Shown here: positions 1 to 64,000 of the stretch, piece after piece | How the letters are laid out: each line of letters starts with the position of its first letter | Numbering within the stretch: position 1 is the stretch's first letter | DNA from: an uncultured Clostridia bacterium | GTDB lineage: Bacteria > Bacillota > Clostridia > TANB77 > CAG-508 | Direction: 5' to 3' | Assembly (NCBI GenBank): GCA_963558405.1 | Contig: CAUWGC010000004.1 | Span: 26,395-90,394 of the forward strand | Length of the DNA stretch: 64,000 bases | Program-made: the position numbers and the translations under genes | Notes under the pieces: generated by a model | What the model was told of the DNA's origin: nothing | The model's input: only the letters and a program-made list of their open reading frames with translations | The model's database searches: none

Positions 1-6
1 CTTGCA

Positions 7-786
7 ATGTACTTAGAAGAATTAAAAGATGAAAAACTAATTGTAGAAATTCCAAAAAGAAATATGTTTGGTGAAGTAATTAATGGAGATAAAAATGCTA
101 CATCAGAACAAATAAAAGCAACAAAAGAATTTAACAAGGCATTAAATAATATAATAGAAGGAACATCAAGAAAAAATGTACAAAAAGCAGTATCTAAATA
201 CTTTTTAGAAACAACAGCAAAAACTTTAACACTAAAAGATGTACAAGGTATAGCACAAGGTTTAGAAAATATAAAAGTAACAGAGGAATTTGGTGCGAAC
301 TTTAAATCAACACTAAAGTTAGAAATTATGAATTCGGCATTATCTTCTAACGAGTTGTCAGATGATAAAACAAGGATAACAATAGATAAAAAATTAAAAA
401 CACAAATAAAAAATGAAGCAAAAAATGCTAGAAAACACTATAAAGAAATAAAGCCAGATAATTTAACAAAAAAAGAAGAAAAAGCACAAGAAAATGAACA
501 CATTTACGAAGCCTTAGACAAAAAGATAGATGATGAGGTAATAGATAATGTACTAGAAAAAATGAGTGTAGAAGACTTAACAAGAGTAATACATAAAACA
601 ATACTACAAAAAGATAGTATAAAACAGGTAAATACAAGACCAGAATTTACACCAGTACTAGAAAAATTACAAGAATTAAATACACTTAACGAAGAAACAA
701 AATATAACACAGGAGATGCAATTTATAATATTGACGATATAGTAAAACAAATGAAATCAGAGCTTACTAAAAAGGACGTTTTTTAA
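7..786 (+). CDS. hypothetical Lys/Glu-rich soluble protein; frame is open to the window edge so may be 5'-partial
   Basis: Uninterrupted 259-aa ORF with no stop between nt 1 and the first ATG. There are no recognisable catalytic motifs. The composition is coiled-coil-like. Confidence 0.35.
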   Translation: MYLEELKDEKLIVEIPKRNMFGEVINGDKNATSEQIKATKEFNKALNNIIEGTSRKNVQKAVSKYFLETTAKTLTLKDVQGIAQGLENIKVTEEFGANFKSTLKLEIMNSALSSNELSDDKTRITIDKKLKTQIKNEAKNARKHYKEIKPDNLTKKEEKAQENEHIYEALDKKIDDEVIDNVLEKMSVEDLTRVIHKTILQKDSIKQVNTRPEFTPVLEKLQELNTLNEETKYNTGDAIYNIDDIVKQMKSELTKKDVF

Positions 787-802
787 AGATAGGAGTAGAG
801 AA

Positions 803-1702
803 ATGAAAGGAATAAAAATAAAGCAAAATAAAATAATAATCCTAATAATATTAATTATATTATCTTTTAATTTCATAATAGGCTCAAATGTGTATGCAGT
901 AGATGCTGAAGATGGAGGAACAAGTCAAACAGGAGAAAGCTCATCAACAGGAATAAAGGAAGACCTAGAAGAAGGAAACAAAATGTTTGAAGGGGATAAT
1001 TTTTTAACCACACTTTTAGAAGGAATAGTAGGACTTTTATTATGGCCACTTAGACTTTTGATTGTTATTGTTGGAAAGTTAATGCAATTAATAGCAACAG
1101 CAATAGCTTCTATTACAGGTCAGGAATTTGAAATTGTAACAATTGAAGATATTTTATTTAATAATTTAGCAATTACGGACATAAATTTTTTTGACATAAA
1201 TGGTGCTGGTGGAGCATTACAAATTTTAAGAAAACTTATAGCAGGTTGGTATTACACATTAAGAAATTTATCTGTAGTAATATTACTTTGTGTATTAGTA
1301 TATTTAGGAATTAGAATGGCAATTTCAACAGTTGCATCAGAAAAAGCAATTTACAAAAAAATGCTAGTAGATTGGATGGTAAGTTTTGCTATTATATTTT
1401 TAATCCACTATATTATATTAATTACGATAAATATAAACAATGGATTAGTAGATATTATATCAAATGCACAAAGTTCACAATTGGAACAAAGTGGTGCACA
1501 ATATAAAACGTATATGGATGAACTTGTAAATATGGCATTACAACCACTTTCTGTATTTGAAGGCTTTGGACGGTGCTATTATGTATATTATGTTATGTAC
1601 AGCTGTATTTGGATATCTATTTGTATATATAAAACGTATGATAACAATAGGATTCCTTATTTTAATAGCACCAATTATTACAATAACATATTCTGTAGAT
1701 AA
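803..1702 (+). CDS. secreted/polytopic membrane protein, N-terminal portion (TrbL/VirB6-like topology, tentative)
   Basis: A good RBS (aggagtagagaa) precedes the ATG. The N-terminal signal/anchor is followed by at least 5 hydrophobic helices. The last ~45 codons read as frame-junk ([12 protein letters not shown]). The neighbouring frame (1530 onward) continues as membrane-protein-like sequence. Confidence 0.4.
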   Translation: MKGIKIKQNKIIILIILIILSFNFIIGSNVYAVDAEDGGTSQTGESSSTGIKEDLEEGNKMFEGDNFLTTLLEGIVGLLLWPLRLLIVIVGKLMQLIATAIASITGQEFEIVTIEDILFNNLAITDINFFDINGAGGALQILRKLIAGWYYTLRNLSVVILLCVLVYLGIRMAISTVASEKAIYKKMLVDWMVSFAIIFLIHYIILITININNGLVDIISNAQSSQLEQSGAQYKTYMDELVNMALQPLSVFEGFGRCYYVYYVMYSCIWISICIYKTYDNNRIPYFNSTNYYNNIFCR

Positions 1703-2918
1703 AATAAAAGATAGTAAGAGCCAAGCATTAGATACATGGGTAAAAGAATTTGTATTTAATGTACTGGTACAGCCATTTGATTGTTTGGTATATGTAATAT
1801 TTGTTTCAAGTGCAATGAGTATTACTGGACAGGGAATTGGAGGACTTGTACTTGCAATCATAATGCTTACTTTTAGAAGACAAGCAATGGATATTGTAAA
1901 ATCAATGTTTGGAATAAATAATGCAAGTTCATTAGGAAAAGAGATAGTAGGTACAGCAGCAGCAATGACAGTTATGAAATCTGTTGGTAACATGGCAGGA
2001 GGAAAAGCTAAACAAAAATTAACAGCATCTGGTAGCAAAATGCCAAATATGAAAAATAGTCAAGCAAATTATCAAGCAGAAATAGATAAAAATAGAAATA
2101 TCGGAAGCGGAAATGGAAATGGAAGTGGAAATGGAAGTGGAAATGGAAATGGAAATGGAAATGGAAATGGAAGTGGAAGTGGAAATGGAAGTGGAAATGG
2201 AAGTGGAAGTGGAAATGGAAATGGAAGTGGAAGTGGAAATGGAAATGGAAGTGGAAATGGAAGTGGAAGTGGAAGTGGAAGTGGAAGCGGAAGCGGAAGC
2301 GGAAGCGGAAATGGAAGTGGAAATGGAAGTGGAAATGGAAGTGGAAATGGAAGTGGAAATGGAAATAATAAACAAGATGTTCCAGACCCAACAAAGAAAA
2401 ATGTTCTTGATACAGTAAAAAATGTAGGAGGTAAATATTGGAACGCTAATATGATAGCAGCAGGTACAATATTAGGAGCAGCAATGGGATTTGCACAAGG
2501 TGATTTATCACAAGGGTTTACTGGTGGTGTTATAGGATATCATGGACAAAAAGCAGCTAGAATAGCAGCAAGTAATGCAATATTAAAAAGTAAATTAAAA
2601 ACAAATGAAAGTGCATTTGTAGACAAATATGATAAATACCAAGTGGAAAATGGATTTACCTCTGAAGAGATGGAACAAAGAACACAAGCTTTATTAGATA
2701 TGGATAGAGACCAAATATTAAAATCAGAAAAACTAGATGATAAGACAAAAGAATATGGCTTAGCAGTACATGATATGAGAGGCACATATGAAGCCCTTGG
2801 AATGAAACAAAAAGAAGCAAAAGAAAATGTTAAGACTACAGTTAAAAGAATACAAAATCAAGATGTAAAAGTAAGAAGAAAAGATAAAAAGAAGATAAAA
2901 GGTAGAAGAAGTAAATAA
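1557..2918 (+). CDS. membrane protein continuing the 803 ORF after a frame change (or overlapping gene starting at ATG 1581); contains a (GN/GS)n low-complexity linker and a basic C-terminus
   Basis: The frame is open from 1530. TM helices occupy the first ~120 aa, followed by ~44 Gly-Asn/Gly-Ser dipeptides and a soluble C-terminal domain. The ORF-track start is a TTG. An in-frame ATG lies at 1581. Confidence 0.4.
2101..2364. repeat. coding microsatellite (ggaaat/ggaagt/ggaagc)n, about 44 hexamer-derived units encoding Gly-Asn/Gly-Ser
   Basis: Near-perfect tandem hexanucleotide repeat seen directly in the sequence. Mirror frames give the FHFH.. and MEVE.. artefact ORFs. Confidence 0.95.
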
Positions 2919-2935
2919 AGATAGGTGGTGAATAA

Positions 2936-3322
2936 ATGAATCCGGAAGATTTAAGAAAAATGTCTGATGAAGAATTAGACGATGAAATCAAAAAAACAAG
3001 AAAAGCTAATAAAAAAGCAATTGATGACAAGGACAGAAGTGAAGAAAGAAAAACCTTAGCAACACTAAATATGCTAGAAGATGAAAGATTAGACAGAGAA
3101 AGAAAGAAAAATACATCATCAAAATCAGAAAGATATGAAGAAAAATATGATAATCAAGGAAGAAATAAAAAATCTTCTAGAGAAAAAGAAACATCAAGAA
3201 AAGATGAAACAGATGACTCAAACGAGAAAGACGGAGAAGATATAAATCAAGAGGCTGAATCAGGAGATGGAGATTCAGAAAATAAAAGTGCAGAGGAAAT
3301 AGCAGAAGAAATAAGACGGTAA
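2936..3322 (+). CDS. charged (KE-rich) N-terminal segment, probably the 5' part of the downstream hydrolase gene (frame disruption near 3320)
   Basis: The RBS ggtggtgaataa precedes the ATG. The ORF stops at 3320-3322, exactly where the +1 frame opens (3321) and runs without any start codon for 370 nt into the 3693 ORF. Confidence 0.4.
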   Translation: MNPEDLRKMSDEELDDEIKKTRKANKKAIDDKDRSEERKTLATLNMLEDERLDRERKKNTSSKSERYEEKYDNQGRNKKSSREKETSRKDETDDSNEKDGEDINQEAESGDGDSENKSAEEIAEEIRR

Positions 3323-3692
3323 ATCTTCTCAAAATAAAGAGGAAAAACAAAGTGATTCTGATTCAAAAGATAAAAAATCAGATAAACAAAAACAGCAAGG
3401 TAAAGAATCTTCTGGAAAGGCAGATAATAATTTACCAAAACCAGAAAATAAACAAAGTTTTAATCAGGCAGGAAAAACAGCAGAAAAAACTGCCCAGACA
3501 GCACAAAAAGCGGAAGAAGCAAAAAAAGCCGCAGAAACAGCAGAAACTGCGGCTAAAGCTGCAAAAACGGCAAAGACAGCTAAAACAGCTACAATAATAG
3601 CAGGTACACCAGTAGGATGGATTATTTTAGCAATAATAATTGCAATAATTGCATTTATAGTTTTAGTAGGATTTGTATCTTTTTTTGTTACA

Positions 3693-5822
3693 ATGCCTTC
3701 ACTAGTTAGTGGTCGTTTAGGAGAATTTTGCAATAGTATTTGGAAAAATATAGTAGGTTTTTTTACAATTAATACAGCAGAAACAAGTGTAACAAAAGAA
3801 CAAATTGTAGAAGTTGCAGACTACTTAGAAGAAATGGGGTTTGATTTAGCAGGTTATGGATTTCTAGATGTAAAAGAAGGTGGAAGGTTAACAGCAGAAA
3901 AAGGAGAAAAGCAAGCAGTAAAAATTAAAGATGGAGATAGTGTAGTATTAGAAAAAAATGGAAATGGAGAAATAACGGACATAAATAGTGGATATATTTT
4001 AACATATTTGGCAAATGATAATTTAACATATATGATTGCAAATAATACAGTAACTATTCTTAGTGTTTTAGATTTTGTAACTAATACCGCTACTATGGGA
4101 TATTCTAGAAATGTAATTAGTAAAAATTTTGGACAAGGAATGATAGTTTTAGATGGAACAGGAGAAACAGGTTGGAAAGAATTTAAATTCAATAATTTAG
4201 TAGATGTTAAAATAGATAGAGAAAAGAAAGTAATGGTAGTAGAAAACACGCAAAGTTTATTAGATTATAGTACATATACATATGACTTAGATGGCTGGAC
4301 AGGAGTTTATGGTAAACCATTAGAATTTTTACTAAGTCTTCATTTGGGAACAATGGCACCAGATTTTGCGTATGATGTTGCCACAAACGAAAATATAGAA
4401 ACAAAAGTACATATTCAATTTCATCCAATAATACATAAAGTAGAAGCTTTTACAGACCCAGAAGGTAAAAATAAAGTAGAAGTAGGAGATTATGGAATTA
4501 CAAAAGAAGCTTTAGAAGGATTGGGAGTAAGACAAGATACCGCATATAAACCTTATATTACAAAAGTAGAAAGACATTGGTTAAAAAATTTAGATTTTTC
4601 ACATTGCTATATGTTACTAGGTGAAGAAGAATCAAAAGAATTAATAGGAGAGGATGTATATACATATGAAAGAGAATATCCATCAAATGTAGTAGATGAA
4701 TTTGGAAACCAAATTATGGAAACTGAGACAATAGAAATACCTATATATTTAATAGAAACAAAAACATCAGATTTTGCACAAATAAGAAATCCATTAGAAA
4801 TAGATAATTCAAAATATATTAGAGAAATGTTAACAAAAACACCATATTATATTTATGATGGTACAGGTTCTTCAGAAGAAAAAGAAATATTAGTAGATGA
4901 TAAAACAGGAATATTAAAAGATGCAAATAGTAAAAGATTTCTATATGCAATATCTATATTAGAAAATGTAGATTCAAAAGATGCAAAAAAAATTTTAAAA
5001 ATGTTAAAAGAATTATTAAACGATTATGGTGGAGAATTTGATATGAGTGATGATAGTATATCAGATTCTGAAACAGGTCAAATAACAGAAGAAATAGAAG
5101 AAGCAGTACCAGGATATGACGAGGAAAAAGAAGGACAAGATGTACTTTCACCATATACAGGAAAAATTACAAGTATTTCATCTAATAGTATTGTTATAGA
5201 AGCAGGAATTGGAACAAATGCAGTAAAATGGGAAATTTCTGGATTTAAAGTAGACAGTTCTTTACAAAAAGGAACAATTACTAAAGGAGATAAAATTGGT
5301 ACAACAATAAAAGGTCAAAAATTAAGAATTGTGAAGAAAAACAGTACAGGAGATACTGTTGGAGATGTTACACAAGGAGAAGTAAAACCAGGAAATTTAA
5401 CAGAAAATAGTGATAGTACAAAAATGAAAAAATTGACAACTATTAGCGAATTAGAAAAAGCATTAAAAAATTATGGTGGACCACTTGCAACAATGGCAGA
5501 TGAATTATTAAAAATACAAAATGAAACAGGAGTAAATGCATTATTAATTGCAGGAATATCCATAAATGAATCTAGTGGTGGAAAAAGTGAACCTGCAAAA
5601 GCTACAAATAACTGGACTGGAAATATAAGTCAAAGTAGTGGAAAGTTAATAGTGTATGATTCTGTAGAGGATTGTTTAAGAGCAACAGCAAATAATTTAA
5701 AAAATAATTATTTTGGAGATGGAATAAAAACATTTAAAGAAATAGGAAATAGATACGACCCATCTAATCCGGACTATGGAAAGATATTAGCATCTAACAT
5801 TAATCATTATTTTGCAATTTAG
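3693..5822 (+). CDS. membrane-anchored cell-wall hydrolase with C-terminal mannosyl-glycoprotein endo-beta-N-acetylglucosaminidase (FlgJ/Lyz2-like) domain
   Basis: The C-terminus carries NALLIAGISINESSGGKS...NNWTGN...YDPSNPDYGKILASNINHY, resembling the glucosaminidase family signature. The upstream in-frame extension (3321-3692) encodes an Ala/Lys/Thr-rich linker plus one TM helix with no start codon, so the true gene likely begins at 2936. Confidence 0.55.
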   Translation: MPSLVSGRLGEFCNSIWKNIVGFFTINTAETSVTKEQIVEVADYLEEMGFDLAGYGFLDVKEGGRLTAEKGEKQAVKIKDGDSVVLEKNGNGEITDINSGYILTYLANDNLTYMIANNTVTILSVLDFVTNTATMGYSRNVISKNFGQGMIVLDGTGETGWKEFKFNNLVDVKIDREKKVMVVENTQSLLDYSTYTYDLDGWTGVYGKPLEFLLSLHLGTMAPDFAYDVATNENIETKVHIQFHPIIHKVEAFTDPEGKNKVEVGDYGITKEALEGLGVRQDTAYKPYITKVERHWLKNLDFSHCYMLLGEEESKELIGEDVYTYEREYPSNVVDEFGNQIMETETIEIPIYLIETKTSDFAQIRNPLEIDNSKYIREMLTKTPYYIYDGTGSSEEKEILVDDKTGILKDANSKRFLYAISILENVDSKDAKKILKMLKELLNDYGGEFDMSDDSISDSETGQITEEIEEAVPGYDEEKEGQDVLSPYTGKITSISSNSIVIEAGIGTNAVKWEISGFKVDSSLQKGTITKGDKIGTTIKGQKLRIVKKNSTGDTVGDVTQGEVKPGNLTENSDSTKMKKLTTISELEKALKNYGGPLATMADELLKIQNETGVNALLIAGISINESSGGKSEPAKATNNWTGNISQSSGKLIVYDSVEDCLRATANNLKNNYFGDGIKTFKEIGNRYDPSNPDYGKILASNINHYFAI

Positions 5823-5831
5823 GAGGAAGAT

Positions 5832-6404
5832 ATGAAGAAAAATAAAAATTATGAACAAGAATTACAAAAAAGTAAGATAATGCTTCTTATCTTACTCTTA
5901 CTTATTTTTTTAGTAGTAATTATTGTATCATTGCAAAAAGCCATCATTTCACAAAATGAAAACAAAATAGGAAGTAATTTAATTCCAGAAAATATAACAA
6001 TAGAAGAAGGTATGACAGAAGAAGATGTAAAAGAAATTAAAGAAGAAGTTGAACAACTATCAAAAGAATCAGAAACAATAAGGATTAAATATTATCTAAC
6101 CAAATATATAGGATATATAGAAAACGAAGAATATGAAAAAGCATATAATGTTTTGTATCCAGAATTTAAAAAAAATTATTTTCCAGCTTTAGAAAAATAT
6201 ACGGAGTATGTTAAAAGAAAATATACAAGTTTTGTAACAGTAGATTATGAAGATATGCAAAGACAGGGAAATATTTATATTATATATGCAAGAATACAAG
6301 ATTTATCTAACCCAACAAATGAAGAAAAAAATTTTTCACAAAAATTTGTTATTCAAGAGCAAGAAATAAATAAATTTGTTATTTCTTTTGAAGTAGTGGA
6401 ATAG
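5832..6404 (+). CDS. hypothetical N-terminally membrane-anchored protein (paralogue of the next gene)
   Basis: An N-terminal TM helix is followed by a soluble domain. It shares the motif EEYEKAYNVLYPEFKKNYFP with the downstream ORF (EYENAYNMLSTKCKEVVYP). Confidence 0.4.
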   Translation: MKKNKNYEQELQKSKIMLLILLLLIFLVVIIVSLQKAIISQNENKIGSNLIPENITIEEGMTEEDVKEIKEEVEQLSKESETIRIKYYLTKYIGYIENEEYEKAYNVLYPEFKKNYFPALEKYTEYVKRKYTSFVTVDYEDMQRQGNIYIIYARIQDLSNPTNEEKNFSQKFVIQEQEINKFVISFEVVE

Positions 6405-6413
6405 GAGGAAGAA

Positions 6414-7358
6414 ATGTTTACAAACTTAAGAATAAAAATAAGAGAATTCTTTAGAAAGTATAAATACATAATTATATTAGTAATTATTGGTTTTGCTATT
6501 GTTATTACAGTAAATGAATTTTTTAAAGAATATAAAGCACCAGTTATTCCACAAACTTTATATAATCCCAATAAACCAATAATAAGTGAAGGTGAAGAAG
6601 TACCACAAGAAGAACAAGAGCCAATACAAAAATTATTTGATGAATATATATCTTACTGTAATAAAAAAGAGTATGAAAATGCATATAATATGTTAAGCAC
6701 AAAATGTAAGGAAGTAGTATATCCAACAATAGAAGATTACAAGAGGTACATAGATGCAGTATTTGATCAAAAAAAGATATACAATATTCAAAATATGTCA
6801 AATATAGATGAAGCATATATTTATCGTGTTAGGTATTTAAATGATATTTTAGCAACTGGACTTACAGAAGGTGAAGAAGTTTGGTATGATGAAGATATTG
6901 TTACAGTAGTAACAGAAAATGAACAAAAAAAATTAAATATACGTGAATACATAAAAACAGATGAATTAAACCGCGTATATGAAAATGAATACATGAAAAT
7001 AGAAATAGAAGATAGAGATGTACAATACGAAGCAGAAACTTATCATTTAAAGATTTCAAATCGTTCTGAATATATTATTGTGCTATCAGATTTTACAGAA
7101 CCTAATGAAGTAGTAATACAAGCTGGAGGAATGATATCATCTTATGAAAAAGAATATAACAACAAGATGGTAATTAAACCAGGACAAACAGGATATTATA
7201 CTTTAATGTTTGACAAGAGTTATGATTTATCATCAAAAACTCAAAGTATGAAATTTAATAAAGTAAGAATATTAAAATCATATACAGGAAAAGAAGAAAC
7301 AAAAGAAGAGGAATTAAAAAATGCAGAAGCTGTATATAGCTTAGAAATTGATATATAA
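6414..7358 (+). CDS. hypothetical N-terminally membrane-anchored protein
   Basis: RBS aggaggaag. N-terminal TM. Paralogous motif to 5832..6404. Confidence 0.4.
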   Translation: MFTNLRIKIREFFRKYKYIIILVIIGFAIVITVNEFFKEYKAPVIPQTLYNPNKPIISEGEEVPQEEQEPIQKLFDEYISYCNKKEYENAYNMLSTKCKEVVYPTIEDYKRYIDAVFDQKKIYNIQNMSNIDEAYIYRVRYLNDILATGLTEGEEVWYDEDIVTVVTENEQKKLNIREYIKTDELNRVYENEYMKIEIEDRDVQYEAETYHLKISNRSEYIIVLSDFTEPNEVVIQAGGMISSYEKEYNNKMVIKPGQTGYYTLMFDKSYDLSSKTQSMKFNKVRILKSYTGKEETKEEELKNAEAVYSLEIDI

Positions 7359-7372
7359 AGGATTGTGATAAT

Positions 7373-8563
7373 ATGCCAGCAAAAAAAGTAGCAGAAAAAG
7401 AAGTTGGTAAGTTAAAAAGGCCTTCTACAAAAATGGAAAAAGAAAAACTTATTCCAACTGTAATTTATTTAAATAAAAGTAATTGGGGATTTGAAGTATA
7501 TGTAAAAGAAGGGAAATCAGAATTATATAATAAAAATGGAGAACAGATAGGAAAAAAAGAAGAAGATGGAACTATAACATTTAAAAAAGAATTTATAGAT
7601 AAAATAAAAGGAACAAAAAATTCTGAATTACTTAGTATAGATGAAAATATTGAAGCTGGTATAATTCATGTAGAGAAGCCAAAAAAGAAAAAGGAAACAA
7701 CTAAAAAAGAAAAAGACAAAAAGCCAGAAGTAAATGATAAAGAAAAAAATGTAGAAAAATTAGAAGAAGATATGGGACTTCAAAAAGGCGATGTTATAGC
7801 TTGCACTAAAGTAGAAGATTTAGAAGAATTTTGCGATATTGTACCAAGTGCAAGAGAATATACTGCTATTCAATTAGCACACACTAAAAACGGTGAAATT
7901 GCTTTTTATGGATTAAATTTAGATGGAAAATACGAATTAGTAAATGGAACTAATATTGCACAGTCTACAACAAAAACTGTAAACAAAATAGGTAGAGACA
8001 ATAAAAGTATACAAGAAGAAGCAATTACAGGACTAATAACATTAAATGGAGAAAATCATAATGAATATGCGTTTTCTGTAAATTATGATTTTCATGATTT
8101 AGAGTTAAATTTAATAAGATTACAAAGAGAAGCGGATATTTACAAAATTGGATTTGCTCAAGAAATAGAAACAGATATGCAAAGACCATCACATAGAGAA
8201 ATGGATGAAGTTATGAAAGAAGAATATAATCCATATATAGATGATGAAATAGATAGAGAACAAAAGGCTTCTAAAATAAAAGAAAACGTAGAACTTAATG
8301 ATGTAACAGAAAAGACAAATTTTGATGAAACTATGATTAAAAGTAGCATACTTATGGATACAATGGAACAAATAAAAGAAAAAAATATAGGACTTAGTGA
8401 AGTTAGAAGCTTTATAAGAGGACAAGTAATTGCTAGAATGGGGGCTGGATACGAAAGAATAGAGGATTTTACATCTGAAATAAAAGAAGAAATAGATATG
8501 GAGCTAGAACGAGAAGAAGAAGATTTTATTCCACCTTCATATAGAAAAGAAAGAAATTTATAA
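7373..8563 (+). CDS. hypothetical acidic protein
   Basis: 396-aa ORF with RBS. No recognisable motif. Confidence 0.35.
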   Translation: MPAKKVAEKEVGKLKRPSTKMEKEKLIPTVIYLNKSNWGFEVYVKEGKSELYNKNGEQIGKKEEDGTITFKKEFIDKIKGTKNSELLSIDENIEAGIIHVEKPKKKKETTKKEKDKKPEVNDKEKNVEKLEEDMGLQKGDVIACTKVEDLEEFCDIVPSAREYTAIQLAHTKNGEIAFYGLNLDGKYELVNGTNIAQSTTKTVNKIGRDNKSIQEEAITGLITLNGENHNEYAFSVNYDFHDLELNLIRLQREADIYKIGFAQEIETDMQRPSHREMDEVMKEEYNPYIDDEIDREQKASKIKENVELNDVTEKTNFDETMIKSSILMDTMEQIKEKNIGLSEVRSFIRGQVIARMGAGYERIEDFTSEIKEEIDMELEREEEDFIPPSYRKERNL

Positions 8564-8596
8564 AAAAATTGAATAAATTTTCCAAAAATGGGTAAA

Positions 8597-8633
8597 ATAT
8601 ATTTGTAGATATTACTACAAATATATTTTTTTT
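8597..8633 (+). terminator. rho-independent terminator
   Basis: Stem atatatttgta / tacaaatatat with an 8-nt loop, followed by a T7 run. Confidence 0.6.
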
Positions 8634-8649
8634 AGGAGGAATTCAAAAG

Positions 8650-9363
8650 ATGAGAAAAAAAGGTAAGATAATATTAAGTATTGTTATTTTTTTATTAATT
8701 ATTTTTACTAATATTACATATGGAAACCAAGATATTAAGGAAAATTTTGAAGAGGGAATAGTAACTGCTGAGCTGTTAAATATAAGGCAAGGACCAGACG
8801 AAAATCAAAGTATTATAGAAAAGTTACCTAAAAATACAAGTGTTAAAATAATTTCTAAAATAGATGATTGGTATATTGTTCAAACAGAAAGTAAAAAAGT
8901 AGGATGTGCTTTAGCAGAATATATACAAAAAAATACAATGTCAGAACTTGGTACAGAAACTCAAAATGGATTGACACAAATGACAGAAATGGAAACAAAA
9001 ATATTAAATATGATAAATGAAAAAAGAAAAGAAAATAATCTAGTAGAGTTAACTATAGATGATGAACTTCAAAATGTAGCAAGATTAAAAGCTCAAGAAA
9101 TGGTAGAAAAAGAATATTTTTCGCATACTTCTCCAGAATATGGTTCTCCATTTGAAATGATGAGCAAAATGGGAATTAGCTATAAAGTAGCAGGAGAAAA
9201 TATAGCTGGAAATATAAGTGAGGAAGAAGCAGTAAAGGCGTGGATGTCGTCAGAAGGACATAAAGATAACATTTTAGATAATGGATATAATTTTACAGGA
9301 ATAGGAATTGCTAAAAGTCCTAAATATGGAAATGTTTTTGTACAAATGTTTATAGGAAGATAA
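8650..9363 (+). CDS. secreted SH3b + CAP (SCP/PR-1, YkwD-like) domain protein
   Basis: Signal peptide. An SH3_3-like segment (NIRQGPDENQSII...DDWYIV). The C-terminal CAP signature WMSSEGHKDNILDNGYNFTGIGI. Confidence 0.7.
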   Translation: MRKKGKIILSIVIFLLIIFTNITYGNQDIKENFEEGIVTAELLNIRQGPDENQSIIEKLPKNTSVKIISKIDDWYIVQTESKKVGCALAEYIQKNTMSELGTETQNGLTQMTEMETKILNMINEKRKENNLVELTIDDELQNVARLKAQEMVEKEYFSHTSPEYGSPFEMMSKMGISYKVAGENIAGNISEEEAVKAWMSSEGHKDNILDNGYNFTGIGIAKSPKYGNVFVQMFIGR

Positions 9364-9426
9364 AAATATAATTAAATTGTAATAAAATCACCTTTTATAA
9401 ATATAATATAAAAGGTGATTCTTTAT

Positions 9427-10680
9427 ATGAAAAAACAAAAAATAATATCATATATGTTAATTATGATTATAATATGTAATATGTTTTCATTAACTTCTTA
9501 TGCAGATGATATAGATGAAGAAGAAAATACAAAACCAGAAGAAATACAAAAAGAAGTTATAGAAACAGCAGGTAAAGTGATTGAAGAGCCTAAATTAAAT
9601 GCAAGATCTGCTATTATTTTTGATAGAGAAACAAAGACGGTACTATATGAAAAAAATAGTAAAGAAAAAAGACCAATGGCTTCTACTACTAAAATAATGA
9701 CGGCAATTGTAACATTAGAAAATGCAGATTTAAGTAAAATAGTAACAATATCAAGAAAAGCTGCAGGTACGGGTGGATCTACACTTGGTTTAAAAGTAAA
9801 CGATAAAATAACATTAGAACATCTACTATATGGTTTAATGTTATGCTCAGGAAATGATAGTGCAGTAGCTATTGCAGAAACAGTAGGAGGAAGTGTAGAA
9901 GGATTTGCATCAATGATGAATAAAAAAGCAAAAGAGTTGGGATTAACAAATACAAATTTTGTTACACCACATGGTTTAGATAATAGTAATCATTATACTA
10001 CGGCATTAGAACTTGCTAAATTGACTGACTATGCATTAAAAAACAAAAAATTTGCATTAATTGTAAATACAAAAAATCATACAGTCTACATAAATGGATA
10101 TCCTAAACAGTTAAATAATACAAACGAATTATTAGGAAATATGGAAGGAGTAAATGGTGTAAAAACAGGTTTTACAAATGGAGCAGGAAGATGTTTAGTT
10201 ACTTCTTGTACAAGAAACGATAAACAAATAATTACAGTTGTATTAGGAGACGATACTAAAAAAATGAGAACAACTGACAGTATAAAATTAATAGAATATG
10301 CTTTTCAAAATTTTGAGGATAAAAATATAGAGGAAATTGCAAATAAAGAATTTAATAACTGGAAAAATATTAATGAAGGAAGAATAAATGTTGAAAGAAA
10401 AAGTAAAAATAGTAAAATAGAAGTATGTATGGATGAGATTAATAATAAAATATTACCAGTGAGAAAAGATAAGGAAAACATAAAAATAGAAATAGATAGT
10501 AAAATGAATTTTGAGGCGCCAGTTGAAGAAAATAAAATAATTGGAACACTAAAAATTTTGATAGATGGAAAAGAAATTGAAAAAGTTAATATAAGAATAA
10601 AAAATAAAATAGAAAAAAAGGATTTATATGAATATTTTATAGAAATAATTAATAAATATGTTAATATAAAGATAATATAA
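9427..10680 (+). CDS. D-alanyl-D-alanine carboxypeptidase (peptidase S11, DacB/DacF-like)
   Basis: SxxK (ASTTK), SGN (CSGNDSA) and KTG (VKTGFT) motifs. Signal peptide. RBS aaaggtga precedes the ATG at 9427. Confidence 0.8.
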   Translation: MKKQKIISYMLIMIIICNMFSLTSYADDIDEEENTKPEEIQKEVIETAGKVIEEPKLNARSAIIFDRETKTVLYEKNSKEKRPMASTTKIMTAIVTLENADLSKIVTISRKAAGTGGSTLGLKVNDKITLEHLLYGLMLCSGNDSAVAIAETVGGSVEGFASMMNKKAKELGLTNTNFVTPHGLDNSNHYTTALELAKLTDYALKNKKFALIVNTKNHTVYINGYPKQLNNTNELLGNMEGVNGVKTGFTNGAGRCLVTSCTRNDKQIITVVLGDDTKKMRTTDSIKLIEYAFQNFEDKNIEEIANKEFNNWKNINEGRINVERKSKNSKIEVCMDEINNKILPVRKDKENIKIEIDSKMNFEAPVEENKIIGTLKILIDGKEIEKVNIRIKNKIEKKDLYEYFIEIINKYVNIKII

Positions 10681-10743
10681 AAAATTGAATATAAAATAAT
10701 ATTATGTTATAGTAGTTATAATAAAAATAGTAAGGAATAAAAA

Positions 10744-11106
10744 ATGGGAAACAAAGAAGATTGGGAAGAAATAGAAAAGTATATTAATGATTATAAAGAT
10801 AAGAAGTCAAAAGAATATAAAGGAATAGAAATTTCAGAAGAATTAAAAAAGATAGAAAATAAAAAAAATCCAAAGGTCAGGTTAGTATTAAATATATCTT
10901 CAAGGTTATCAAAATTGGTAATCTTGGTGGTAGTTATAATAGTTATATGTATTTTATATACAGTTTTATCGATGAACATTAGTAATATAAAAAATGCTAC
11001 TAATGTAGATGTTATAGAAGCTATAGAATCAAGTAAGAAAATAGATATAACACTTATATCTAAAAACATAGATGAAAAAGAATATAAACGGAGAATACTT
11101 TTTTGA
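10744..11106 (+). CDS. hypothetical small membrane protein
   Basis: ORF with a central TM helix. It overlaps the next ORF by 35 nt in another frame at a T6 run. Confidence 0.3.
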   Translation: MGNKEDWEEIEKYINDYKDKKSKEYKGIEISEELKKIENKKNPKVRLVLNISSRLSKLVILVVVIIVICILYTVLSMNISNIKNATNVDVIEAIESSKKIDITLISKNIDEKEYKRRILF

Positions 11107-11554
11107 ACTAAAAAAATTTCCACAAATAAAGTTTAAATCTATAAAAAATTTTGGCTCTGAAATCAATGACTTTGAGGCTCAATTTCATAAATATTTGTTT
11201 GAAAATTGGAATAGTGAGTATAAAAAAGAGTTTAAAATTGAAGAAAGAATAACAGAAAATGGATTATTAGAATATAATACATATATAGAAATTAAAACTT
11301 ATGATGAATTAATAAAAGCAACAGAAATGATTATAGAATTTTTAAAATATGAAGAAAATTGGAATAAAGATAATGGTAATGTAATCAATGTTAAATGGAA
11401 AAAAGAAAATCAATTTACTATGCCATCTGGAAAAATGTACTTAGTAAATAATGATAAAAGGATTTATCCGTACACTTCATGGTTCCAAACTGAAGAGGAG
11501 ATAAGAGAAAATGCCCAAAAAACGTATATAAATATTACAAATGAAGTGAAATAA
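11072..11554 (+). CDS. hypothetical soluble protein
   Basis: 160-aa ORF with no motif recognised. Confidence 0.3.
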   Translation: MKKNINGEYFFELKKFPQIKFKSIKNFGSEINDFEAQFHKYLFENWNSEYKKEFKIEERITENGLLEYNTYIEIKTYDELIKATEMIIEFLKYEENWNKDNGNVINVKWKKENQFTMPSGKMYLVNNDKRIYPYTSWFQTEEEIRENAQKTYINITNEVK

Positions 11555-11578
11555 ATAATATAAAATTTTAAAATTTCG

Positions 11579-11607
11579 TTGACATTTGCTATATTTTTTG
11601 GTATTAT
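11579..11607 (+). promoter_or_regulatory. sigma-A type promoter for the tRNA pair (TTGACA-17-TATTAT)
   Basis: Consensus -35 at 11579-11584, a 17-nt spacer, and -10 at 11602-11607, about 28 nt upstream of tRNA-Gly. Confidence 0.55.
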
Positions 11608-11634
11608 ATTAATGTTCCTAAAAAGAACATTGAT

Positions 11635-11710
11635 GCGGGAATAGCTCAGTTGATAGAGCGCTGCCTTGCCAAGGCAGAGGTCGCGGGTTTGAGCCCCGTT
11701 TCCCGCTCCA
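11635..11710 (+). tRNA. tRNA-Gly (anticodon GCC)
   Basis: Cloverleaf folded by hand. Acceptor gcgggaa/ttcccgc, D arm gctc/gagc, anticodon stem ctgcc/ggcag with loop ttGCCaa, T arm gcggg/cccgt. CCA is encoded. Confidence 0.93.
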
Positions 11711-11727
11711 ATTTTTTCTTGAAAAAT

Positions 11728-11801
11728 GGCGCTATAGCCAAGTGGTAAGGCACGAGTCTGCAAAACTCTGATCCCCGGTTCAAATCCGGGTGGCGCCTCC
11801 A
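11728..11801 (+). tRNA. tRNA-Cys (anticodon GCA)
   Basis: Acceptor ggcgcta/tggcgcc (one G-U pair). Anticodon loop ctGCAaa. T loop ggttcaaatcc. CCA is encoded. Confidence 0.9.
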
Positions 11802-11997
11802 ATTTGAATAAGTTTAGACGGTTATCATAGTAAATTTAAAATATTACAGATAACCTATTTTTTGTAAATACTGAGAATTTTACATTACTTGAATAAAAAA
11901 TGATATTTGACATATTATAATTAATGTAGTATACTATATTTAGCTTATAAGCAAATTAATTTGATGTATAACATTTGTAAAATGTAACACAGAAAAA

Positions 11998-12028
11998 AGA
12001 CTAACAGGGCAAAAAGTTAGTCTTTTTT
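11998..12028. terminator. bidirectional intrinsic terminator
   Basis: Stem agactaac/gttagtct flanked by an A-run upstream and a T6 run downstream, so it works on either strand. Confidence 0.65.
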
Positions 12029-12040
12029 CAATATTAAAGA

Positions 12041-12066
12041 CTAGGAGGGCAATCCTAGCCTTTTTT
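12041..12066. terminator. second intrinsic terminator in tandem
   Basis: Stem ctagga/tcctag followed by cctttttt. Preceded by an A-run when read on the other strand. Confidence 0.55.
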
Positions 12067-12068
12067 GT

Positions 12069-12137
12069 CTAATCATCTAATTCTTTTAATATTAAAAGAA
12101 CAATGATTAATGCAATCAATTTGATGTATTTTTTCAT
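12069..12137 (-). CDS. 22-aa hydrophobic peptide (MKKYIKLIALIIVLLILKELDD); candidate small membrane peptide or type I toxin-like ORF
   Basis: Strong RBS (ggaggtg) sits 10 nt upstream of the ATG on the minus strand. A sigma-A-like promoter (TTGAAT-17-TATATT) and a GNRA-capped stem lie in the 5' leader. The stop abuts the tandem terminators. Confidence 0.35.
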   Translation of the reverse strand: MKKYIKLIALIIVLLILKELDD

Positions 12138-12429
12138 TTGTACGAGTAACACCTCCTTTCTAGCTTATTGCCGAAAGGCTATTTTAATATACAATATATT
12201 TACAGATTATTCAATAAAATTTAAAAGTTTTTCAGTATTTATTTTAAATATCTTATATCACGTTGCAGTAAAATTGCAATAAATTTAAACAGTAGACGTT
12301 CGAAACTATACAGAAATATATTTACATAATTATTTAAATATGTTAAAATATAAAAGTAAAATTTTTTTATTCTCCATTTTACAACAGGAGTTTACTATAA
12401 ATAAAAATTTATTTTGGGAGGAAAGTCTT

Positions 12430-12873
12430 ATGAAAGTAATTTTAATTATTCTCATTGTGTTGGTGTTTATCTATTTATTAGTTTCCTTTTGGGTAAAAGG
12501 AAATAATTTGGGAAGATTATACATTTTCCGGGATTGTGCAATAAGTGCAATACAAATAACAAATATAATGTTAGATCTAATCAAAGAAGACGATATAGAA
12601 AAGAGCATTTTGGAATTTTCTTCAAATCTAGAAATCTATATTGAAAATGAAGAAGAATTTGCAATGTTCAGAACTGAGAAACATGTTTTGATAATAGAAA
12701 AACCTATAAACAAAAAAATTATTTTAAATCAATTAGAGATTATAATTAATGAATCATTAAAAGATTTTGAATATATAGATTCATTAATTTATGCCGATAA
12801 TGAGTTACGTACTTTAAAAAGAGAACTAGTGGACACATTAAACAAAGTGAGAGTAACAAGGTGGCAATTATAA
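12430..12873 (+). CDS. hypothetical membrane-anchored protein
   Basis: RBS gggagga precedes ATG 12430. An N-terminal TM helix is followed by a soluble domain. No motif recognised. Confidence 0.45.
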   Translation: MKVILIILIVLVFIYLLVSFWVKGNNLGRLYIFRDCAISAIQITNIMLDLIKEDDIEKSILEFSSNLEIYIENEEEFAMFRTEKHVLIIEKPINKKIILNQLEIIINESLKDFEYIDSLIYADNELRTLKRELVDTLNKVRVTRWQL

Positions 12874-12886
12874 GATGAAATAAAAT

Positions 12887-12930
12887 AAAAGTAAAGATAT
12901 TCTTAAAATGAATTTCTTTACTTTTATTTT
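12887..12930 (+). terminator. rho-independent terminator
   Basis: 16-bp stem (aaaagtaaagatattc / gaatttctttactttt, one mismatch) followed by atttt. Confidence 0.55.
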
Positions 12931-13123
12931 AAGTTTATAGGAAAAAGTCTTAGGGAAATACGTTAAAAACATATAATTTTACATAATAGATTGAAAAAAA
13001 CGCAAAAATGTAATATAATTGTAATGTAAGGTGTTTTTTGCATATTGCAACTTGTAAAATCTATTTCCGTAAAGGAAAGGAAAACACCTAAAAATCAATG
13101 AAAAAAACTAGAAAAAAATGTTA

Positions 13124-13152
13124 TTGACTTCTAAAAAAAAAAATACTAAAAT
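13124..13152 (+). promoter_or_regulatory. sigma-A type promoter of the DUF11 surface-protein gene (TTGACT-17-TAAAAT)
   Basis: -35 at 13124-13129, a 17-nt spacer, and -10 at 13147-13152. The ATG is about 35 nt downstream with RBS gggaggaaagg. Confidence 0.5.
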
Positions 13153-13186
13153 AAGAAATAATATAGTATGGGAGGAAAGGATTCAT

Positions 13187-16100
13187 ATGAAAAAAATAAG
13201 AAAATCATTTTTAAGTATAATTATAATAACATTATTCCTTCTTCTTTTCACAGGAATAACACAAAGCTATGCAGCAATAGCAAACCCACCAAAAAGATTT
13301 GGTGTTATTAGTGTAAGACCAAATGCGGGTTATGGTTATTTAGTAAGTGGAAATGATAAGGTATGGAAAATAGTAGAATACAACGATGCAAGCAGTAATC
13401 CAGCAGTAATAGATTATAGTAGAACAATATATTGTTTAAAACAAGGATTAGGGTTTGGATCAGGAGGAATAAGACCATTACCAGAATATTATGATACATA
13501 TTTTGATATGAAAAAAGAATATGGAACAATGCCATCAAACTATAAGTCAATGTTACCACAAAGCTATAATGAAGTATTATGGCTATTAGATAATATATAT
13601 GTAGCAGATGGAACAGAGTCAAGTAAACATGAAAGAGAAGCATTACTTGCAAAAGTATTTAAGGATGATTTAGAAGATACAGAACTATATCCACCATTTA
13701 CAATGGAAGATATAGTATTAACAGATGATGACATGGATGTAGTGCAACAGTTAGCAGTATGGTACTTTACAAATCCAGAAAATGATTATTTAAAAAATGA
13801 TGTAAATTTATTCATAAGTTCAAACGAAATGGCACAACCAAATGAATTTAAAATACTTTCTGACCGAGAATTTGATGATGAAAATGGATATATAAGATTA
13901 GAGCAAGCAAATAAATATTTTAATTATTTAAAAGAGCAAGCAAAATTAAATGCATCAAATTATGGAAGTGGAGATATAAGAGAAGATAATAGAAGACCAA
14001 TAGAACTATCAAAAAATGGAATTACAGTAAAAGAAGAAAATGGAAAGTATATAATAGGGCCATATAAAATAGAAAAAGTAACAGAAGCAGATTATACATT
14101 AAATGCAAAATTTAAAAAAGGGACAGAATCAGGAGAAGACTTTACAAATTATACATTATTAGATAAAGAACAAAAACCAACATCAAAAACAATAAATGAG
14201 CTAGTAGGAGAAAACTTTTATATATCAGTACCAACAACAGAAGAATTAGAGACATTAGTATTTACAATAGATGTAGAATACTATGTAAGAGAATTACAAT
14301 ATTGGACAGTAGGAGATGCACCATCAACAAATCAACCAATAGTAATAGTAAAAAGAATAAAGAAAAACTATTCAGACTCAGTATCAGTAACAATAAAACA
14401 ACCAGAAAAGAATTTTGATATATCATTAAGAAAATTCATAACAACAGTAAATGATAAAGAACTAAAAGATGGACAGTCAAGATATTTAAGAGAACCAATA
14501 GTAGATATAAGTAAATTAAATACAATAGTAGATGGAAGATTAATAACAACAGCAGAATATAATCATCCAAAGACACCAGTATCAGTAAAAGCAGGAGATA
14601 CAGTAGTATATACAATAAGAGTATATAACGAAGGAGAAGTAAATGGATATGCAAATGAAATAACAGACTATTTACCACCAGAGTTAGAATTCTTACCAGA
14701 TGATCCATTAAATAAACAATATGGATGGACATTAGATACAAATGATCTTTCTAACAGAACAGTAAAAACAAATTACTTATCAAAAGAAACAGAAGAAGTA
14801 CCAGGAGAACATATTTTAAAAGCTTTTACAGGAAGTAATGATAGAGCTATACTTGAATTAGACTATAAAGATGTACAAATAAAATGTAAAGTTAAAAGTG
14901 TAAGTGAAGTCAACAAAAAAATAACAAATATAGCAGAAATAACAGAATATAAAGACGAAAGTGGAAACATAGCAACAGATCGAGATTCTACTCAAGATAA
15001 TGTTATAAGACCTTCAGATAGTGATTTACCAAATTATAAAGATAATGAAATAAACAGTGGAAAGCCATATATTCCAGGACAAGAAGATGACGATGATTTT
15101 GAAAAATTAGTAATGCAAAGATTTGATATATCATTAAGAAAATTTATAACATCAGTAAATAATGAAGAATTGTTAAAAGAAGATGGAAGCTATATACGTG
15201 AACCAATAGTTGATGTAACTCCATTAAAAGAAGGAACAGGGACAACAGCAATATATAAACATACAAAAATACCAGTAGAAGTAAAAGTAGGAGATATAGT
15301 AGTATATACAATAAGAGTATATAATGAAGGAGAAGTATCAGGGTATGCAAATGAAATAATAGATCATTTACCACCAGAACTAGAATTTTTACCAAATGAT
15401 GAATTAAATAAAGAGTATGGATGGGAATTGGATGCAAGTGATCCATCAAATAGGACAATAAAAACAAAATATTTATCATATGAAACAAATCAAAAAGATA
15501 ATTTAATAGATGCATATAATAAAGACACAATGCAAACATTAGATTATAAAGAAGTAAAAGTAAAGTGTGTAGTAAAAACAACACAAGAAACAGGTAAAAA
15601 AATAACAAATATAGCAGAAATAACAGAATATAAAGATGAAAGTGGAAACATAGCAACAGATGTAGATTCAGACGCAGGAAATGTAGTATTACCAACAGAT
15701 GAAAATTTACCAAAATACAAAGATGATGAAATAAATAGTGGAAAAGAATACATACCAGGTCAAGAAGATGATGATGATTTTGAAAAATTAGTAATGAAGA
15801 AATTTGATTTATCATTAAGAAAATTTATTACATCTGTAAATGGTAAAGAATTAATAGATGAAAATGGTAAATATATACGTGAACCAATAGTTGATGTGAC
15901 TCCATTAAAAGAGGGAACAGGAACAACAGCTATATATAATCATACAAAGGTACCAGTAGGAGTTAAATCAGGAGATATTGTAATATACACAATAAGGGTA
16001 TACAACGAAGGACAGGTATCAGGATATGCAAATGAAATAGTAGATCATTTACCACCAGAACTTGAATTTATTATTAATGATGATTTAAATGCAAGTTATG

Positions 16101-18343
16101 GATGGAAATTAGATCCAAATGATGAATCTTTAAGAACAATTCGCACAAGCATTTTATCTTATGAATATGATGAAGAAGATAATCTAATTTCAGGATTTGA
16201 TAAAGATAATATGGAAACTTTAGATTATAAAGAAATTAAAGTAAAATGTAAGGTAAAAGATGTACAAGAAACTGGAAAGAAAATAACAAATATTGCAGAT
16301 ATTACAGAGTATAAAGATGAAACAGGAAATATTGCAATTGATGTTGATTCAGAATCTGTAAATGTAAAATTGCCATCAGATGAAGAACTTCCAAATTACA
16401 AAGATGATGAAATAAATAGTGGAAAAGACTATATTCCAGGACAAGAAGATGACGATGATTTTGAAAAACTAAAAATGCAACAATTTGATTTAGCATTAAG
16501 AAAATTTATTACTAAAGTAAATGATGGAGATGTAACATCAAGAATACCAGTAGTAGATGCAAGTAAGTTATATACATATGTAGACGGAAAATTAGTAACA
16601 ACTGCTACATATATACATCCAAAAGATCCAATTTTAGTTTCAAGTGGAGATACTGTGGTATATACAATAAGAGTATATAATGAAGGCGACATTGCAGGAT
16701 ATGTTAAAGAAGTAATGGATGATATTCCAGAAGGATTATTGTTCTTACCAGAAAATGATACAAATAAAGAATATCGTTGGAAAATGATAAAAGAAGATGG
16801 AACTGAAACAGATAAACCAGAAGAAGCTGTAAAAATAGTAACTGACTATTTATCAAAAGAACAAGAAAAAAATCCAGGAGAAAATTTAATACCAGGATTT
16901 GATAAATCTACTATGACAGAACCAGCATATAAAGACGTAAAAGTAGCATTTAAAGTAACAGAACCAAATTCTTCTGATAGAATTATTATTAATACAGCAG
17001 AAATCACTGATGATACAGATGAAAATGGAAACCCAGTAGAAGATATAGATTCTACACCAGATAATAATGTTCCAGAAGAAGATGATATTGATATTGAAAA
17101 AATAAAAGTTGTTGAATTTGATTTAGCATTAAGAAAATTCATAACAGGAGTAAATGACAAAGAAATAACAGATAGAGTACCACAAGTAAACATAGCAGAA
17201 GATGGAACAATATCATATTTACATACTAAAGAACCAGTAGAAGTAGTAAATGGAAATTTAGTAACATATACATTACGTGTATATAATGAAGGAACAATGA
17301 ATGGATATGCAAAAGAAATAAAAGATGATATACCAGAAGGACTAGAATTTATACCAGATAATGAAACAAATAAAGAGTATCGTTGGAAAATGTTAGGAGA
17401 AGATGGAAAAACAGAGGTAACAGATGTAAAAGAAGCAAAATATGTAGTAACAGATTATCTATCAAAAGAACAAGAAAAAGTAGACGGAGAAAATCTAATA
17501 CCAGCATTTGATAAAACAACAATGAAAGAGCCAGCATATAAAGATGTAAAGGTAATATTTAAAGTAGTAGAACCAAATACATCAGATAGAATAGTAATAA
17601 ATACAGCAGAGATATCAGATGATTCAGATGAAGATGGAAATGATGTAGTAGATAAAGATTCAGTTCCAGATAATAACAAACCAGAAGAAGATGATATAGA
17701 TATAGAAAAAGTAAAAGTAAAATACTTTGACTTAGCGCTAAAGAAATGGGTAACACAAGCAATAGTAATAGAAGATGGGAAATCAACAATAACAGAGACA
17801 GGACATACAGGAGAAGAAAACCCAGAGCCAATAGTAAAAGTAGATTTACATAGAAAAGACATAAATAAAGTAACAGTAAAATTCAAATACAAAATAAAAG
17901 TAACAAACGAAGGAGAAATAGAAGGCTATGTAAAAGAGATAACAGACCATATACCAGAAGGATTAAAATTTGTAAAAGAAGATAATCCAAAATGGGTACA
18001 AAAAGATGAAAAGACAATAACAACAGATCAATTAAAAGATACATTATTAAAACCAGGAGAAAGTGCAACAGTAGAAGTAGTGCTAACATGGATAAATGAT
18101 GGAGACAATATGGGAGTAAAAGTAAACATAGCAGAAATAAGTAAGGATTATAACGATAGTCATACACCAGATATAGATTCAACTCCAGGAAATGAAGTAC
18201 CAGGAGAAGATGACATAGATGATGCACCAGTTATGTTAACAGTTGCAGCAGGTGAAGTACCAAGTTATATAGGATTTGGAACAATAATAGTTGTAATGTT
18301 AGCAGGAGGAATATTCTTAATAAAAAAATATGTATTTGAATAA
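13187..18343 (+). CDS. giant cell-surface protein with tandem DUF11 ('conserved repeat domain', TIGR01451-like) repeats, signal peptide and C-terminal TM anchor
   Basis: Signal peptide MKKIRKSFLSIIIITLFLLLFTGITQSYAA. Six repeats of FD(I/L)(S/A)LRKFIT...G(D)xVxYTIRVYNEG.V.GYA.EI.D.LP.ELEF. The C-terminal hydrophobic segment is followed by KKYVFE. There is no LPXTG motif. The track ORF start at 13118 lacks an RBS. Confidence 0.75.
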   Translation: MKKIRKSFLSIIIITLFLLLFTGITQSYAAIANPPKRFGVISVRPNAGYGYLVSGNDKVWKIVEYNDASSNPAVIDYSRTIYCLKQGLGFGSGGIRPLPEYYDTYFDMKKEYGTMPSNYKSMLPQSYNEVLWLLDNIYVADGTESSKHEREALLAKVFKDDLEDTELYPPFTMEDIVLTDDDMDVVQQLAVWYFTNPENDYLKNDVNLFISSNEMAQPNEFKILSDREFDDENGYIRLEQANKYFNYLKEQAKLNASNYGSGDIREDNRRPIELSKNGITVKEENGKYIIGPYKIEKVTEADYTLNAKFKKGTESGEDFTNYTLLDKEQKPTSKTINELVGENFYISVPTTEELETLVFTIDVEYYVRELQYWTVGDAPSTNQPIVIVKRIKKNYSDSVSVTIKQPEKNFDISLRKFITTVNDKELKDGQSRYLREPIVDISKLNTIVDGRLITTAEYNHPKTPVSVKAGDTVVYTIRVYNEGEVNGYANEITDYLPPELEFLPDDPLNKQYGWTLDTNDLSNRTVKTNYLSKETEEVPGEHILKAFTGSNDRAILELDYKDVQIKCKVKSVSEVNKKITNIAEITEYKDESGNIATDRDSTQDNVIRPSDSDLPNYKDNEINSGKPYIPGQEDDDDFEKLVMQRFDISLRKFITSVNNEELLKEDGSYIREPIVDVTPLKEGTGTTAIYKHTKIPVEVKVGDIVVYTIRVYNEGEVSGYANEIIDHLPPELEFLPNDELNKEYGWELDASDPSNRTIKTKYLSYETNQKDNLIDAYNKDTMQTLDYKEVKVKCVVKTTQETGKKITNIAEITEYKDESGNIATDVDSDAGNVVLPTDENLPKYKDDEINSGKEYIPGQEDDDDFEKLVMKKFDLSLRKFITSVNGKELIDENGKYIREPIVDVTPLKEGTGTTAIYNHTKVPVGVKSGDIVIYTIRVYNEGQVSGYANEIVDHLPPELEFIINDDLNASYGWKLDPNDESLRTIRTSILSYEYDEEDNLISGFDKDNMETLDYKEIKVKCKVKDVQETGKKITNIADITEYKDETGNIAIDVDSESVNVKLPSDEELPNYKDDEINSGKDYIPGQEDDDDFEKLKMQQFDLALRKFITKVNDGDVTSRIPVVDASKLYTYVDGKLVTTATYIHPKDPILVSSGDTVVYTIRVYNEGDIAGYVKEVMDDIPEGLLFLPENDTNKEYRWKMIKEDGTETDKPEEAVKIVTDYLSKEQEKNPGENLIPGFDKSTMTEPAYKDVKVAFKVTEPNSSDRIIINTAEITDDTDENGNPVEDIDSTPDNNVPEEDDIDIEKIKVVEFDLALRKFITGVNDKEITDRVPQVNIAEDGTISYLHTKEPVEVVNGNLVTYTLRVYNEGTMNGYAKEIKDDIPEGLEFIPDNETNKEYRWKMLGEDGKTEVTDVKEAKYVVTDYLSKEQEKVDGENLIPAFDKTTMKEPAYKDVKVIFKVVEPNTSDRIVINTAEISDDSDEDGNDVVDKDSVPDNNKPEEDDIDIEKVKVKYFDLALKKWVTQAIVIEDGKSTITETGHTGEENPEPIVKVDLHRKDINKVTVKFKYKIKVTNEGEIEGYVKEITDHIPEGLKFVKEDNPKWVQKDEKTITTDQLKDTLLKPGESATVEVVLTWINDGDNMGVKVNIAEISKDYNDSHTPDIDSTPGNEVPGEDDIDDAPVMLTVAAGEVPSYIGFGTIIVVMLAGGIFLIKKYVFE
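14414..17725 (+). repeat. five in-frame tandem repeat units (708, 681, 681, 633, 609 nt) inside the surface-protein gene; a sixth divergent unit begins at 17726
   Basis: Unit starts at 14414, 15122, 15803, 16484, 17117 and 17726 were located by the recurring FD(I/L)(S/A)LRKFIT motif. Units 1-3 and units 4-5 form two subtypes. Confidence 0.75.
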
Positions 18344-18353
18344 AAAATAAAAA

Positions 18354-18382
18354 AGTAGATAATTTTGATTATCTACTTTTTA
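18354..18382 (+). terminator. rho-independent terminator of the surface-protein gene
   Basis: Stem agtagataat/attatctact with loop tttg, followed by ttttt. Confidence 0.7.
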
Positions 18383-18418
18383 TTGTATAGGAAAAATCGA
18401 AGATTTTGAGTATACAAC
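18383..18418 (+). repeat. copy A of a ~36-nt structured motif (ttgtata-gg-aaaaatcga-ag-a-tttga-g-tatacaa)
   Basis: Shares ttattgtataggaaaaa..tcga..ag..tttga.tatacaac with 47119-47156. The 7-nt arms ttgtata / tatacaa are inverted. Confidence 0.6.
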
Positions 18419-18613
18419 AAGGTTAGATTACCTTAGACTGTCCGAGCAAAGCGAGTGACATGTATTTTGCAGTTACTTCAGAGACATTCTTAGCAAAATA
18501 CCTTTCTTATAAAATTAATAAAAAGTTAAATTTTATAACTTAAAATAATTATTTACATTCTATATGTAATATGATATAATTCCTAATATCTGGAATAGAG
18601 AGGTGTAAAACAA

Positions 18614-19531
18614 ATGAACCAAATACTAAACACAGGTAAAAAGAAAAAAGAGCCAGCAGGAATAAAATCAATTGTGTTATTTTTTAGTATTTCTATATTT
18701 ATATTTGGAAGCATTTTAATAGGACATAGTTCATATTCAATGTATCAATATCAAAAAGAACAAGAAGAACTAAGAAGAAAAGATGTACTTGCGTTAAATA
18801 TTACTAGAGACGGAAAAATGCTTACTTTACATGTTAAAAATGAAAATACTATTGATAAAGTTGTATATAATTGGAATAATACAGAAGACCATATTTTATT
18901 AGGAAAAGGTAGAAATGAGTTTTCAGAGGAAATAGAACTTCCATTAGGAACTAATGTATTAAATGTAAAAATATCAGATGTTACAGGAAAAAGTAAAAAT
19001 TATCAAAAAGAGTATATTCTTGAAGAAGGAGATATTACAGGTCCAGAAATAGAACTTGTAGTAGTTGGTGATAAAGTTAAAATTGTAGCAAGAGATGATG
19101 CAAGATTGTCTTATATTACTTATCGTTGGAATGAAGAACAAGAAACAACAATAAATCCAAGACCAGAGTCACCAGCATTAATAGAAACAGAAATTGATAT
19201 AAAGAAAGGATTAAATACACTTACTGTAATAGCAGTGGATGATCATAATAATACAGAAGAAAAGAAACAGGATTTTGAAGGTGTTACAAAACCAAAATTA
19301 GAGTTAACAAAAGAAGGAAATTATTTAGTTATAAAAGCAACAGATGAAGATGATGGATTAGATAGAGTTGAATATACAATTAATGATCAAAAATATTTAA
19401 TTCCATTAAAACATGGAGAAAAGACAGTAACATATAAACAAGAATTAAAATCAGGGGATAATCCATTTACTATTGATGTATATAATAAAAATGGAGATGT
19501 CACAAATCAATATGGAACTTGTCCAAATTAA
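18614..19531 (+). CDS. hypothetical membrane-anchored protein with beta-rich (Ig-like) extracellular repeats
   Basis: RBS gagaggtg. An N-terminal TM helix. Repeated ~90-aa segments with a D/T-rich pattern. Confidence 0.4.
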   Translation: MNQILNTGKKKKEPAGIKSIVLFFSISIFIFGSILIGHSSYSMYQYQKEQEELRRKDVLALNITRDGKMLTLHVKNENTIDKVVYNWNNTEDHILLGKGRNEFSEEIELPLGTNVLNVKISDVTGKSKNYQKEYILEEGDITGPEIELVVVGDKVKIVARDDARLSYITYRWNEEQETTINPRPESPALIETEIDIKKGLNTLTVIAVDDHNNTEEKKQDFEGVTKPKLELTKEGNYLVIKATDEDDGLDRVEYTINDQKYLIPLKHGEKTVTYKQELKSGDNPFTIDVYNKNGDVTNQYGTCPN

Positions 19532-19540
19532 AAATATAGC

Positions 19541-19575
19541 ATACCTTGTGTGACATAAACACAAGGTATTTGCTA
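19541..19575 (+). terminator. hairpin, probable terminator
   Basis: Stem ataccttgtgt/acacaaggtat with a 7-nt loop. The U-tract is weak. Confidence 0.4.
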
Positions 19576-19599
19576 ACAAAAAGGATTGGAAGAGTAAAA

Positions 19600-20421
19600 A
19601 TGGAGCTAAATGAGATATTAAAATTATTTTTATATTTTATTATATATTCTTTTTTTGGATGGTTATTAGAATCTATTTGTAAAACAATATGGGAAAAAAA
19701 ATTAGTAAATAGTGGATTTTTACATGGACCACTTTGTCCAATATATGGAGTTGGTGCAATTATAATGATATTATTTTTAAATAGCTTTAAAAATAATATA
19801 CTAGTACTATTTATAGTATCTTTTGTAGTACTTACCATATGGGAATACATAGTTGGAGTATTACTAGAAAAATTATTTAATACTAAATACTGGGATTATT
19901 CAAATAATAAATATAATTTTCAAGGTAGAATTTGTTTATTAAATTCATTTTATTGGGGAATATTGGGAGTTGTATTTACATTATTAATACATCCATTTAT
20001 TGAATCAAAAGTAGAATTATTACCACAAAACATATTAATATATACTAATATTATGTTAGGAATATATATATTAGTAGATACAATAGTAAGTGTTGTTAAA
20101 GTAAATAATATTGATATAAAAATCAAAACGATTGCAGAACTTGGTGAAAGTTTAAAAGAAAAATTAGAAGAATTAAAAAATATAGGAGAAAATTCAACAA
20201 AGGCAATAAATAAAGAATTAATTCAGGAAAAAATTGAAGAATTAAAACAAAAACAAAATAGATTAATAAGAAAATTATATAGACATACATTGCGTTTAAA
20301 AAGAGCTTTCCCAACAATGAAATCAGAAAAAATTAGTGAGTTTTTAAATCAAAAAATTGATTTTCATAATATAGAAAAAATAAAAAAAGGGTACAAACAA
20401 AAAAAAGAAAATAACAAATAA
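19600..20421 (+). CDS. polytopic membrane protein of the putative ABC-transporter type IV (CmpB-like) family with a C-terminal coiled coil
   Basis: Motifs FFGWLLE and NSGFLHGPLCPIYGVGA. Five or six TM helices, then a KE-rich tail. The upstream part of the track ORF (19546) overlaps the terminator hairpin. Confidence 0.45.
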   Translation: MELNEILKLFLYFIIYSFFGWLLESICKTIWEKKLVNSGFLHGPLCPIYGVGAIIMILFLNSFKNNILVLFIVSFVVLTIWEYIVGVLLEKLFNTKYWDYSNNKYNFQGRICLLNSFYWGILGVVFTLLIHPFIESKVELLPQNILIYTNIMLGIYILVDTIVSVVKVNNIDIKIKTIAELGESLKEKLEELKNIGENSTKAINKELIQEKIEELKQKQNRLIRKLYRHTLRLKRAFPTMKSEKISEFLNQKIDFHNIEKIKKGYKQKKENNK

Positions 20422-20441
20422 TAAAAACAAAGGAGAAGTAT

Positions 20442-21368
20442 ATGTTACAAGAAATTTATATTGTAGATAATGATGCAAAAGGTGTTGAAGAATTAAAGAG
20501 ATTATTTGAAAAAGAGAAAGAATTTGTTTTTCGTAGCGTGAAAACAAATAATTTAGATGTAGCATTAAAAAATATTCCATCACTTATTATTATAAATGAA
20601 GATACTGTAGATGAAAATATATTAGATATATGCAAAAAAATAAGAGGAAATGAAGATAATAGTATAACTCCTATTATAGTAGCTTCCTCTAATATGGATA
20701 AACAACATAAAATTGAAATATTGCAATCAAATATAGAATATTATTTACTTAAGCCAATAGATGAAAAATATCTTTATTATACAATAAAAAATATTATACG
20801 TCTTATATATACAAATAGAAAAGTAAGTCCGTTAACAGGTTTACCAGGAAATGTACAAATACAAGCAGAATTAAAGAAGCACTTACTAAAAAAAGAAGAT
20901 TTTATTGTATTATATTTTGACCTTGATAACTTTAAAGCATATAATGATGTATATGGTTTTTTACGAGGAGATGAAATAATTAAATTTACAGCAAAGACAA
21001 TATTATCTAATATACATAAAGCTACTTGTAAAGAAGCTTTTGTAGGACATATTGGTGGAGACGACTTTGTAGCAATAATACAAGCAGATGAATATGAAGA
21101 GATTTGCCAAAATATAATTCAAGAATTTGATGAAGGTATAAAAAACTTTTTTACAGAAGTTGACAAAACAAGAGGATATGTTGAATGTGCTAATCGTAAA
21201 GGAATTATTGAACAATATCCATTAACATCAATTTCTATAGGAGTTGTTGTAGCAGATAAAAATAGATTTGCAAATATTTTGGAAATTGGGGAAATTGGAG
21301 CTGCAGTAAAACATGTAGCAAAGGTAACAATTGGAAGTACATATGCTATTGACAGAAGAAAAAATTAA
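20442..21368 (+). CDS. response regulator with receiver domain and GGDEF-type diguanylate cyclase domain (GGDDF variant)
   Basis: REC-like N-terminus (IVDND, LIIINED, YLLKP). GGDEF domain motifs LTGLPGN, DLDNFKAYND, RGDE and HIGGDDFVAI. RBS aaaggagaag. Confidence 0.7.
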   Translation: MLQEIYIVDNDAKGVEELKRLFEKEKEFVFRSVKTNNLDVALKNIPSLIIINEDTVDENILDICKKIRGNEDNSITPIIVASSNMDKQHKIEILQSNIEYYLLKPIDEKYLYYTIKNIIRLIYTNRKVSPLTGLPGNVQIQAELKKHLLKKEDFIVLYFDLDNFKAYNDVYGFLRGDEIIKFTAKTILSNIHKATCKEAFVGHIGGDDFVAIIQADEYEEICQNIIQEFDEGIKNFFTEVDKTRGYVECANRKGIIEQYPLTSISIGVVVADKNRFANILEIGEIGAAVKHVAKVTIGSTYAIDRRKN

Positions 21369-21438
21369 TATTATTAAGTAATAAAACAAAAACACTTTTA
21401 CATATACTTATAAAAAAGGTATAAGTAGGAGTGTTTTT

Positions 21439-21618
21439 ATGGTTATTATAAGAAAGAAAAAAATTATAATAGTATTTTCATTACTATTATTTTGTTTATC
21501 AATAGGATTAATGGTAACAAATACAAAAGAAGAAACAATTGCAACTGTTTCACTTCCAGTTAGCAATAAAACAATTGTATTAGATGCAGGACATGGAACA
21601 CCAGATGAGGGGGATTGA
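21439..21618 (+). pseudogene. cwlD: 5' fragment of a cwlD-type N-acetylmuramoyl-L-alanine amidase gene, interrupted by the inserted element
   Basis: RBS gtaggagtg. Signal anchor, then VLDAGHGTPDEG (Amidase_3 N-terminal zinc-ligand motif). The frame terminates 3 codons into the inserted DNA. Confidence 0.7.
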
Positions 21619-21658
21619 TTATTAACCCTAAATAATAATAACTAATCTTATACAGTAA

Positions 21659-21688
21659 AATAAAGTGTTTAGGCACTTTATTTTTTTT
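21659..21688 (+). terminator. terminator just inside the left element end
   Basis: Stem aaagtg/cacttt followed by a T8 run. Confidence 0.55.
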
Positions 21689-21697
21689 AGATATAAT

Positions 21698-21748
21698 AAA
21701 AAGTTTTTGGGAAAATAGCACATTTCATTTCGCCTATTTATATAGAAT
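21698..21748 (+). repeat. internal direct repeat copy 1 (aaaaagtttttgggaaaatagcacatttcatttcgcctatttatatagaata)
   Basis: 30 nt are identical and ~50 nt similar to 34117-34168. The first 14 nt (aaaaagtttttggg), followed shortly by agcac, match the element right arm at 37581-37612. Confidence 0.7.
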
Positions 21749-21806
21749 ACTAAAAATGCTAATTAGTAAATATAAATTATTTATAAAAGGAAATGGGGAA
21801 ATAAAG

Positions 21807-22136
21807 ATGAGTGCATTAACAAATTTATTAGCAAATAATGGCTATATCATAGTAAATAAAGTTTTAATTAGAAAATTGGGATTAGAATGTGCAATTTTGA
21901 TTGGAGAATTATGTAGTGAATATTCATACTGGGAAAAGCATAATAAGTTAGAAAATGGATTTTTTTACTCTACAAGAGAAAATATATTCAACAATACTGG
22001 GATTTCTAGTTATTATCAAAGGAAAGCTATTGCAAAGTTAGTACAAAAAAAGATAATAATCGAAAAATATGAAGGGATACCACAGAAAAGATGGTATACT
22101 TTAAATTTTGATAAATTATATGAAATTTTAAATTAA
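21807..22136 (+). CDS. RepA_N-like (Firmicute plasmid/ICE replication-initiator N-terminal domain) protein
   Basis: The sequence conforms to the RepA_N pattern. RBS ggggaaataaag precedes ATG 21807. Confidence 0.45.
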   Translation: MSALTNLLANNGYIIVNKVLIRKLGLECAILIGELCSEYSYWEKHNKLENGFFYSTRENIFNNTGISSYYQRKAIAKLVQKKIIIEKYEGIPQKRWYTLNFDKLYEILN

Positions 22137-22367
22137 AAACAGGCTTTACGACTTGATATCAAAAAACTGCACAACAAGGAGTAAAGAAACTTGATGACTT
22201 AGTGTTAAAAATTTAACATAAATAATAATAACAATAATAATAAAAAAATAATAATAAGAGGATAAAAAATAAAATAGGTTCGCCTTTAAAAAATTAATGT
22301 TATATAATCATCTTGTAAATTAATTTATATAATAAATATTTAGAGTTAACTTTAAATTAATTTCAAA

Positions 22368-22661
22368 TTGGAGGTGGTGTATATAAAAAGATTAGGTAAA
22401 TATGGAATAAAAATAAAAAAGAATATGGAAGAAAATTATCAATCTAGATTTCAAGAATTAGTAATTGATGGAACAATAATGGACAAGTTATTAGAAAGAG
22501 AAGATGAAATAATTAGCAAAAAGCATAAATTAGAGAAGAAACTAAAGCTAAAATATCCAAGACCAACCACAAATGAATTTTTAGTTGTAGCAAAATATAA
22601 TCAAATGATAGAGGAAATGGTAGAAGAATTATTACAAGAAGAAATAGAAGAAAAACTCTAA
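22368..22661 (+). CDS. hypothetical protein (start uncertain: TTG/GTG/ATG candidates)
   Basis: 97-aa ORF. ggagg lies just 5' of GTG 22377. Confidence 0.3.
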   Translation: MEVVYIKRLGKYGIKIKKNMEENYQSRFQELVIDGTIMDKLLEREDEIISKKHKLEKKLKLKYPRPTTNEFLVVAKYNQMIEEMVEELLQEEIEEKL

Positions 22662-22701
22662 TAAATCTAATGTAAAATTTGCAAATAGAGGATTACACAG
22701 A

Positions 22702-22721
22702 AATTCCCTAATTAGGGAATT
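22702..22721. promoter_or_regulatory. perfect 20-bp palindrome aattccctaattagggaatt (putative operator); related half-sites gggaaaattccc at 22837-22848
   Basis: Exact dyad symmetry seen in the sequence. Both sites carry GGGAA / TTCCC half-sites. Confidence 0.4.
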
Positions 22722-22917
22722 ATTGAAAAAGATAATTAAAATATTGAAATATTGAAGTAGATAAAAATCAGACTTTAAAGCAATATATTAAAGCAAGATT
22801 CCTATTTGTATCCACAAATGGTTTTTTGCATAAAATGGGAAAATTCCCAAACCCTTTTAATTTTTAATTGAAAAATCTCTTTATTAGAGATACAATAAAA
22901 TAATAGGAGGTGTAAAT

Positions 22918-23259
22918 ATGGTAAAAATTAAAGATATAGAAAAATATATAGATGATGAAATGATAAATATTATATTTAGAGAAAGAGAAGAAGGATTATA
23001 TAGTAGAAAAGAAAATCAAGATGATGCAGAAGTTATTAGTATTAAAGAAGATTACCCAGTAGATTATGATAAACTTCTAGTAGCAATAAATAATCTACCA
23101 CCACATTTTAATAATACAAGGGAAGGAATAATAGAAGCATTAGAAAGTTACTTAACAAGAGAAAATTTAATCATGGCACATGATAATGAAAAATTCTATA
23201 AAATAGGATTTTGTGATGGAATAAGAACGATATTGGAGAACATAAAAAATAGTAAATAA
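22918..23259 (+). CDS. hypothetical protein
   Basis: RBS taggaggtg. 113-aa ORF. Confidence 0.4.
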   Translation: MVKIKDIEKYIDDEMINIIFREREEGLYSRKENQDDAEVISIKEDYPVDYDKLLVAINNLPPHFNNTREGIIEALESYLTRENLIMAHDNEKFYKIGFCDGIRTILENIKNSK

Positions 23260-23270
23260 TCTAATATTTA

Positions 23271-23522
23271 CTACGATTTATTAAAATGATTATTAAAAAC
23301 ATCTGCTGAGACATTAAATACTTTAGCAAATGCAAATAATTCAAAGTCTTGAACTAAACGATTATTTGTTTCAATTTTTGAGACTTCTTTAGATGTTAAT
23401 TCAATGCCTAGTAATTGTAATTTTTCTGCCAAATCTTGTTGAGATAAGTTAGATTTTAATCTTAATTCTTTTAAGATAGAGCCAGATATATTTCTAAAAT
23501 CATTATACTTGTTAATTTTCAT
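23271..23522 (-). CDS. XRE-family helix-turn-helix transcriptional regulator
   Basis: HTH_XRE pattern LRLKSNLSQQDLAEKLQLLGIELTSKEVSKIE. RBS aaggtgag. Confidence 0.7.
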   Translation of the reverse strand: MKINKYNDFRNISGSILKELRLKSNLSQQDLAEKLQLLGIELTSKEVSKIETNNRLVQDFELFAFAKVFNVSADVFNNHFNKS

Positions 23523-23532
23523 ATTCTCACCT

Positions 23533-23601
23533 TATTCGCTTTATTATAGATATTATTTTACTATTATTTTTTTATATACATATCTCTAATAAAGCGAATA
23601 A
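23533..23601. promoter_or_regulatory. 15-bp perfect inverted repeat pair (ttattcgctttatta ... taataaagcgaataa) in the divergent XRE / operon control region
   Basis: The arms at 23533-23547 and 23587-23601 are exact reverse complements, immediately upstream of the XRE gene start. Confidence 0.35.
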
Positions 23602-23744
23602 AAAATACTGAGTATAAATCTAAAAATTATTATAAGGAAACATATTTATAAGGAAATTATATTAAATGAATTAAGAAACATTATGCAGAGAAAATGAAAG
23701 ATGATTATATATTATGAGAAATGGAAAAAAATGTTATCAAATAA

Positions 23745-23773
23745 TTGACATAAAAAGTTAAAAATGGTAAAAT
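23745..23773 (+). promoter_or_regulatory. sigma-A type promoter of the cargo operon (TTGACA-17-TAAAAT)
   Basis: -35 at 23745-23750, a 17-nt spacer, and -10 at 23768-23773, about 30 nt upstream of ATG 23806. Confidence 0.5.
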
Positions 23774-23805
23774 ATATAAGAAATATTTAATAAATTGGAG
23801 AAAAT

Positions 23806-24543
23806 ATGGAAATTAAAGATAAAGTTGTTGTAATAACCGGTGGAGCAAATGGAATAGGAAAAGCATGTGCTCAAGAATTACATAAAACATATGCAAATAT
23901 TATTATAGCAGATATTGACAAGAAAAATGGTGAAGATATTAAAAAAATATTAGGAAATAGATGCTCGTTTGTAAAAACAGATATTACTATGGAAAGAGAA
24001 GTTATAAAGTTAAAAGAGTTTATAATGTCTAAGTATGGAAGAATTGATATTTTAATTAATAATGCAGCTAAACAGACAGAAAATAGCTTTTTTAATATGA
24101 AAGTAAATGAATTTAAAAGTGTCATAGATACAAATATTAATGGAACATTCATTTGTAGTAACATATTAGGCAAAGAAATGAAAAAAGGAAGTAAGATTAT
24201 AAATATGCTTTCAGTTCATTATAATAAACCTAGAAAGAACAAATATCATTATGATGCGTCAAAAGCAGGAATTGCCATGCTAACTAAAGAAATGGCACTT
24301 GAATTGATTGATAAAGGTATAACCGTTAATGGAATTGCATATGGAGCATGTAATACTCCTATGAATGCAAATTGGATTAATAACATTGAGAAAGTTAATG
24401 AAACAATAAGTAAAATACCATTAAGATGGATAGCTGAACCTGAAGAAATAGCTAGATTTGTTAGAGTAATATTAGAGGACTTTAGTGATTATGCTACAGG
24501 AAGTATTTTTAATATAGATGGAGGGAGAAGTCTTACTAATTAA
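23806..24543 (+). CDS. short-chain dehydrogenase/reductase (SDR) family oxidoreductase
   Basis: VVVITGGANGIGKA glycine-rich NAD(P) motif, a NNAA segment, and a YxxxK region (YDASKAG). Confidence 0.8.
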   Translation: MEIKDKVVVITGGANGIGKACAQELHKTYANIIIADIDKKNGEDIKKILGNRCSFVKTDITMEREVIKLKEFIMSKYGRIDILINNAAKQTENSFFNMKVNEFKSVIDTNINGTFICSNILGKEMKKGSKIINMLSVHYNKPRKNKYHYDASKAGIAMLTKEMALELIDKGITVNGIAYGACNTPMNANWINNIEKVNETISKIPLRWIAEPEEIARFVRVILEDFSDYATGSIFNIDGGRSLTN

Positions 24544-24563
24544 AGTATATTTTGGAGGAATAA

Positions 24564-25733
24564 ATGCACTATTTATTAGAAAAATATATTAAGGAAAAAT
24601 TAAATATTGTATTAAAGAAAGTACAGATTCTATTAAAAAAATCAGAAAAGGAAATTAAATTGTTACTTGAAAAAGAGGATTATAGCATTAATTATATAAA
24701 TTTTCAAAATAATTCAATTAATGGTGTTATAGAGAAGTGTAATAAAAAGTTTTTCTTTAAAATGTTAGGTAATCAAGATTTTGATAATGAAATAATAGGA
24801 TATATAAAAATAAAAAATGCATTGCCAGTTAATAAAATAATAGAAATATATAAATTGCAGAACTGTTATATTATTATTTATGAATACGAAAATACAATAA
24901 GTGATAATGAAGGGTTATTAAATGATTTTTTAGTAAAAAATGATATAGAAATAACAGATGATTCAAAACAAGTAATTAATAGAATAGTAAACTTGTATAA
25001 TAGCAGTTTTAAAGTAACTATTAATAAAAATGTATATCCAATGAAGCAATTTTTTCAAGAAAGAATAAAGTCAAGGCTTAAAAAATGGTATAGTAAAGAA
25101 AAATTTTTTGATTATAATGTTAATATTAATGGGATGGAATCTAGAAAAACTACAGAAATTATAAATGAAGCTAATAATTTTTTTGAAAAAAAGTGTAAAT
25201 TAGAATGTTCTTTATCACAAGGAGATCCAAATACTTTAAATATAGGAACAAAACCTATTTTCTTTGACTTTGCAACATCAGGATATAATCCAATAATTTG
25301 CGAATTCTCTGCAATGTTTTGGTCAGTATTAATAGCAGATGCTTATTTTTGTCCCAAATATCATCCAAAATCATATTACAATCATAATAAAGTCTTTGAA
25401 AATATTGATAAGTTTAATCCAGACTTAAGATATGAGATAAATGATAAAGAGAAAAAAATAAAAATACAATCTAACATTAAATCAAGTAGAATAAGAATCA
25501 ATTTTATGAAAGAGTATATAAAAATGATAGAGACCTTAGAAATAAACATAGGAAAAGAAATCATATATTTTTTATTAATGAGAATACTTTGTATATTTGA
25601 TATAAGAACAATGACAAAAGAAGATTATTTTTATAGTATATTTATCTTACATTATTTATATGAAAATATTTCAGAAGATGTTTATACTAGCTTGAAAAAT
25701 ATAATAGATAATTTTGATATTATAGGAGGATAA
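24564..25733 (+). CDS. phosphotransferase-family kinase (APH/choline-kinase fold)
   Basis: Brenner-like motif SQGDPNTLNIG and the DFE-type motif IFFDFATSGYNP. The hinge IIYEYE. RBS ggaggaataa. Confidence 0.5.
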   Translation: MHYLLEKYIKEKLNIVLKKVQILLKKSEKEIKLLLEKEDYSINYINFQNNSINGVIEKCNKKFFFKMLGNQDFDNEIIGYIKIKNALPVNKIIEIYKLQNCYIIIYEYENTISDNEGLLNDFLVKNDIEITDDSKQVINRIVNLYNSSFKVTINKNVYPMKQFFQERIKSRLKKWYSKEKFFDYNVNINGMESRKTTEIINEANNFFEKKCKLECSLSQGDPNTLNIGTKPIFFDFATSGYNPIICEFSAMFWSVLIADAYFCPKYHPKSYYNHNKVFENIDKFNPDLRYEINDKEKKIKIQSNIKSSRIRINFMKEYIKMIETLEINIGKEIIYFLLMRILCIFDIRTMTKEDYFYSIFILHYLYENISEDVYTSLKNIIDNFDIIGG

Positions 25734-25736
25734 TAG

Positions 25737-26459
25737 ATGAATGAAATATATGAAAAAATATCAGCTCAATTACCAATAAAATACAAAGAGTCTATATTTA
25801 AATATATAGCTGAACTGAAGGATAATTTGGGGGATGTTTTAAAATTAGTTTTATTAATAGGTAGCAGCTCTAGTGGACATGTTGTAGAAGGTTGGAGTGA
25901 TATAGATACTATATTAGTCTTAGAAAATTATAAAATAGAATATATAAATATAATAAAAAAAATTGTACAAAAATATGATATAAAGATAGGAAATACGATA
26001 TACAGTAAAAAGGAATTTGAAAATAAAAGAATAAATCCTAAAACTTATTATTATTTATTATTAGTACAAGAAAATTACATAAAAATACAGTATAATTCAT
26101 CTGATTTATATATACCAAAAGTTACCATAAAAGAATGTCAAGACCAGTATATGACATGGTTGATGGAGCATTTTCATTCATATAAAAGAATGTGGCTATA
26201 TCAAGAAATTTCAGAAGAGAGAATAAGAGAAATATTTAAAAATACATATTTGATTATGAAGGCGATTTTAATAATTAATAATTATCGTCCTCAAAATTAT
26301 GAACAAGTATTCAAGCTATATTCGGAAAAATTTAATTATAAGAAATTTAATTATAAAAAATTTATAGAAGGATATCAAAAGAAAGAATACGACAAAGAGG
26401 AAATAATTAATTTTGGAAAGGAGTTTAGTGAAGAAATTTCAAATAATTTAAAAGTATAG
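25737..26459 (+). CDS. Pol-beta-superfamily nucleotidyltransferase (ANT/Lnu-like minimal NTase)
   Basis: GSSSSGHVVEGWSDIDTILVL = GS-x9-DxD nucleotidyltransferase motif. Confidence 0.55.
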   Translation: MNEIYEKISAQLPIKYKESIFKYIAELKDNLGDVLKLVLLIGSSSSGHVVEGWSDIDTILVLENYKIEYINIIKKIVQKYDIKIGNTIYSKKEFENKRINPKTYYYLLLVQENYIKIQYNSSDLYIPKVTIKECQDQYMTWLMEHFHSYKRMWLYQEISEERIREIFKNTYLIMKAILIINNYRPQNYEQVFKLYSEKFNYKKFNYKKFIEGYQKKEYDKEEIINFGKEFSEEISNNLKV

Positions 26460-26468
26460 GAGGCGAGT

Positions 26469-27599
26469 ATGGAAAAGCAATTTAGGAATAGGAAAACATT
26501 TTTTGATTTAGATATGGAAAATGATGATAGTTATTTTGCTACATTATATTGTACATTAGGAGGAGCTAATAAAAAAAGAGCCAAAATGAATAAATTAGCT
26601 TTAGCTTATTTGAATGATAAATCATTAACAGAGGAAGAAAAAATTACTGCAAAAAAAATATTGGATGGAACAATATATGAAGAAAAAAAGAAAGAGTTTG
26701 AACATTGCCAATTATGTTCAGATAAATTTATATCAGAAATATTACCAAATATATCTAATAAATATGATAATTGGGAAATATGTAGTCCTACTCATCCGTA
26801 TACACCGGCTGGTTTGATGATTTATTTAAAAAATAGAAAAAAGTTACATACTGAGAATTTACAAGATTTATCAAAAGAGCAATTTGATGAAATAATTCAA
26901 ATCATGAAAGACATATATATAAAATTATCAAACGAATCTGAATACAATGTTGTTGGAATTAATATTTTATTTAATCAAATATCAAAATCTCAATTGTGTA
27001 TTCATGGTCATTTAGAAACTATGATTGCTGATATAGATAAATTAGGATTGGGGTGTGAAATTAAAGATGAGCAACCATATGACATTTTAGCAAGTTTATT
27101 AAATGAACAAATAGAGGATAGAAGAGGAGTATATAAAGAAAAAGAAGGAATTAGAATTGATTTAAGTATAGTAGACTCAATAGAGGCATTGAAGATATTA
27201 GGAAGGTACGAATCAAAAATGAAACAGATTATTTCACACGGAAGAAAGATACAAAAGGGTGAAATAAAAAGTAAAAACGATATTGATAATCTATTACTAC
27301 ATAAAATGAGTCCTGCACCAGTGAATTATGTATATATGACCTACTATAGAGATAAGTTTTTTTTATCAATCATACCAGAGATAATTTTGGAACCAATAAA
27401 ATCTACAAGAGATATCAAAAATGAAAGCGATTTGTATTCACTAAAAATTAATCAATATGCACAAGACAATGAAGAGAAAATTATGAAACAATGTTCTCCA
27501 CTTGTAAGACCAAGCATAAAAGTTTCAAAGGATTGCGAATCTGCAATTAATATAAGTAATCTAAAAAAAGATATAACAAAAATATTGGAAGAAAGATAG
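26469..27599 (+). CDS. putative HIT/GalT-like nucleotidyl transferase or hydrolase (weak)
   Basis: CQLC ... HPYTPAG ... CIHGHLE arrangement reminiscent of GalT/Ap4A-phosphorylase branch motifs. The assignment is tentative. Confidence 0.3.
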   Translation: MEKQFRNRKTFFDLDMENDDSYFATLYCTLGGANKKRAKMNKLALAYLNDKSLTEEEKITAKKILDGTIYEEKKKEFEHCQLCSDKFISEILPNISNKYDNWEICSPTHPYTPAGLMIYLKNRKKLHTENLQDLSKEQFDEIIQIMKDIYIKLSNESEYNVVGINILFNQISKSQLCIHGHLETMIADIDKLGLGCEIKDEQPYDILASLLNEQIEDRRGVYKEKEGIRIDLSIVDSIEALKILGRYESKMKQIISHGRKIQKGEIKSKNDIDNLLLHKMSPAPVNYVYMTYYRDKFFLSIIPEIILEPIKSTRDIKNESDLYSLKINQYAQDNEEKIMKQCSPLVRPSIKVSKDCESAINISNLKKDITKILEER

Positions 27600-27602
27600 A
27601 AT

Positions 27603-29129
27603 ATGATAAAAAATAGTTATATAATAGAAAAAATACCAACAGAGACAATTGAATATGCAATGAAGGATAGTAAGAGCATACCGAGAATAAGAACCTCAAA
27701 TACCATTGCTAATGGTATTATAGAAAGCGGTTTTTTTTATAAAAAATTAAACAGTGATAAATTTAGAAAATTATATAAAGGAAACTATATACAATTATGG
27801 AAAGACAATTATGAAATATTAAAAAATATTATTCCTTTAAACGATATTTATTGTATAGTGGAAAATGAGAGTGGAGATATATATGAATTTTCTAAAAGTA
27901 TATCGGAAAATAAATTTTTAAGTGGTGGAACAATTCAATCATGGAATGATTTAGAAAGATTATACTTAAAAATATTAAATTATATTAATAGAATTATTCA
28001 ATATCAAAAAACAAGTAAACAATTAATAGGAATAGAAACTGCAATATGGAATTTTACGATAGATGGTAAACTATTTGATTTAGATCCACCAAGATTTTTA
28101 AGAAATGAAGAAGATTCCTCTTTTACTAGAAAAGATGATATAAATCAATGTAAAAGAACAATTTATAGAAATTTTACTGAAATTGGAATGAAGACTAATT
28201 TATTAGCGACTGTTATAATAGGATTACAGGATGGTAATTTTTTTATACCAGATTTACCAAGTTATTGGCTTGACATACTTACACAGCATTTAATACAAAG
28301 TATTGAAGATAAAAATAGAAGACAAAATGTAGAAAGAATATTAAGAGGAAAAGGCAATTTTAAATCTAATTTTACAAAACATCCAATAGATATAATTTTA
28401 GAAGAAAAGAATAAAGAAATATTAGGAGGAATTAATATGGAAAAATATAATAAAGAACAACAATTTATATTTGTAACTGGTCCATCGGAGTCAGGAAAAA
28501 GTGGAGGAATTAATCATATTAAGGCAAAATACCAACAAGTAAAACATTTAAAAATACGAGATATATTTCCAGCAGTATATAGAGATTCAAAATGTAATTT
28601 AACATATGATGAATGGTATGATAATGAATCAAAAAATAACTTTGAAAGTTTTTGGGATAGATATATACAAAAAGCAAGAGAGATGAGTAATGGTGCGGAT
28701 GTAGTAATAATGGATACAATGTATGGAGTAAAAGAAATCCAATATTTGTACAAAAAATTACGACAAAATGTAGGAGTTTTATATATTGATGCTCCAGAAG
28801 AAGAAAGAATAAGGCGAGAATATCAGAGATTAAGAACAGACTCACCATATACTGATAGAAAGGCAGACCTTTCAATAACGATGGAACAAGTGGCTGAAAG
28901 AACTAGAAAAAAGGATGCAAAAAAGGAAAGATTGGAAACATTTGAATATAAAGACCTAGCGTATGAACAGGATGGAACAATTGTAGTAAGACCAAATGGA
29001 ATAAAATTTTCTAAAGTAATAAATAATAATGGAACAGTAGAAGAATTATATGAAAAATTAGATTTATATATAGAAAGTGAGATTTCTAAAGTAAAAAGTA
29101 GAAAAGAAAAAACACAGGAGGAAAGATAA
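27603..29129 (+). CDS. two-domain protein with a C-terminal P-loop small-molecule kinase domain (CPT/zeta-toxin-like)
   Basis: Walker A FVTGPSESGKSGGINHI and the downstream VIMDTMYG. The N-terminal ~280 aa are unassigned. Confidence 0.5.
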   Translation: MIKNSYIIEKIPTETIEYAMKDSKSIPRIRTSNTIANGIIESGFFYKKLNSDKFRKLYKGNYIQLWKDNYEILKNIIPLNDIYCIVENESGDIYEFSKSISENKFLSGGTIQSWNDLERLYLKILNYINRIIQYQKTSKQLIGIETAIWNFTIDGKLFDLDPPRFLRNEEDSSFTRKDDINQCKRTIYRNFTEIGMKTNLLATVIIGLQDGNFFIPDLPSYWLDILTQHLIQSIEDKNRRQNVERILRGKGNFKSNFTKHPIDIILEEKNKEILGGINMEKYNKEQQFIFVTGPSESGKSGGINHIKAKYQQVKHLKIRDIFPAVYRDSKCNLTYDEWYDNESKNNFESFWDRYIQKAREMSNGADVVIMDTMYGVKEIQYLYKKLRQNVGVLYIDAPEEERIRREYQRLRTDSPYTDRKADLSITMEQVAERTRKKDAKKERLETFEYKDLAYEQDGTIVVRPNGIKFSKVINNNGTVEELYEKLDLYIESEISKVKSRKEKTQEER

Positions 29130-29573
29130 ATGAAAAAAAATAGAGCTTCAGCAATAATTCCATATGAGGATGGTTTAATTGTTATTAGAAGAATAAAAGG
29201 AGATAATGAAAATAGAGAAGAATACTATACAATTCCTGGAGGAGGACAAGAAGAAGGAGAAAGTATAGAAGAAGCAACATTAAGAGAAATTCGAGAAGAA
29301 TTAGGTATAGAAGTAAAATTGACAGATAAATGTTATGAATTAGAAAGTCAAGGGAGAAAGCAGTATTTCTTTGTTGCTGAATATAAATCAGGAAAAATTG
29401 GAAGTGGAAAAGGTGAAGAAATGACTAATATTAATTATGAAAAATATGGAGCATATATTCCTGAGATAATATCAGTAAATAAAATAAAAAATATAAGATT
29501 ATTACCGAAAGAGATAAAAGATATAATAATATCTGATTTGAATGATATATTTAAAAAAGAGATATCGAGTTAA
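29130..29573 (+). CDS. NUDIX hydrolase
   Basis: Nudix box GGGQEEGESIEEATLREIREELGIE. Confidence 0.8.
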   Translation: MKKNRASAIIPYEDGLIVIRRIKGDNENREEYYTIPGGGQEEGESIEEATLREIREELGIEVKLTDKCYELESQGRKQYFFVAEYKSGKIGSGKGEEMTNINYEKYGAYIPEIISVNKIKNIRLLPKEIKDIIISDLNDIFKKEISS

Positions 29574-29587
29574 AGAAAGAGATATAT

Positions 29588-30517
29588 ATGAATATTTTTA
29601 TTTCAACATATAGTGATAAAAAGAATTTATACAAATGTAAATTAAATAAAAAGGGTGAAATATCTATTGTAAAGGAAATTCAAACGGAAGAATATTTATC
29701 TTATTTACATAGAAGAAATTCTGAGATTGCTGTAGCTTTAAAAAAGTCAAAAAATAGTAATAGAGCTGGAATTGCAGTATATAATACAGATTTAAAGTGT
29801 ATATATAAATATGATAATGAAAGCTCATATACTCATATTTTTATGAATAGGAAATATATGATAGCAGGAAGCTATCATAATGGTAATATACTTATAATAA
29901 ATAATAAAAATAAAGAACATATAGTTATTCCTTATAATAGCTCAAAAATACATAATGTAGGAAAATTTATAAAAAAATTATATTATGCTGTAGATATAGA
30001 AAATAGTAAAATTTATCTTTACACAATAAATAATACAAAATATGAATTGAAGAACACAATTAACTTGAATAAATTAGATAAACCTAGACATTTATTAGTA
30101 TATAAAAATCATATTTATATTTTATGTGAGAATACATCAAGAATCATAAATATGGAATATAAAAATAATACTGTTCATATAAAACAGGAATTAACAACAC
30201 TTAATAAAAATGAAAATATTATTAATATGGCTTCAGCGATACGAAGAGATAAAAGGTATATATTTGTCTCAAACAGAGGTGAAAATACCATTACAATATA
30301 TAAAATTAATAAATATGGATACCTAAAAAAAGTAAATTATTTTGATGTTAAAGGAAAAACACCGAGAGATTTTAATGTAGTAAAAAATGGAAAATATATA
30401 ATTATAGGAAATGAAGATACAAATGAAGTTGTAACATTTAAAATGAATTATAACAAAAGTATAATTTCATATATTAATAAAGTTACAATAGAAAAGCCAG
30501 TTTGTATAGAAAAATGA
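29588..30517 (+). CDS. hypothetical protein (beta-rich, possibly propeller-like)
   Basis: 309-aa ORF with no confident motif. Confidence 0.35.
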   Translation: MNIFISTYSDKKNLYKCKLNKKGEISIVKEIQTEEYLSYLHRRNSEIAVALKKSKNSNRAGIAVYNTDLKCIYKYDNESSYTHIFMNRKYMIAGSYHNGNILIINNKNKEHIVIPYNSSKIHNVGKFIKKLYYAVDIENSKIYLYTINNTKYELKNTINLNKLDKPRHLLVYKNHIYILCENTSRIINMEYKNNTVHIKQELTTLNKNENIINMASAIRRDKRYIFVSNRGENTITIYKINKYGYLKKVNYFDVKGKTPRDFNVVKNGKYIIIGNEDTNEVVTFKMNYNKSIISYINKVTIEKPVCIEK

Positions 30518-30525
30518 GGTGAAAT

Positions 30526-31092
30526 ATGGAAAACAAAATAATTTTAATACGACATGCTGAATGTGTTGGAAATATAAGTAATAGGCTATCTGGAATAACA
30601 GACTTTGAGTTGACTGATAATGGGAAAAGACAGGCACAAAAATTAGCAAAAGAATTGCGTAATAAAAATATAGATGTAATATATAGTAGTCCTTTAAGAA
30701 GAGCAATGGATACTGCAAAATACATTGCTAGAAATAATAATATTAAAATTATAAACAAAGATGAAAGATTAATTGAAATAAACTATGGGGTTTGTGACGG
30801 TATGTCTTGGAATAAAATAGATAATAAATATCCATTAGTAAGAAAGTTATGGAAAGAAATGTATAAATATCCAATATTAATTCCTGGACAAGAAGAATTT
30901 ATAGATGTTTCAAAAAGGATGAATGAAGCAATAAAAGATATATCAAATAAAAATCAAGGAAAGACTATATGTATTGTTTCTCATGGCATAGCAATACAAG
31001 CATTTGTGAGTTTTTATTATAATGACATAACAAAGAAAATAGGTGAAATTCAACAATTAAAAAATGCAGAATACATAGAATTTATAATATGA
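30526..31092 (+). CDS. histidine phosphatase family protein (PGAM-like)
   Basis: N-terminal IILIRHAECVGN (RHG motif) and RLSGITD. RBS gaggtgaaat. Confidence 0.7.
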   Translation: MENKIILIRHAECVGNISNRLSGITDFELTDNGKRQAQKLAKELRNKNIDVIYSSPLRRAMDTAKYIARNNNIKIINKDERLIEINYGVCDGMSWNKIDNKYPLVRKLWKEMYKYPILIPGQEEFIDVSKRMNEAIKDISNKNQGKTICIVSHGIAIQAFVSFYYNDITKKIGEIQQLKNAEYIEFII

Positions 31093-31127
31093 ATAGAAAA
31101 GATATAGGAGAAGGAGTGAATAATATC

Positions 31128-31661
31128 ATGTATAATCGAATTTCTATTGTTGGTGGATCTGGTAGCGGTAAAAGTACATTATGCAATATTTTATCAAAAG
31201 AGTTAAATCTCCCAGCAATACATTTAGATGCCATTAATTATGAACCTAATTGGGTTGAAATAGATAAAGCAGAAAGAGATAAAATAATATCTGATAAATC
31301 AAATGAAGATAAATGGATTATAGATGGAAATTACAATAAAACACTTAAGGAACGTTTTGATAAAGCTGACTTGATAATTTGGCTAGACTACTCAACATTT
31401 ATGCATTTAAAAGGTGTTTTTAAAAGATATTTTCAAATGCGTAATAGCGAAAGACCGGAAATACCTGGTTGTAAAGAACGAATAGATTTCACATTTATAA
31501 AATATGTTGCTACATATAATAAAAAGAAAAGACCTATAATTGCAGATTATTTAAAAGATATACCAAAAGATAAAGTTTTAATATTTAAAAAACAAAAAGA
31601 TTTAAATGTGTGGCTTAAAGAATTTACACACAATGACAATATTTTAGATAATATAAAGTAA
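31128..31661 (+). CDS. P-loop kinase of the topology-modulation (FlaR-like) / adenylate-kinase-like family
   Basis: ISIVGGSGSGKSTL ... IHLDA ... WIIDGNY matches the FlaR-like pattern. RBS ggagaaggagtg precedes ATG 31128. The track ORF starts at 31089. Confidence 0.6.
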   Translation: MYNRISIVGGSGSGKSTLCNILSKELNLPAIHLDAINYEPNWVEIDKAERDKIISDKSNEDKWIIDGNYNKTLKERFDKADLIIWLDYSTFMHLKGVFKRYFQMRNSERPEIPGCKERIDFTFIKYVATYNKKKRPIIADYLKDIPKDKVLIFKKQKDLNVWLKEFTHNDNILDNIK

Positions 31662-31699
31662 AATGATAAGTAAAAGCAATATTAAGGAATATAAAATTT

Positions 31700-32282
31700 A
31701 TGAATAATATGAAAAAATACTATAAAAATACAGAAAATGCACTACCTAATATAATAATAAGGAAATTTATAGAAATGAAGATAAAACCATCAAATGCTAT
31801 TGACTTAGGATGTGGAGCCGGCAGAGATACAATATATTTAATAAAAAATGGTTGGAATGTTTTATCAATAGATAAAGAAGATACAGGAAAATTTATATCT
31901 AGTAAGCTAAATGAAGAAGAGATAAAAAGATTTAGATTTGTTAGACAAGATTTTGAGAATATTGAATTAGAAAAAAATAATTTATTAGTTGCTAATTTTA
32001 GTATTCCTTTTTGTAAAAAAGATTGTTTTAATGAACTTTGGAATAAAATAACAAACAGTATTTTAAAAGAACGGATACTTTGTGGGAAATTTTTTTGGAT
32101 TAAACGATTCATGGGCAGAAATAAAAGAACAAATGGTATTTTTATCTAAAGTGCAAGTATTAGATTTATTTAAAGATTTATTTGAAATAATAGAATTTAA
32201 TGAAATCGAGAAAGATGGAAAAACAGGATTAGGAAAAATGAAACATTGGAATATATATAATTTTATAGCAAAGAAAAAATAA
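31700..32282 (+). pseudogene. class I SAM-dependent methyltransferase disrupted by a frameshift at a T7 run (~32086-32092)
   Basis: Motif I (AIDLGCGAGRDT) and the post-I acidic residue (LSIDKED) lie in the 31700 frame. The C-terminal MTase-like sequence (FFGLNDSWA...) continues in the 32082 frame. Confidence 0.5.
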
Positions 32283-32297
32283 TGAGGGGAGAATGAA

Positions 32298-32771
32298 ATG
32301 GATTTAACTTTAGATGTTGAAGATTATAAACTAAATATAAGAACTGGAGGAATAATTATACACAATAATAAAGTATTGGCTCATAAAAATATACACAAAG
32401 ATCATTATTGTTTGCCAGGAGGCAGAGTAGAAATAGGAGAGAGTTCAGAAAAAACTATAAAAAGAGAAATAAAAGAGGAATTAGGAAAACAAATAGAGAT
32501 AATAGGATATGTAGCAACAATTGAAAATTTTTTTGAAATGGAAAATAAGAAATATCATGAAATATATTTTTTACATAGTATAGAGTTTGAAAATGAAGAA
32601 GATAAAAAAATAGAGTATACTATGAAGAATAAAGAAGGAAAAGAATATTTGCAATATGAATGGTTAGATTTAGATAAAATAGAAGAATATAATATTTTAC
32701 CGAAATGTGTAAATCAGATATTAAAAGAGAATAAATTTCCAATACATAAGATTAATAATGATTTGAATTAA
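32298..32771 (+). CDS. NUDIX hydrolase
   Basis: Nudix box LPGGRVEIGESSEKTIKREIKEELG. Confidence 0.75.
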   Translation: MDLTLDVEDYKLNIRTGGIIIHNNKVLAHKNIHKDHYCLPGGRVEIGESSEKTIKREIKEELGKQIEIIGYVATIENFFEMENKKYHEIYFLHSIEFENEEDKKIEYTMKNKEGKEYLQYEWLDLDKIEEYNILPKCVNQILKENKFPIHKINNDLN

Positions 32772-32795
32772 AATATAGTTATAAATGGAGATAAT

Positions 32796-33257
32796 ATGTT
32801 AAAAATATATAATTTAAAAGATAGACAAGAATACATTGAAGAAGTTGCAATACTCACTCAAAAAGAATGGGGCAAAAGCAATTTGAGTGAGAAAGAATTA
32901 AAAAATAAAATTTTAAAAAAGATAGAGAAAATAAAAGGATTATTTAATGATAAATATTATTGCAAACTGATATTATTGGACAATAATGAGTTAATAGGAT
33001 TTATATCTATATTTCCAAGTGATGGAAATGAAAGAAAAGATTTATTACCATGGTATGCAACAATGTATGTTAAAGAAGAATATAGAGGGAAAGGGTATTC
33101 AAAAATACTAAATAATGCGATTTTAGAAGAGGCAAGAAAAAGAAATATAAAAAAATTATATTTGAAAACAGAATTAGAAAATTATTATGAAAAGTTTGGA
33201 GCTCAATATTTAGAAAATATAAATGAAAAAGAAAAGTTATATTACTTCGATATATAA
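32796..33257 (+). CDS. GNAT family N-acetyltransferase
   Basis: Motif A region VKEEYRGKGYSKILNNAILEEAR. Confidence 0.65.
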   Translation: MLKIYNLKDRQEYIEEVAILTQKEWGKSNLSEKELKNKILKKIEKIKGLFNDKYYCKLILLDNNELIGFISIFPSDGNERKDLLPWYATMYVKEEYRGKGYSKILNNAILEEARKRNIKKLYLKTELENYYEKFGAQYLENINEKEKLYYFDI

Positions 33258-33282
33258 AAAATAAAGAGTGGAGTTGTTGAGA

Positions 33283-33912
33283 ATGAAAGAAACTATAATT
33301 TATTTAATTAGACATGCTGAAACTGTTGATGAAAATGGAATTAGAAATACCAATGAAGATTCTCAAATGATTAATGAAAAAGAAATATTATCTGTAGAAG
33401 GAGAAGAACAAGCTAAAAGACTAAGCGAGAATGTTGAGTTAAATAATATTGATATTATTTGGTCAAGTAGTTATACAAGAGCAAAGGCTACTGCAAAATA
33501 TATTGCTAATACTAATAATTTACCAATTAATTTAGATAGTAACTTAAGTGAAAGAAAACTAGGAAATTTAAAAGAATTGGGTGAATTTATGAAAGATAAA
33601 AAAACAAGGGATCCTTCGCAAGAACAATTATTAGATAGAGAATTTAAAACTTCTAATGGAGAGAGTGCTGAAGAAACAAGACAAAGAATGAATAAATTCT
33701 TTAATAAAATTCTTAAAGAATACGAAGGAAAAAGAATTGCAGTAATTAGTCATGGAGGCTCAATAAAGTTCTTTTTATTAAATTGGTGTATAGTAAATGA
33801 AAATGTTAAACTTGTCTATAACGAAAATACAATATTAAGCATAAAATCACCATGTTTATTAAAATTAACTTTTAGAAAAAATGAATTGATTAATTTACAA
33901 CAAATAGACTAA
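33283..33912 (+). CDS. histidine phosphatase family protein (PGAM-like)
   Basis: IYLIRHAET RHG motif. The later SHGG matches the second catalytic His region. The ATG at 33283 has RBS agagtggag. The track start 33268 is a GTG. Confidence 0.65.
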   Translation: MKETIIYLIRHAETVDENGIRNTNEDSQMINEKEILSVEGEEQAKRLSENVELNNIDIIWSSSYTRAKATAKYIANTNNLPINLDSNLSERKLGNLKELGEFMKDKKTRDPSQEQLLDREFKTSNGESAEETRQRMNKFFNKILKEYEGKRIAVISHGGSIKFFLLNWCIVNENVKLVYNENTILSIKSPCLLKLTFRKNELINLQQID

Positions 33913-34076
33913 TAAAAAAGAAAAGACATGTAATTGTTAAAATTCTAAAGGATATTCTCAAAGGTGAAGTTTTGAAGTTTAAGAAATAAAAGAGCCTAAA
34001 CAAGTAGCTTAAAGAATGAAAACATATTAGATAGTCTAAAATAAAAAATAAGATATTTAAGTTTAAGAAAGTACAA

Positions 34077-34106
34077 TAAAATACTTTCTTTTTTTATGCT
34101 TAAAAA
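34077..34106 (+). terminator. rho-independent terminator ending the cargo operon
   Basis: Stem agaaagta/tactttct followed by a T6 run. Confidence 0.6.
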
Positions 34107-34116
34107 GAAAAAAATT

Positions 34117-34168
34117 AAAAAATTTTGGGAAAATAGCACATTTCATTTCGCCATTTATTTATAGAATA
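34117..34168 (+). repeat. internal direct repeat copy 2 (aaaaaattttgggaaaatagcacatttcatttcgccatttatttatagaata)
   Basis: See copy 1. Identical over ttttgggaaaatagcacatttcatttcgcc. Confidence 0.7.
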
Positions 34169-34496
34169 ACAAAAGTCTTATTAAACATTAAAGATAAAAA
34201 ATTATTAGTAATAATTTTTAAAACACACTAATATTTTTAATTGGGAGTGAAATTAAATGGAAAATGTAAAAGAAACCTATACCGTTGATGGTAAAGATTA
34301 TACTGTTATAACTCGGTACAAAAGAAAATGCTAATAGTGATGAAATATATAATATTTTAGTCAGATATGCACTAGAAAAAATTGATGAATATGTAAAATA
34401 ATAACTATTCTGTAGGTTAGCATTTTATAAAATTTTTTTGTATAATCAAAATAGCTGTTTAAGATTAGTTGTTATTCGGAAAGGAGGACAACTAAT

Positions 34497-36065
34497 ATGC
34501 AAAATTCAATATATAAAGTAGCAGGATATTTAAGATTATCAAGAGAGGATGGCGATAAAGAAGAAAGTGATAGTATAGGAAGTCAAAGAAGTATAATTAC
34601 TCATAAATTAGAAGAATTAGGAGAAGAATTTGAGTTAATTGATTTTTATATTGATGATGGTTACACAGGACTAAATACTGACAGACCAGCATTTCAAAAA
34701 ATGCTAGAAGATACCCAAAAAGGTTTAATAAATTCTATAATAACAAAAGATTTATCAAGATTGTCAAGAAATAGTTTTGAAGCAAACTATTTTATTGAAA
34801 AATACTTTTTGGAAAATAATATTAGATATATATCAGTACTGGACAATGTAGATACATATATTAAAAATTCTAATAATGATATGATACAATTTAAAACTCT
34901 AATAAATGATTGGTATAGTAAAGACATATCAAAAAAAGTTAGAAGCGGAGTATGGGCTAGAAAAGAAAAAGGATTATACTTAGCTGCAATAGCTCCTTAT
35001 GGATATATTAAAGACCCTAAAAATAAAAATCATCTCATGATTGAGCCTGAAAGAGCATTAGTAGTAAAAAGAATTTTTAATATGTTTGATAATGGGATTT
35101 CAATAGCAGAAATAGCTAAAAAATTAAAAGAAGAAAAAATATATTGCCCAGGATATTACGATTATGGTGGCTCAAGAAGTGGAGATGACTATAAGTGGAG
35201 AACAGATAGCATAAAAAGAATTTTGAAAAGTCAAGTATATATAGGAAATACTGAATATGGAAAGAAAATGAATTTAAGCTATAAATCCAAAAAAGTTAAA
35301 AATATTCCAAGAGAAGATTGGAAAATAGTACTAAATACACACGAGGCAATTATAGACAAAGAAATTTTTAATAGAGTTCAAGCAAAAATAAACTTAAATA
35401 AAAAAGTAAGGCATAAAAAATTCAATTGGATGTTAAATGGTTTAGTATTTTGCAAAGAGTGTGGAAATAAAATGGTACTTAAAATTAAAAGAGATAAGAA
35501 TGGGAATATTACAAATAAAATAATTGTATGTGCTAGTTCCATGAATTCAAGAAAAAATGCTGAATGTGAAAGAAAAAGTAAATCTATAAAAGAAGAAGTA
35601 TTAAAAAAGATAGTTGTACAAAGTGTAAATAAGAAAATTAATCATATTATTAATAATCAAAAACTTGAAGAAATAACAATGAGAGAATATAAAAATAAGA
35701 CAACGGAAGTTTTAGATAAAGCTATTAAAAGTATAGAAGACAAATTATTAAAAACAGAAAAGACAATAAACTCTTTATATGAAGATTATACGAATGGCAT
35801 TATTGAGGAAGAGGACTATAGAAGATTTTATAAAAGTGATGTGGAAAGAAGAAATACATTAAAATCAGAAATTAATAACTTACTAAAACAAAAAGAAGAA
35901 AAAGGGGCAATAACTAAAGAAGAATTAGTTACAATTATTTCAAAGTTATCAAATATAGAAGAATGGACATCAGAAAAATTATCTGAACTTATATATAATA
36001 TTGAAATAGATAAACAAAACAATATTTATATAAATTATAGATATGATGTAATAGGTAAATTATAA
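34497..36065 (+). CDS. large serine recombinase (CcrA/SpoIVCA/TndX family), first of a tandem pair
   Basis: N-terminal resolvase catalytic domain YLRLSREDGD...SQR. Recombinase domain. Zinc ribbon CKECGNK...CASS...C. C-terminal coiled coil. RBS aaggagga. Confidence 0.9.
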   Translation: MQNSIYKVAGYLRLSREDGDKEESDSIGSQRSIITHKLEELGEEFELIDFYIDDGYTGLNTDRPAFQKMLEDTQKGLINSIITKDLSRLSRNSFEANYFIEKYFLENNIRYISVLDNVDTYIKNSNNDMIQFKTLINDWYSKDISKKVRSGVWARKEKGLYLAAIAPYGYIKDPKNKNHLMIEPERALVVKRIFNMFDNGISIAEIAKKLKEEKIYCPGYYDYGGSRSGDDYKWRTDSIKRILKSQVYIGNTEYGKKMNLSYKSKKVKNIPREDWKIVLNTHEAIIDKEIFNRVQAKINLNKKVRHKKFNWMLNGLVFCKECGNKMVLKIKRDKNGNITNKIIVCASSMNSRKNAECERKSKSIKEEVLKKIVVQSVNKKINHIINNQKLEEITMREYKNKTTEVLDKAIKSIEDKLLKTEKTINSLYEDYTNGIIEEEDYRRFYKSDVERRNTLKSEINNLLKQKEEKGAITKEELVTIISKLSNIEEWTSEKLSELIYNIEIDKQNNIYINYRYDVIGKL

Positions 36066-37582
36066 TGAGAATATACAAAGCGGGAATTTATTTAAGATTA
36101 TCTAAAGAAGATGATAATCCTAATAATAGCATAGTAGCACAAAGAGATATAACATTAAATTATGCTAAAAAGAACAATTTTGATGTTGTAAAAGAATACA
36201 TAGACAATGGATGGTCAGGAATATTAGATTCAAGACCTGCATTTAATGAAATGATTGTAGATATTTTAAGAAAAAATATAAACATGGTAATTGTTAAAGA
36301 TTTATCAAGACTGACAAGAGATAAAAATAAAACTGGATATTACACAGAAATATTTTTTCCAGATAATGATATAAGGTTTATTTCTGTTAATGATTATATT
36401 GATAGTGGAGAAAGATATGAAATAGACGATACTATAATGCTTCGTGGTATTGTAAATCAATCGTATTTACAGGATATTTCTAAAAAAATAAAGTCGGTAA
36501 TAAAAGATATGAAACAACAAGGAAAATATGTTCAAAACTATACTCCGTATGGATATAAAAAAAGTGAAGATGATAAATATAAAATAGTTGTTGATGAAAA
36601 AGTAGCTAGCAATATAAAAATGATTTTTAATATGTATTTAAAAGGTTATTCGCAAGGTCAAATTGCAAAAGAGCTAACAAAAAGAAAAATAGATACACCA
36701 AAAAAATATAAAGGGCAAAAGGTAGCTATAAACGAATGGAGAAATGATAGTATAAGTAGAATTTTAAAAGATCCAACATATACAGGAGCATTGATATTAA
36801 ATAAATATGAGTCAGATTATCTAACTAAAAAAGTGAAAAAGACACCTAGAGAAGAATGGATATTAAAAGAGAACACACATGATGCAATTGTAGACAAAGA
36901 AACATTTGAAGAAGTACAAAAAATGTTAGAAAAAAAATTTTATAAGCCTAAAAGAAAATATGAATATTTTTTAAAAGATTTGGTGTATTGTGGACATTGT
37001 GGTGCAAGAATGCAATATAAAAACAGAAAAAGAACAGAAGTACATAATAAAAAAATAGAAAATCCTGAAGAATGTTGGTATTATAAATGCAGAATGATTT
37101 ACAAATTTCCAACTATATGTGATAAAGGGCATACTATTTCAGAAAAGGTTTTAAATGAAATTGTAATTAAGTCTATACGTGAAAAAATAAAGAATATAAA
37201 AATTGATAATGAAAAAAATAAAATAGTAGATGAATATAGAAAAAGTGATGAAAAGTATAAAGAACTAATAAAAAATCAAAATTTAAAGTTGAAAATTGAA
37301 AATGATATTAAAAATTTATATAACAAAAAGTTAGAAAAAAATATCGATATAAATGAGTTTAAAGAAAAGTATCAAATATTAAAGCAAAGAGAAAAAGAAA
37401 TTTTAGCAGAGCTAGAAATACTAGAAGAAATAAATAAAAATAGATTATCTGATGAGAATTTAGTAAAAATATTAAAAGATTTTAAGTCAGCAAAAGATTT
37501 TGATAATGAAATAATGAAAAAATTAATAAAAAGAATAGAAGTATATGAAGATAAAACAGTAAAAATTATCTTCAATTTTTAA
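36065..37582 (+). CDS. large serine recombinase, second of the tandem pair
   Basis: YLRLSKEDDN...AQR catalytic domain. Zinc ribbon CGHCGAR...CWYYKC. Coiled-coil tail. The start overlaps the upstream stop (taATGa). Confidence 0.9.
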   Translation: MRIYKAGIYLRLSKEDDNPNNSIVAQRDITLNYAKKNNFDVVKEYIDNGWSGILDSRPAFNEMIVDILRKNINMVIVKDLSRLTRDKNKTGYYTEIFFPDNDIRFISVNDYIDSGERYEIDDTIMLRGIVNQSYLQDISKKIKSVIKDMKQQGKYVQNYTPYGYKKSEDDKYKIVVDEKVASNIKMIFNMYLKGYSQGQIAKELTKRKIDTPKKYKGQKVAINEWRNDSISRILKDPTYTGALILNKYESDYLTKKVKKTPREEWILKENTHDAIVDKETFEEVQKMLEKKFYKPKRKYEYFLKDLVYCGHCGARMQYKNRKRTEVHNKKIENPEECWYYKCRMIYKFPTICDKGHTISEKVLNEIVIKSIREKIKNIKIDNEKNKIVDEYRKSDEKYKELIKNQNLKLKIENDIKNLYNKKLEKNIDINEFKEKYQILKQREKEILAELEILEEINKNRLSDENLVKILKDFKSAKDFDNEIMKKLIKRIEVYEDKTVKIIFNF

Positions 37583-47283: not shown

Positions 47284-48033
47284 GTGGATAATACAAACAA
47301 TAATGTAGAGGAAAAAAAGACAATATTAATAGTAGATGATGAGGCACCTATTGTAGATATTTTAGTATATAATCTTCAAAAAGAAGGATATAATACTTTA
47401 GAAGCAAATGATGGTGTAACAGCTGTAGAGATTGCTTTAAAAGAAAAACCTGATTTAATTTTATTAGATATTATGCTTCCAAAAATGGATGGTCTTTCTG
47501 TATGTAAAAGAATACGTCATACATTAAATGTGCCTATATTAATGCTTTCTGCAAAAGATGAGGAAATAGATAAAATACTAGGTTTAGAATTAGGAGCAGA
47601 TGACTATATTACAAAACCTTTTAGTGTAAGAGAATTAATGGCAAGAATTAAAGCTAATTTAAGAAAAGCAGAAAATATTGTACCTGTTGTAGAGGAAGAA
47701 GAAAAGGTAAAAGAGGAGCCTAAAGTTACTAATAAAATTAAAGTAGGAGATTTAAGTTTAGATTTAGATAAATTTGAGGTAAGGGTAAGAGGACAAATAG
47801 TAGAACTTACTTTTAGAGAATTTGAAGTGTTAAAATATTTAGCTTCTCAACCAGGACAAGTAATAACAAGAGAAATATTATTAGAAAAAGTATGGGGATA
47901 TGAATATTACGGAGATATTCGTACTGTAGATGTTACTGTTAGAAGAATCCGTGAGAAAATAGAACAAGATACAGGAAATCCTAAAATATTAATTACAAAA
48001 AGAAATGTAGGCTATTATATTTCAGAAAAATAA
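47284..48033 (+). CDS. OmpR-family response regulator (WalR/YycF-like)
   Basis: Receiver motifs ILIVDDE, LILLDIMLPKMDG and SAKDEE. Winged-helix C-terminus (LTFREFEVLKYLASQPGQVITRE). GTG start with RBS aggtggag. Confidence 0.85.
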   Translation: MDNTNNNVEEKKTILIVDDEAPIVDILVYNLQKEGYNTLEANDGVTAVEIALKEKPDLILLDIMLPKMDGLSVCKRIRHTLNVPILMLSAKDEEIDKILGLELGADDYITKPFSVRELMARIKANLRKAENIVPVVEEEEKVKEEPKVTNKIKVGDLSLDLDKFEVRVRGQIVELTFREFEVLKYLASQPGQVITREILLEKVWGYEYYGDIRTVDVTVRRIREKIEQDTGNPKILITKRNVGYYISEK

Positions 48034-48055
48034 AAAGAAAAGAAGCGTAAATGAT

Positions 48056-49492
48056 ATGTTAAAAAATGTACAAATAAAAATTGTATTAATTTTTGCTGTA
48101 ACTGGAATTTTAATTCTTTCTTTATTGGGTGCTGTTGTGATTTTTAATTTACAAAAAATGGACTTAAGTCTTGTAGAACATACTGTAAAAACACAACAAG
48201 AATGGGAGACAATTATAAATACCAATATAGAACAAATGAAATATATAATAATGATAGCAATTATTACATTTGCAGCTATTTGTATTGTAATAGGAATTTT
48301 TACTTCTAAATATATGATTTCTCCAATTACTAAACTAATACAAGGTGCACAAAATGTTACAGAAAAAAAAGATGTAGAAAAGAATAAAAAGAAAAATGAT
48401 GTTGATGAATTTGTATCTGCTTTTGAAGTAATTAATGCAGAATTAAAAGAAAATTTAAATGAAGTAACAAGACAAAAAAAGCAAATAGAAGCAATATTAT
48501 TACATATGACGGATGGAATTATAGCTTTTAACAAAGAAGGGGAGATAATTCATATAAATCCTGCAGCAGAAACATTATTACAAATAACAGAAACAGAAAA
48601 AAACTTTACATCAATATTTAGTAAATTACAAATAGATGTAAATTTGGAGAAAATTATATATTTAGAGAATTGGACATCATCTGAACAAAGAATAAACGTT
48701 GGAGAAAAATATATGAATTTATTCTTTGCTCCATTTAAAGATGAAAATGATAGACCAGCAGGTGTTATTGTATTAATTCAAGATATTACAGAACATGTTA
48801 AATTAGACAATATGAGAAAAGAATTTGTAGCTAATGTATCTCATGAATTAAAAACACCAATTACCTCTATTATGGGATATGCAGATACTTTATTAGAATC
48901 AGAATATGATAAACAAATGCAAGATAAGTTTATGAAAGTAATTGCAACAGAAGCAAAAAGAATGGCAGATTTGGTAACAGATTTACTTACTCTTTCTAGA
49001 TACGATACAAATAGGGTAAAAACAGATCCAGTTGAATTTGATTTAGGAGAACTTGCAAAACGTTGTGTTGAAAAATTACAGATTCAAATAGAACAAAAAA
49101 AGCATAATGTAGAATGTTTAGTAACTGCAAATGTTCCATTAGTTTATGCAGATAAATTTGGTATAGAACGTGTTATTTTAAATATTCTTTCTAATAGTAT
49201 AAAATATACAAAACAAGAAGGAACTATAAAGATTTATGTTGGATTTGTATATAACGATGCATACATCAAAATTATAGACAATGGAATTGGAATTCCGCAA
49301 GAAGATTTACCACGTATATTTGAAAGATTTTATAGAGTAGATAAGGCACGTACAAGAGAAATGGGAGGAACGGGATTAGGTCTTTCAATTGCAAAAGAAA
49401 TTATGGATAGAAATCATGGAAGTATTGATATTAAAAGTGTATCAGGAAAAGGAACTGAAGTGGTACTAAGAATACCAACAAAGACAAATTAA
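48056..49492 (+). CDS. sensor histidine kinase (WalK/VicK-like; 2 TM, HAMP/PAS, HisKA, HATPase)
   Basis: H-box VANVSHELKTPITSI. N-box and G-boxes (IDNGIGIP, GGTGLGLSI). Confidence 0.85.
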   Translation: MLKNVQIKIVLIFAVTGILILSLLGAVVIFNLQKMDLSLVEHTVKTQQEWETIINTNIEQMKYIIMIAIITFAAICIVIGIFTSKYMISPITKLIQGAQNVTEKKDVEKNKKKNDVDEFVSAFEVINAELKENLNEVTRQKKQIEAILLHMTDGIIAFNKEGEIIHINPAAETLLQITETEKNFTSIFSKLQIDVNLEKIIYLENWTSSEQRINVGEKYMNLFFAPFKDENDRPAGVIVLIQDITEHVKLDNMRKEFVANVSHELKTPITSIMGYADTLLESEYDKQMQDKFMKVIATEAKRMADLVTDLLTLSRYDTNRVKTDPVEFDLGELAKRCVEKLQIQIEQKKHNVECLVTANVPLVYADKFGIERVILNILSNSIKYTKQEGTIKIYVGFVYNDAYIKIIDNGIGIPQEDLPRIFERFYRVDKARTREMGGTGLGLSIAKEIMDRNHGSIDIKSVSGKGTEVVLRIPTKTN

Positions 49493-49533
49493 ATATATAT
49501 TAATTTAAGAATATAGAGAAATTAATAATGAAA

Positions 49534-49564
49534 GTATGTTAAACAAAATTAACATGCTTTTTTT
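49534..49564 (+). terminator. rho-independent terminator
   Basis: Stem gtatgttaa/ttaacatgc followed by a T7 run. Confidence 0.65.
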
Positions 49565-49690
49565 GATGATAAAAGCTAGAAAAAACGAGTAAAATAGAGA
49601 TATTAAAAGGAAAATATATGAAAAATTAGTAAAAATAGTAAGCATAACTAGAAAAAAATAGATAAAATGCCTAAATTGAGTATACATAAC

Positions 49691-49719
49691 TTGAAATTGC
49701 TTATAATATATAGTATAAT
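49691..49719 (+). promoter_or_regulatory. sigma-A type promoter (TTGAAA-17-TATAAT)
   Basis: -35 at 49691-49696, a 17-nt spacer, and consensus -10 at 49714-49719. Confidence 0.5.
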
Positions 49720-49802
49720 TAAAAAGATGTCGCGTAAAAAAAGGAGTGTGTATTTTTATTTTAAATAAAAAAATAAAACATTATACAAAAGAAGTCCTAA
49801 GG

Positions 49803-50735
49803 ATGTTAAACGTTGTGGCATTTGGAGCAATTATTATTATCGCGATTGTTTTAATAAAATATAAGCCAGTATATAAAGTGACTATTTCTGGACAAGAAGT
49901 AGGATACATTACAAATAAAAATGAATTTGAAGAAAAAATAGAAAATGAAATATTACAAAATAAAGAAGCAAATGTTGCATATACAGAAATAAATGTTAAA
50001 CCAGAGTATTCGTTTAAATTTGTAAATGGATTAAAAGAAACAAACGAAGAAGAAATATTTACAGCAATTCAAGATAAAGCTGTAAAAACATATGTTATGT
50101 ATGCTGTTACACTAAATGATGAAACAAAAGCATATGTAGACAGCATGCAAGAAGCACAAACCATAGTAGAAGAGTTAAAAAATGAATATAATAAAGATTT
50201 AGAATTAGATATTGCTATTTCACAAACATATACTAAAAATCCGGAAGAATTAAATTCAATTGAAAATATAGAAGTAGCAAAAACAAGCTTAAATGAACAA
50301 ATTACAGATATGGTAGAAGAAAAAAAGGAAAAAGAAGAAAGAACAGTAAATGGTATATACTTAGCAGTACAACCAATAACAGGTACTATTACATCAAGAT
50401 ATGCAAGTATAAGTAGAATTAGAAGTGGAGCACATACAGGATTAGATATAGCAGCTCCTAAGGGAACACCAATTAAAGTAGTAACAAGTGGAACTGTAAC
50501 TTTTGCAGGTTGGAATGGAGCATATGGAAAATGTATTAAAGTATCACATGGAAATGGTGTAGAAACATGGTATGCACATTGTAATTCATTATATGTTAGT
50601 AAGGGACAAGAAGTTCAAGAAGGAGAAGTTATAGGAGCGGTTGGAACTACAGGAAATTCTACAGGAAATCATTTACACCTAGAAGTTAGAATTAATGGAA
50701 ATCCAGTTAACCCACAAAACTATTTATACAAATAA
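49803..50735 (+). CDS. membrane-anchored M23 (LytM-type) peptidase
   Basis: HTGLDIAAPKGTPI ... GNHLHLEVRINGNPVNP M23 signature. The ATG at 49803 precedes the signal anchor. The track ORF begins at GTG 49746. Confidence 0.75.
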   Translation: MLNVVAFGAIIIIAIVLIKYKPVYKVTISGQEVGYITNKNEFEEKIENEILQNKEANVAYTEINVKPEYSFKFVNGLKETNEEEIFTAIQDKAVKTYVMYAVTLNDETKAYVDSMQEAQTIVEELKNEYNKDLELDIAISQTYTKNPEELNSIENIEVAKTSLNEQITDMVEEKKEKEERTVNGIYLAVQPITGTITSRYASISRIRSGAHTGLDIAAPKGTPIKVVTSGTVTFAGWNGAYGKCIKVSHGNGVETWYAHCNSLYVSKGQEVQEGEVIGAVGTTGNSTGNHLHLEVRINGNPVNPQNYLYK

Positions 50736-50850
50736 TGTAAATAAAGCATAGGAGAATATCCAATGCTTTATTTTTTTCTAAAAATTTCTAGAATATATTT
50801 AAAAGAATTTTACATAATAATAGTAAAATTTTAAAAAGGAGGAAATAAAA

Positions 50851-51075
50851 ATGTCAAATCCAAAAAAAACAATAATTCCAGAGGCTAGGGAAGCATTAAC
50901 AAAATTTAAATTAGAATGTGCCCAAGAAATAGGAAGAATGCAATTTGTAAAAGAAAATAATGATCATTATAAAGGTAATTTATCATCAAAACAAAATGGA
51001 GAAGAAGGTGGTCCTATAGGTGGACAAATGGTAAAGAAAATGATTGAACAAGCAGAAAAAAATATGGTTAAATAA
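50851..51075 (+). CDS. alpha/beta-type small acid-soluble spore protein
   Basis: 74 aa. EAREALTKFKLECAQEIG and the KxxxxxGG pattern match alpha/beta-type SASPs. RBS aaggagga. Confidence 0.85.
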   Translation: MSNPKKTIIPEAREALTKFKLECAQEIGRMQFVKENNDHYKGNLSSKQNGEEGGPIGGQMVKKMIEQAEKNMVK

Positions 51076-51082
51076 AATTTTA

Positions 51083-51115
51083 AAGAACTCAAATAATTGG
51101 GTTCTTTTGTTTTTA
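51083..51115 (+). terminator. rho-independent terminator
   Basis: Stem aagaactc/gggttctt followed by ttttgttttt. Confidence 0.65.
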
Positions 51116-51196
51116 AATAATAATAAAAATTACTTGTAAAAGCAATTTACTTACGATATAATTCTTTTAAATAATGAGTTTAAGAAGGATGTACAA

Positions 51197-53143
51197 ATGT
51201 CAAAAAGTATTTTAATAACAGAAAAGCCATCTGTTGCGATGGAGTTTGCAAAAGTTTTAAAAATAAATGGAATAAGAAAAGATGGATTTTTAGAATCTGA
51301 AGATTGGATTGTAACATGGTGTGTAGGACATTTGGTTACAATGTCCTATCCAGAAAAATACGATGAAAAACTAAAATTTTGGAGATTAGATACATTACCT
51401 TTCTTACCAAAAGAATATAAATATGAAGTTATTTCAAACGTAGAAAAACAATTTAATATTATAAAATCACTGTTAAAAAGAGAAGATGTAACATGTATAT
51501 ATGTTTGTACTGACTCAGGAAGAGAAGGTGAATATATATATAGATTAGTAGAACAAATGATAGGGGTATCTGGAAAGCAAAGAAAGCGTGTATGGATAGA
51601 TTCGCAAACAGAAGAAGAAATTTTAAGAGGTATTAAAGAAGCAAAAGATTTATCAGAATATGATAGTTTATCAGATAGTGCCTACTTAAGAGCAAAAGAA
51701 GATTATTTGATAGGAATTAACTTTTCTAGATTACTTTCTATAATTTTTGGAAGAAGAATAAGTGCTAACTTAAATTTAGATAAAGTTTCTATTTCAGTTG
51801 GACGTGTTATGACATGTGTTTTAGGAATGATTGTTTCAAGAGAAAGAGAAATAAGAAATTTTGTTAAAACAACATATTATAAAATTTTAGGCTCATTTGG
51901 AGAAGAAAATTCATCTTTTACAGCAGAGTGGAAGGTAACAGAAGAATCTAAAATGTATCAATCACCTAAACTATATAATGATTCTGGATTTAAAAATTTA
52001 GAGGATGCAAGAAATTTTATTATCTCATTAAAAGATAAAAAAGCAATAATTAAAGAAATAAAGAAAACAAAACAAAAAGAAAATGCTCCATTACTTTTTA
52101 ATTTAGCAGAAATACAAAATGAATGTACAAAAAGATTTAAAATAAAACCAGATGAAACATTAGAAATAATACAAAGTTTATACGAAAAAAAATTAGTAAC
52201 CTATCCAAGAACTGATGCAAGAGTACTTTCTACTGCTGTTGCAAAAGAAATAGGTAAAAATTTAAATGGACTGGTAAAAGGATACAAAGATGAGGAAATA
52301 CAAAATTTTTTAAAAAAGATGATACAAGAAAAATATAGTACAAATCTAATAAAAACAAAGTACGTAAATGACAGTAAAATTACAGATCATTATGCAATAA
52401 TTCCAACAGGACAAGGTTTTGAAAATTTAGATAAATTATCAGATTTACAAAAAAATATATATAAGCTAATTGTAAAACGTTTTTTAGCAATTTTTTATCC
52501 ACCAGCTGAATTTAATAAAGTATCAGTTACCGTATTAGTGGAAAAAGAAATATTTAATTGTAGTGGAAAAGTATGTATTAGTTTAGGATATTTAGAAATA
52601 CTAAAATCTAAATCACAAGGAGAAAAATCCACAGAAAAAACAGAAAATGTGGATAATAAAGAAGAAAATACAGAAAATTTGAACATATTAAAAGACTTGA
52701 AAAAAGGGCAAGAAGTAAATGTATTACAATATGAAACAAAAGATTCTGAAACAAGCCCTCCTAGCAGATATAATTCAGGTTCAATTATTTTAGCAATGGA
52801 GAATGCAGGAAAATTAATAGAGGAAGAAGAATTAAGAGAGCAAATCAAAGGAGCCGGAATTGGTACAAGTGCAACAAGAGCAGAAATTATAAAAAAACTA
52901 GAAAAAATAAAATATATTGATATTAATAGTAAAACTCAAATTATTACTCCAACAGAATTTGGAGAAATAGTATATGATACTGTATATAAATCTATGCCAG
53001 ATATGTTAAATCCAAAATTAACAGCAAGTTGGGAAAAAGGCCTAGATTTGGTAGCTAAAAAAGAAATTATGCCTGAAGAATTTATGGAAAAATTAGAAAA
53101 ATATATAAAATCAAAAGTAGATAAATTAGTTGTAAGAAGATAA
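51197..53143 (+). CDS. topB: DNA topoisomerase III (type IA)
   Basis: TOPRIM N-terminus (ILITEKPSVA...WCVGHLV). Topo IA core. 648 aa. Confidence 0.8.
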   Translation: MSKSILITEKPSVAMEFAKVLKINGIRKDGFLESEDWIVTWCVGHLVTMSYPEKYDEKLKFWRLDTLPFLPKEYKYEVISNVEKQFNIIKSLLKREDVTCIYVCTDSGREGEYIYRLVEQMIGVSGKQRKRVWIDSQTEEEILRGIKEAKDLSEYDSLSDSAYLRAKEDYLIGINFSRLLSIIFGRRISANLNLDKVSISVGRVMTCVLGMIVSREREIRNFVKTTYYKILGSFGEENSSFTAEWKVTEESKMYQSPKLYNDSGFKNLEDARNFIISLKDKKAIIKEIKKTKQKENAPLLFNLAEIQNECTKRFKIKPDETLEIIQSLYEKKLVTYPRTDARVLSTAVAKEIGKNLNGLVKGYKDEEIQNFLKKMIQEKYSTNLIKTKYVNDSKITDHYAIIPTGQGFENLDKLSDLQKNIYKLIVKRFLAIFYPPAEFNKVSVTVLVEKEIFNCSGKVCISLGYLEILKSKSQGEKSTEKTENVDNKEENTENLNILKDLKKGQEVNVLQYETKDSETSPPSRYNSGSIILAMENAGKLIEEEELREQIKGAGIGTSATRAEIIKKLEKIKYIDINSKTQIITPTEFGEIVYDTVYKSMPDMLNPKLTASWEKGLDLVAKKEIMPEEFMEKLEKYIKSKVDKLVVRR

Positions 53144-53172
53144 AGTTTAATTAAAAGATAGGAGAGAAATAA

Positions 53173-54018
53173 ATGAAATTAGGTCTTGCATTATCAGGAG
53201 GAGGAGTAAGAGGAGCAGCTCATATAGGTGTAATAAAAGCATTAGAAGAAAATGGAATATACTTTGATGCAATTGGAGGAACAAGTATTGGAAGTATTGT
53301 TGCTACATTATATGCAATGGGATATACAACAGATGAAATGCTTAGGATATTTAAATATTTTGCAAAAGATATTATAGGTGCAAATCCTAAATCTTTAGTA
53401 GGAACCGTAAAAAAGGAAAAAGGATTTAAACTAGATGGATTATTATCATCTTATCCAATAGAAGCAGCTTTTCAAGAAGTAGCAAAATACAAAAAAGTTA
53501 AATATATTAGTGATTTGAAAATTAAAATAGCAATACCAACTACAGACATTTTAGAAGAAAAAGAATATGTATTTACAAATAACAATAAAAACGAAGAATA
53601 TTACATAAAAGATGTAGAAATAGCAAAAGCAGTAAGAGCTAGTTGTTCTTTTCCAGGAATATATACAACATGTTCTTATAATCAACATAAATTTGTAGAT
53701 GGTGGTGTATTTAATAATTTACCAACTGAAGAAGTAAGAAAACTAGGATGTGATAAAGTAATAAGCGTAAGATTTGTAAGAGAAAATAACAATAAACTAA
53801 GAAGTGCATATTCTATAGCATTTAGATCACTAGATGTAATTTTTGATAATTTAATAAAAGATTCTATAAAGAATAGTGATTATTCCTTAGGAATTAAATG
53901 TGGGAATGTAAACTTATTAGGAATAAATAAGATTGATTATTGTTATGAAAAAGGATATAAAGAAACAATAGATAATATTGAAAAAATAAAAAGTATATTA
54001 AAGAATAATAATTTATAG
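53173..54018 (+). CDS. patatin-like phospholipase family protein
   Basis: GLALSGGGVRGAAHIG (oxyanion hole), GTSIGS (nucleophile elbow) and the DGG motif. Confidence 0.8.
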   Translation: MKLGLALSGGGVRGAAHIGVIKALEENGIYFDAIGGTSIGSIVATLYAMGYTTDEMLRIFKYFAKDIIGANPKSLVGTVKKEKGFKLDGLLSSYPIEAAFQEVAKYKKVKYISDLKIKIAIPTTDILEEKEYVFTNNNKNEEYYIKDVEIAKAVRASCSFPGIYTTCSYNQHKFVDGGVFNNLPTEEVRKLGCDKVISVRFVRENNNKLRSAYSIAFRSLDVIFDNLIKDSIKNSDYSLGIKCGNVNLLGINKIDYCYEKGYKETIDNIEKIKSILKNNNL

Positions 54019-54157
54019 TAATTACTAAAAATTTTAAACAACATATAATAAGATCATTAGAAATACTAAAATAATCATTCAGATATTGACTTATGTAAAG
54101 TAAAATGATACAATAATAATACGTAAGTACACTTATGTCATTAGAAAGGAGAACATT

Positions 54158-54526
54158 ATGAAACAAGCAAATAAAATCAATCTTTCTAAAACACAGGATC
54201 CACTAGAAGCATTTTCAGACTGGATTCGGAAAACAAAAGAGCACAATGAGCTCGGTAATACACTACTAAATGGAGATGCTATAAATGCATTGATAACTTT
54301 TGGAAAAAATGCTGGAGATTACAACATCAGAAACGGAATAGTTGATGTGTATTATCCATCAATGATTAATCCCATAAGACACATGACATTTTATTTTATT
54401 GATATGCCAAAATCAAATAAAGATTATAAAAATGCACTGGGCGTGGTAACATCTTACCAAGAACCTAGTGAGAAAATGTTATATGTTTCTTCGGGTGAAT
54501 ACGACTATGCATACATAGGAGTATAA
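54158..54526 (+). CDS. hypothetical protein
   Basis: RBS aaaggagaac. 122 aa. Confidence 0.4.
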   Translation: MKQANKINLSKTQDPLEAFSDWIRKTKEHNELGNTLLNGDAINALITFGKNAGDYNIRNGIVDVYYPSMINPIRHMTFYFIDMPKSNKDYKNALGVVTSYQEPSEKMLYVSSGEYDYAYIGV

Positions 54527-54531
54527 AAAGA

Positions 54532-54557
54532 GTGCCTTTAAAAGGCATTCTTTTTTT
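54532..54557 (+). terminator. rho-independent terminator
   Basis: Stem tgcctt/aaggca followed by a T7 run. Confidence 0.6.
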
Positions 54558-54653
54558 GTAGTTTTCAAAAGTATTAAAACTATTAATATGCACATTCACA
54601 AATTATGGAAACGTTACATAAAATATAGCATAAATAAAAAAGGGGTGAATAGC

Positions 54654-55907
54654 ATGTTAAGTTACATAATAGAAGGAGGAAATAAGCTAGAAGGTGAAGT
54701 AATAATATCGGGATCTAAAAATGCATCTTTACCAATTATTGCGGCAAGTATCTTAAGTGGAAAGAAAACAAAATTATATCATGTACCAGATATTCATGAT
54801 ACAAGAATAACATTAGAAATATTAAAAAATTTAGGTTGTAAAGTAAATAAAAATAATGGTAAAATAGAAATAGATTCAAAAGATATGAATAAGCATGAAA
54901 TACCAGAACATTTAATGCGAGAGATGAGGTCAACTGTAGTTTTAGCAGGAGCTATAATTGGAAGATTTAAAGAAGCAGTATTTTCTTATCCAGGAGGATG
55001 CGACATTGGAGCAAGACCAATTGATTTACATTTATCAGCTTTTAAAAAATTAGGAATAAATATTGAAGAAGACTCTGGATATATTAGGTGTAAATGTGAT
55101 AAAATAATAGGTGCAAAAATAGATTTTGATTTTCCAAGTGTTGGTGCAACAGAAAATGCAATACTTGCATCAGTATTTGCAGAAGGGGAAACAATTATTA
55201 CAAATGCAGCAATGGAGCCAGAAATAGTAGATTTAGCTATGATGTTAAATCAAATGGGAGCAAAAATTGAAGGAGCTGGTACTAAATTAATTAAAATAAC
55301 TGGAGTACAAAGCTTAAATGATGTTAGTTATAAAATTATGCCAGATCGTATTGAAGCAGGAACATTTTTATGTATGGGAGCTATAACGGGAGGAAAGATT
55401 TATGTTAAAGATGTTATACCAGAAAACATAACTCCTATATTATCAAAATTGGAAGAATGTGGTTGCAATATCGAAATAAATGAAAATAATATTTTATTGG
55501 TAGGACCTAAAAAATTAAAAGGTGTAGATATAAAAACAATGCCATATCCGGGATTTCCAACCGATATGCAATCTGTCTTTGGAGCAATGCTTACAGTATC
55601 TAAAGGAACCTCTGTTATTATAGAAAATATTTTTGAAAATCGTTACAAATATGTGAGTGAATTAAAAAGAATGGGAGCTAAAATAACAATAGAAGGTAAA
55701 ACAGCGGTAATAAAAGGAGTAAGAAGATTATCTGGTGCCACAGTAAAATCTACCGATTTAAGAGGAGGGGCAGCATTGGTAACAGCAGGATTAGTTGCAA
55801 AAGGAAGAACTAAAGTAGAAAATATAGCATATATCTTAAGAGGATATGAAAATTTAGATCAAAAATTAAGAAACTTAGGAGCTTCTATAAAGATAGTAGA
55901 AGGATAA
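54654..55907 (+). CDS. murA: UDP-N-acetylglucosamine 1-carboxyvinyltransferase
   Basis: MLSYIIEGGNKLEGEVIISGSKNASLPIIAASIL N-terminus typical of MurA. 418 aa. RBS aaaaggggtg precedes ATG 54654. The track start 54588 has no RBS. Confidence 0.9.
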   Translation: MLSYIIEGGNKLEGEVIISGSKNASLPIIAASILSGKKTKLYHVPDIHDTRITLEILKNLGCKVNKNNGKIEIDSKDMNKHEIPEHLMREMRSTVVLAGAIIGRFKEAVFSYPGGCDIGARPIDLHLSAFKKLGINIEEDSGYIRCKCDKIIGAKIDFDFPSVGATENAILASVFAEGETIITNAAMEPEIVDLAMMLNQMGAKIEGAGTKLIKITGVQSLNDVSYKIMPDRIEAGTFLCMGAITGGKIYVKDVIPENITPILSKLEECGCNIEINENNILLVGPKKLKGVDIKTMPYPGFPTDMQSVFGAMLTVSKGTSVIIENIFENRYKYVSELKRMGAKITIEGKTAVIKGVRRLSGATVKSTDLRGGAALVTAGLVAKGRTKVENIAYILRGYENLDQKLRNLGASIKIVEG

Positions 55908-55915
55908 ATAAATTT

Positions 55916-55945
55916 CTAGGGTAAAATAATATTTTACCCTAGAAT
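55916..55945 (+). terminator. hairpin, possible terminator (weak U-tract)
   Basis: Long stem ctagggtaaa/tttaccctag. Confidence 0.35.
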
Positions 55946-55961
55946 AAAAGTAGGTGATGAG

Positions 55962-57080
55962 ATGGGAAAAAGAAATAAAAAAGCTTCAGATGTGGACTTA
56001 TATTATTTAGGACAAGCAGAAGAAAAAAATAAGAAAGAACAAAAAAGGGATAAAAAGAAAATAGAAAACAAAAAAAATAAAAAATCCCCTAAAAAAGATA
56101 TAAAAGAAAAAAAATCATCAAATAAATTAGAAGAAGCATATAATTTTGAGGAAGAAATTGTAATTGGAATTCCTATAAATAATAAGGAAAAGCAAGAAAA
56201 ATCAAATAAGAAAGAAAAAAAGAAAAACAACCATAGTAACAAAAATAACGAGACAAAAAAGAGAAAAAAAGAAAATAAAACTAGTAAACAAACAAATAAA
56301 ACAAATAAAACTAAAAAATTAATTCCTAAACAAGAAAAAGCCTTAAAAAAGAAAAAAATAATATTAGCTATTTTGAAATGGTTAATTTTATTAATGCTTT
56401 TAGCAGGTTCTATTACATATCTTTTATTATCCCCACTATTTAATATTATTAATGTAGATGTAACGGGAAATAGTAAAATTAGTATAGAACAAATCAAAAG
56501 CCTGTCACAAATACAAATAGGTGAAAATATTTTTAAAATCAAGAAGAAAGAAGTTATAAACAATATAAAGGAAAATCCATATATAGATTCAGTTATAGTA
56601 TCTAGAAAATTACCTAATACCATAGATATAAAAGTAGAAGAAAGAACAGCTACACTTCAATTACAATATGCAAATAGTTATGTGTATTTAAATAATCAAG
56701 GATATATGTTAGAAATAAGTGACAAAAAGTTAGAAAATGCTCCTATTTTAAAAGGAATTTCAACAAAACAGGAGAATATAAAAGAAGGAAATCGTTTAGA
56801 AAGTGAAGATTTAGAAAAATTAGAGATAGTACTTAGTGTATTAGAATCAGCTAAAAGTAATGATGTTTATCAAAATATTAAACAAATAGATATTAAAGAA
56901 AAGAATGATTTTATACTATATTTAGACGAAGACAAAAAAATAGTATATTTTGGAGATGAAAAAGACTTAAGTACCAAAATGCTATGGATAAAAACAATGT
57001 TAGAAAGAGAAAAAGATATAGAAGGAGAACTGTTCTTAAATAAAGGAATGGACTCTGTATATTTTAGAGAAAAAGTATAA
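55962..57080 (+). CDS. divIB: cell division protein DivIB/FtsQ
   Basis: K-rich cytoplasmic tail, one TM, and a POTRA domain (VTGNSKISIEQIK...NPYIDSVIVSRKLPNTIDIKVEER). Confidence 0.8.
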   Translation: MGKRNKKASDVDLYYLGQAEEKNKKEQKRDKKKIENKKNKKSPKKDIKEKKSSNKLEEAYNFEEEIVIGIPINNKEKQEKSNKKEKKKNNHSNKNNETKKRKKENKTSKQTNKTNKTKKLIPKQEKALKKKKIILAILKWLILLMLLAGSITYLLLSPLFNIINVDVTGNSKISIEQIKSLSQIQIGENIFKIKKKEVINNIKENPYIDSVIVSRKLPNTIDIKVEERTATLQLQYANSYVYLNNQGYMLEISDKKLENAPILKGISTKQENIKEGNRLESEDLEKLEIVLSVLESAKSNDVYQNIKQIDIKEKNDFILYLDEDKKIVYFGDEKDLSTKMLWIKTMLEREKDIEGELFLNKGMDSVYFREKV

Positions 57081-57187
57081 TAAAATATTAATATTTTGTG
57101 AATATTTTGTAAAATAAAAAAATACTATTGCGTTAATAAAAAAAAACGTAGTATAATAAACTCTATAGTATTAAAAGGAGGAGAAAT

Positions 57188-57922
57188 ATGTCAAAAAATA
57201 AAATAGCTGTTATTTTAGGAATAGTATGTATAATTTTAACTTTTTCAATATGTATGCAATTAAAAACAATAAAAAATATAGGTTCTCCTTCAGAAGTATC
57301 TTTTCAAGAAAATGAATTAAGAGATGAAGTACTAAGATTAAAAGAAAAATACGATAATTTATATAATGAGCTAGAAAAAGCAGAAGAAAAGCTTGAAAAA
57401 GTTAGAGAACAAGCAACACAAAATACTTCTGATTCAGCACAAATAGAAGAAGAAATAAAACTAAATAATACATTATTAGGATTAACAGATGTAACAGGAG
57501 AAGGTGTTATTATAACACTAAAAGATAATCCAAATGTTACATTAGATTCATTAAGGGACTCGTTAAGTTCTTCTGTTAATACATATATTGTACATGACGA
57601 AGATTTAAGAATGATTGTTAATGAGTTAAAAAATTCTGGTGCAGAAGCTATATCAATAAATGGAGAAAGAATTTTATTTAATACTCCTATTACTTGTATA
57701 GGAACAGTTATACAAGTAAATAATAAAAGATTAAATTCTCCATATATAATTAAAGCAATAGGAAATCAAGACACATTAAATGCAGTAGATAGATTAGGAA
57801 GTTATATTGATTATTATATAAAACCTTATGTAGGATTTAGCATGAATAAATCAAATAATATAGAAATACCAAAATATACAGGCGTATATAATCCAAAATA
57901 TATTCAGCCAGTAACAGATTAA
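57188..57922 (+). CDS. DUF881 family protein (YlxW-like)
   Basis: N-terminal TM, coiled coil, then GEGVIITLKD ... EAISINGERI. This is the position of ylxW in the Bacillus dcw tail. Confidence 0.75.
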   Translation: MSKNKIAVILGIVCIILTFSICMQLKTIKNIGSPSEVSFQENELRDEVLRLKEKYDNLYNELEKAEEKLEKVREQATQNTSDSAQIEEEIKLNNTLLGLTDVTGEGVIITLKDNPNVTLDSLRDSLSSSVNTYIVHDEDLRMIVNELKNSGAEAISINGERILFNTPITCIGTVIQVNNKRLNSPYIIKAIGNQDTLNAVDRLGSYIDYYIKPYVGFSMNKSNNIEIPKYTGVYNPKYIQPVTD

Positions 57923-57930
57923 GAAAAGAG

Positions 57931-64000: not shown

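Follow-up and report, generated by a model that had tools for sequence, protein, structure and literature searches.

A candidate type I toxin-antitoxin cassette with an RNA architecture of the par/Fst type in uncultured gut Clostridia

Beside a tRNA-Gly(GCC) and tRNA-Cys(GCA) pair (11635..11801, plus strand) in a 64-kb stretch of DNA from an uncultured Clostridia bacterium, here called the window, lies a minus-strand ORF of 22 codons and a stop. Is so short a frame a gene, and if it is, what might its product do? An earlier note on this DNA had proposed an independently expressed small-peptide gene rather than a random ORF, and sequence comparison supports that proposal, the whole unit being conserved across lineages. 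The ORF was borne out at 12069..12137 (minus strand; ATG at 12137, last codon 12072, stop TAG 12071-12069), with the product MKKYIKLIALIIVLLILKELDD. By itself it is unremarkable: 51 ORFs of 20 aa or longer overlap the 4.5 kb around the locus. Only two ORFs of 15-40 aa in the whole 64-kb window have a GGAGG 5-18 nt upstream, however, and since the other sits within a 2735-aa gene, the 22-aa ORF is the sole intergenic case. A 27-aa version starting at a GTG at 12152 was rejected; this GTG lies inside the Shine-Dalgarno (SD) sequence and has no SD of its own. No second copy of the cassette described below was found in the 64-kb window.

The peptide has the layout described earlier, with a basic N-terminus (MKK), an aliphatic core of 11-14 residues and an acidic KELDD tail. 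Its GRAVY is 1.17, its core at residues 7-17 averages 3.9, and the longest unbroken hydrophobic run is 11 residues. It contains neither Pro nor Gly and so lacks a PXXXG motif. Searches of Pfam (E <= 10), NCBIfam and PHROGs with the 22-aa peptide returned zero matches. Its size and composition nevertheless fit the canonical description of type I toxins (PMC6563280), and if it is a toxin, it appears to be a previously undescribed one that matches no known family. We refer to it below as the putative toxin.

We then located the expression signals of the ORF. The sigma-70-like promoter TTGAAT-17-TATATT of the earlier note is present (minus strand; promoter scan 9/12), but at 12186..12214 instead of about 12220-12192. 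Across copies of the cassette in other genomes one of six positions (17%) varies in each hexamer, and the 17-nt spacing is kept although 41% of the spacer positions are variable. The ggaggtg ribosome-binding site also stands, as part of an 11-nt match GAAAGGAGGTG, but it ends 12 nt and not 10 nt before the ATG (14 nt after GGAGG), a spacing longer than optimal. This extended SD, GAAAGGAGGUG (12150..12160, minus strand), was invariant in 8 of the 8 copies that retain an SD and in the relic L139. Upstream of it, the leader is predicted to fold into a hairpin, CCUUUCGGC-aauaa-GCU(A)GAAAGG (12155..12178, minus strand), in which the extreme 5' end pairs with the 5' half of the SD. The 9-bp stem (CCUUUCGGC/GCU-A-GAAAGG, 12178->12155) begins 2-3 nt from the predicted mRNA 5' end and would occlude that half, GAAAGG including the first two G of GGAGG. 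The GNRA cap reported for this leader was a strand slip: the loop transcribed from the minus strand is UUUC, and GAAA occurs only on the opposite strand. The 54-nt leader folds at -10.4 kcal/mol, only weakly better than shuffles (z = -1.7). Since the hairpin is invariant across all copies, it is conserved, yet it yields no evidence from covariation.

Beyond the stop codon, two tandem intrinsic terminators were confirmed, at 11993..12028 and 12039..12066. Both have A-runs and T-runs on either side, are bidirectional and fold in the RNAs of both strands. Terminator 1, AAAAAAGACTAAC-loop-GTTAGTCTTTTTT, was not called by the automated scan because its loop is 10 nt long; its stem is conserved, copy L093 having a G-U where the others have an A-U. 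Terminator 2, CTAGGA-gggcaa-TCCTAG followed by a T-run, was called by the scan at 12041-12058. The two are 40-nt tandem duplicates (family D1 of the repeat analysis), and their copy number varies, L122, L100 and L143 having a single unit.

Converging on the ORF from the other side is a near-consensus plus-strand promoter, TTGACA-17-TATACT (11907..11935; promoter scan 11/12). Both of its hexamers are invariant in all copies that span the region (the window, L113, L117, L129, L142, L144, L122 and L093), while from about 15 nt upstream of it the sequences are unrelated between copies. It would give rise to an antitoxin-like small RNA (sRNA) whose short form is predicted at 11942..12030 (plus strand), with the 5' end placed from the -10 box. 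Read-through to terminator 2 would end at ~12068, so that the predicted length is ~90-125 nt overall. The sRNA body is nearly invariant in 10 copies, contains no SD-preceded ORF and folds at -21.1 kcal/mol (z = -4.1). At gathering score, Rfam 15 found two tRNAs and no sRNA family in the whole window; at E <= 10, matches in 11800-12440 were sub-threshold and at chance level (sagA, csRNA, IS605-orfB-II, MIR169_2). Searching for the sRNA 5' leader with a loose motif gave mostly chance matches and was uninformative. The sRNA gene falls partly beyond 11995-12235, the interval described in the earlier note.

We wondered how the two predicted RNAs might interact. The single-stranded 5' region of the sRNA (DR-A; 11951..11990, plus strand) is complementary to a stretch of the putative toxin mRNA that begins at the SD 3' edge and includes codon 10. 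It is an imperfect direct repeat (family D2), antisense to the toxin initiation region, of a second segment (DR-B; 12112..12152, minus strand) that holds the SD 3' edge, the spacer, the AUG and the first 9-10 codons. The duplex consists of blocks of 18, 8 and 7 bp with a predicted energy of -35.8 kcal/mol (z = -8), compared with -13.3 +/- 2.8 kcal/mol for shuffled controls; none of 2000 dinucleotide shuffles matched it. Of 4708 genomic 54-mers a single one, a generic anti-SD sequence, did as well. Because the alignment is ambiguous at one varying position (a G insertion or an A->G change), we folded the duplex copy by copy, and the cognate duplexes of four other copies came to -35.7 to -36.5 kcal/mol. 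This position, beside the AUG, forms the one covarying pair among intact copies, A-U <-> G-C: CAUUUGUA/UACAAAUG occurs in the window, L113, L117 and L144, and CAUUUGUG/CACAAAUG in L129, L141 and L142. In two decayed copies, L143 and L093, it forms a mismatch. The remaining changes in the duplex are compatible with G-U pairing.

Could these signals nonetheless be noise around an ORF that arose by chance where the tRNA-Gly/tRNA-Cys operon terminates, the hairpins doing no more than ending the tRNA transcript? Short hydrophobic ORFs are abundant, and at a local A+T content of 74% the promoter scan found 25 promoter-like sites, compared with 12.5 in shuffles, as would suit promoters that are AT-rich accidents. 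In other uncultured Clostridia, however, we find a block of ~330 bp again, bounded exactly by the two promoters and 79-93% identical in DNA, and some of its copies lie away from any tRNA. Intact copies at 92-93% identity are present in at least three other lineages (L113, L117, L119, L129), and L141 and L142 are intact as well, whereas the Dac protein adjoining the cassette is only 54% identical between lineages. Conservation ends at the two promoters: 92% of positions vary in one flank and 56% in the other, beyond the toxin -35, against 0% in the SD, the leader hairpin and the sRNA-promoter hexamers and 5-8% in the ORF. With the duplex at z = -8 and no other intergenic short ORF in the 64 kb preceded by an SD, a chance origin is scarcely credible, and the sequence evidence has effectively refuted it already.

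The comparator sequences were metagenome assemblies throughout. A metagenome scan with a strict sRNA pattern gave no matches, and one with a leader-hairpin pattern gave L141-L144. Viral contigs scanned with four patterns yielded either nothing or four 18-mer matches that we presume to be chance, and BLAST of the cassette against plasmid and phage collections gave no match. When species-representative genomes were searched with Dac, the best relatives were 50-57% identical and a cassette relic was present only in L010. The downstream 147-aa protein is an orphan, confined to one cluster.

If the block is under selection, does the selection act on a peptide or on RNA? The convergent transcripts could form a non-coding RNA pair in which the 22-codon frame is incidental and stays open only through RNA constraint. 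Codons 1-10 are covered by the sRNA pairing, and codons 9-22 of the toxin mRNA are predicted to fold into a hairpin of ~19 bp with a 6-nt loop, which together span the entire ORF; the ORF is conserved no better (5-8% variable) than the non-coding parts, and the long SD-AUG spacing also fits a frame that is not translated. An invariant, perfect 11-nt SD and an AUG lie exactly within the sRNA-masked region, however, and in all copies with both promoters the frame has remained open. The peptide is identical in L113, L115, L117 and L119 despite two synonymous changes, and the variants of other copies (I8V+V13I in L129, K6N+V13I in L141, V13I in L142) limit replacements to I<->V or K->N. The hairpin loop varies at two synonymous positions only, both of them third positions, and the lesions L10E, frameshift and truncation are confined to copies with other damage. 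The earlier note had held that a real peptide gene should show synonymous-biased change in relatives, and intact copies indeed carry at least four synonymous changes to three replacements (I8V, V13I, K6N; binomial P about 0.03, with 19.6% of ORF sites synonymous as baseline), in a test that draws on very few independent substitutions, since intact copies differ by at most 8%, and that is confounded because the whole ORF is under RNA-level constraint. Together with a composition fitting that of canonical type I toxins (PMC6563280), these observations make a purely non-coding pair quite unlikely in our judgement.

A peptide that is made need not be toxic, and several features of the decayed copies and of the genomic setting bear on this point. 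In L122, L123 and L126 the sRNA persists but the start codon, the SD and the -10 are missing; in L093 the sRNA alone remains; L144 retains the sRNA next to a toxin gene with L10E and a replaced -35. In L139, where no sRNA remains, the toxin is truncated to 11 aa and the toxin-promoter spacer shortened to 7 nt; L100 has lost both promoters. L143 carries a frameshift that may be an assembly error. Wherever the sRNA gene was demonstrably lost or damaged among the loci compared, the toxin was not intact either; this asymmetry, with the toxin decaying first, comes from 3-4 independent events and is statistically not significant. A 'Type 2' copy (L010, L112-L121; ...ITLVIVLLIFNKIDN) was considered as a diverged but intact paralogue and rejected; it is a relic, since it lacks a start codon, an SD, a toxin promoter and a convincing sRNA promoter.

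The same tRNA pair lies upstream of the cassette in L113, L117 and L129 but not in L122 or L141-L144, and because copies occur elsewhere the tRNA neighbourhood is not obligatory. Within one species the cassette is patchy among strains (L100 vs L111; L112 vs L113; L130 and L131 vs L129). No integrase, phage or plasmid genes were found beside L141, L142 or L144, and no conserved neighbouring gene that could be a partner of the peptide was found among the copies compared. Cassette junctions are marked by pseudo-tRNA-Cys 3' ends. We also came upon a sister cassette, 'ORF-X', with the same RNA layout and a hydrophilic, helical peptide of 33-42 aa; in one case the two cassettes share the sRNA 5' leader ATATTTAGCTTA(TA)AGCAAAT. 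At least two unrelated cargoes are combined with one RNA design, and a membrane toxin does not follow from the layout.

These observations bring us to a second alternative, an antisense-regulated but non-toxic small membrane protein. The peptide might then regulate a membrane complex or be one of its subunits, or serve in stress or sporulation, and the sRNA would tune its synthesis. The RNA-level evidence fits this alternative equally well, the ORF-X cassette suggests that the layout is a general regulatory design in the clade, and Pfam, NCBIfam and PHROGs contain no toxin homologous to the peptide. The alternative accords poorly, on the other hand, with a patchy presence at unrelated positions and with 92% DNA identity next to a housekeeping protein of 54% identity, which point to a dispensable selfish module and not to a subunit with a fixed partner. 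Neither the lack of a conserved neighbouring partner gene nor the peptide's being the first part removed by decay would be expected of it. We regard this alternative as unlikely, if less so than the non-coding pair.

The 22-aa and ORF-X cassettes may, we tentatively suggest, belong to a family of recombinase-less sRNA/peptide mini-cassettes that genera of uncultured gut Clostridia acquire, lose, stack and pass among each other, preferentially in the 3' flank of tRNA-Cys, an idea that we hold to be possible but rather doubtful. If it is true, the par-type antisense design would be a modular chassis for varied small-protein cargoes, not all of them membrane toxins. The ORF-X cassette and the tRNA-Cys hot spot also raise the question of how recombinase-less modules move.

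For the 22-aa cassette itself, we conclude that it is probably a self-contained type I toxin-antitoxin cassette of ~330 bp with a par/Fst-type RNA architecture, the toxicity being deduced. Decisive extra support for this reading comes from the convergent promoters, the shared bidirectional terminators and the direct repeats, as in par/Fst. The moderate minus-strand promoter (12214-12186) would produce a predicted toxin mRNA of ~190 nt, whose 5' hairpin would hide half of a very strong SD. The near-consensus plus-strand promoter (11907-11935) would direct the convergent sRNA of ~90-125 nt, and the terminator hairpins common to both transcripts would give them 40-80 nt of perfect 3' complementarity. 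The sRNA 5' stretch would pair in 18 + 8 + 7 bp with a segment that starts at the SD edge, spans the AUG and ends at codon 10, and so block ribosome binding, and the peptide would be made only when the sRNA declines. Once translated, the peptide might insert into the membrane and arrest growth. In type I systems generally, overproducing the protein is toxic, and the antisense RNA, less stable than the mRNA, counteracts it (PMC6563280). We infer the relative stability of sRNA and mRNA here as we do the other steps of action.

With its ~330 bp and clearly defined parts, the cassette is directly testable by synthesis. Natural variants offer ready controls: L10E, frameshift, start-less and sRNA-only copies and the covarying A-U/G-C pair. 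A toxin of 22 residues would stand at the lower size limit for a membrane-active peptide.

How does the cassette compare with known systems? The ibs toxins, at 18-19 aa, are among the shortest type I toxins known, and their Sib partner is a fully overlapping cis-antisense RNA of Gram-negative bacteria, without a shared-terminator or direct-repeat design. The putative toxin resembles ibs in being very short, almost purely aliphatic and missed by ORF callers, and ibs/Sib likewise forms multi-copy or variable intergenic cassettes, but there is no sequence similarity to this Escherichia coli family (listed in PMC2887945). The Bacillus subtilis pairs bsrG/SR4 and txpA/RatA share with the cassette a convergent toxin mRNA and sRNA that overlap at their 3' ends in a Firmicute. 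In these pairs the 3' overlap is where the RNAs begin to interact and where the interaction takes effect; direct-repeat pairing with the 5' translation-initiation region is absent, and the toxins are of 38-59 aa (PMC3834814).

Within Clostridia, nearly all known type I modules come from C. difficile, and almost none have turned up elsewhere in homology searches (PMC6563280). The C. difficile modules, among them CD2517.1-RCd8 and CD0956.2-RCd10 (PMC6563280, PMC5961336), have in common with the cassette the class, a convergent toxin/antisense pair, a small hydrophobic toxin and a lack of annotation by gene callers. Their toxins are of 34-59 aa with Lys-rich C-termini, as against 22 aa and a KELDD tail here; their antitoxins overlap the toxin gene directly, in place of the 5' direct repeats of the cassette; and they are associated with CRISPR arrays and prophages, neither of which was seen at this cassette.

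The closest match in design is the par locus of the Enterococcus faecalis plasmid pAD1, together with its chromosomal relatives, in which the Fst mRNA RNA I and the antitoxin RNA II are transcribed from convergent promoters to a shared bidirectional terminator, and direct repeats transcribed in opposite directions provide complementarity that sequesters the translation-initiation site of the toxin (PMC7472228). In the par toxin mRNA an intramolecular 5'-SL sequesters the SD and a 5'-UH the extreme 5' end, and a PXXXG motif in the hydrophobic helix of Fst is conserved and functionally essential (PMC7472228). The earlier note had named Fst-like type I toxins first among its candidates; the par/Fst-type arrangement with an antisense partner appears to hold, but by sequence the peptide falls outside the Fst family, with no PXXXG, no Pfam Fst match and no Rfam match for the sRNA. 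At 22 aa it is shorter than any Fst-family toxin (33 aa in Fst-pAD1), and its acidic tail has 5 residues compared with about 11. Unlike in par, the terminator is tandemly duplicated, the complementarity comes in three blocks that reach into the SD, and the sRNA is predicted at ~90-125 nt where RNA II has ~40 nt, and the carrier is a lineage of uncultured gut Clostridia in place of E. faecalis. What the two share is a size of a few hundred bp, convergent promoters, a shared bidirectional terminator, direct repeats over the initiation site, and a peptide with a charged N-terminus, a hydrophobic helix and an acidic C-terminal tail. The predicted 5' hairpin of the putative toxin mRNA, which involves the SD, may correspond to the 5' stem-loop of the par toxin mRNA. 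The par/Fst regulatory design thus appears to be present in abundant, uncultured gut Clostridia, joined to an unrelated putative toxin of 22 residues.

The minus-strand gene proposed in the earlier note is present: a 22-codon ORF (MKKYIKLIALIIVLLILKELDD) runs from an ATG at 12137 to a TAG stop codon at 12071–12069. Upstream lies an 11-nt perfect Shine-Dalgarno (SD) match (GAAAGGAGGUG, minus strand, 12160 to 12150), 12 nt from the AUG rather than the 10 first given, and a sigma-70-like promoter, TTGAAT-17-TATATT, which the promoter scan places at 12214–12186 on the minus strand, ~6 nt below the position originally assigned. The two terminators described 3' of the ORF are hairpins at 11993–12028 and 12039–12066 and are 40-nt tandem duplicates (repeat family D1); each lies between an A-run and a T-run and so can act as a terminator for transcription from either side. 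The GNRA-capped leader hairpin, by contrast, was a strand slip: the loop on the transcribed strand is UUUC, and GAAA lies on the opposite strand. The favoured leader fold is a 9-bp hairpin (CCUUUCGGC/GCU(A)GAAAGG) that begins 2–3 nt from the predicted 5' end and is predicted to pair with the 5' half of the SD. Within the ORF, a 20-nt perfect palindrome (TTCTTTTAATATTAAAAGAA, 12081–12100, codons 13–19) is the core of a ~19-bp hairpin spanning codons 9–22 and the stop codon, whose stem is invariant in relatives. The folding z of the whole predicted toxin mRNA is -6.3.

The first account contained no partner gene and overlooked a plus-strand small RNA (sRNA) gene convergent to the ORF. The region's strongest promoter match, TTGACA-17-TATACT (plus strand, 11907–11935; 11/12 in the promoter scan), lies between tRNA-Cys and the hairpins. 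The predicted sRNA (folding z = -4.1; no family matched in Rfam) would start near 11942 and end past the first hairpin (~90 nt) or the second (~125 nt). The 5' stretch of this RNA, DR-A (GCAAATTAATTTGATGTATAACATTTGTAAAATGTAACAC, plus strand, 11951–11990), forms an imperfect direct repeat with DR-B (GCAATCAATTTGATGTATTTTTTCATTTGTACGAGTAACAC, 12112–12152), whose sequence is antisense to the ORF from the SD edge across the spacer and start codon to codon nine or ten. Since DR-A repeats DR-B, three stretches of the sRNA (18, 8 and 7 bp) can base-pair with the translation-initiation region. This duplex has a predicted energy of -35.8 kcal/mol, which none of 2000 dinucleotide shuffles of the sRNA segment equalled (mean -13.3 ± 2.8). 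When 4708 further 54-mers from the window were scored, one was as good, a generic anti-SD sequence at 57899. At the shared terminators the two predicted RNAs would be perfectly complementary.

Short hydrophobic ORFs are common in the 26% G+C DNA of this region, and promoter-like hexamers are frequent in the scan. ATG ORFs of 15–40 aa with GGAGG 5–18 nt upstream number only two in the whole 64-kb window, and the second (30 aa, 40943) is spurious, lying out of frame inside a very large plus-strand ORF (38845–47052, 2735 aa). The decisive evidence that the cassette is more than chance is comparative.

The window derives from a lineage of uncultured Clostridia of the gut. Several ENA and Logan metagenome contigs carry DNA identical to it, and in none of them is the 22-aa ORF annotated as a gene. 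In the closest species-representative genomes, the neighbouring D-Ala-D-Ala carboxypeptidase (Dac) is only 50–57% identical to that of the window. Further copies (handles beginning with L denote such loci in other genomes or metagenome contigs) were gathered via contigs anchored on Dac homologues, via ORF-X, a small adjoining gene in relatives, and lastly by scanning metagenome contigs for the leader hairpin. Intact cassettes were recovered in L113, L117 and L119 (92–93% DNA identity to the window), L129 (92%), L141 and L142, with a partial copy in L115 (90%); the Dac proteins of the window and the L113 lineage share only 54% identity. Across copies, the sRNA promoter hexamers, SD and leader hairpin are 0% variable, DR-A 5% and the ORF 7–8%. 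The toxin promoter has one change per hexamer and keeps its 17-nt spacing, with 41% of spacer positions variable. Variability reaches 92% in the 13 columns left of the A-rich stretch upstream of the sRNA -35, and 56% beyond the toxin -35. Such a block, bounded by two promoters, is the pattern expected if a single functional unit spans both promoters and all the sequence between. We are confident that this is a real, conserved convergent sRNA/small-ORF antisense cassette, and consider an origin by chance scarcely credible.

The pair beside the start codon (sRNA/mRNA) is CAUUUGUA/UACAAAUG in the window, L113, L117 and L144, and CAUUUGUG/CACAAAUG in L129, L141 and L142; the decayed copies L143 and L093 have a mismatch there. 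The remaining differences are A-U to G-U or the reverse, and cognate duplex energies span -35.7 to -36.5 kcal/mol. This one compensatory event lends thin support to sRNA–mRNA pairing. Stronger support for the RNA design comes from a sister cassette, sRNA-X/ORF-X (L010:7800–8130; L016:7640–7990, minus strand; L093:6560–6975; also L113, L122 and L129–L131, beside a 41–42-aa gene at ~2501–2629), in which the 5' part of sRNA-X repeats the antisense of the SD, AUG and first codons of ORF-X. Between L010 and L016 the initiation region differs entirely in sequence, and each sRNA matches its own: cognate duplexes reach -32 to -36 kcal/mol, against -13 to -20 for non-cognate ones, including the window sRNA. 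The layout is convergent with a shared terminator, as in the 22-aa cassette; the sRNA-X promoter reads TTGACA-17-TATTAT/TATCAT, and the L016 sRNA begins with ATATTTAGCTTAAGCAAAT, as does the window sRNA. The ORF-X peptide is hydrophilic, helical and 33–42 aa long (e.g. MTNAELILQLVDKLLKQKEEIETLKSMKANTKDEKNKVNDT), with no matches in Pfam, NCBIfam or PHROGs.

Is the peptide itself under selection? The synonymous bias that the earlier note had sought in relatives is found, weakly: at least four synonymous events (codons 7, 15 and two at 16) against three replacements, with only 19.6% of sites synonymous (binomial P 0.03). The peptide is unchanged from the window in L113, L115, L117 and L119 despite two synonymous changes; intact cassettes elsewhere encode I8V+V13I (L129), K6N+V13I (L141) or V13I (L142), all three replacements being conservative or within the polar flank. 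The test is confounded by RNA-level selection, which also constrains the ORF because codons 1–10 pair with the sRNA and codons 9–22 form the hairpin. Against a purely RNA explanation, only two third-codon positions vary in the 6-nt loop of the intra-ORF hairpin, both synonymously, and disruptive ORF changes occur only in copies with other lesions. We regard a pair of non-coding RNAs as improbable.

From the elements, complementarity, conservation and covariation observed, we infer the transcription, RNA ends, RNA stability, translation and toxicity of the cassette products. A minus-strand mRNA, ~12180 to ~11990, would carry the strong SD, which the 5' hairpin would cover in part and pairing with an abundant convergent sRNA would then mask completely. 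Pairing would start at the complementary terminator hairpins and extend via DR-A/DR-B, and the 22-residue peptide would be made only when the sRNA level drops. With its basic end, aliphatic core and acidic tail, the peptide may insert in the membrane and arrest growth.

Other copies are decayed. A deletion removed the start codon, SD, leader and -10 in L122, L123 and L126, which retain the sRNA gene. The sRNA gene is also intact in L093 (91% identity), where the ORF is a short 5' fragment, and kept in L144, a copy with a replaced toxin -35 and the peptide changes L10E and L20F. In L139 the sRNA is gone, the shortened ORF encodes just MKKYRQFSNQL and the toxin promoter spacer is down to 7 nt. 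L100 belongs to a strain of the same species as the window (99% Dac); three deletions, each between short repeats, removed its two promoters and the first half of the ORF. L143 has a 1-nt deletion in an A6 run, a real frameshift or an assembly error. A promoter-less type 2 relic, fixed in the L010 lineage, lies directly upstream of ORF-X (L010:8258–8416; L112–L121, e.g. L116:2182–2350); 84–86% identical to the window, it comprises the sRNA body, both terminators and the last ~12–18 codons (...ITLVIVLLIFNKIDN). Some type 2 contigs also bear an intact type 1 cassette ~1 kb away. Among the copies recovered, no locus combined an intact toxin gene with an sRNA gene shown to be lost or damaged; the upstream sequence is cut short in L115, L119 and L141, where sRNA genes or promoters are only partly visible. 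A toxin-antitoxin pair predicts this toxin-first asymmetry, which comes from few independent events and falls short of statistical significance. We favour a type I toxin-antitoxin pair with a putative toxin as the probable reading; an antisense-regulated, non-toxic small membrane protein seems rather unlikely.

The cassette differs in presence between same-species strains (L111/L100; L113/L112; L129/L130 and L131). In the window its upstream neighbours are tRNA-Gly(GCC) and tRNA-Cys(GCA) (plus strand, 11635–11801); copies without a tRNA nearby also exist (L122, L141–L144), and L141, L142 and L144 have no integrase or phage neighbours. Contigs break in or at the cassette (ends of L114, L115 and L119; starts of L142 and L143), which would fit a multi-copy sequence or sharing between co-occurring strains. 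The tRNA-Cys 3' flank is a variable hot spot (window 11802–11890 and 12262–12320; L016:7400–7530, minus strand; L129 downstream of ORF-X) whose content varies among same-species strains (L093/L094/L095; L112/L113; L129/L130/L131), with no recombinase nearby. Pseudo-tRNA-Cys 3' ends (...gtcgcctcca then atttgaataa) recur at cassette junctions, and a conserved element with hairpin GTTGCAGTAAAATTGCAATAAATTT marks the right-hand boundary, including at loci that lack the cassette. Just downstream of tRNA-Cys, a conserved hairpin, GGTTATC-(24 nt)-GATAACC (11822–11858), is followed by a T-run in the window and so may be the tRNA operon's own terminator; L016 keeps the hairpin, not the T-run. A plus-strand ORF at 13118–18343, encoding a 1741-aa repetitive surface protein with weak CLIPPER-domain hits, is conserved beside the hot spot in relatives.

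By homology search, known type I toxins occur in almost no Clostridia, and those characterised in C. difficile have 34–59 aa and Lys-rich tails (PMC6563280). The 22-aa peptide has no family in Pfam or NCBIfam, and its exact string was not found in the searchable literature. The kind of system is well known; new are the toxin family, its extreme shortness and the host clade, as well as the sister cassette with hydrophilic cargo and the tRNA-Cys hot spot, all readily testable. The par-like loci have convergent promoters, a bidirectional intrinsic terminator and direct repeats complementary over the initiation site (PMC7472228), features that the cassette is predicted to share. Intramolecular structures sequester the SD and 5' end in par-like loci (PMC7472228), a role plausibly filled here by the leader hairpin, which is predicted and conserved but not covarying. 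In Fst/Ldr toxins, a hydrophobic helix containing an essential PXXXG stands between charged residues at the N-terminus and a charged tail at the C-terminus (PMC7472228); the 22-aa peptide has a like layout of charge and hydrophobicity but lacks PXXXG, and no sequence homology was detected. By analogy, the cassette, while no sequence member of the Fst family, appears to work like par/Fst.

Follow-up and report, generated by a model that had tools for sequence, protein, structure and literature searches.

Why does the same hairpin recur directly behind two long envelope genes in one stretch of clostridial DNA? In the 64-kb window (the whole stretch of DNA that was analysed), the 17-mer TTATTGTATAGGAAAAA has two exact matches only, at 18380-18396 and 47117-47133, both on the + strand, where zero are expected and where none of 100 dinucleotide-preserving shuffles of the window contained a match. 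In both copies this sequence opens a hairpin, here called H1, that stands directly after the terminator of a gene. For copy 1 this is the gene of a DUF11/TED adhesin (13118-18343), and for copy 2 it is a GH94 glucan-synthase-like gene (38845-47052, 2735 aa), with a long AT-rich hairpin with a T-tail between the gene's stop and H1 in each case. The outer stem of H1 (TTGTATA/TATACAA) encloses an inner stem (AAAATC/GATTTT) in both copies, and the folding z-scores on the + strand are -3.4 and -2.4. The initial annotation of this DNA was therefore right about the two places, the inverted 7-nt arms and the terminator-type hairpin before each copy; it further proposed that a motif found twice after envelope genes should have a function, as a 3'-UTR regulatory RNA or sRNA, a protein-binding site or a REP-like repeat. 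H1 is a dispersed extragenic palindrome that derives from a mobile element, and most likely it acts as a transposase recognition site, the oriIS of the IS91 family. The combined reading that we favor, with a probability of roughly 0.8, takes H1 for the oriIS end of miniature elements of IS91 type, which are mobilised in trans by rolling-circle transposition and whose choice of target mimics their own terIS.

Copy 1 is a complete gene-less miniature IS91-type element of 127 nt (18383..18509, + strand), belonging to the 'CCGAGCAAAGCGAG' subfamily of the units that we call type A, and is laid out as H1, a CAAGGTTAGATTACCTTAGAC core and a terIS-like end. Its oriIS-like H1 (18383..18417, + strand) reads TTGTATAGGAAAAATC-GAA-GATTTTGAGTATACAA, with the boundary-proximal arm intact and a GG/GAG internal loop in the distal arm. 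The terIS-like end (18462..18509, + strand) consists of the hairpin GTATTTTGC...GCAAAATAC (18462-18470 / 18493-18501) followed by CTTTCTTA, a tail that finishes in the terminal tetranucleotide CTTA (18506-18509, + strand). A covariance model built solely from units of other genomes finds copy 1 with 53.3 bits (E 1.6e-8), copy 1 aligns end to end with six of them (L017, L052, L082, L097, L123 and L127), and past position 18509 the type-A alignment shows no relation between the sequences of different insertions. The motif of about 36-60 nt described earlier is thus, at copy 1, the first 35 nt of a 127-nt unit, the remainder of which matches the family in other genomes. What precedes H1 belongs to the host: the intrinsic terminator of the adhesin gene (18355..18382, + strand), recognised from its fold as GTAGATAAT-tttg-ATTATCTAC with a T-tail, lies outside the element, and the putative target tetranucleotide TTTA (18379-18382, + strand), assigned from the target profile described below, abuts the element. 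Three sequences counted as part of the motif, or as shared by its copies, accordingly drop out of it. The upstream similarity of about 15 nt is a T-run ending in TTA, which is the insertion-target consensus; the common ATTATCT is a short AT-rich coincidence of two unrelated terminator stems; and the copy 1 terminator stem is host sequence, homologous to the terminator of a related locus that has no element.

That related locus, L153, is orthologous to the copy 1 locus (84% protein identity) and lacks the 127-nt unit. The spacer between the adhesin gene and the next gene measures 270 nt in the window versus 141 nt at L153, a difference of 129 nt, and L153 retains both the homologous terminator (ATAGATAG...CTATCTAT TTTTTG) and the downstream promoter. 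A more distant orthologue (L154, 62%) likewise lacks the unit, and the flanks of L153 have diverged too far from those of the window to define a base-exact empty site.

Copy 2 is a reduced version of the same arrangement. A host terminator-like hairpin after the GH94 gene (47060..47119, + strand; pairs spanning 47060-47115, tail CCTTTCTTA), again outside the element, ends in the putative target tetranucleotide CTTA (47116-47119, + strand, from the target profile) and is followed by an H1 (47120..47156, + strand; TTGTATAGGAAAAAATCGACAGACTTTGATTATACAA) that represents an oriIS end, either truncated or solo. Element-type sequence continues for about 35 nt at most, and in it TTAAGTTT at 47164-47171 resembles the type-A core and lies at the type-A offset; no recognisable terIS end is present at copy 2. 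Both functional ends, the oriIS and the ter-like end with its tetranucleotide, are thus present in copy 1 and the oriIS end only in copy 2, which is a unit that has been truncated or else a one-ended product of very small length. The covariance model used for copy 1 extends copy 2 over 47120-47204 (23 bits, E 0.018), ending in TGTATTCTTA. We rejected 47204 as the 3' end, since ACTTGTATTCTTA...TGATATTAT is the extended -10 promoter of the response-regulator gene; a relative with a 94% identical response regulator and no H1 (L180/L179) keeps this promoter, and for that reason copy 2 is taken to end before about 47190. Elsewhere in the window, the covariance-model scan found no further convincing copies: a match at 55914-56005 is an ordinary terminator palindrome, and 12926-12960 may be a decayed half-site. 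The 64-kb window contains no transposase gene.

Copies of H1 are numerous across genomes and not limited to the two in the window. Scanning bacterial contigs, one genome per species, with the pattern TTGTATAGGAAA-N14-24-TATACAA gave at least 120 loci, often several per genome, and among the matches listed almost all come from gut Clostridia, Lachnospiraceae, Blautia, Roseburia or Ruminococcus assemblies; since the loci were selected by the H1 pattern itself, the numbers of copies and the range of taxa are minimum values. One cultured carrier is Roseburia hominis An869, with H1 copies at L055 and L062. The instance was palindromic in 119 of the 131 matches listed, and the remainder look like chance. 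When the flanks of these 119 listed instances were clustered, 73 had one family flank and one unique flank, from which it follows that H1 is a shared terminus and not a free-standing motif; in 33, neither flank belonged to a family. Viral contigs, scanned with a pattern, yielded three convincing H1 relatives, one of which is a perfect palindrome with 22-bp arms and a compensated inner stem, and the plasmid collection held no match to the 127-nt unit. Clustering of 1245 ORFs from the H1 loci among the matches listed showed that neighbouring genes are unrelated from locus to locus and that no protein is generally adjacent to H1. The step from two copies behind envelope genes to a function does not survive this comparison, in which the same hairpin stands behind the terminators of unrelated genes at more than 100 other Clostridia loci; the distribution of copies follows terminators rather than gene function. 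Nothing implies a role of H1 or of the units that is specific to the adhesin or glucan-synthase genes, and their positions behind these two genes are incidental because miniature copies insert just after terminators.

At least nine cargo families share H1, in elements of 105-190 nt. Type-A units, with 40 instances among the matches listed, continue from H1 into CAAGGTTAAGTT.CCTT... and then into more conserved sequence, and they end 105-133 nt from the H1 start in a GC-rich hairpin and CTTTTCTTA, beyond which the flanks are unrelated; the 3' end reads GTGGC-GAA-GCCAC TTTT CTTA. Seven other aligned cargo families (150-190 nt) end in a hairpin, TTT(T) and GTTC, with the exception of two family-1 members that carry TTTG and CTTA, and in several of these families another H1 begins directly after the unit end. 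The terIS-like end of copy 1 has the same architecture as these ends and as those of the full-length elements described below. One tandem array (L100) holds three identical 105-nt units, three further loci (L034, L017 and L022) hold two units each, and junctions of a ter end with an ori end occur in tandem at L100, L034, L017, L022, L079, L172, L178, L053 and L045. With its 36-nt palindromic repeat and 105-nt period, L100 resembles a CRISPR array; that reading is rejected because the 69-nt 'spacers' are identical, and they are also homologous to those of other genomes.

Could such a unit work as RNA? As a 3'-UTR element or a small RNA gene, it would act on stability, processing or regulation in cis or in trans, and this would fit its 3'-UTR-like position, its several hairpins, its terminator-like 3' end of hairpin and T-run, and the tandem arrays, which recall multi-copy sRNA genes. 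The reverse strand of H1 also folds slightly better, with G-U pairs. Compensatory changes, which the initial annotation had proposed to look for, are indeed present in the hairpin termed H3 as well as in H1, but hairpin covariation is equally expected for single-stranded DNA that is recognised by HUH enzymes. Searches of Rfam found no family, even with E relaxed to 10: Rfam 15 at the gathering threshold reports two tRNAs only for the whole window, permissive scans of window positions 18300-18650 and of L034 gave no more than sub-threshold chance matches, and neither H1 site has a family match. The unit contains no sigma-70-like promoter, and the preceding gene has a terminator of its own before the unit begins. 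A close relative lacks the unit at its orthologous locus, the neighbouring genes are unrelated across loci, and H1 is common to at least nine unrelated cargo families and to full-length transposons, where it keeps a fixed distance from the transposase gene. We therefore regard a structured RNA as unlikely. Two simpler readings of H1 were also discarded. As a promoter, its TTGTAT...TATACA would have a spacing of 22 nt, and the unit has no consensus promoter; as an intrinsic terminator, H1 has its T-run 5' and its A-run 3' of the hairpin on either strand.

A recognition site for a transposase, in contrast, is what the coding content of the H1 loci points to. One small ORF cluster at these loci is an IS91-family (Y2 HUH) transposase: the L057 protein matches the Pfam families PF14319 Zn_Tnp_IS91 (4e-21) and PF04986 Y2_Tnp (2.8e-32), and in a BLASTP alignment with the E. 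coli IS91 TnpA (30% identity, E 5e-45) the WHPHIH and VRYYG motifs are aligned. At the three loci L057, L074 and L001, H1 is the last conserved sequence 3' of the transposase gene (tnp) and of a 74-aa ORF that tightly follows it, and about 100 nt before the tnp ATG stands GGCACTAA...TTAGTGCC, GTGAAAC-loop-GTTTCAC, then TTTT GTTC or TTTT CTTG. The association was tested independently of H1 by scanning metagenome contigs with the transposase protein, which gave 22 loci. In every copy with a palindrome found and a full-length tnp match, an H1-like palindrome lies 287-302 nt after the tnp stop. In these transposase-found copies the outer edge of H1 is followed by (C/T/G)AA(A/G)AAA, and the arms show compensatory variants (TTGAATA/TATTCAA and TTATATA/TATATAA); pairing is kept in 97.7% of cells, with both partners changed in two of the pairs, and the observed covariation score was reached by 1 of 500 shuffles. 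The upstream ends of the full-length elements (L057, L074 and L157-L178) consist of a hairpin, a T-run and GTTC, CTTG, TTTG or TTTA, where the hairpin has GTGAAC-GTTCAC arms, a loop of TTCG or GAAG, and TTTT GTTC/CTTG behind it. In metagenomes the transposase family is abundant: at E <= 1e-40 there are 2762 clusters, the majority of them from contigs 1.4-2.5 kb long. Miniature and full-length elements have only H1 and the general terIS shape in common; the miniature cores show no sequence similarity to the full-length interiors, and judged by their sequence the cores lend no support to a derivation of the miniatures by deletion of full-length elements.

The H1 sequence itself points to the same enzyme family. 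In transposase orientation its boundary arm reads GATTTTTCCTATACAA, which contains TTCCTATAC, and the reverse complement of H1 carries TTTTTCCTATACAA, within which TTCCTATAC is common to the oriIS of ISCR1 and ISCR27. The published ISCR1 oriIS is GTGGTTTATACTTCCTATACCC, and that of ISCR27, 236 bp after the stop codon, is GCGGTTGAACTTCCTATACC; in a copy of E. coli IS91 the corresponding position reads AAATTCCTATCGAT, and the ter end of a second, tandem copy begins immediately after it. IS91-family elements have an oriIS of one or two subterminal palindromes downstream of tnpA and a terIS of one palindrome beside the cleavage tetranucleotide upstream of it, they insert without target duplication beside a tetranucleotide, CTTG or GTTC, whose second position is a conserved T and which borders directly on oriIS, and 82 bp of oriIS with 89 bp of terIS suffice for transposition (PMC13181058). 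The full-length clostridial elements share the zinc-binding Zn_Tnp_IS91 and catalytic Y2_Tnp (Y2 HUH) domains and both protein motifs with IS91, IS801, IS1294 and ISCR. As in IS91 and ISCR, an oriIS palindrome with TTCCTATAC lies a few hundred bp past (3' of) tnpA and a terIS palindrome with GTTC or CTTG lies upstream (5'), there are no terminal inverted repeats, and full-length and miniature elements alike show no target-site duplication and abut, at oriIS, a tetranucleotide with T at positions 2-3. On these sequence-level features, the full-length clostridial elements belong to the IS91 family. They differ from the known IS91 and ISCR elements in that the transposase is 30-35% identical to any plasmid-borne IS91 member, the hosts are gut Clostridia instead of Proteobacteria, the target extends to a T-run behind a stem-loop with TTTA as the commonest tetranucleotide instead of CTTG or GTTC, a conserved 74-aa CxxC ORF lies downstream of tnp where the known elements have orf121 upstream, and many gene-less miniature families exist.

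The nature of this enzyme also bears on the REP-like repeat of the initial annotation, which, together with the protein-binding site, came closest to the reading proposed here, whereas a 3'-UTR regulatory RNA or sRNA tied to the envelope genes finds no support. REP/BIME-RAYT systems and IS200/IS605 PATEs share with the clostridial elements the dispersed extragenic palindromes, an HUH transposase that recognises DNA hairpins, and insertion without duplication beside a short specific sequence, often near terminators. H1 might then be a REP-type palindrome of a Y1 (IS200/IS605-like, RAYT) transposase, or an independent palindrome that IS91-like elements and units merely target. As a short multi-copy extragenic palindrome, usually near terminators, it would look the part, the 33 of 119 listed instances with no family flank could be solo hairpins, and copy 2 of the window has no clear cargo. 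Y1 systems have similar hairpins at both ends, however, and the two ends of the clostridial elements differ in sequence; no Y1 transposase family occurs among the 1245 ORFs of the at least 120 H1 loci (matches listed), the sole transposase that is repeatedly next to H1 is of the IS91 Y2 type, and H1 carries the IS91/ISCR oriIS core. A palindrome that is only a target predicts host sequence on both sides, whereas in all 73 instances cargo lies on one side and the opposite side has a T-run and unique sequence. We consider both variants very unlikely.

If H1 is instead the oriIS end of an IS91-type element, the sequence before it should describe the insertion target. We oriented 76 H1 copies by the side on which the cargo lies, independently of the T-run, and found T in 76/76 at position -3 and in 74/76 at -2, while position -1 is A in 56, G in 14, C in 6 and T in none; positions -7 to -5 carry T in 66-69 of the 76. 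The commonest tetranucleotides are TTTA (43), TTTG (10), CTTA (9), CTTG (4) and GTTC (3), and the 5' flank ends in NTT(A/G/C) in 74 of the 76. The 3' flank is unrelated to the 5' flank and does not repeat it. The 46 nt upstream of H1 fold with a median of -11 kcal/mol, versus -2.9 kcal/mol for random segments of the same loci (p = 7e-22), and where an ORF end or start lies within 300 nt upstream, 35 ORFs are co-oriented and 17 opposed, by ORF calls that are crude. The elements sit right after a stem-loop and T-run, which is either an intrinsic terminator or the ter end of a resident copy (L079, L172 and L178). The target thus resembles the element's own terIS, which suggests that the transposase recognises both alike, and the preference for terminator tails suggests that a target is recognised as a terIS look-alike.

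The surroundings of H1 on its other side speak to a different possibility, namely that H1 is an operator, bound by a transcription factor of the host that would regulate the downstream operon of a 305-aa Ig-like protein and the WalR-like two-component system. H1 is a palindrome with conserved half-sites, and both window copies lie 128-231 nt before the next gene start. Relatives nevertheless keep the downstream promoters without H1, and distance and orientation to the downstream genes vary across loci, where these genes are unrelated. Moreover, the centre of the hairpin is also self-complementary and covaries, neither of which a dimeric operator needs, and we therefore regard an operator as extremely improbable.

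The oriIS reading of H1 allows a mechanism to be proposed by analogy with IS91, IS801 and IS1294. A Y2 HUH transposase, supplied in trans by a partner that is assumed to lie elsewhere in the source genome, would nick the + strand where the flanking NTT(A/G/C) meets the first T of H1, that is, between TTTA and TTGTATAGG at copy 1 or TTTTTTA and TTGTATAGGAAAAATCGAAGATTTTTCCTATACAA. The nicked strand would be displaced by rolling-circle replication, a second cut would fall after the terminal tetranucleotide at the terIS hairpin, between GTGGCGAAGCCACTTTTCTTA and the following N, and the released strand would be rejoined 3' of a similar site elsewhere. The preferred sites would look like the element's own terIS, with a stem-loop, a T-run and NTTN, and insertions would therefore land behind intrinsic terminators and behind resident copies, the latter giving rise to tandem arrays. 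The sequences establish what the elements are and how they are built, and mobilisation and target choice are the less certain part of the combined reading; the signs of rolling-circle mobilisation of the miniatures are indirect only, namely the absence of the unit from L153 and L154, the identical tandem copies, the junctions of ter and ori ends, and assembly breaks inside the unit.

Gene-less derivatives have a precedent in IS801 of Pseudomonas syringae, whose 229-, 360- and 679-nt miniatures are one-ended products made with transposase in trans; they are contiguous fragments of the IS801 ori end, low in copy number and with no far-end palindrome (PMC3189936). The clostridial units likewise are short and gene-less, with the ori (right) end retained and a ter-like tetranucleotide at the far end. 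Unlike the IS801 pieces, they measure 105-190 nt, have cores unrelated to the parent and their own conserved terIS-like hairpin, and are numerous, with at least nine families, tandem arrays and a preference for terminator tails.

Non-autonomous Helitrons and Helentrons offer another parallel. They are gene-less rolling-circle elements that have only their termini in common with the autonomous partner, with a 3' subterminal hairpin, no target duplication and a tendency to form tandem arrays. They are eukaryotic, depend on a Rep/helicase protein, insert between A and T, and have other terminal motifs; the clostridial miniatures resemble them in layout.

A literature search, with ISfinder outside its range, found no description of clostridial IS91 miniatures or of terminator targeting and brought up only the IS801 work, while the only result for the H1 sequence itself was a plant paper on an unrelated subject. 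Whether the units amount to an undescribed superfamily of gut Clostridia, with at least nine cargo families, one oriIS hairpin, terIS-mimic targeting of terminators, a replacement terminator and tandem arrays, is in our judgement an evenly balanced question. If they do, Y2 HUH transposases would have a new way of selecting their targets, and 105 nt would be a natural minimal substrate. IS91 and ISCR elements capture and spread resistance genes, yet which end sequences they require and how they choose a target is poorly defined. A large set of natural elements of 105-190 nt, reduced to an oriIS hairpin and a terIS hairpin with its tetranucleotide, delimits what the transposase needs. For the host, each insertion places extra hairpins and another terminator between two genes, convergent or tandem, and read-through could change as a result. 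For annotation, the units should be masked as mobile-element repeats and not recorded as sRNAs or 3'-UTR motifs.

The units also break metagenome assemblies. Three short conspecific contigs start inside unit 1 (window positions 18389, 18462 and 18484) and a fourth begins 14 nt beyond its end, which is what a multi-copy repeat would produce. Both copies, with unchanged spacing, are present in all 20 contigs of the same species, so that neither locus shows recent movement. The sequence of unit 1 does not vary among six of these contigs, and the A-run of copy 2 has six A in the window and five in the conspecific contigs L146 and L151.

The clostridial IS91-like elements share a conserved ORF of 74 aa, containing two CxxC pairs, that starts 4 nt 3′ of the transposase stop codon, and whose copies, 75–89% identical to one another, have no match in Pfam. 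It lies on the plus strand of L001 (298–522) and on the minus strand of L074 (5110–5331) and L057 (218–424), and a partial copy is found in L031 (715–786). Canonical IS91 carries orf121 in its place, on the 5′ side of tnpA. On an E. coli plasmid carrying tandem canonical IS91 copies (NZ_CP122637.1; L182, 2903–3180), the ori end (…AAATTCCTATCGAT) directly adjoins CGAG and the following copy's GC-rich ter palindrome, the same ori/ter junction as in the clostridial arrays.

Some copies of H1, the palindromic hairpin read as the oriIS end of these elements, carry a 24-nt loop insert (TTGTATAGGAAAAATC GACTTTTATCTTGACTTTATACAA GATTTTTCCTATACAA), which was found repeatedly and in several genomes (L025 2023–2085; L109 130–190 and 6048–6110; L122 7253–7315). 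In copy 2, the truncated or solo H1 behind the GH94 gene, the A-run is A6 (window 47131–47136), as in eight conspecific contigs, while two others (L146 and L151) have A5, the family consensus; this is a within-species homopolymer length polymorphism.

The window's sole Rfam matches are two neighbouring plus-strand tRNA genes (11635–11707 and 11728–11798). In an IMG/VR contig classified as viral (L010, 4400–4900), a perfect-palindrome H1 with its cargo has a tRNA gene on either side, and the contig bearing the IS91-like element of L001 is likewise classed as viral. H1-bearing IS91-like elements and units are therefore also present in DNA of phages or prophages.

In the region before the adhesin gene, the terminator of ORF 12340–12873 ends …CTTTACTTTTATTTTA and is followed by AGTTTATAGGAAAAAGTCTTAGGG (window 12926–12960), a sequence similar to H1's boundary arm apart from 3 mismatches; no second arm matching it was found there. 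This site could be the decayed end of an element, lying just 5′ of the adhesin gene.

Downstream of copy 2, an extended −10 promoter (window 47194–47222; TTGTAT, 17 nt, TGA-TATTAT) serves the WalR/VicR-like response-regulator gene. This promoter is kept in a relative whose upstream gene differs. The synteny of the GH94 and response-regulator genes is specific to the source species.

Follow-up and report, generated by a model that had tools for sequence, protein, structure and literature searches.

We conclude that the 13-gene operon at positions 23806 to 33912 of the window (the whole 64,000-nucleotide stretch of Clostridia DNA analyzed here) is a composite, in which a conserved core of about half of the genes is accompanied by add-ons. 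Our preferred reading, to which we give a probability of roughly 45%, is that the heart of the operon constitutes a single conserved, undescribed small-molecule pathway rather than a set of independent enzymes. Its members would be g02 to g06, with g08, g11, and g13 as partners of the same function and g01 and g07 as frequent accessories. The core enzymes probably attach a nucleotide tag to a small molecule resembling a sugar or nucleoside and later strip it off. The genes and the features around them are as follows.

21606 to 37618, plus strand: integrative element carrying the operon, 16,013 bp, inside a cwlD-like N-acetylmuramoyl-L-alanine amidase gene
23271 to 23522, minus strand: divergent Xre-type HTH regulator (HTH_3, 9.6e-9)
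23745 to 23773, plus strand: sigma-A-like promoter sequence ahead of the operon, extended TG
g01, 23806 to 24543, plus strand: classical SDR oxidoreductase (glucose-1-dehydrogenase/FabG-like), recurrent accessory (Pfam adh_short_C2, 6e-50)
g02, 24564 to 25733, plus strand: APH/ELK-fold small-molecule kinase of an orphan family, core
g03, 25737 to 26459, plus strand: putative Pol-beta-fold nucleotidyltransferase with a C-terminal helical domain, core
g04, 26469 to 27599, plus strand: two-lobed HIT enzyme of the GalT/Ap4A-phosphorylase branch, orphan family, signature core gene
g05, 27603 to 29129, plus strand: N-terminal kinase-like domain (aa 1 to 280) and C-terminal P-loop NMP-kinase-like domain (aa 285 to 500), core
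g06, 29130 to 29573, plus strand: NUDIX hydrolase of the type accompanying the core in its closest relatives (PF00293, 2.4e-12)
g07, 29588 to 30517, plus strand: 7-bladed beta-propeller lactonase (6-phosphogluconolactonase-like), occasional accessory (PF10282, 1.4e-37)
g08, 30526 to 31092, plus strand: histidine (PGAM-type) phosphatase (His_Phos_1, 8.8e-45)
g09, 31089 to 31661, plus strand: FlaR-like adenylate-kinase-type P-loop protein, add-on (NF005994, 4.4e-50)
g10, 31700 to 32282, plus strand: TehB-like SAM methyltransferase, frameshifted, add-on (TehB, 1.6e-10)
g11, 32298 to 32771, plus strand: second NUDIX hydrolase (PF00293, 5e-14)
g12, 32796 to 33257, plus strand: GNAT acetyltransferase, add-on (Acetyltransf_1, 8.9e-14)
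g13, 33268 to 33912, plus strand: second PGAM-type phosphatase (His_Phos_1, 2.3e-31)
34066 to 34096, plus strand: AT-rich hairpin and T-run, probable terminator of the operon, read by eye
34497 to 37582, plus strand: two tandem large serine recombinases, 522 and 505 aa (Resolvase, Recombinase, and Zn_ribbon_recom domains)

The first-pass annotation had called a codirectional operon of 13 genes here, and 13 ORFs with the same boundaries are indeed found, all on the plus strand, with no competing long ORF on the opposite strand. It had given intergenic gaps of 4 to 38 nt with one 4-nt overlap; the overlap holds, but the computed gaps (from g01 to g13: 20, 3, 9, 3, 0, 14, 8, -4, 38, 15, 24, and 10 nt) range from 0 to 38 nt. 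The sigma-A promoter that it placed at 23745 is the top-scoring plus-strand match 5' of the operon (TTGACA-17-TAAAAT, 11/12, with an upstream TG). However, this DNA is 24% GC, and matches of the promoter type turn up in it no more often than in shuffled sequence (138 found, 144.8 expected), so the assignment of this site as the operon promoter is only plausible. The terminator placed at 34077 is visible as a hairpin (AGAAAGTA-N8-TACTTTCT) followed by T7, although the terminator scanner, whose rule calls for three G-C pairs, did not report it; we consider it a probable intrinsic terminator. The Xre-type regulator is a candidate local repressor of the operon. A 22-bp inverted repeat (23532 to 23601) lies between its gene and the promoter, and the closest sister element (L011) has an 82-aa ORF in the matching position.

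None of the families of g02, g03, g04, and g05 has a Pfam or NCBIfam model. Fold comparison agrees with the earlier calls of an APH-type phosphotransferase and a HIT/GalT-like protein: g02 is an APH/ELK kinase for which methylthioribose kinase ranks top, and g04 falls in the GalT/Apa2 branch of HIT, forming a tiny family of 32 clusters among 1.84 billion proteins. Catalytic motifs are invariant across homologues of the module, and for g02, g04, the NUDIX hydrolases, and the PGAM-type phosphatases, we regard fold and motif assignments as established. The earlier Pol-beta assignment of g03 stands by virtue of the invariant GS...DxD motif only (G42-S43 ... D55-x-D57), with weak matches to ANT(4')-II, CdnD, and PDC-S09. 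The gene called a CPT/zeta-type kinase, g05, does encode a P-loop (GxSESGKSG, 293 to 301), but a generic one. Its matches to AAA_18 and CPT are weak, its profile match to the archaeal AdkA-like kinase 3lw7 reaches 1.6e-4, and alignment with Zeta covers the P-loop alone; this half appears only generically NMP-kinase/CPT-like and not specifically Zeta-like. That call also missed the conserved 280-aa N-terminal kinase-like domain, which shows [D/E]145-x4-N150 and D159-L-D161 in the alignment and an hhalign probability of 5% in fold comparison. The two halves are joined in some loci and are separate genes in others (L017, L019, L023, L025, L027, L034, and L037).

The first-pass annotation had proposed looking for these families together in other genomes. 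Homologues of g02 to g05, with a NUDIX gene and usually a PGAM-type phosphatase gene, are syntenic at about 30 independent loci; these come from MAGs of gut Clostridia and Bacilli, and identities are 40 to 45%. This is the opposite of the lack of co-occurrence that the annotation had named as grounds for refutation. The set g02-g03-g04-g05 plus NUDIX, with or without PGAM, occurs at 40 to 47% in L006, L018 to L027, L029, and L032 to L038 and at 54 to 90% in L011 to L014, L016, and L039. Among the 32 loci with g04, g05 is found in 24, g02 in 19, PGAM in 17, and g03 and/or NUDIX, counted as one merged cluster, in 26; the loci that miss partners are mostly short contigs. Fusions also link the parts of the module (Zeta-kinase::g04 in P0087, L008, and L028; NUDIX::g02 in P0232; g03::NUDIX at L034:404-1642), and gene order is reshuffled with content retained across four architecture classes. 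The dN/dS values of g02 to g08, 0.11 to 0.29, indicate purifying selection. The conserved synteny and the fusions argue for one pathway and not for independent drug-modifying enzymes.

Both NUDIX hydrolases, as first annotated, have intact Nudix boxes, and both PGAM-like phosphatases match His_Phos_1. Orthologues of g06 lie immediately 3' of g05 in L011, L012, and L039. The second hydrolase, g11, is 32 to 40% identical to the core-adjacent NUDIX of 12 distant loci and has the motifs CLPGGYVExGE, ENFF, and FKWI in common with them; it is of the type orthologous to the NUDIX of the distant class A/B modules. The phosphatase g13, which may start at the ATG at 33283, is a paralogue of g08 (34% amino acid identity) and is also 34% identical to the phosphatase immediately downstream of g04 in L030.

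The SDR and lactonase genes are less regular companions of the core. Homologues of g01, an SDR as annotated but scoring below equivalog cutoffs, adjoin the core in L006, L014, L016, L025, L029, and L039. The gene previously listed as unknown, g07, is instead a lactonase, below cutoff for the NCBIfam Pgl models, with homologues beside the core in L012 and L014. The family calls for g09, g10, and g12 (FlaR-like kinase, frameshifted SAM methyltransferase, and GNAT) were sound, although g09 scores 170 bits against the NF005994 (PRK08118) cutoff of 215. The g10 frameshift lies in a T8 run (32090 to 32097) between reading frames at 31700 to 32149 and 32082 to 32282, and the truncated product is also called in metagenome contigs L001, L003, and L004; the gene may be a pseudogene or a phase-variable add-on. 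Among the other loci examined, g09 has no homologue near the core, g12 is missing from all, and conserved linkage to the core was found for none of the three genes, which are probably unrelated cargo acquired later. For the core, the earlier suggestion that the enzymes act in concert on a small molecule is the best reading, with a molecule resembling a nucleotide or sugar as the target. This comes closest to the proposed salvage or detoxification of a modified nucleoside and does not extend to these three unlinked genes.

The view of the genes as a single cassette carried by a mobile element is borne out by the 16,013-bp non-phage element, most of which the operon occupies, and its two recombinases, which are 34% identical to each other. 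It splits the cwlD-like gene, a sporulation gene, into fragments at 21439 to 21605 (ending ...LDAGHGTPDE) and 37619 to 38164 (an Amidase_3 C-terminal fragment), with the common core CACCAGATGA. Its removal in silico rejoins a 238-aa cwlD-like ORF, and L011 shows the same insertion. The label "SCC-like" fits only loosely, as the top NCBIfam matches of the recombinases, XisF and CcrB, are far below cutoff and the site is within an amidase gene. In that position, the element resembles a sporulation-gene intervening element. The module is carried by serine-recombinase elements in the window, L011, L012, L014, L016, and L035 and lies at differing chromosomal sites in Bacilli MAGs.

Such mobility, a narrow and patchy distribution, and an Abi_2 gene 1 kb from the module in L024 are consistent with a nucleotide-based conflict system (anti-phage, anti-plasmid, or counterdefense), which we nevertheless consider rather unlikely. 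Under this reading, what the kinases, nucleotidyltransferase, and HIT enzyme make or rebuild would be derived from a nucleotide: an antiviral analogue of a nucleotide, a signal, or, once an NADase has attacked, compounds derived from NAD+ or ADP-ribose. NUDIX and phosphatase would curb self-toxicity or act as an off-switch; forward (kinase and nucleotidyltransferase) beside reverse (NUDIX and phosphatase) enzymes fit signal or toxin turnover equally well. Zeta-toxin-type kinases with NUDIX are fused to relatives of g04 or encoded next to them (L008, L009, L015, and L028). On a conjugative-type element, g04 relatives also have adenosine deaminases, a nucleotidase, and a radical-SAM enzyme resembling AprD4 as neighbors, a set that recalls antiviral-nucleotide producers (NT5C, deaminases, and the radical-SAM enzyme surround the L028 fusion; NT5C and deaminases are near that in L008). 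However, the operon has no recognizable sensor, nuclease, pore, TIR, SIR2, or other effector, PADLOC models give weak generic matches only (NUDIX to PDC-S07 and nucleotidyltransferase to PDC-S09/M05A), and literature searches found no such system described. IMG/VR viral contigs hold no copy of the module, g02 to g05 have no PHROG matches, and neighbors in Bacilli MAGs are mostly housekeeping genes (murG-murB-ftsQ, truA-rplM-rpsI, and recG). Zeta toxins phosphorylate UDP-GlcNAc and replace the P-loop half of g05 in some loci, which could instead point to salvage or bypass of a cell-wall nucleotide-sugar: g02 would phosphorylate an amino sugar (GlcNAc or MurNAc) at C1, g04 or g03 would convert it to the UDP form, and the P-loop kinase, NUDIX, and phosphatase would control the phosphorylated UDP-sugar pool, perhaps with a link to spore-cortex synthesis or a bypass of MurA inhibition. 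The GalT-like g04 and the combination of kinase, GalT, and SDR, which echoes Leloir and GNB/LNB-type pathways, are in keeping with this, as are hosts that all appear to be spore-forming Firmicutes and neighbors such as cwlD (window, L011, and L013), an amidase (L024), D,D-carboxypeptidase (L014, L032, and L033), murG-murB-ftsQ (L020), and a PASTA kinase (L037). We think it unlikely, since the cwlD, dac, and spoIVA neighbors reflect integration sites of the carrier elements and not function, the P-loop half is not specifically Zeta-like, g01 is not a GalE-type extended SDR, and there is no linked sugar transporter or MurQ/NagZ-type recycling gene; the carbamoyltransferase, deaminase, and nucleotidase partners better suit nucleoside or aminoglycoside-like chemistry.

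It is very unlikely that the operon is a multidrug resistance cassette, as first proposed, in which kinase, nucleotidyltransferase, and acetyltransferase would each inactivate a drug (an aminoglycoside, lincosamide, chloramphenicol, or nucleoside antibiotic). Despite the SCC-like carrier, no gene attains the cutoff of a curated NCBIfam resistance model, and the matches of g03 to ANT(4')-II (15.9 bits, cutoff 350) and of g12 to AAC(6') (28 bits, cutoff 265) are weak. Four-gene synteny, fusions, and coinheritance across 55 to 60% sequence divergence are unlike independent resistance genes; the GNAT is confined to this locus, the HIT phosphorylase, two NUDIX hydrolases, two phosphatases, SDR, and lactonase have no drug-inactivation role, and the plasmid collection holds no match to the operon. 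We give the slimmest chance to accretion, that is, unrelated small housekeeping-like genes hitchhiking on the element with no common function. The unlinked g09, g10, and g12, the frameshift in g10, the g08 split (pseudogenized) in one metagenome copy (L003), sister elements with 5 of the 13 genes (L011, g02 to g06 only) or 7 of the 13 (L012, g02 to g08), and the duplicated NUDIX and PGAM genes, which suggest stepwise gain, speak for it; for g02 to g05, NUDIX, and PGAM, it is contradicted by the co-occurrence in about 30 loci, the fusions, and the purifying selection.

For the pathway that we favor, we infer the sequence of reactions, the logic of a nucleotide tag, the class of substrate, and the role, whether to make, salvage, or detoxify a compound. 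Initially, g02 would phosphorylate a substrate resembling a sugar or nucleoside at a free hydroxyl, possibly an anomeric or ribosyl one, as its closeness to methylthioribose kinase suggests. A nucleotide would then be joined to the phospho-intermediate by g03, g04, or both, with g04 forming a covalent NMP-His181 intermediate and swapping NMP between phosphate-bearing acceptors. Pol-beta nucleotidyltransferases usually nucleotidylate hydroxyls, not phosphates, so these two roles are interchangeable guesses. The two-domain kinase g05 might add a further phosphate, after which lineage-specific enzymes would tailor the tagged intermediate: here the SDR and lactonase, elsewhere a NodU/TobZ-type carbamoyltransferase or the AprD4-like radical-SAM enzyme. 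The carbamoyltransferase is encoded immediately upstream of g03 in L023, L025, L034, and L037, and L025 also has a HAD 5'-nucleotidase; the enzymes co-occurring in other loci all fit sugar or nucleoside chemistry. Finally, NUDIX would cut the pyrophosphate link, with the PGAM-type phosphatase stripping the remaining phosphate, so that the product is released or recycled. A biosynthetic role is weakened by the finding that the loci examined show no consistent linkage of the core to a scaffold-building enzyme, a glycosyltransferase, a transporter, or an exporter. The proposed scheme can be likened to the biosynthesis of the phosphonate FR-900098, in which nucleotidylation, tailoring, and release by a NUDIX hydrolase follow the same logic (FrbH, FrbF, and FrbI).

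We conclude that the 13-gene operon is, as judged by comparison with its relatives, a composite of a conserved core, recurrent accessory genes, and three unrelated add-ons, one of which is already a pseudogene. The first-pass annotation had described a single tightly packed operon, and this is borne out with corrections: all 13 ORFs are present on one strand, with spacing of 0 to 38 nt and a single 4-nt overlap (g08/g09). The GC content of the operon DNA (23 to 26%) is similar to that of the remaining window. The genes, named g01 to g13 in order, lie among the following features:

21756-22136: replication-initiator-like ORF
22368-22661: TnpV-like ORF, weak match
23271-23522, minus strand: Xre-type HTH gene, divergent, 5' of the operon
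23745-23773, plus strand: promoter-like TTGACA-17-TAAAAT with extended TG, 11/12, the best plus-strand match 5' of the operon
23806-33912: the 13 operon ORFs
about 34066-34096: AT-rich hairpin and T7 run, readable from the sequence as a terminator, failing the scanner's G-C criterion
34497-37582: two tandem large serine recombinases, ending 36 nt from the right junction

Promoter-like matches of this kind are not commoner here than in shuffled sequence, so the operon promoter is plausible and unproven. Between it and the Xre-type gene lies a 22-bp inverted repeat (23532-23553/23580-23601, 95% complementary, 26-nt spacer), which is a candidate operator.

DNA around relatives of g04, the HIT enzyme, was taken from genomes, metagenomes, and assemblies, and all window proteins were mapped onto those loci. 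Genes for g02 (an APH-type kinase), g03 (a putative Pol-beta nucleotidyltransferase [NTase]), g04, g05 (a two-domain kinase), a NUDIX hydrolase, and usually a 173-aa PGAM-type phosphatase recur together in MAGs of uncultured gut Clostridia and Bacilli, at 40 to 47% protein identity. Across 32 g04 loci, g05 is found in 24, g02 in 19, the PGAM gene in 17, and g03 and/or NUDIX (which share one cluster owing to a fusion protein) in 26; the shortfalls are mostly due to short contigs. Order varies and content is constant among four architecture classes:

Class A: g02-g03-g04-g05-PGAM-[SDR]-NUDIX
Class B: g02-[carbamoyltransferase]-g03-NUDIX-g04-g05N-g05C-PGAM
Class C: [SDR]-NUDIX-g02-g04-g05-kinase-g03-[lactonase]
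Fourth class: that of the window

Module genes are also found fused: a Zeta-type kinase to g04 (protein P0087 and loci L008 and L028), NUDIX to g02 (protein P0232), and g03 to NUDIX (L034). Depending on the locus, g05 is encoded by one gene or two. Genes g02 to g08 are under purifying selection (dN/dS of 0.11 to 0.29 against the two closest relatives). The sister element, L011 (90% identity), carries only g02 to g06, and L012 (79%) carries g02 to g08. No counterpart of g09, g10, or g12 was found in any other module locus, while the core recurs, and this is the basis for dividing the operon as we do. The coordinated action originally proposed for the operon genes is thus supported for the core by conserved co-occurrence, fusions, and purifying selection. 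The operon as a whole gave no megablast match to plasmids or phages, the core genes had no match in PHROGs, and a literature search on the combination of HIT, NTase, kinase, NUDIX, Zeta, and defense returned no description. On these comparisons, the core is an undescribed module of known enzyme superfamilies, four of them represented by orphan families.

The predicted structure of g04 (pLDDT 92) fits the two-lobed (tandem) HIT fold of the GalT branch of the HIT superfamily. In a 32-sequence alignment, H79-C80-x-x-C83 is invariant, as are H179 and E183 of the motif C177-x-H179-G-H181-x-E183, and H181 is present in 31 of the 32 sequences. This follows the GalT order of a zinc site and then the His-x-His-x-Gln nucleophile, with Glu (E183) in place of Gln, a putative equivalence drawn from motif order rather than from superposition. 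No Pfam or NCBIfam model matched g04, including GalP_UDP_transf, HIT, DUF4931, and similar models. In an exhaustive HMM search of 1.84 billion proteins, the family came to only 32 clusters at 50% identity, every one of them from uncultured Firmicutes of the gut, with no bridge to canonical HIT proteins; at 90% identity, the homologues group into about 110 clusters. Viral contigs, scanned with a profile of g04, had no copy of it. Identity to the GalT-branch enzymes Apa2 and ADP-glucose phosphorylase is just 10 to 13%, and g04 has an extra N-terminal segment of 75 aa relative to them.

The families of g02 and g05 are of similarly small size. Neither g02, g03, and g04 nor residues 1 to 280 of g05 have a useful match among Pfam (to E ≤ 10) or NCBIfam models; for g02 this includes the APH family (PF01636). 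When profiles of the four core alignments were compared with PDB sequences, the P-loop half of g05 gave the sole match, and g04 matched nothing. Structurally, g02 has the bilobal fold of APH/eukaryotic-like kinases (ELK) and resembles solved members. Across 35 sequences, its K66, E76, Q219-G-D221-x4-N226, and D235 do not vary; their catalytic roles (beta-3 Lys, alpha-C Glu, (H/Q)xDxxxxN loop, and metal-binding Asp) are assigned by motif rather than by structural superposition. In g03, the Pol-beta motif hG[GS]-x9-13-DhD is present, with G42-S43 ... D55-I-D57 invariant in 15 sequences; profile matches are weak (CdnD and aminoglycoside NTase at E values of 0.3 to 0.4, PADLOC PDC-S09 at 2e-5). 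The C-terminal P-loop kinase domain of g05 carries GxSESGKSG and matches an archaeal AdkA-like kinase by profile (1.6e-4), with weak Pfam matches to AAA_18 (6e-4) and CPT (0.02). Its conserved N-terminal domain has putative kinase-like [D/E]xxxxN and DLD motifs; as a possible kinase paralogue of g02, it was given a probability of 5% by hhalign. Aligned with the FlaR-like protein g09, g05 matches in the P-loop alone. Assignment of g05 as a Zeta toxin kinase was rejected, as there is no PF06414 match and hhalign to a linked Zeta kinase aligns only the P-loop.

The remaining genes belong to recognizable families. By Pfam and NCBIfam, g01 is an SDR of the classical type, g09 a FlaR-like P-loop protein, and g12 a GNAT acetyltransferase. 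Both g06 and g11 are NUDIX hydrolases (PF00293, 47 and 53 bits against a cutoff of 21), with the Nudix box GX5EX7REUXEEXGU intact in 15/15 aligned sequences, and g11 is orthologous to the NUDIX type of classes A and B. The g08 and g13 products are branch 1 histidine phosphatases (153 and 109 bits against a His_Phos_1 cutoff of 21.7) with the catalytic RH[GA] motif at the N terminus (LIRHAECVGN and LIRHAETVDE); both fall below every NCBIfam equivalog cutoff, and g13 resembles the phosphatase adjoining g04 in L030. Listed before as unknown, g07 is a seven-bladed beta-propeller lactonase (PF10282, 1.4e-37). The TehB-like methyltransferase gene g10 has a frameshift in the T8 run at 32090-32097, and the same truncated product occurs in independent metagenome contigs. 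The accessory genes seem to be decaying. In one metagenome copy, g08 is split in two (L003:7618-8171). A remnant FlaR-like gene after g13, suggested by a 110-nt DNA repeat, was dropped for want of protein-level support.

The operon occupies 10 kb of a 16,013-bp element (21606-37618) that has no phage genes and splits a cwlD-like N-acetylmuramoyl-L-alanine amidase gene into fragments at 21439-21605 and 37619-38164. The core common to both junctions is CACCAGATGA, and in silico removal of the 16,013 bp restores a 238-aa Amidase_3 ORF. From family and length only, we infer that the split gene is the sporulation amidase cwlD, and the carrier would appear to be a novel intervening element in a sporulation gene. 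In the way of a directionality factor, it has only candidates: a small ORF (34257-34334) and a shared 40-nt repeat. This direct repeat is 93% identical between 21695-21734, 5' of the replication-initiator-like ORF, and 34113-34152, 5' of a 25-aa ORF and the recombinases. A 22-nt inverted pair lies near it (21634-21655/34455-34476), and the two may be shared promoter/operator sequences for the control of element functions or a site bound by a recombination directionality factor. The element lies between two giant genes. The product of one (13118-18343) is a surface protein of 1741 aa in which thioester and DUF11 domains are present; that of the other (38845-47052) is a GH94 protein of 2735 aa, similar to cyclic beta-1,2-glucan synthase/phosphorylase, in which there are supersandwich and glucoamylase-like domains. 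Right after the amidase 3' end is a 12/12 sigma-70 consensus promoter with extended TG (38168-38196), and downstream of it is an ORF of 163 aa (38237-38728) that matches no family.

Elements with the same module split such genes elsewhere. The L014 element interrupts a D,D-carboxypeptidase (Peptidase_S11) gene of which both halves were found (5800-6237 and 18728-19516), the N-terminal half of a D,D-carboxypeptidase gene lies directly upstream in L032 (464-778) and L033 (812-1117), and in L035 (5195-7964) a module-bearing serine-recombinase element splits spoIVA. It thus seems that elements directed at sporulation and cortex genes have the module as a recurrent cargo. In L006 (97-2494), a truncated D,D-carboxypeptidase gene has a serine recombinase immediately beside it; in L007 (819-1787), with the same module, the gene is intact. 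This difference upstream of the same module is why the dac gene appears to be a hotspot for serine-recombinase elements independent of the module. Our search of the literature on intervening elements did not find cwlD, dacB, or spoIVA as targets.

The enzymes that partner the core in other loci all have small molecules (sugars, nucleosides, or nucleotides) as their substrates. In four loci, the gene immediately 5' of g03 encodes an O-carbamoyltransferase of the NodU/CmcH/TobZ type (Pfam, 3e-68). Eight loci have SDR genes, lactonase genes are present in two loci in addition to the window, and L025 encodes HAD pyrimidine-5'-nucleotidase-like and methyltransferase-like proteins. The fusions of g04 with a Zeta-type kinase (L008 and L028) have as neighbors an NT5C nucleotidase, adenosine deaminases, and a radical-SAM enzyme. 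With the L028 copy of the last as the query, the best solved relative is AprD4 (6fd2, 2e-7), the sugar-deoxygenating dehydratase of apramycin biosynthesis. This variant locus may be a nucleoside-analogue pathway. Adenosine deaminase genes stand on both sides in L028 (2437-9041) and on one side in L008 (6382-14645), and the L008 locus is on a conjugative-type element (PcfJ, ArdC, SSB, and primase). Across loci, the core has no constant neighbor among transporters, glycosyltransferases, nucleases, pores, or other effectors.

The reading we favor, with a probability of 0.45, is that of a single pathway in which a sugar- or nucleoside-like molecule is tagged, tailored, and then stripped of its tag; the pathway would make, salvage, or detoxify this molecule. 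The kinase g02 would phosphorylate a hydroxyl, possibly anomeric or ribosyl, and g03 and/or g04 would couple a nucleotide to the phospho-intermediate. GalT-branch enzymes work via a covalent NMP-His intermediate, and g04 would do likewise through NMP-His181. A further phosphate might come from g05, and the intermediate might then be tailored by the SDR, the lactonase, or carbamoyl-, methyl-, or acetyl-transferases. Finally, NUDIX would cut the pyrophosphate link, and the PGAM-type phosphatase would take off the last phosphate. A bolder proposal, which we regard as doubtful, would make the module a mobile weapon or shield of gut spore-formers, with a new HIT nucleotidyl-transferase family. As preferred cargo of sporulation-gene elements (cwlD, D,D-carboxypeptidase, and spoIVA), presumably excised during sporulation, it would make or neutralize a previously unknown compound, phosphorylated and resembling a nucleoside or aminoglycoside; a nucleotide analogue with antiviral or antibacterial action would be one example.

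Other functions can be imagined for the same enzymes. RNA-end repair or decapping, suggested by NUDIX, HIT, polynucleotide-kinase-like, and PGAM proteins, was set aside because the carbamoyltransferase, nucleotidase, deaminase, SDR, and lactonase partners indicate small molecules. The mobility and patchy distribution of the module, its links to Zeta kinases, and the pairing of forward with reverse enzymes would suit a nucleotide-based conflict system; however, there is no recognizable sensor or effector and no phage copy, and we consider this unlikely. PADLOC-DB v2 gave no set of significant matches to one defense system (g11 to g13 were screened in part). Its matches were generic and weak at best (NUDIX to PDC-S07, the NTase to PDC-S09/M05A, and P-loop to mad8/BrxF), with none for g02, g04, and g05. 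Salvage or bypass of cell-wall UDP-sugars is suggested by the recurrence of cell-wall neighbor genes; these neighbors, however, are largely explained by where the carrier elements have integrated, and such a pathway is a rather poor candidate.

The first-pass annotation had suggested coordinated action, with multi-drug resistance as one of three hypotheses, and it is this hypothesis that is not supported. Every curated resistance model scores far under its cutoff: g03 reaches 15.9 bits for ANT(4')-II against 350 and g12 reaches 28.4 bits for AAC(6')-Ia against 265, and g02 matches none of the NCBIfam APH/ANT/AAC resistance models. Independent resistance genes would also not retain the synteny of the module, and a resistance cassette is accordingly very improbable. 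That the 13 genes share no common function is scarcely credible, being contradicted for the core, although it is probably true of g09, g10, and g12.

The core genes are carried by at least three different kinds of integrative element. Selection, cohesion through rearrangement and fusion, and mobility form a pattern that usually marks a selectable trait. Conserved, mobile, and maintained by selection, the module is wholly uncharacterized. Identification of its substrate would assign a function to several orphan enzyme families and add a new reaction to the GalT branch of the HIT superfamily. It might also uncover, in the gut microbiome, a nucleotide-tagged metabolite or a form of resistance or immunity chemistry that is new. 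Through the carrier elements, the genes for a cwlD-like amidase and a D,D-carboxypeptidase, together with spoIVA, join those sporulation-related genes known to be interrupted by non-phage elements, and the carriers show that such elements can have conserved metabolic cargo.

Among known pathways, Leloir/GNB/LNB sugar activation combines a GalK or NahK kinase (NahK having the APH fold), the HIT uridylyltransferase GalT, and the SDR GalE. The module likewise encodes an anomeric-type APH-fold kinase, a GalT-branch HIT nucleotidyl-transferase, and an SDR. It differs in that g04 has no sequence match to GalT Pfam/NCBIfam models and has E183 where GalT has Gln, the SDR is classical rather than GalE type, and no sugar transporter or phosphorylase is linked. 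Beyond these enzymes, the module has a Pol-beta NTase, a kinase with two domains, a NUDIX hydrolase, and a PGAM phosphatase. In FR-900098 biosynthesis, a nucleotide is attached by the nucleotidyltransferase FrbH, the intermediate is tailored (FrbF is a GNAT), and the NUDIX enzyme FrbI releases it. The operon shares with that pathway an NTase, a GNAT, and a NUDIX in one cluster, and the proposed mechanism shares its attach-tailor-release logic. In contrast, the operon lacks phosphonate-forming enzymes (PEP mutase), its NTase is of another fold family, its extra kinases and HIT enzyme have no counterpart, and its hosts are gut Firmicutes rather than actinomycetes.

Zeta/PezT toxin systems are approached through mobile-element context and through g04 homologues that adjoin a PF06414 Zeta_toxin kinase (L009 and L015) or are fused to one (L008 and L028). 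However, the P-loop domain of g05 in the window lies outside the Zeta_toxin family, no epsilon/PezA antitoxin is recognizable there, and the module has five to seven enzymes, unlike a two-gene addiction system. A minimal variant consists of a g04 homologue and a PezT-like Zeta_toxin kinase (L009:10001-12804 and L015:626-2894); in L009, a 65-aa ORF between them is a possible antitoxin, and a NUDIX gene follows the kinase.

The carrier had been called SCC-like, which holds for its tandem large serine recombinases at one end of a non-conjugative chromosomal cargo cassette, as in SCCmec, and not for the details. The recombinases score below the Ccr cutoffs (CcrB, 110 and 86 bits against 900; CcrC, 78 against 900; CcrA, 52 against 700), integration is inside a protein-coding amidase gene rather than at the rlmH 3' end, and no resistance gene was identified. 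Intervening elements are closer, among them skin, which lies in sigK. The nearest described analogue is gin, a non-phage element in gerE of Bacillus cereus (PMC5595907). Like these elements, and gin in particular, the carrier is non-phage, has more than one serine recombinase, and splits a sporulation-related gene whose frame is restored by precise deletion; unlike them, it targets a cwlD-like amidase gene (related elements with the module split D,D-carboxypeptidase and spoIVA genes), and its cargo is a conserved enzyme module rather than phage remnants.
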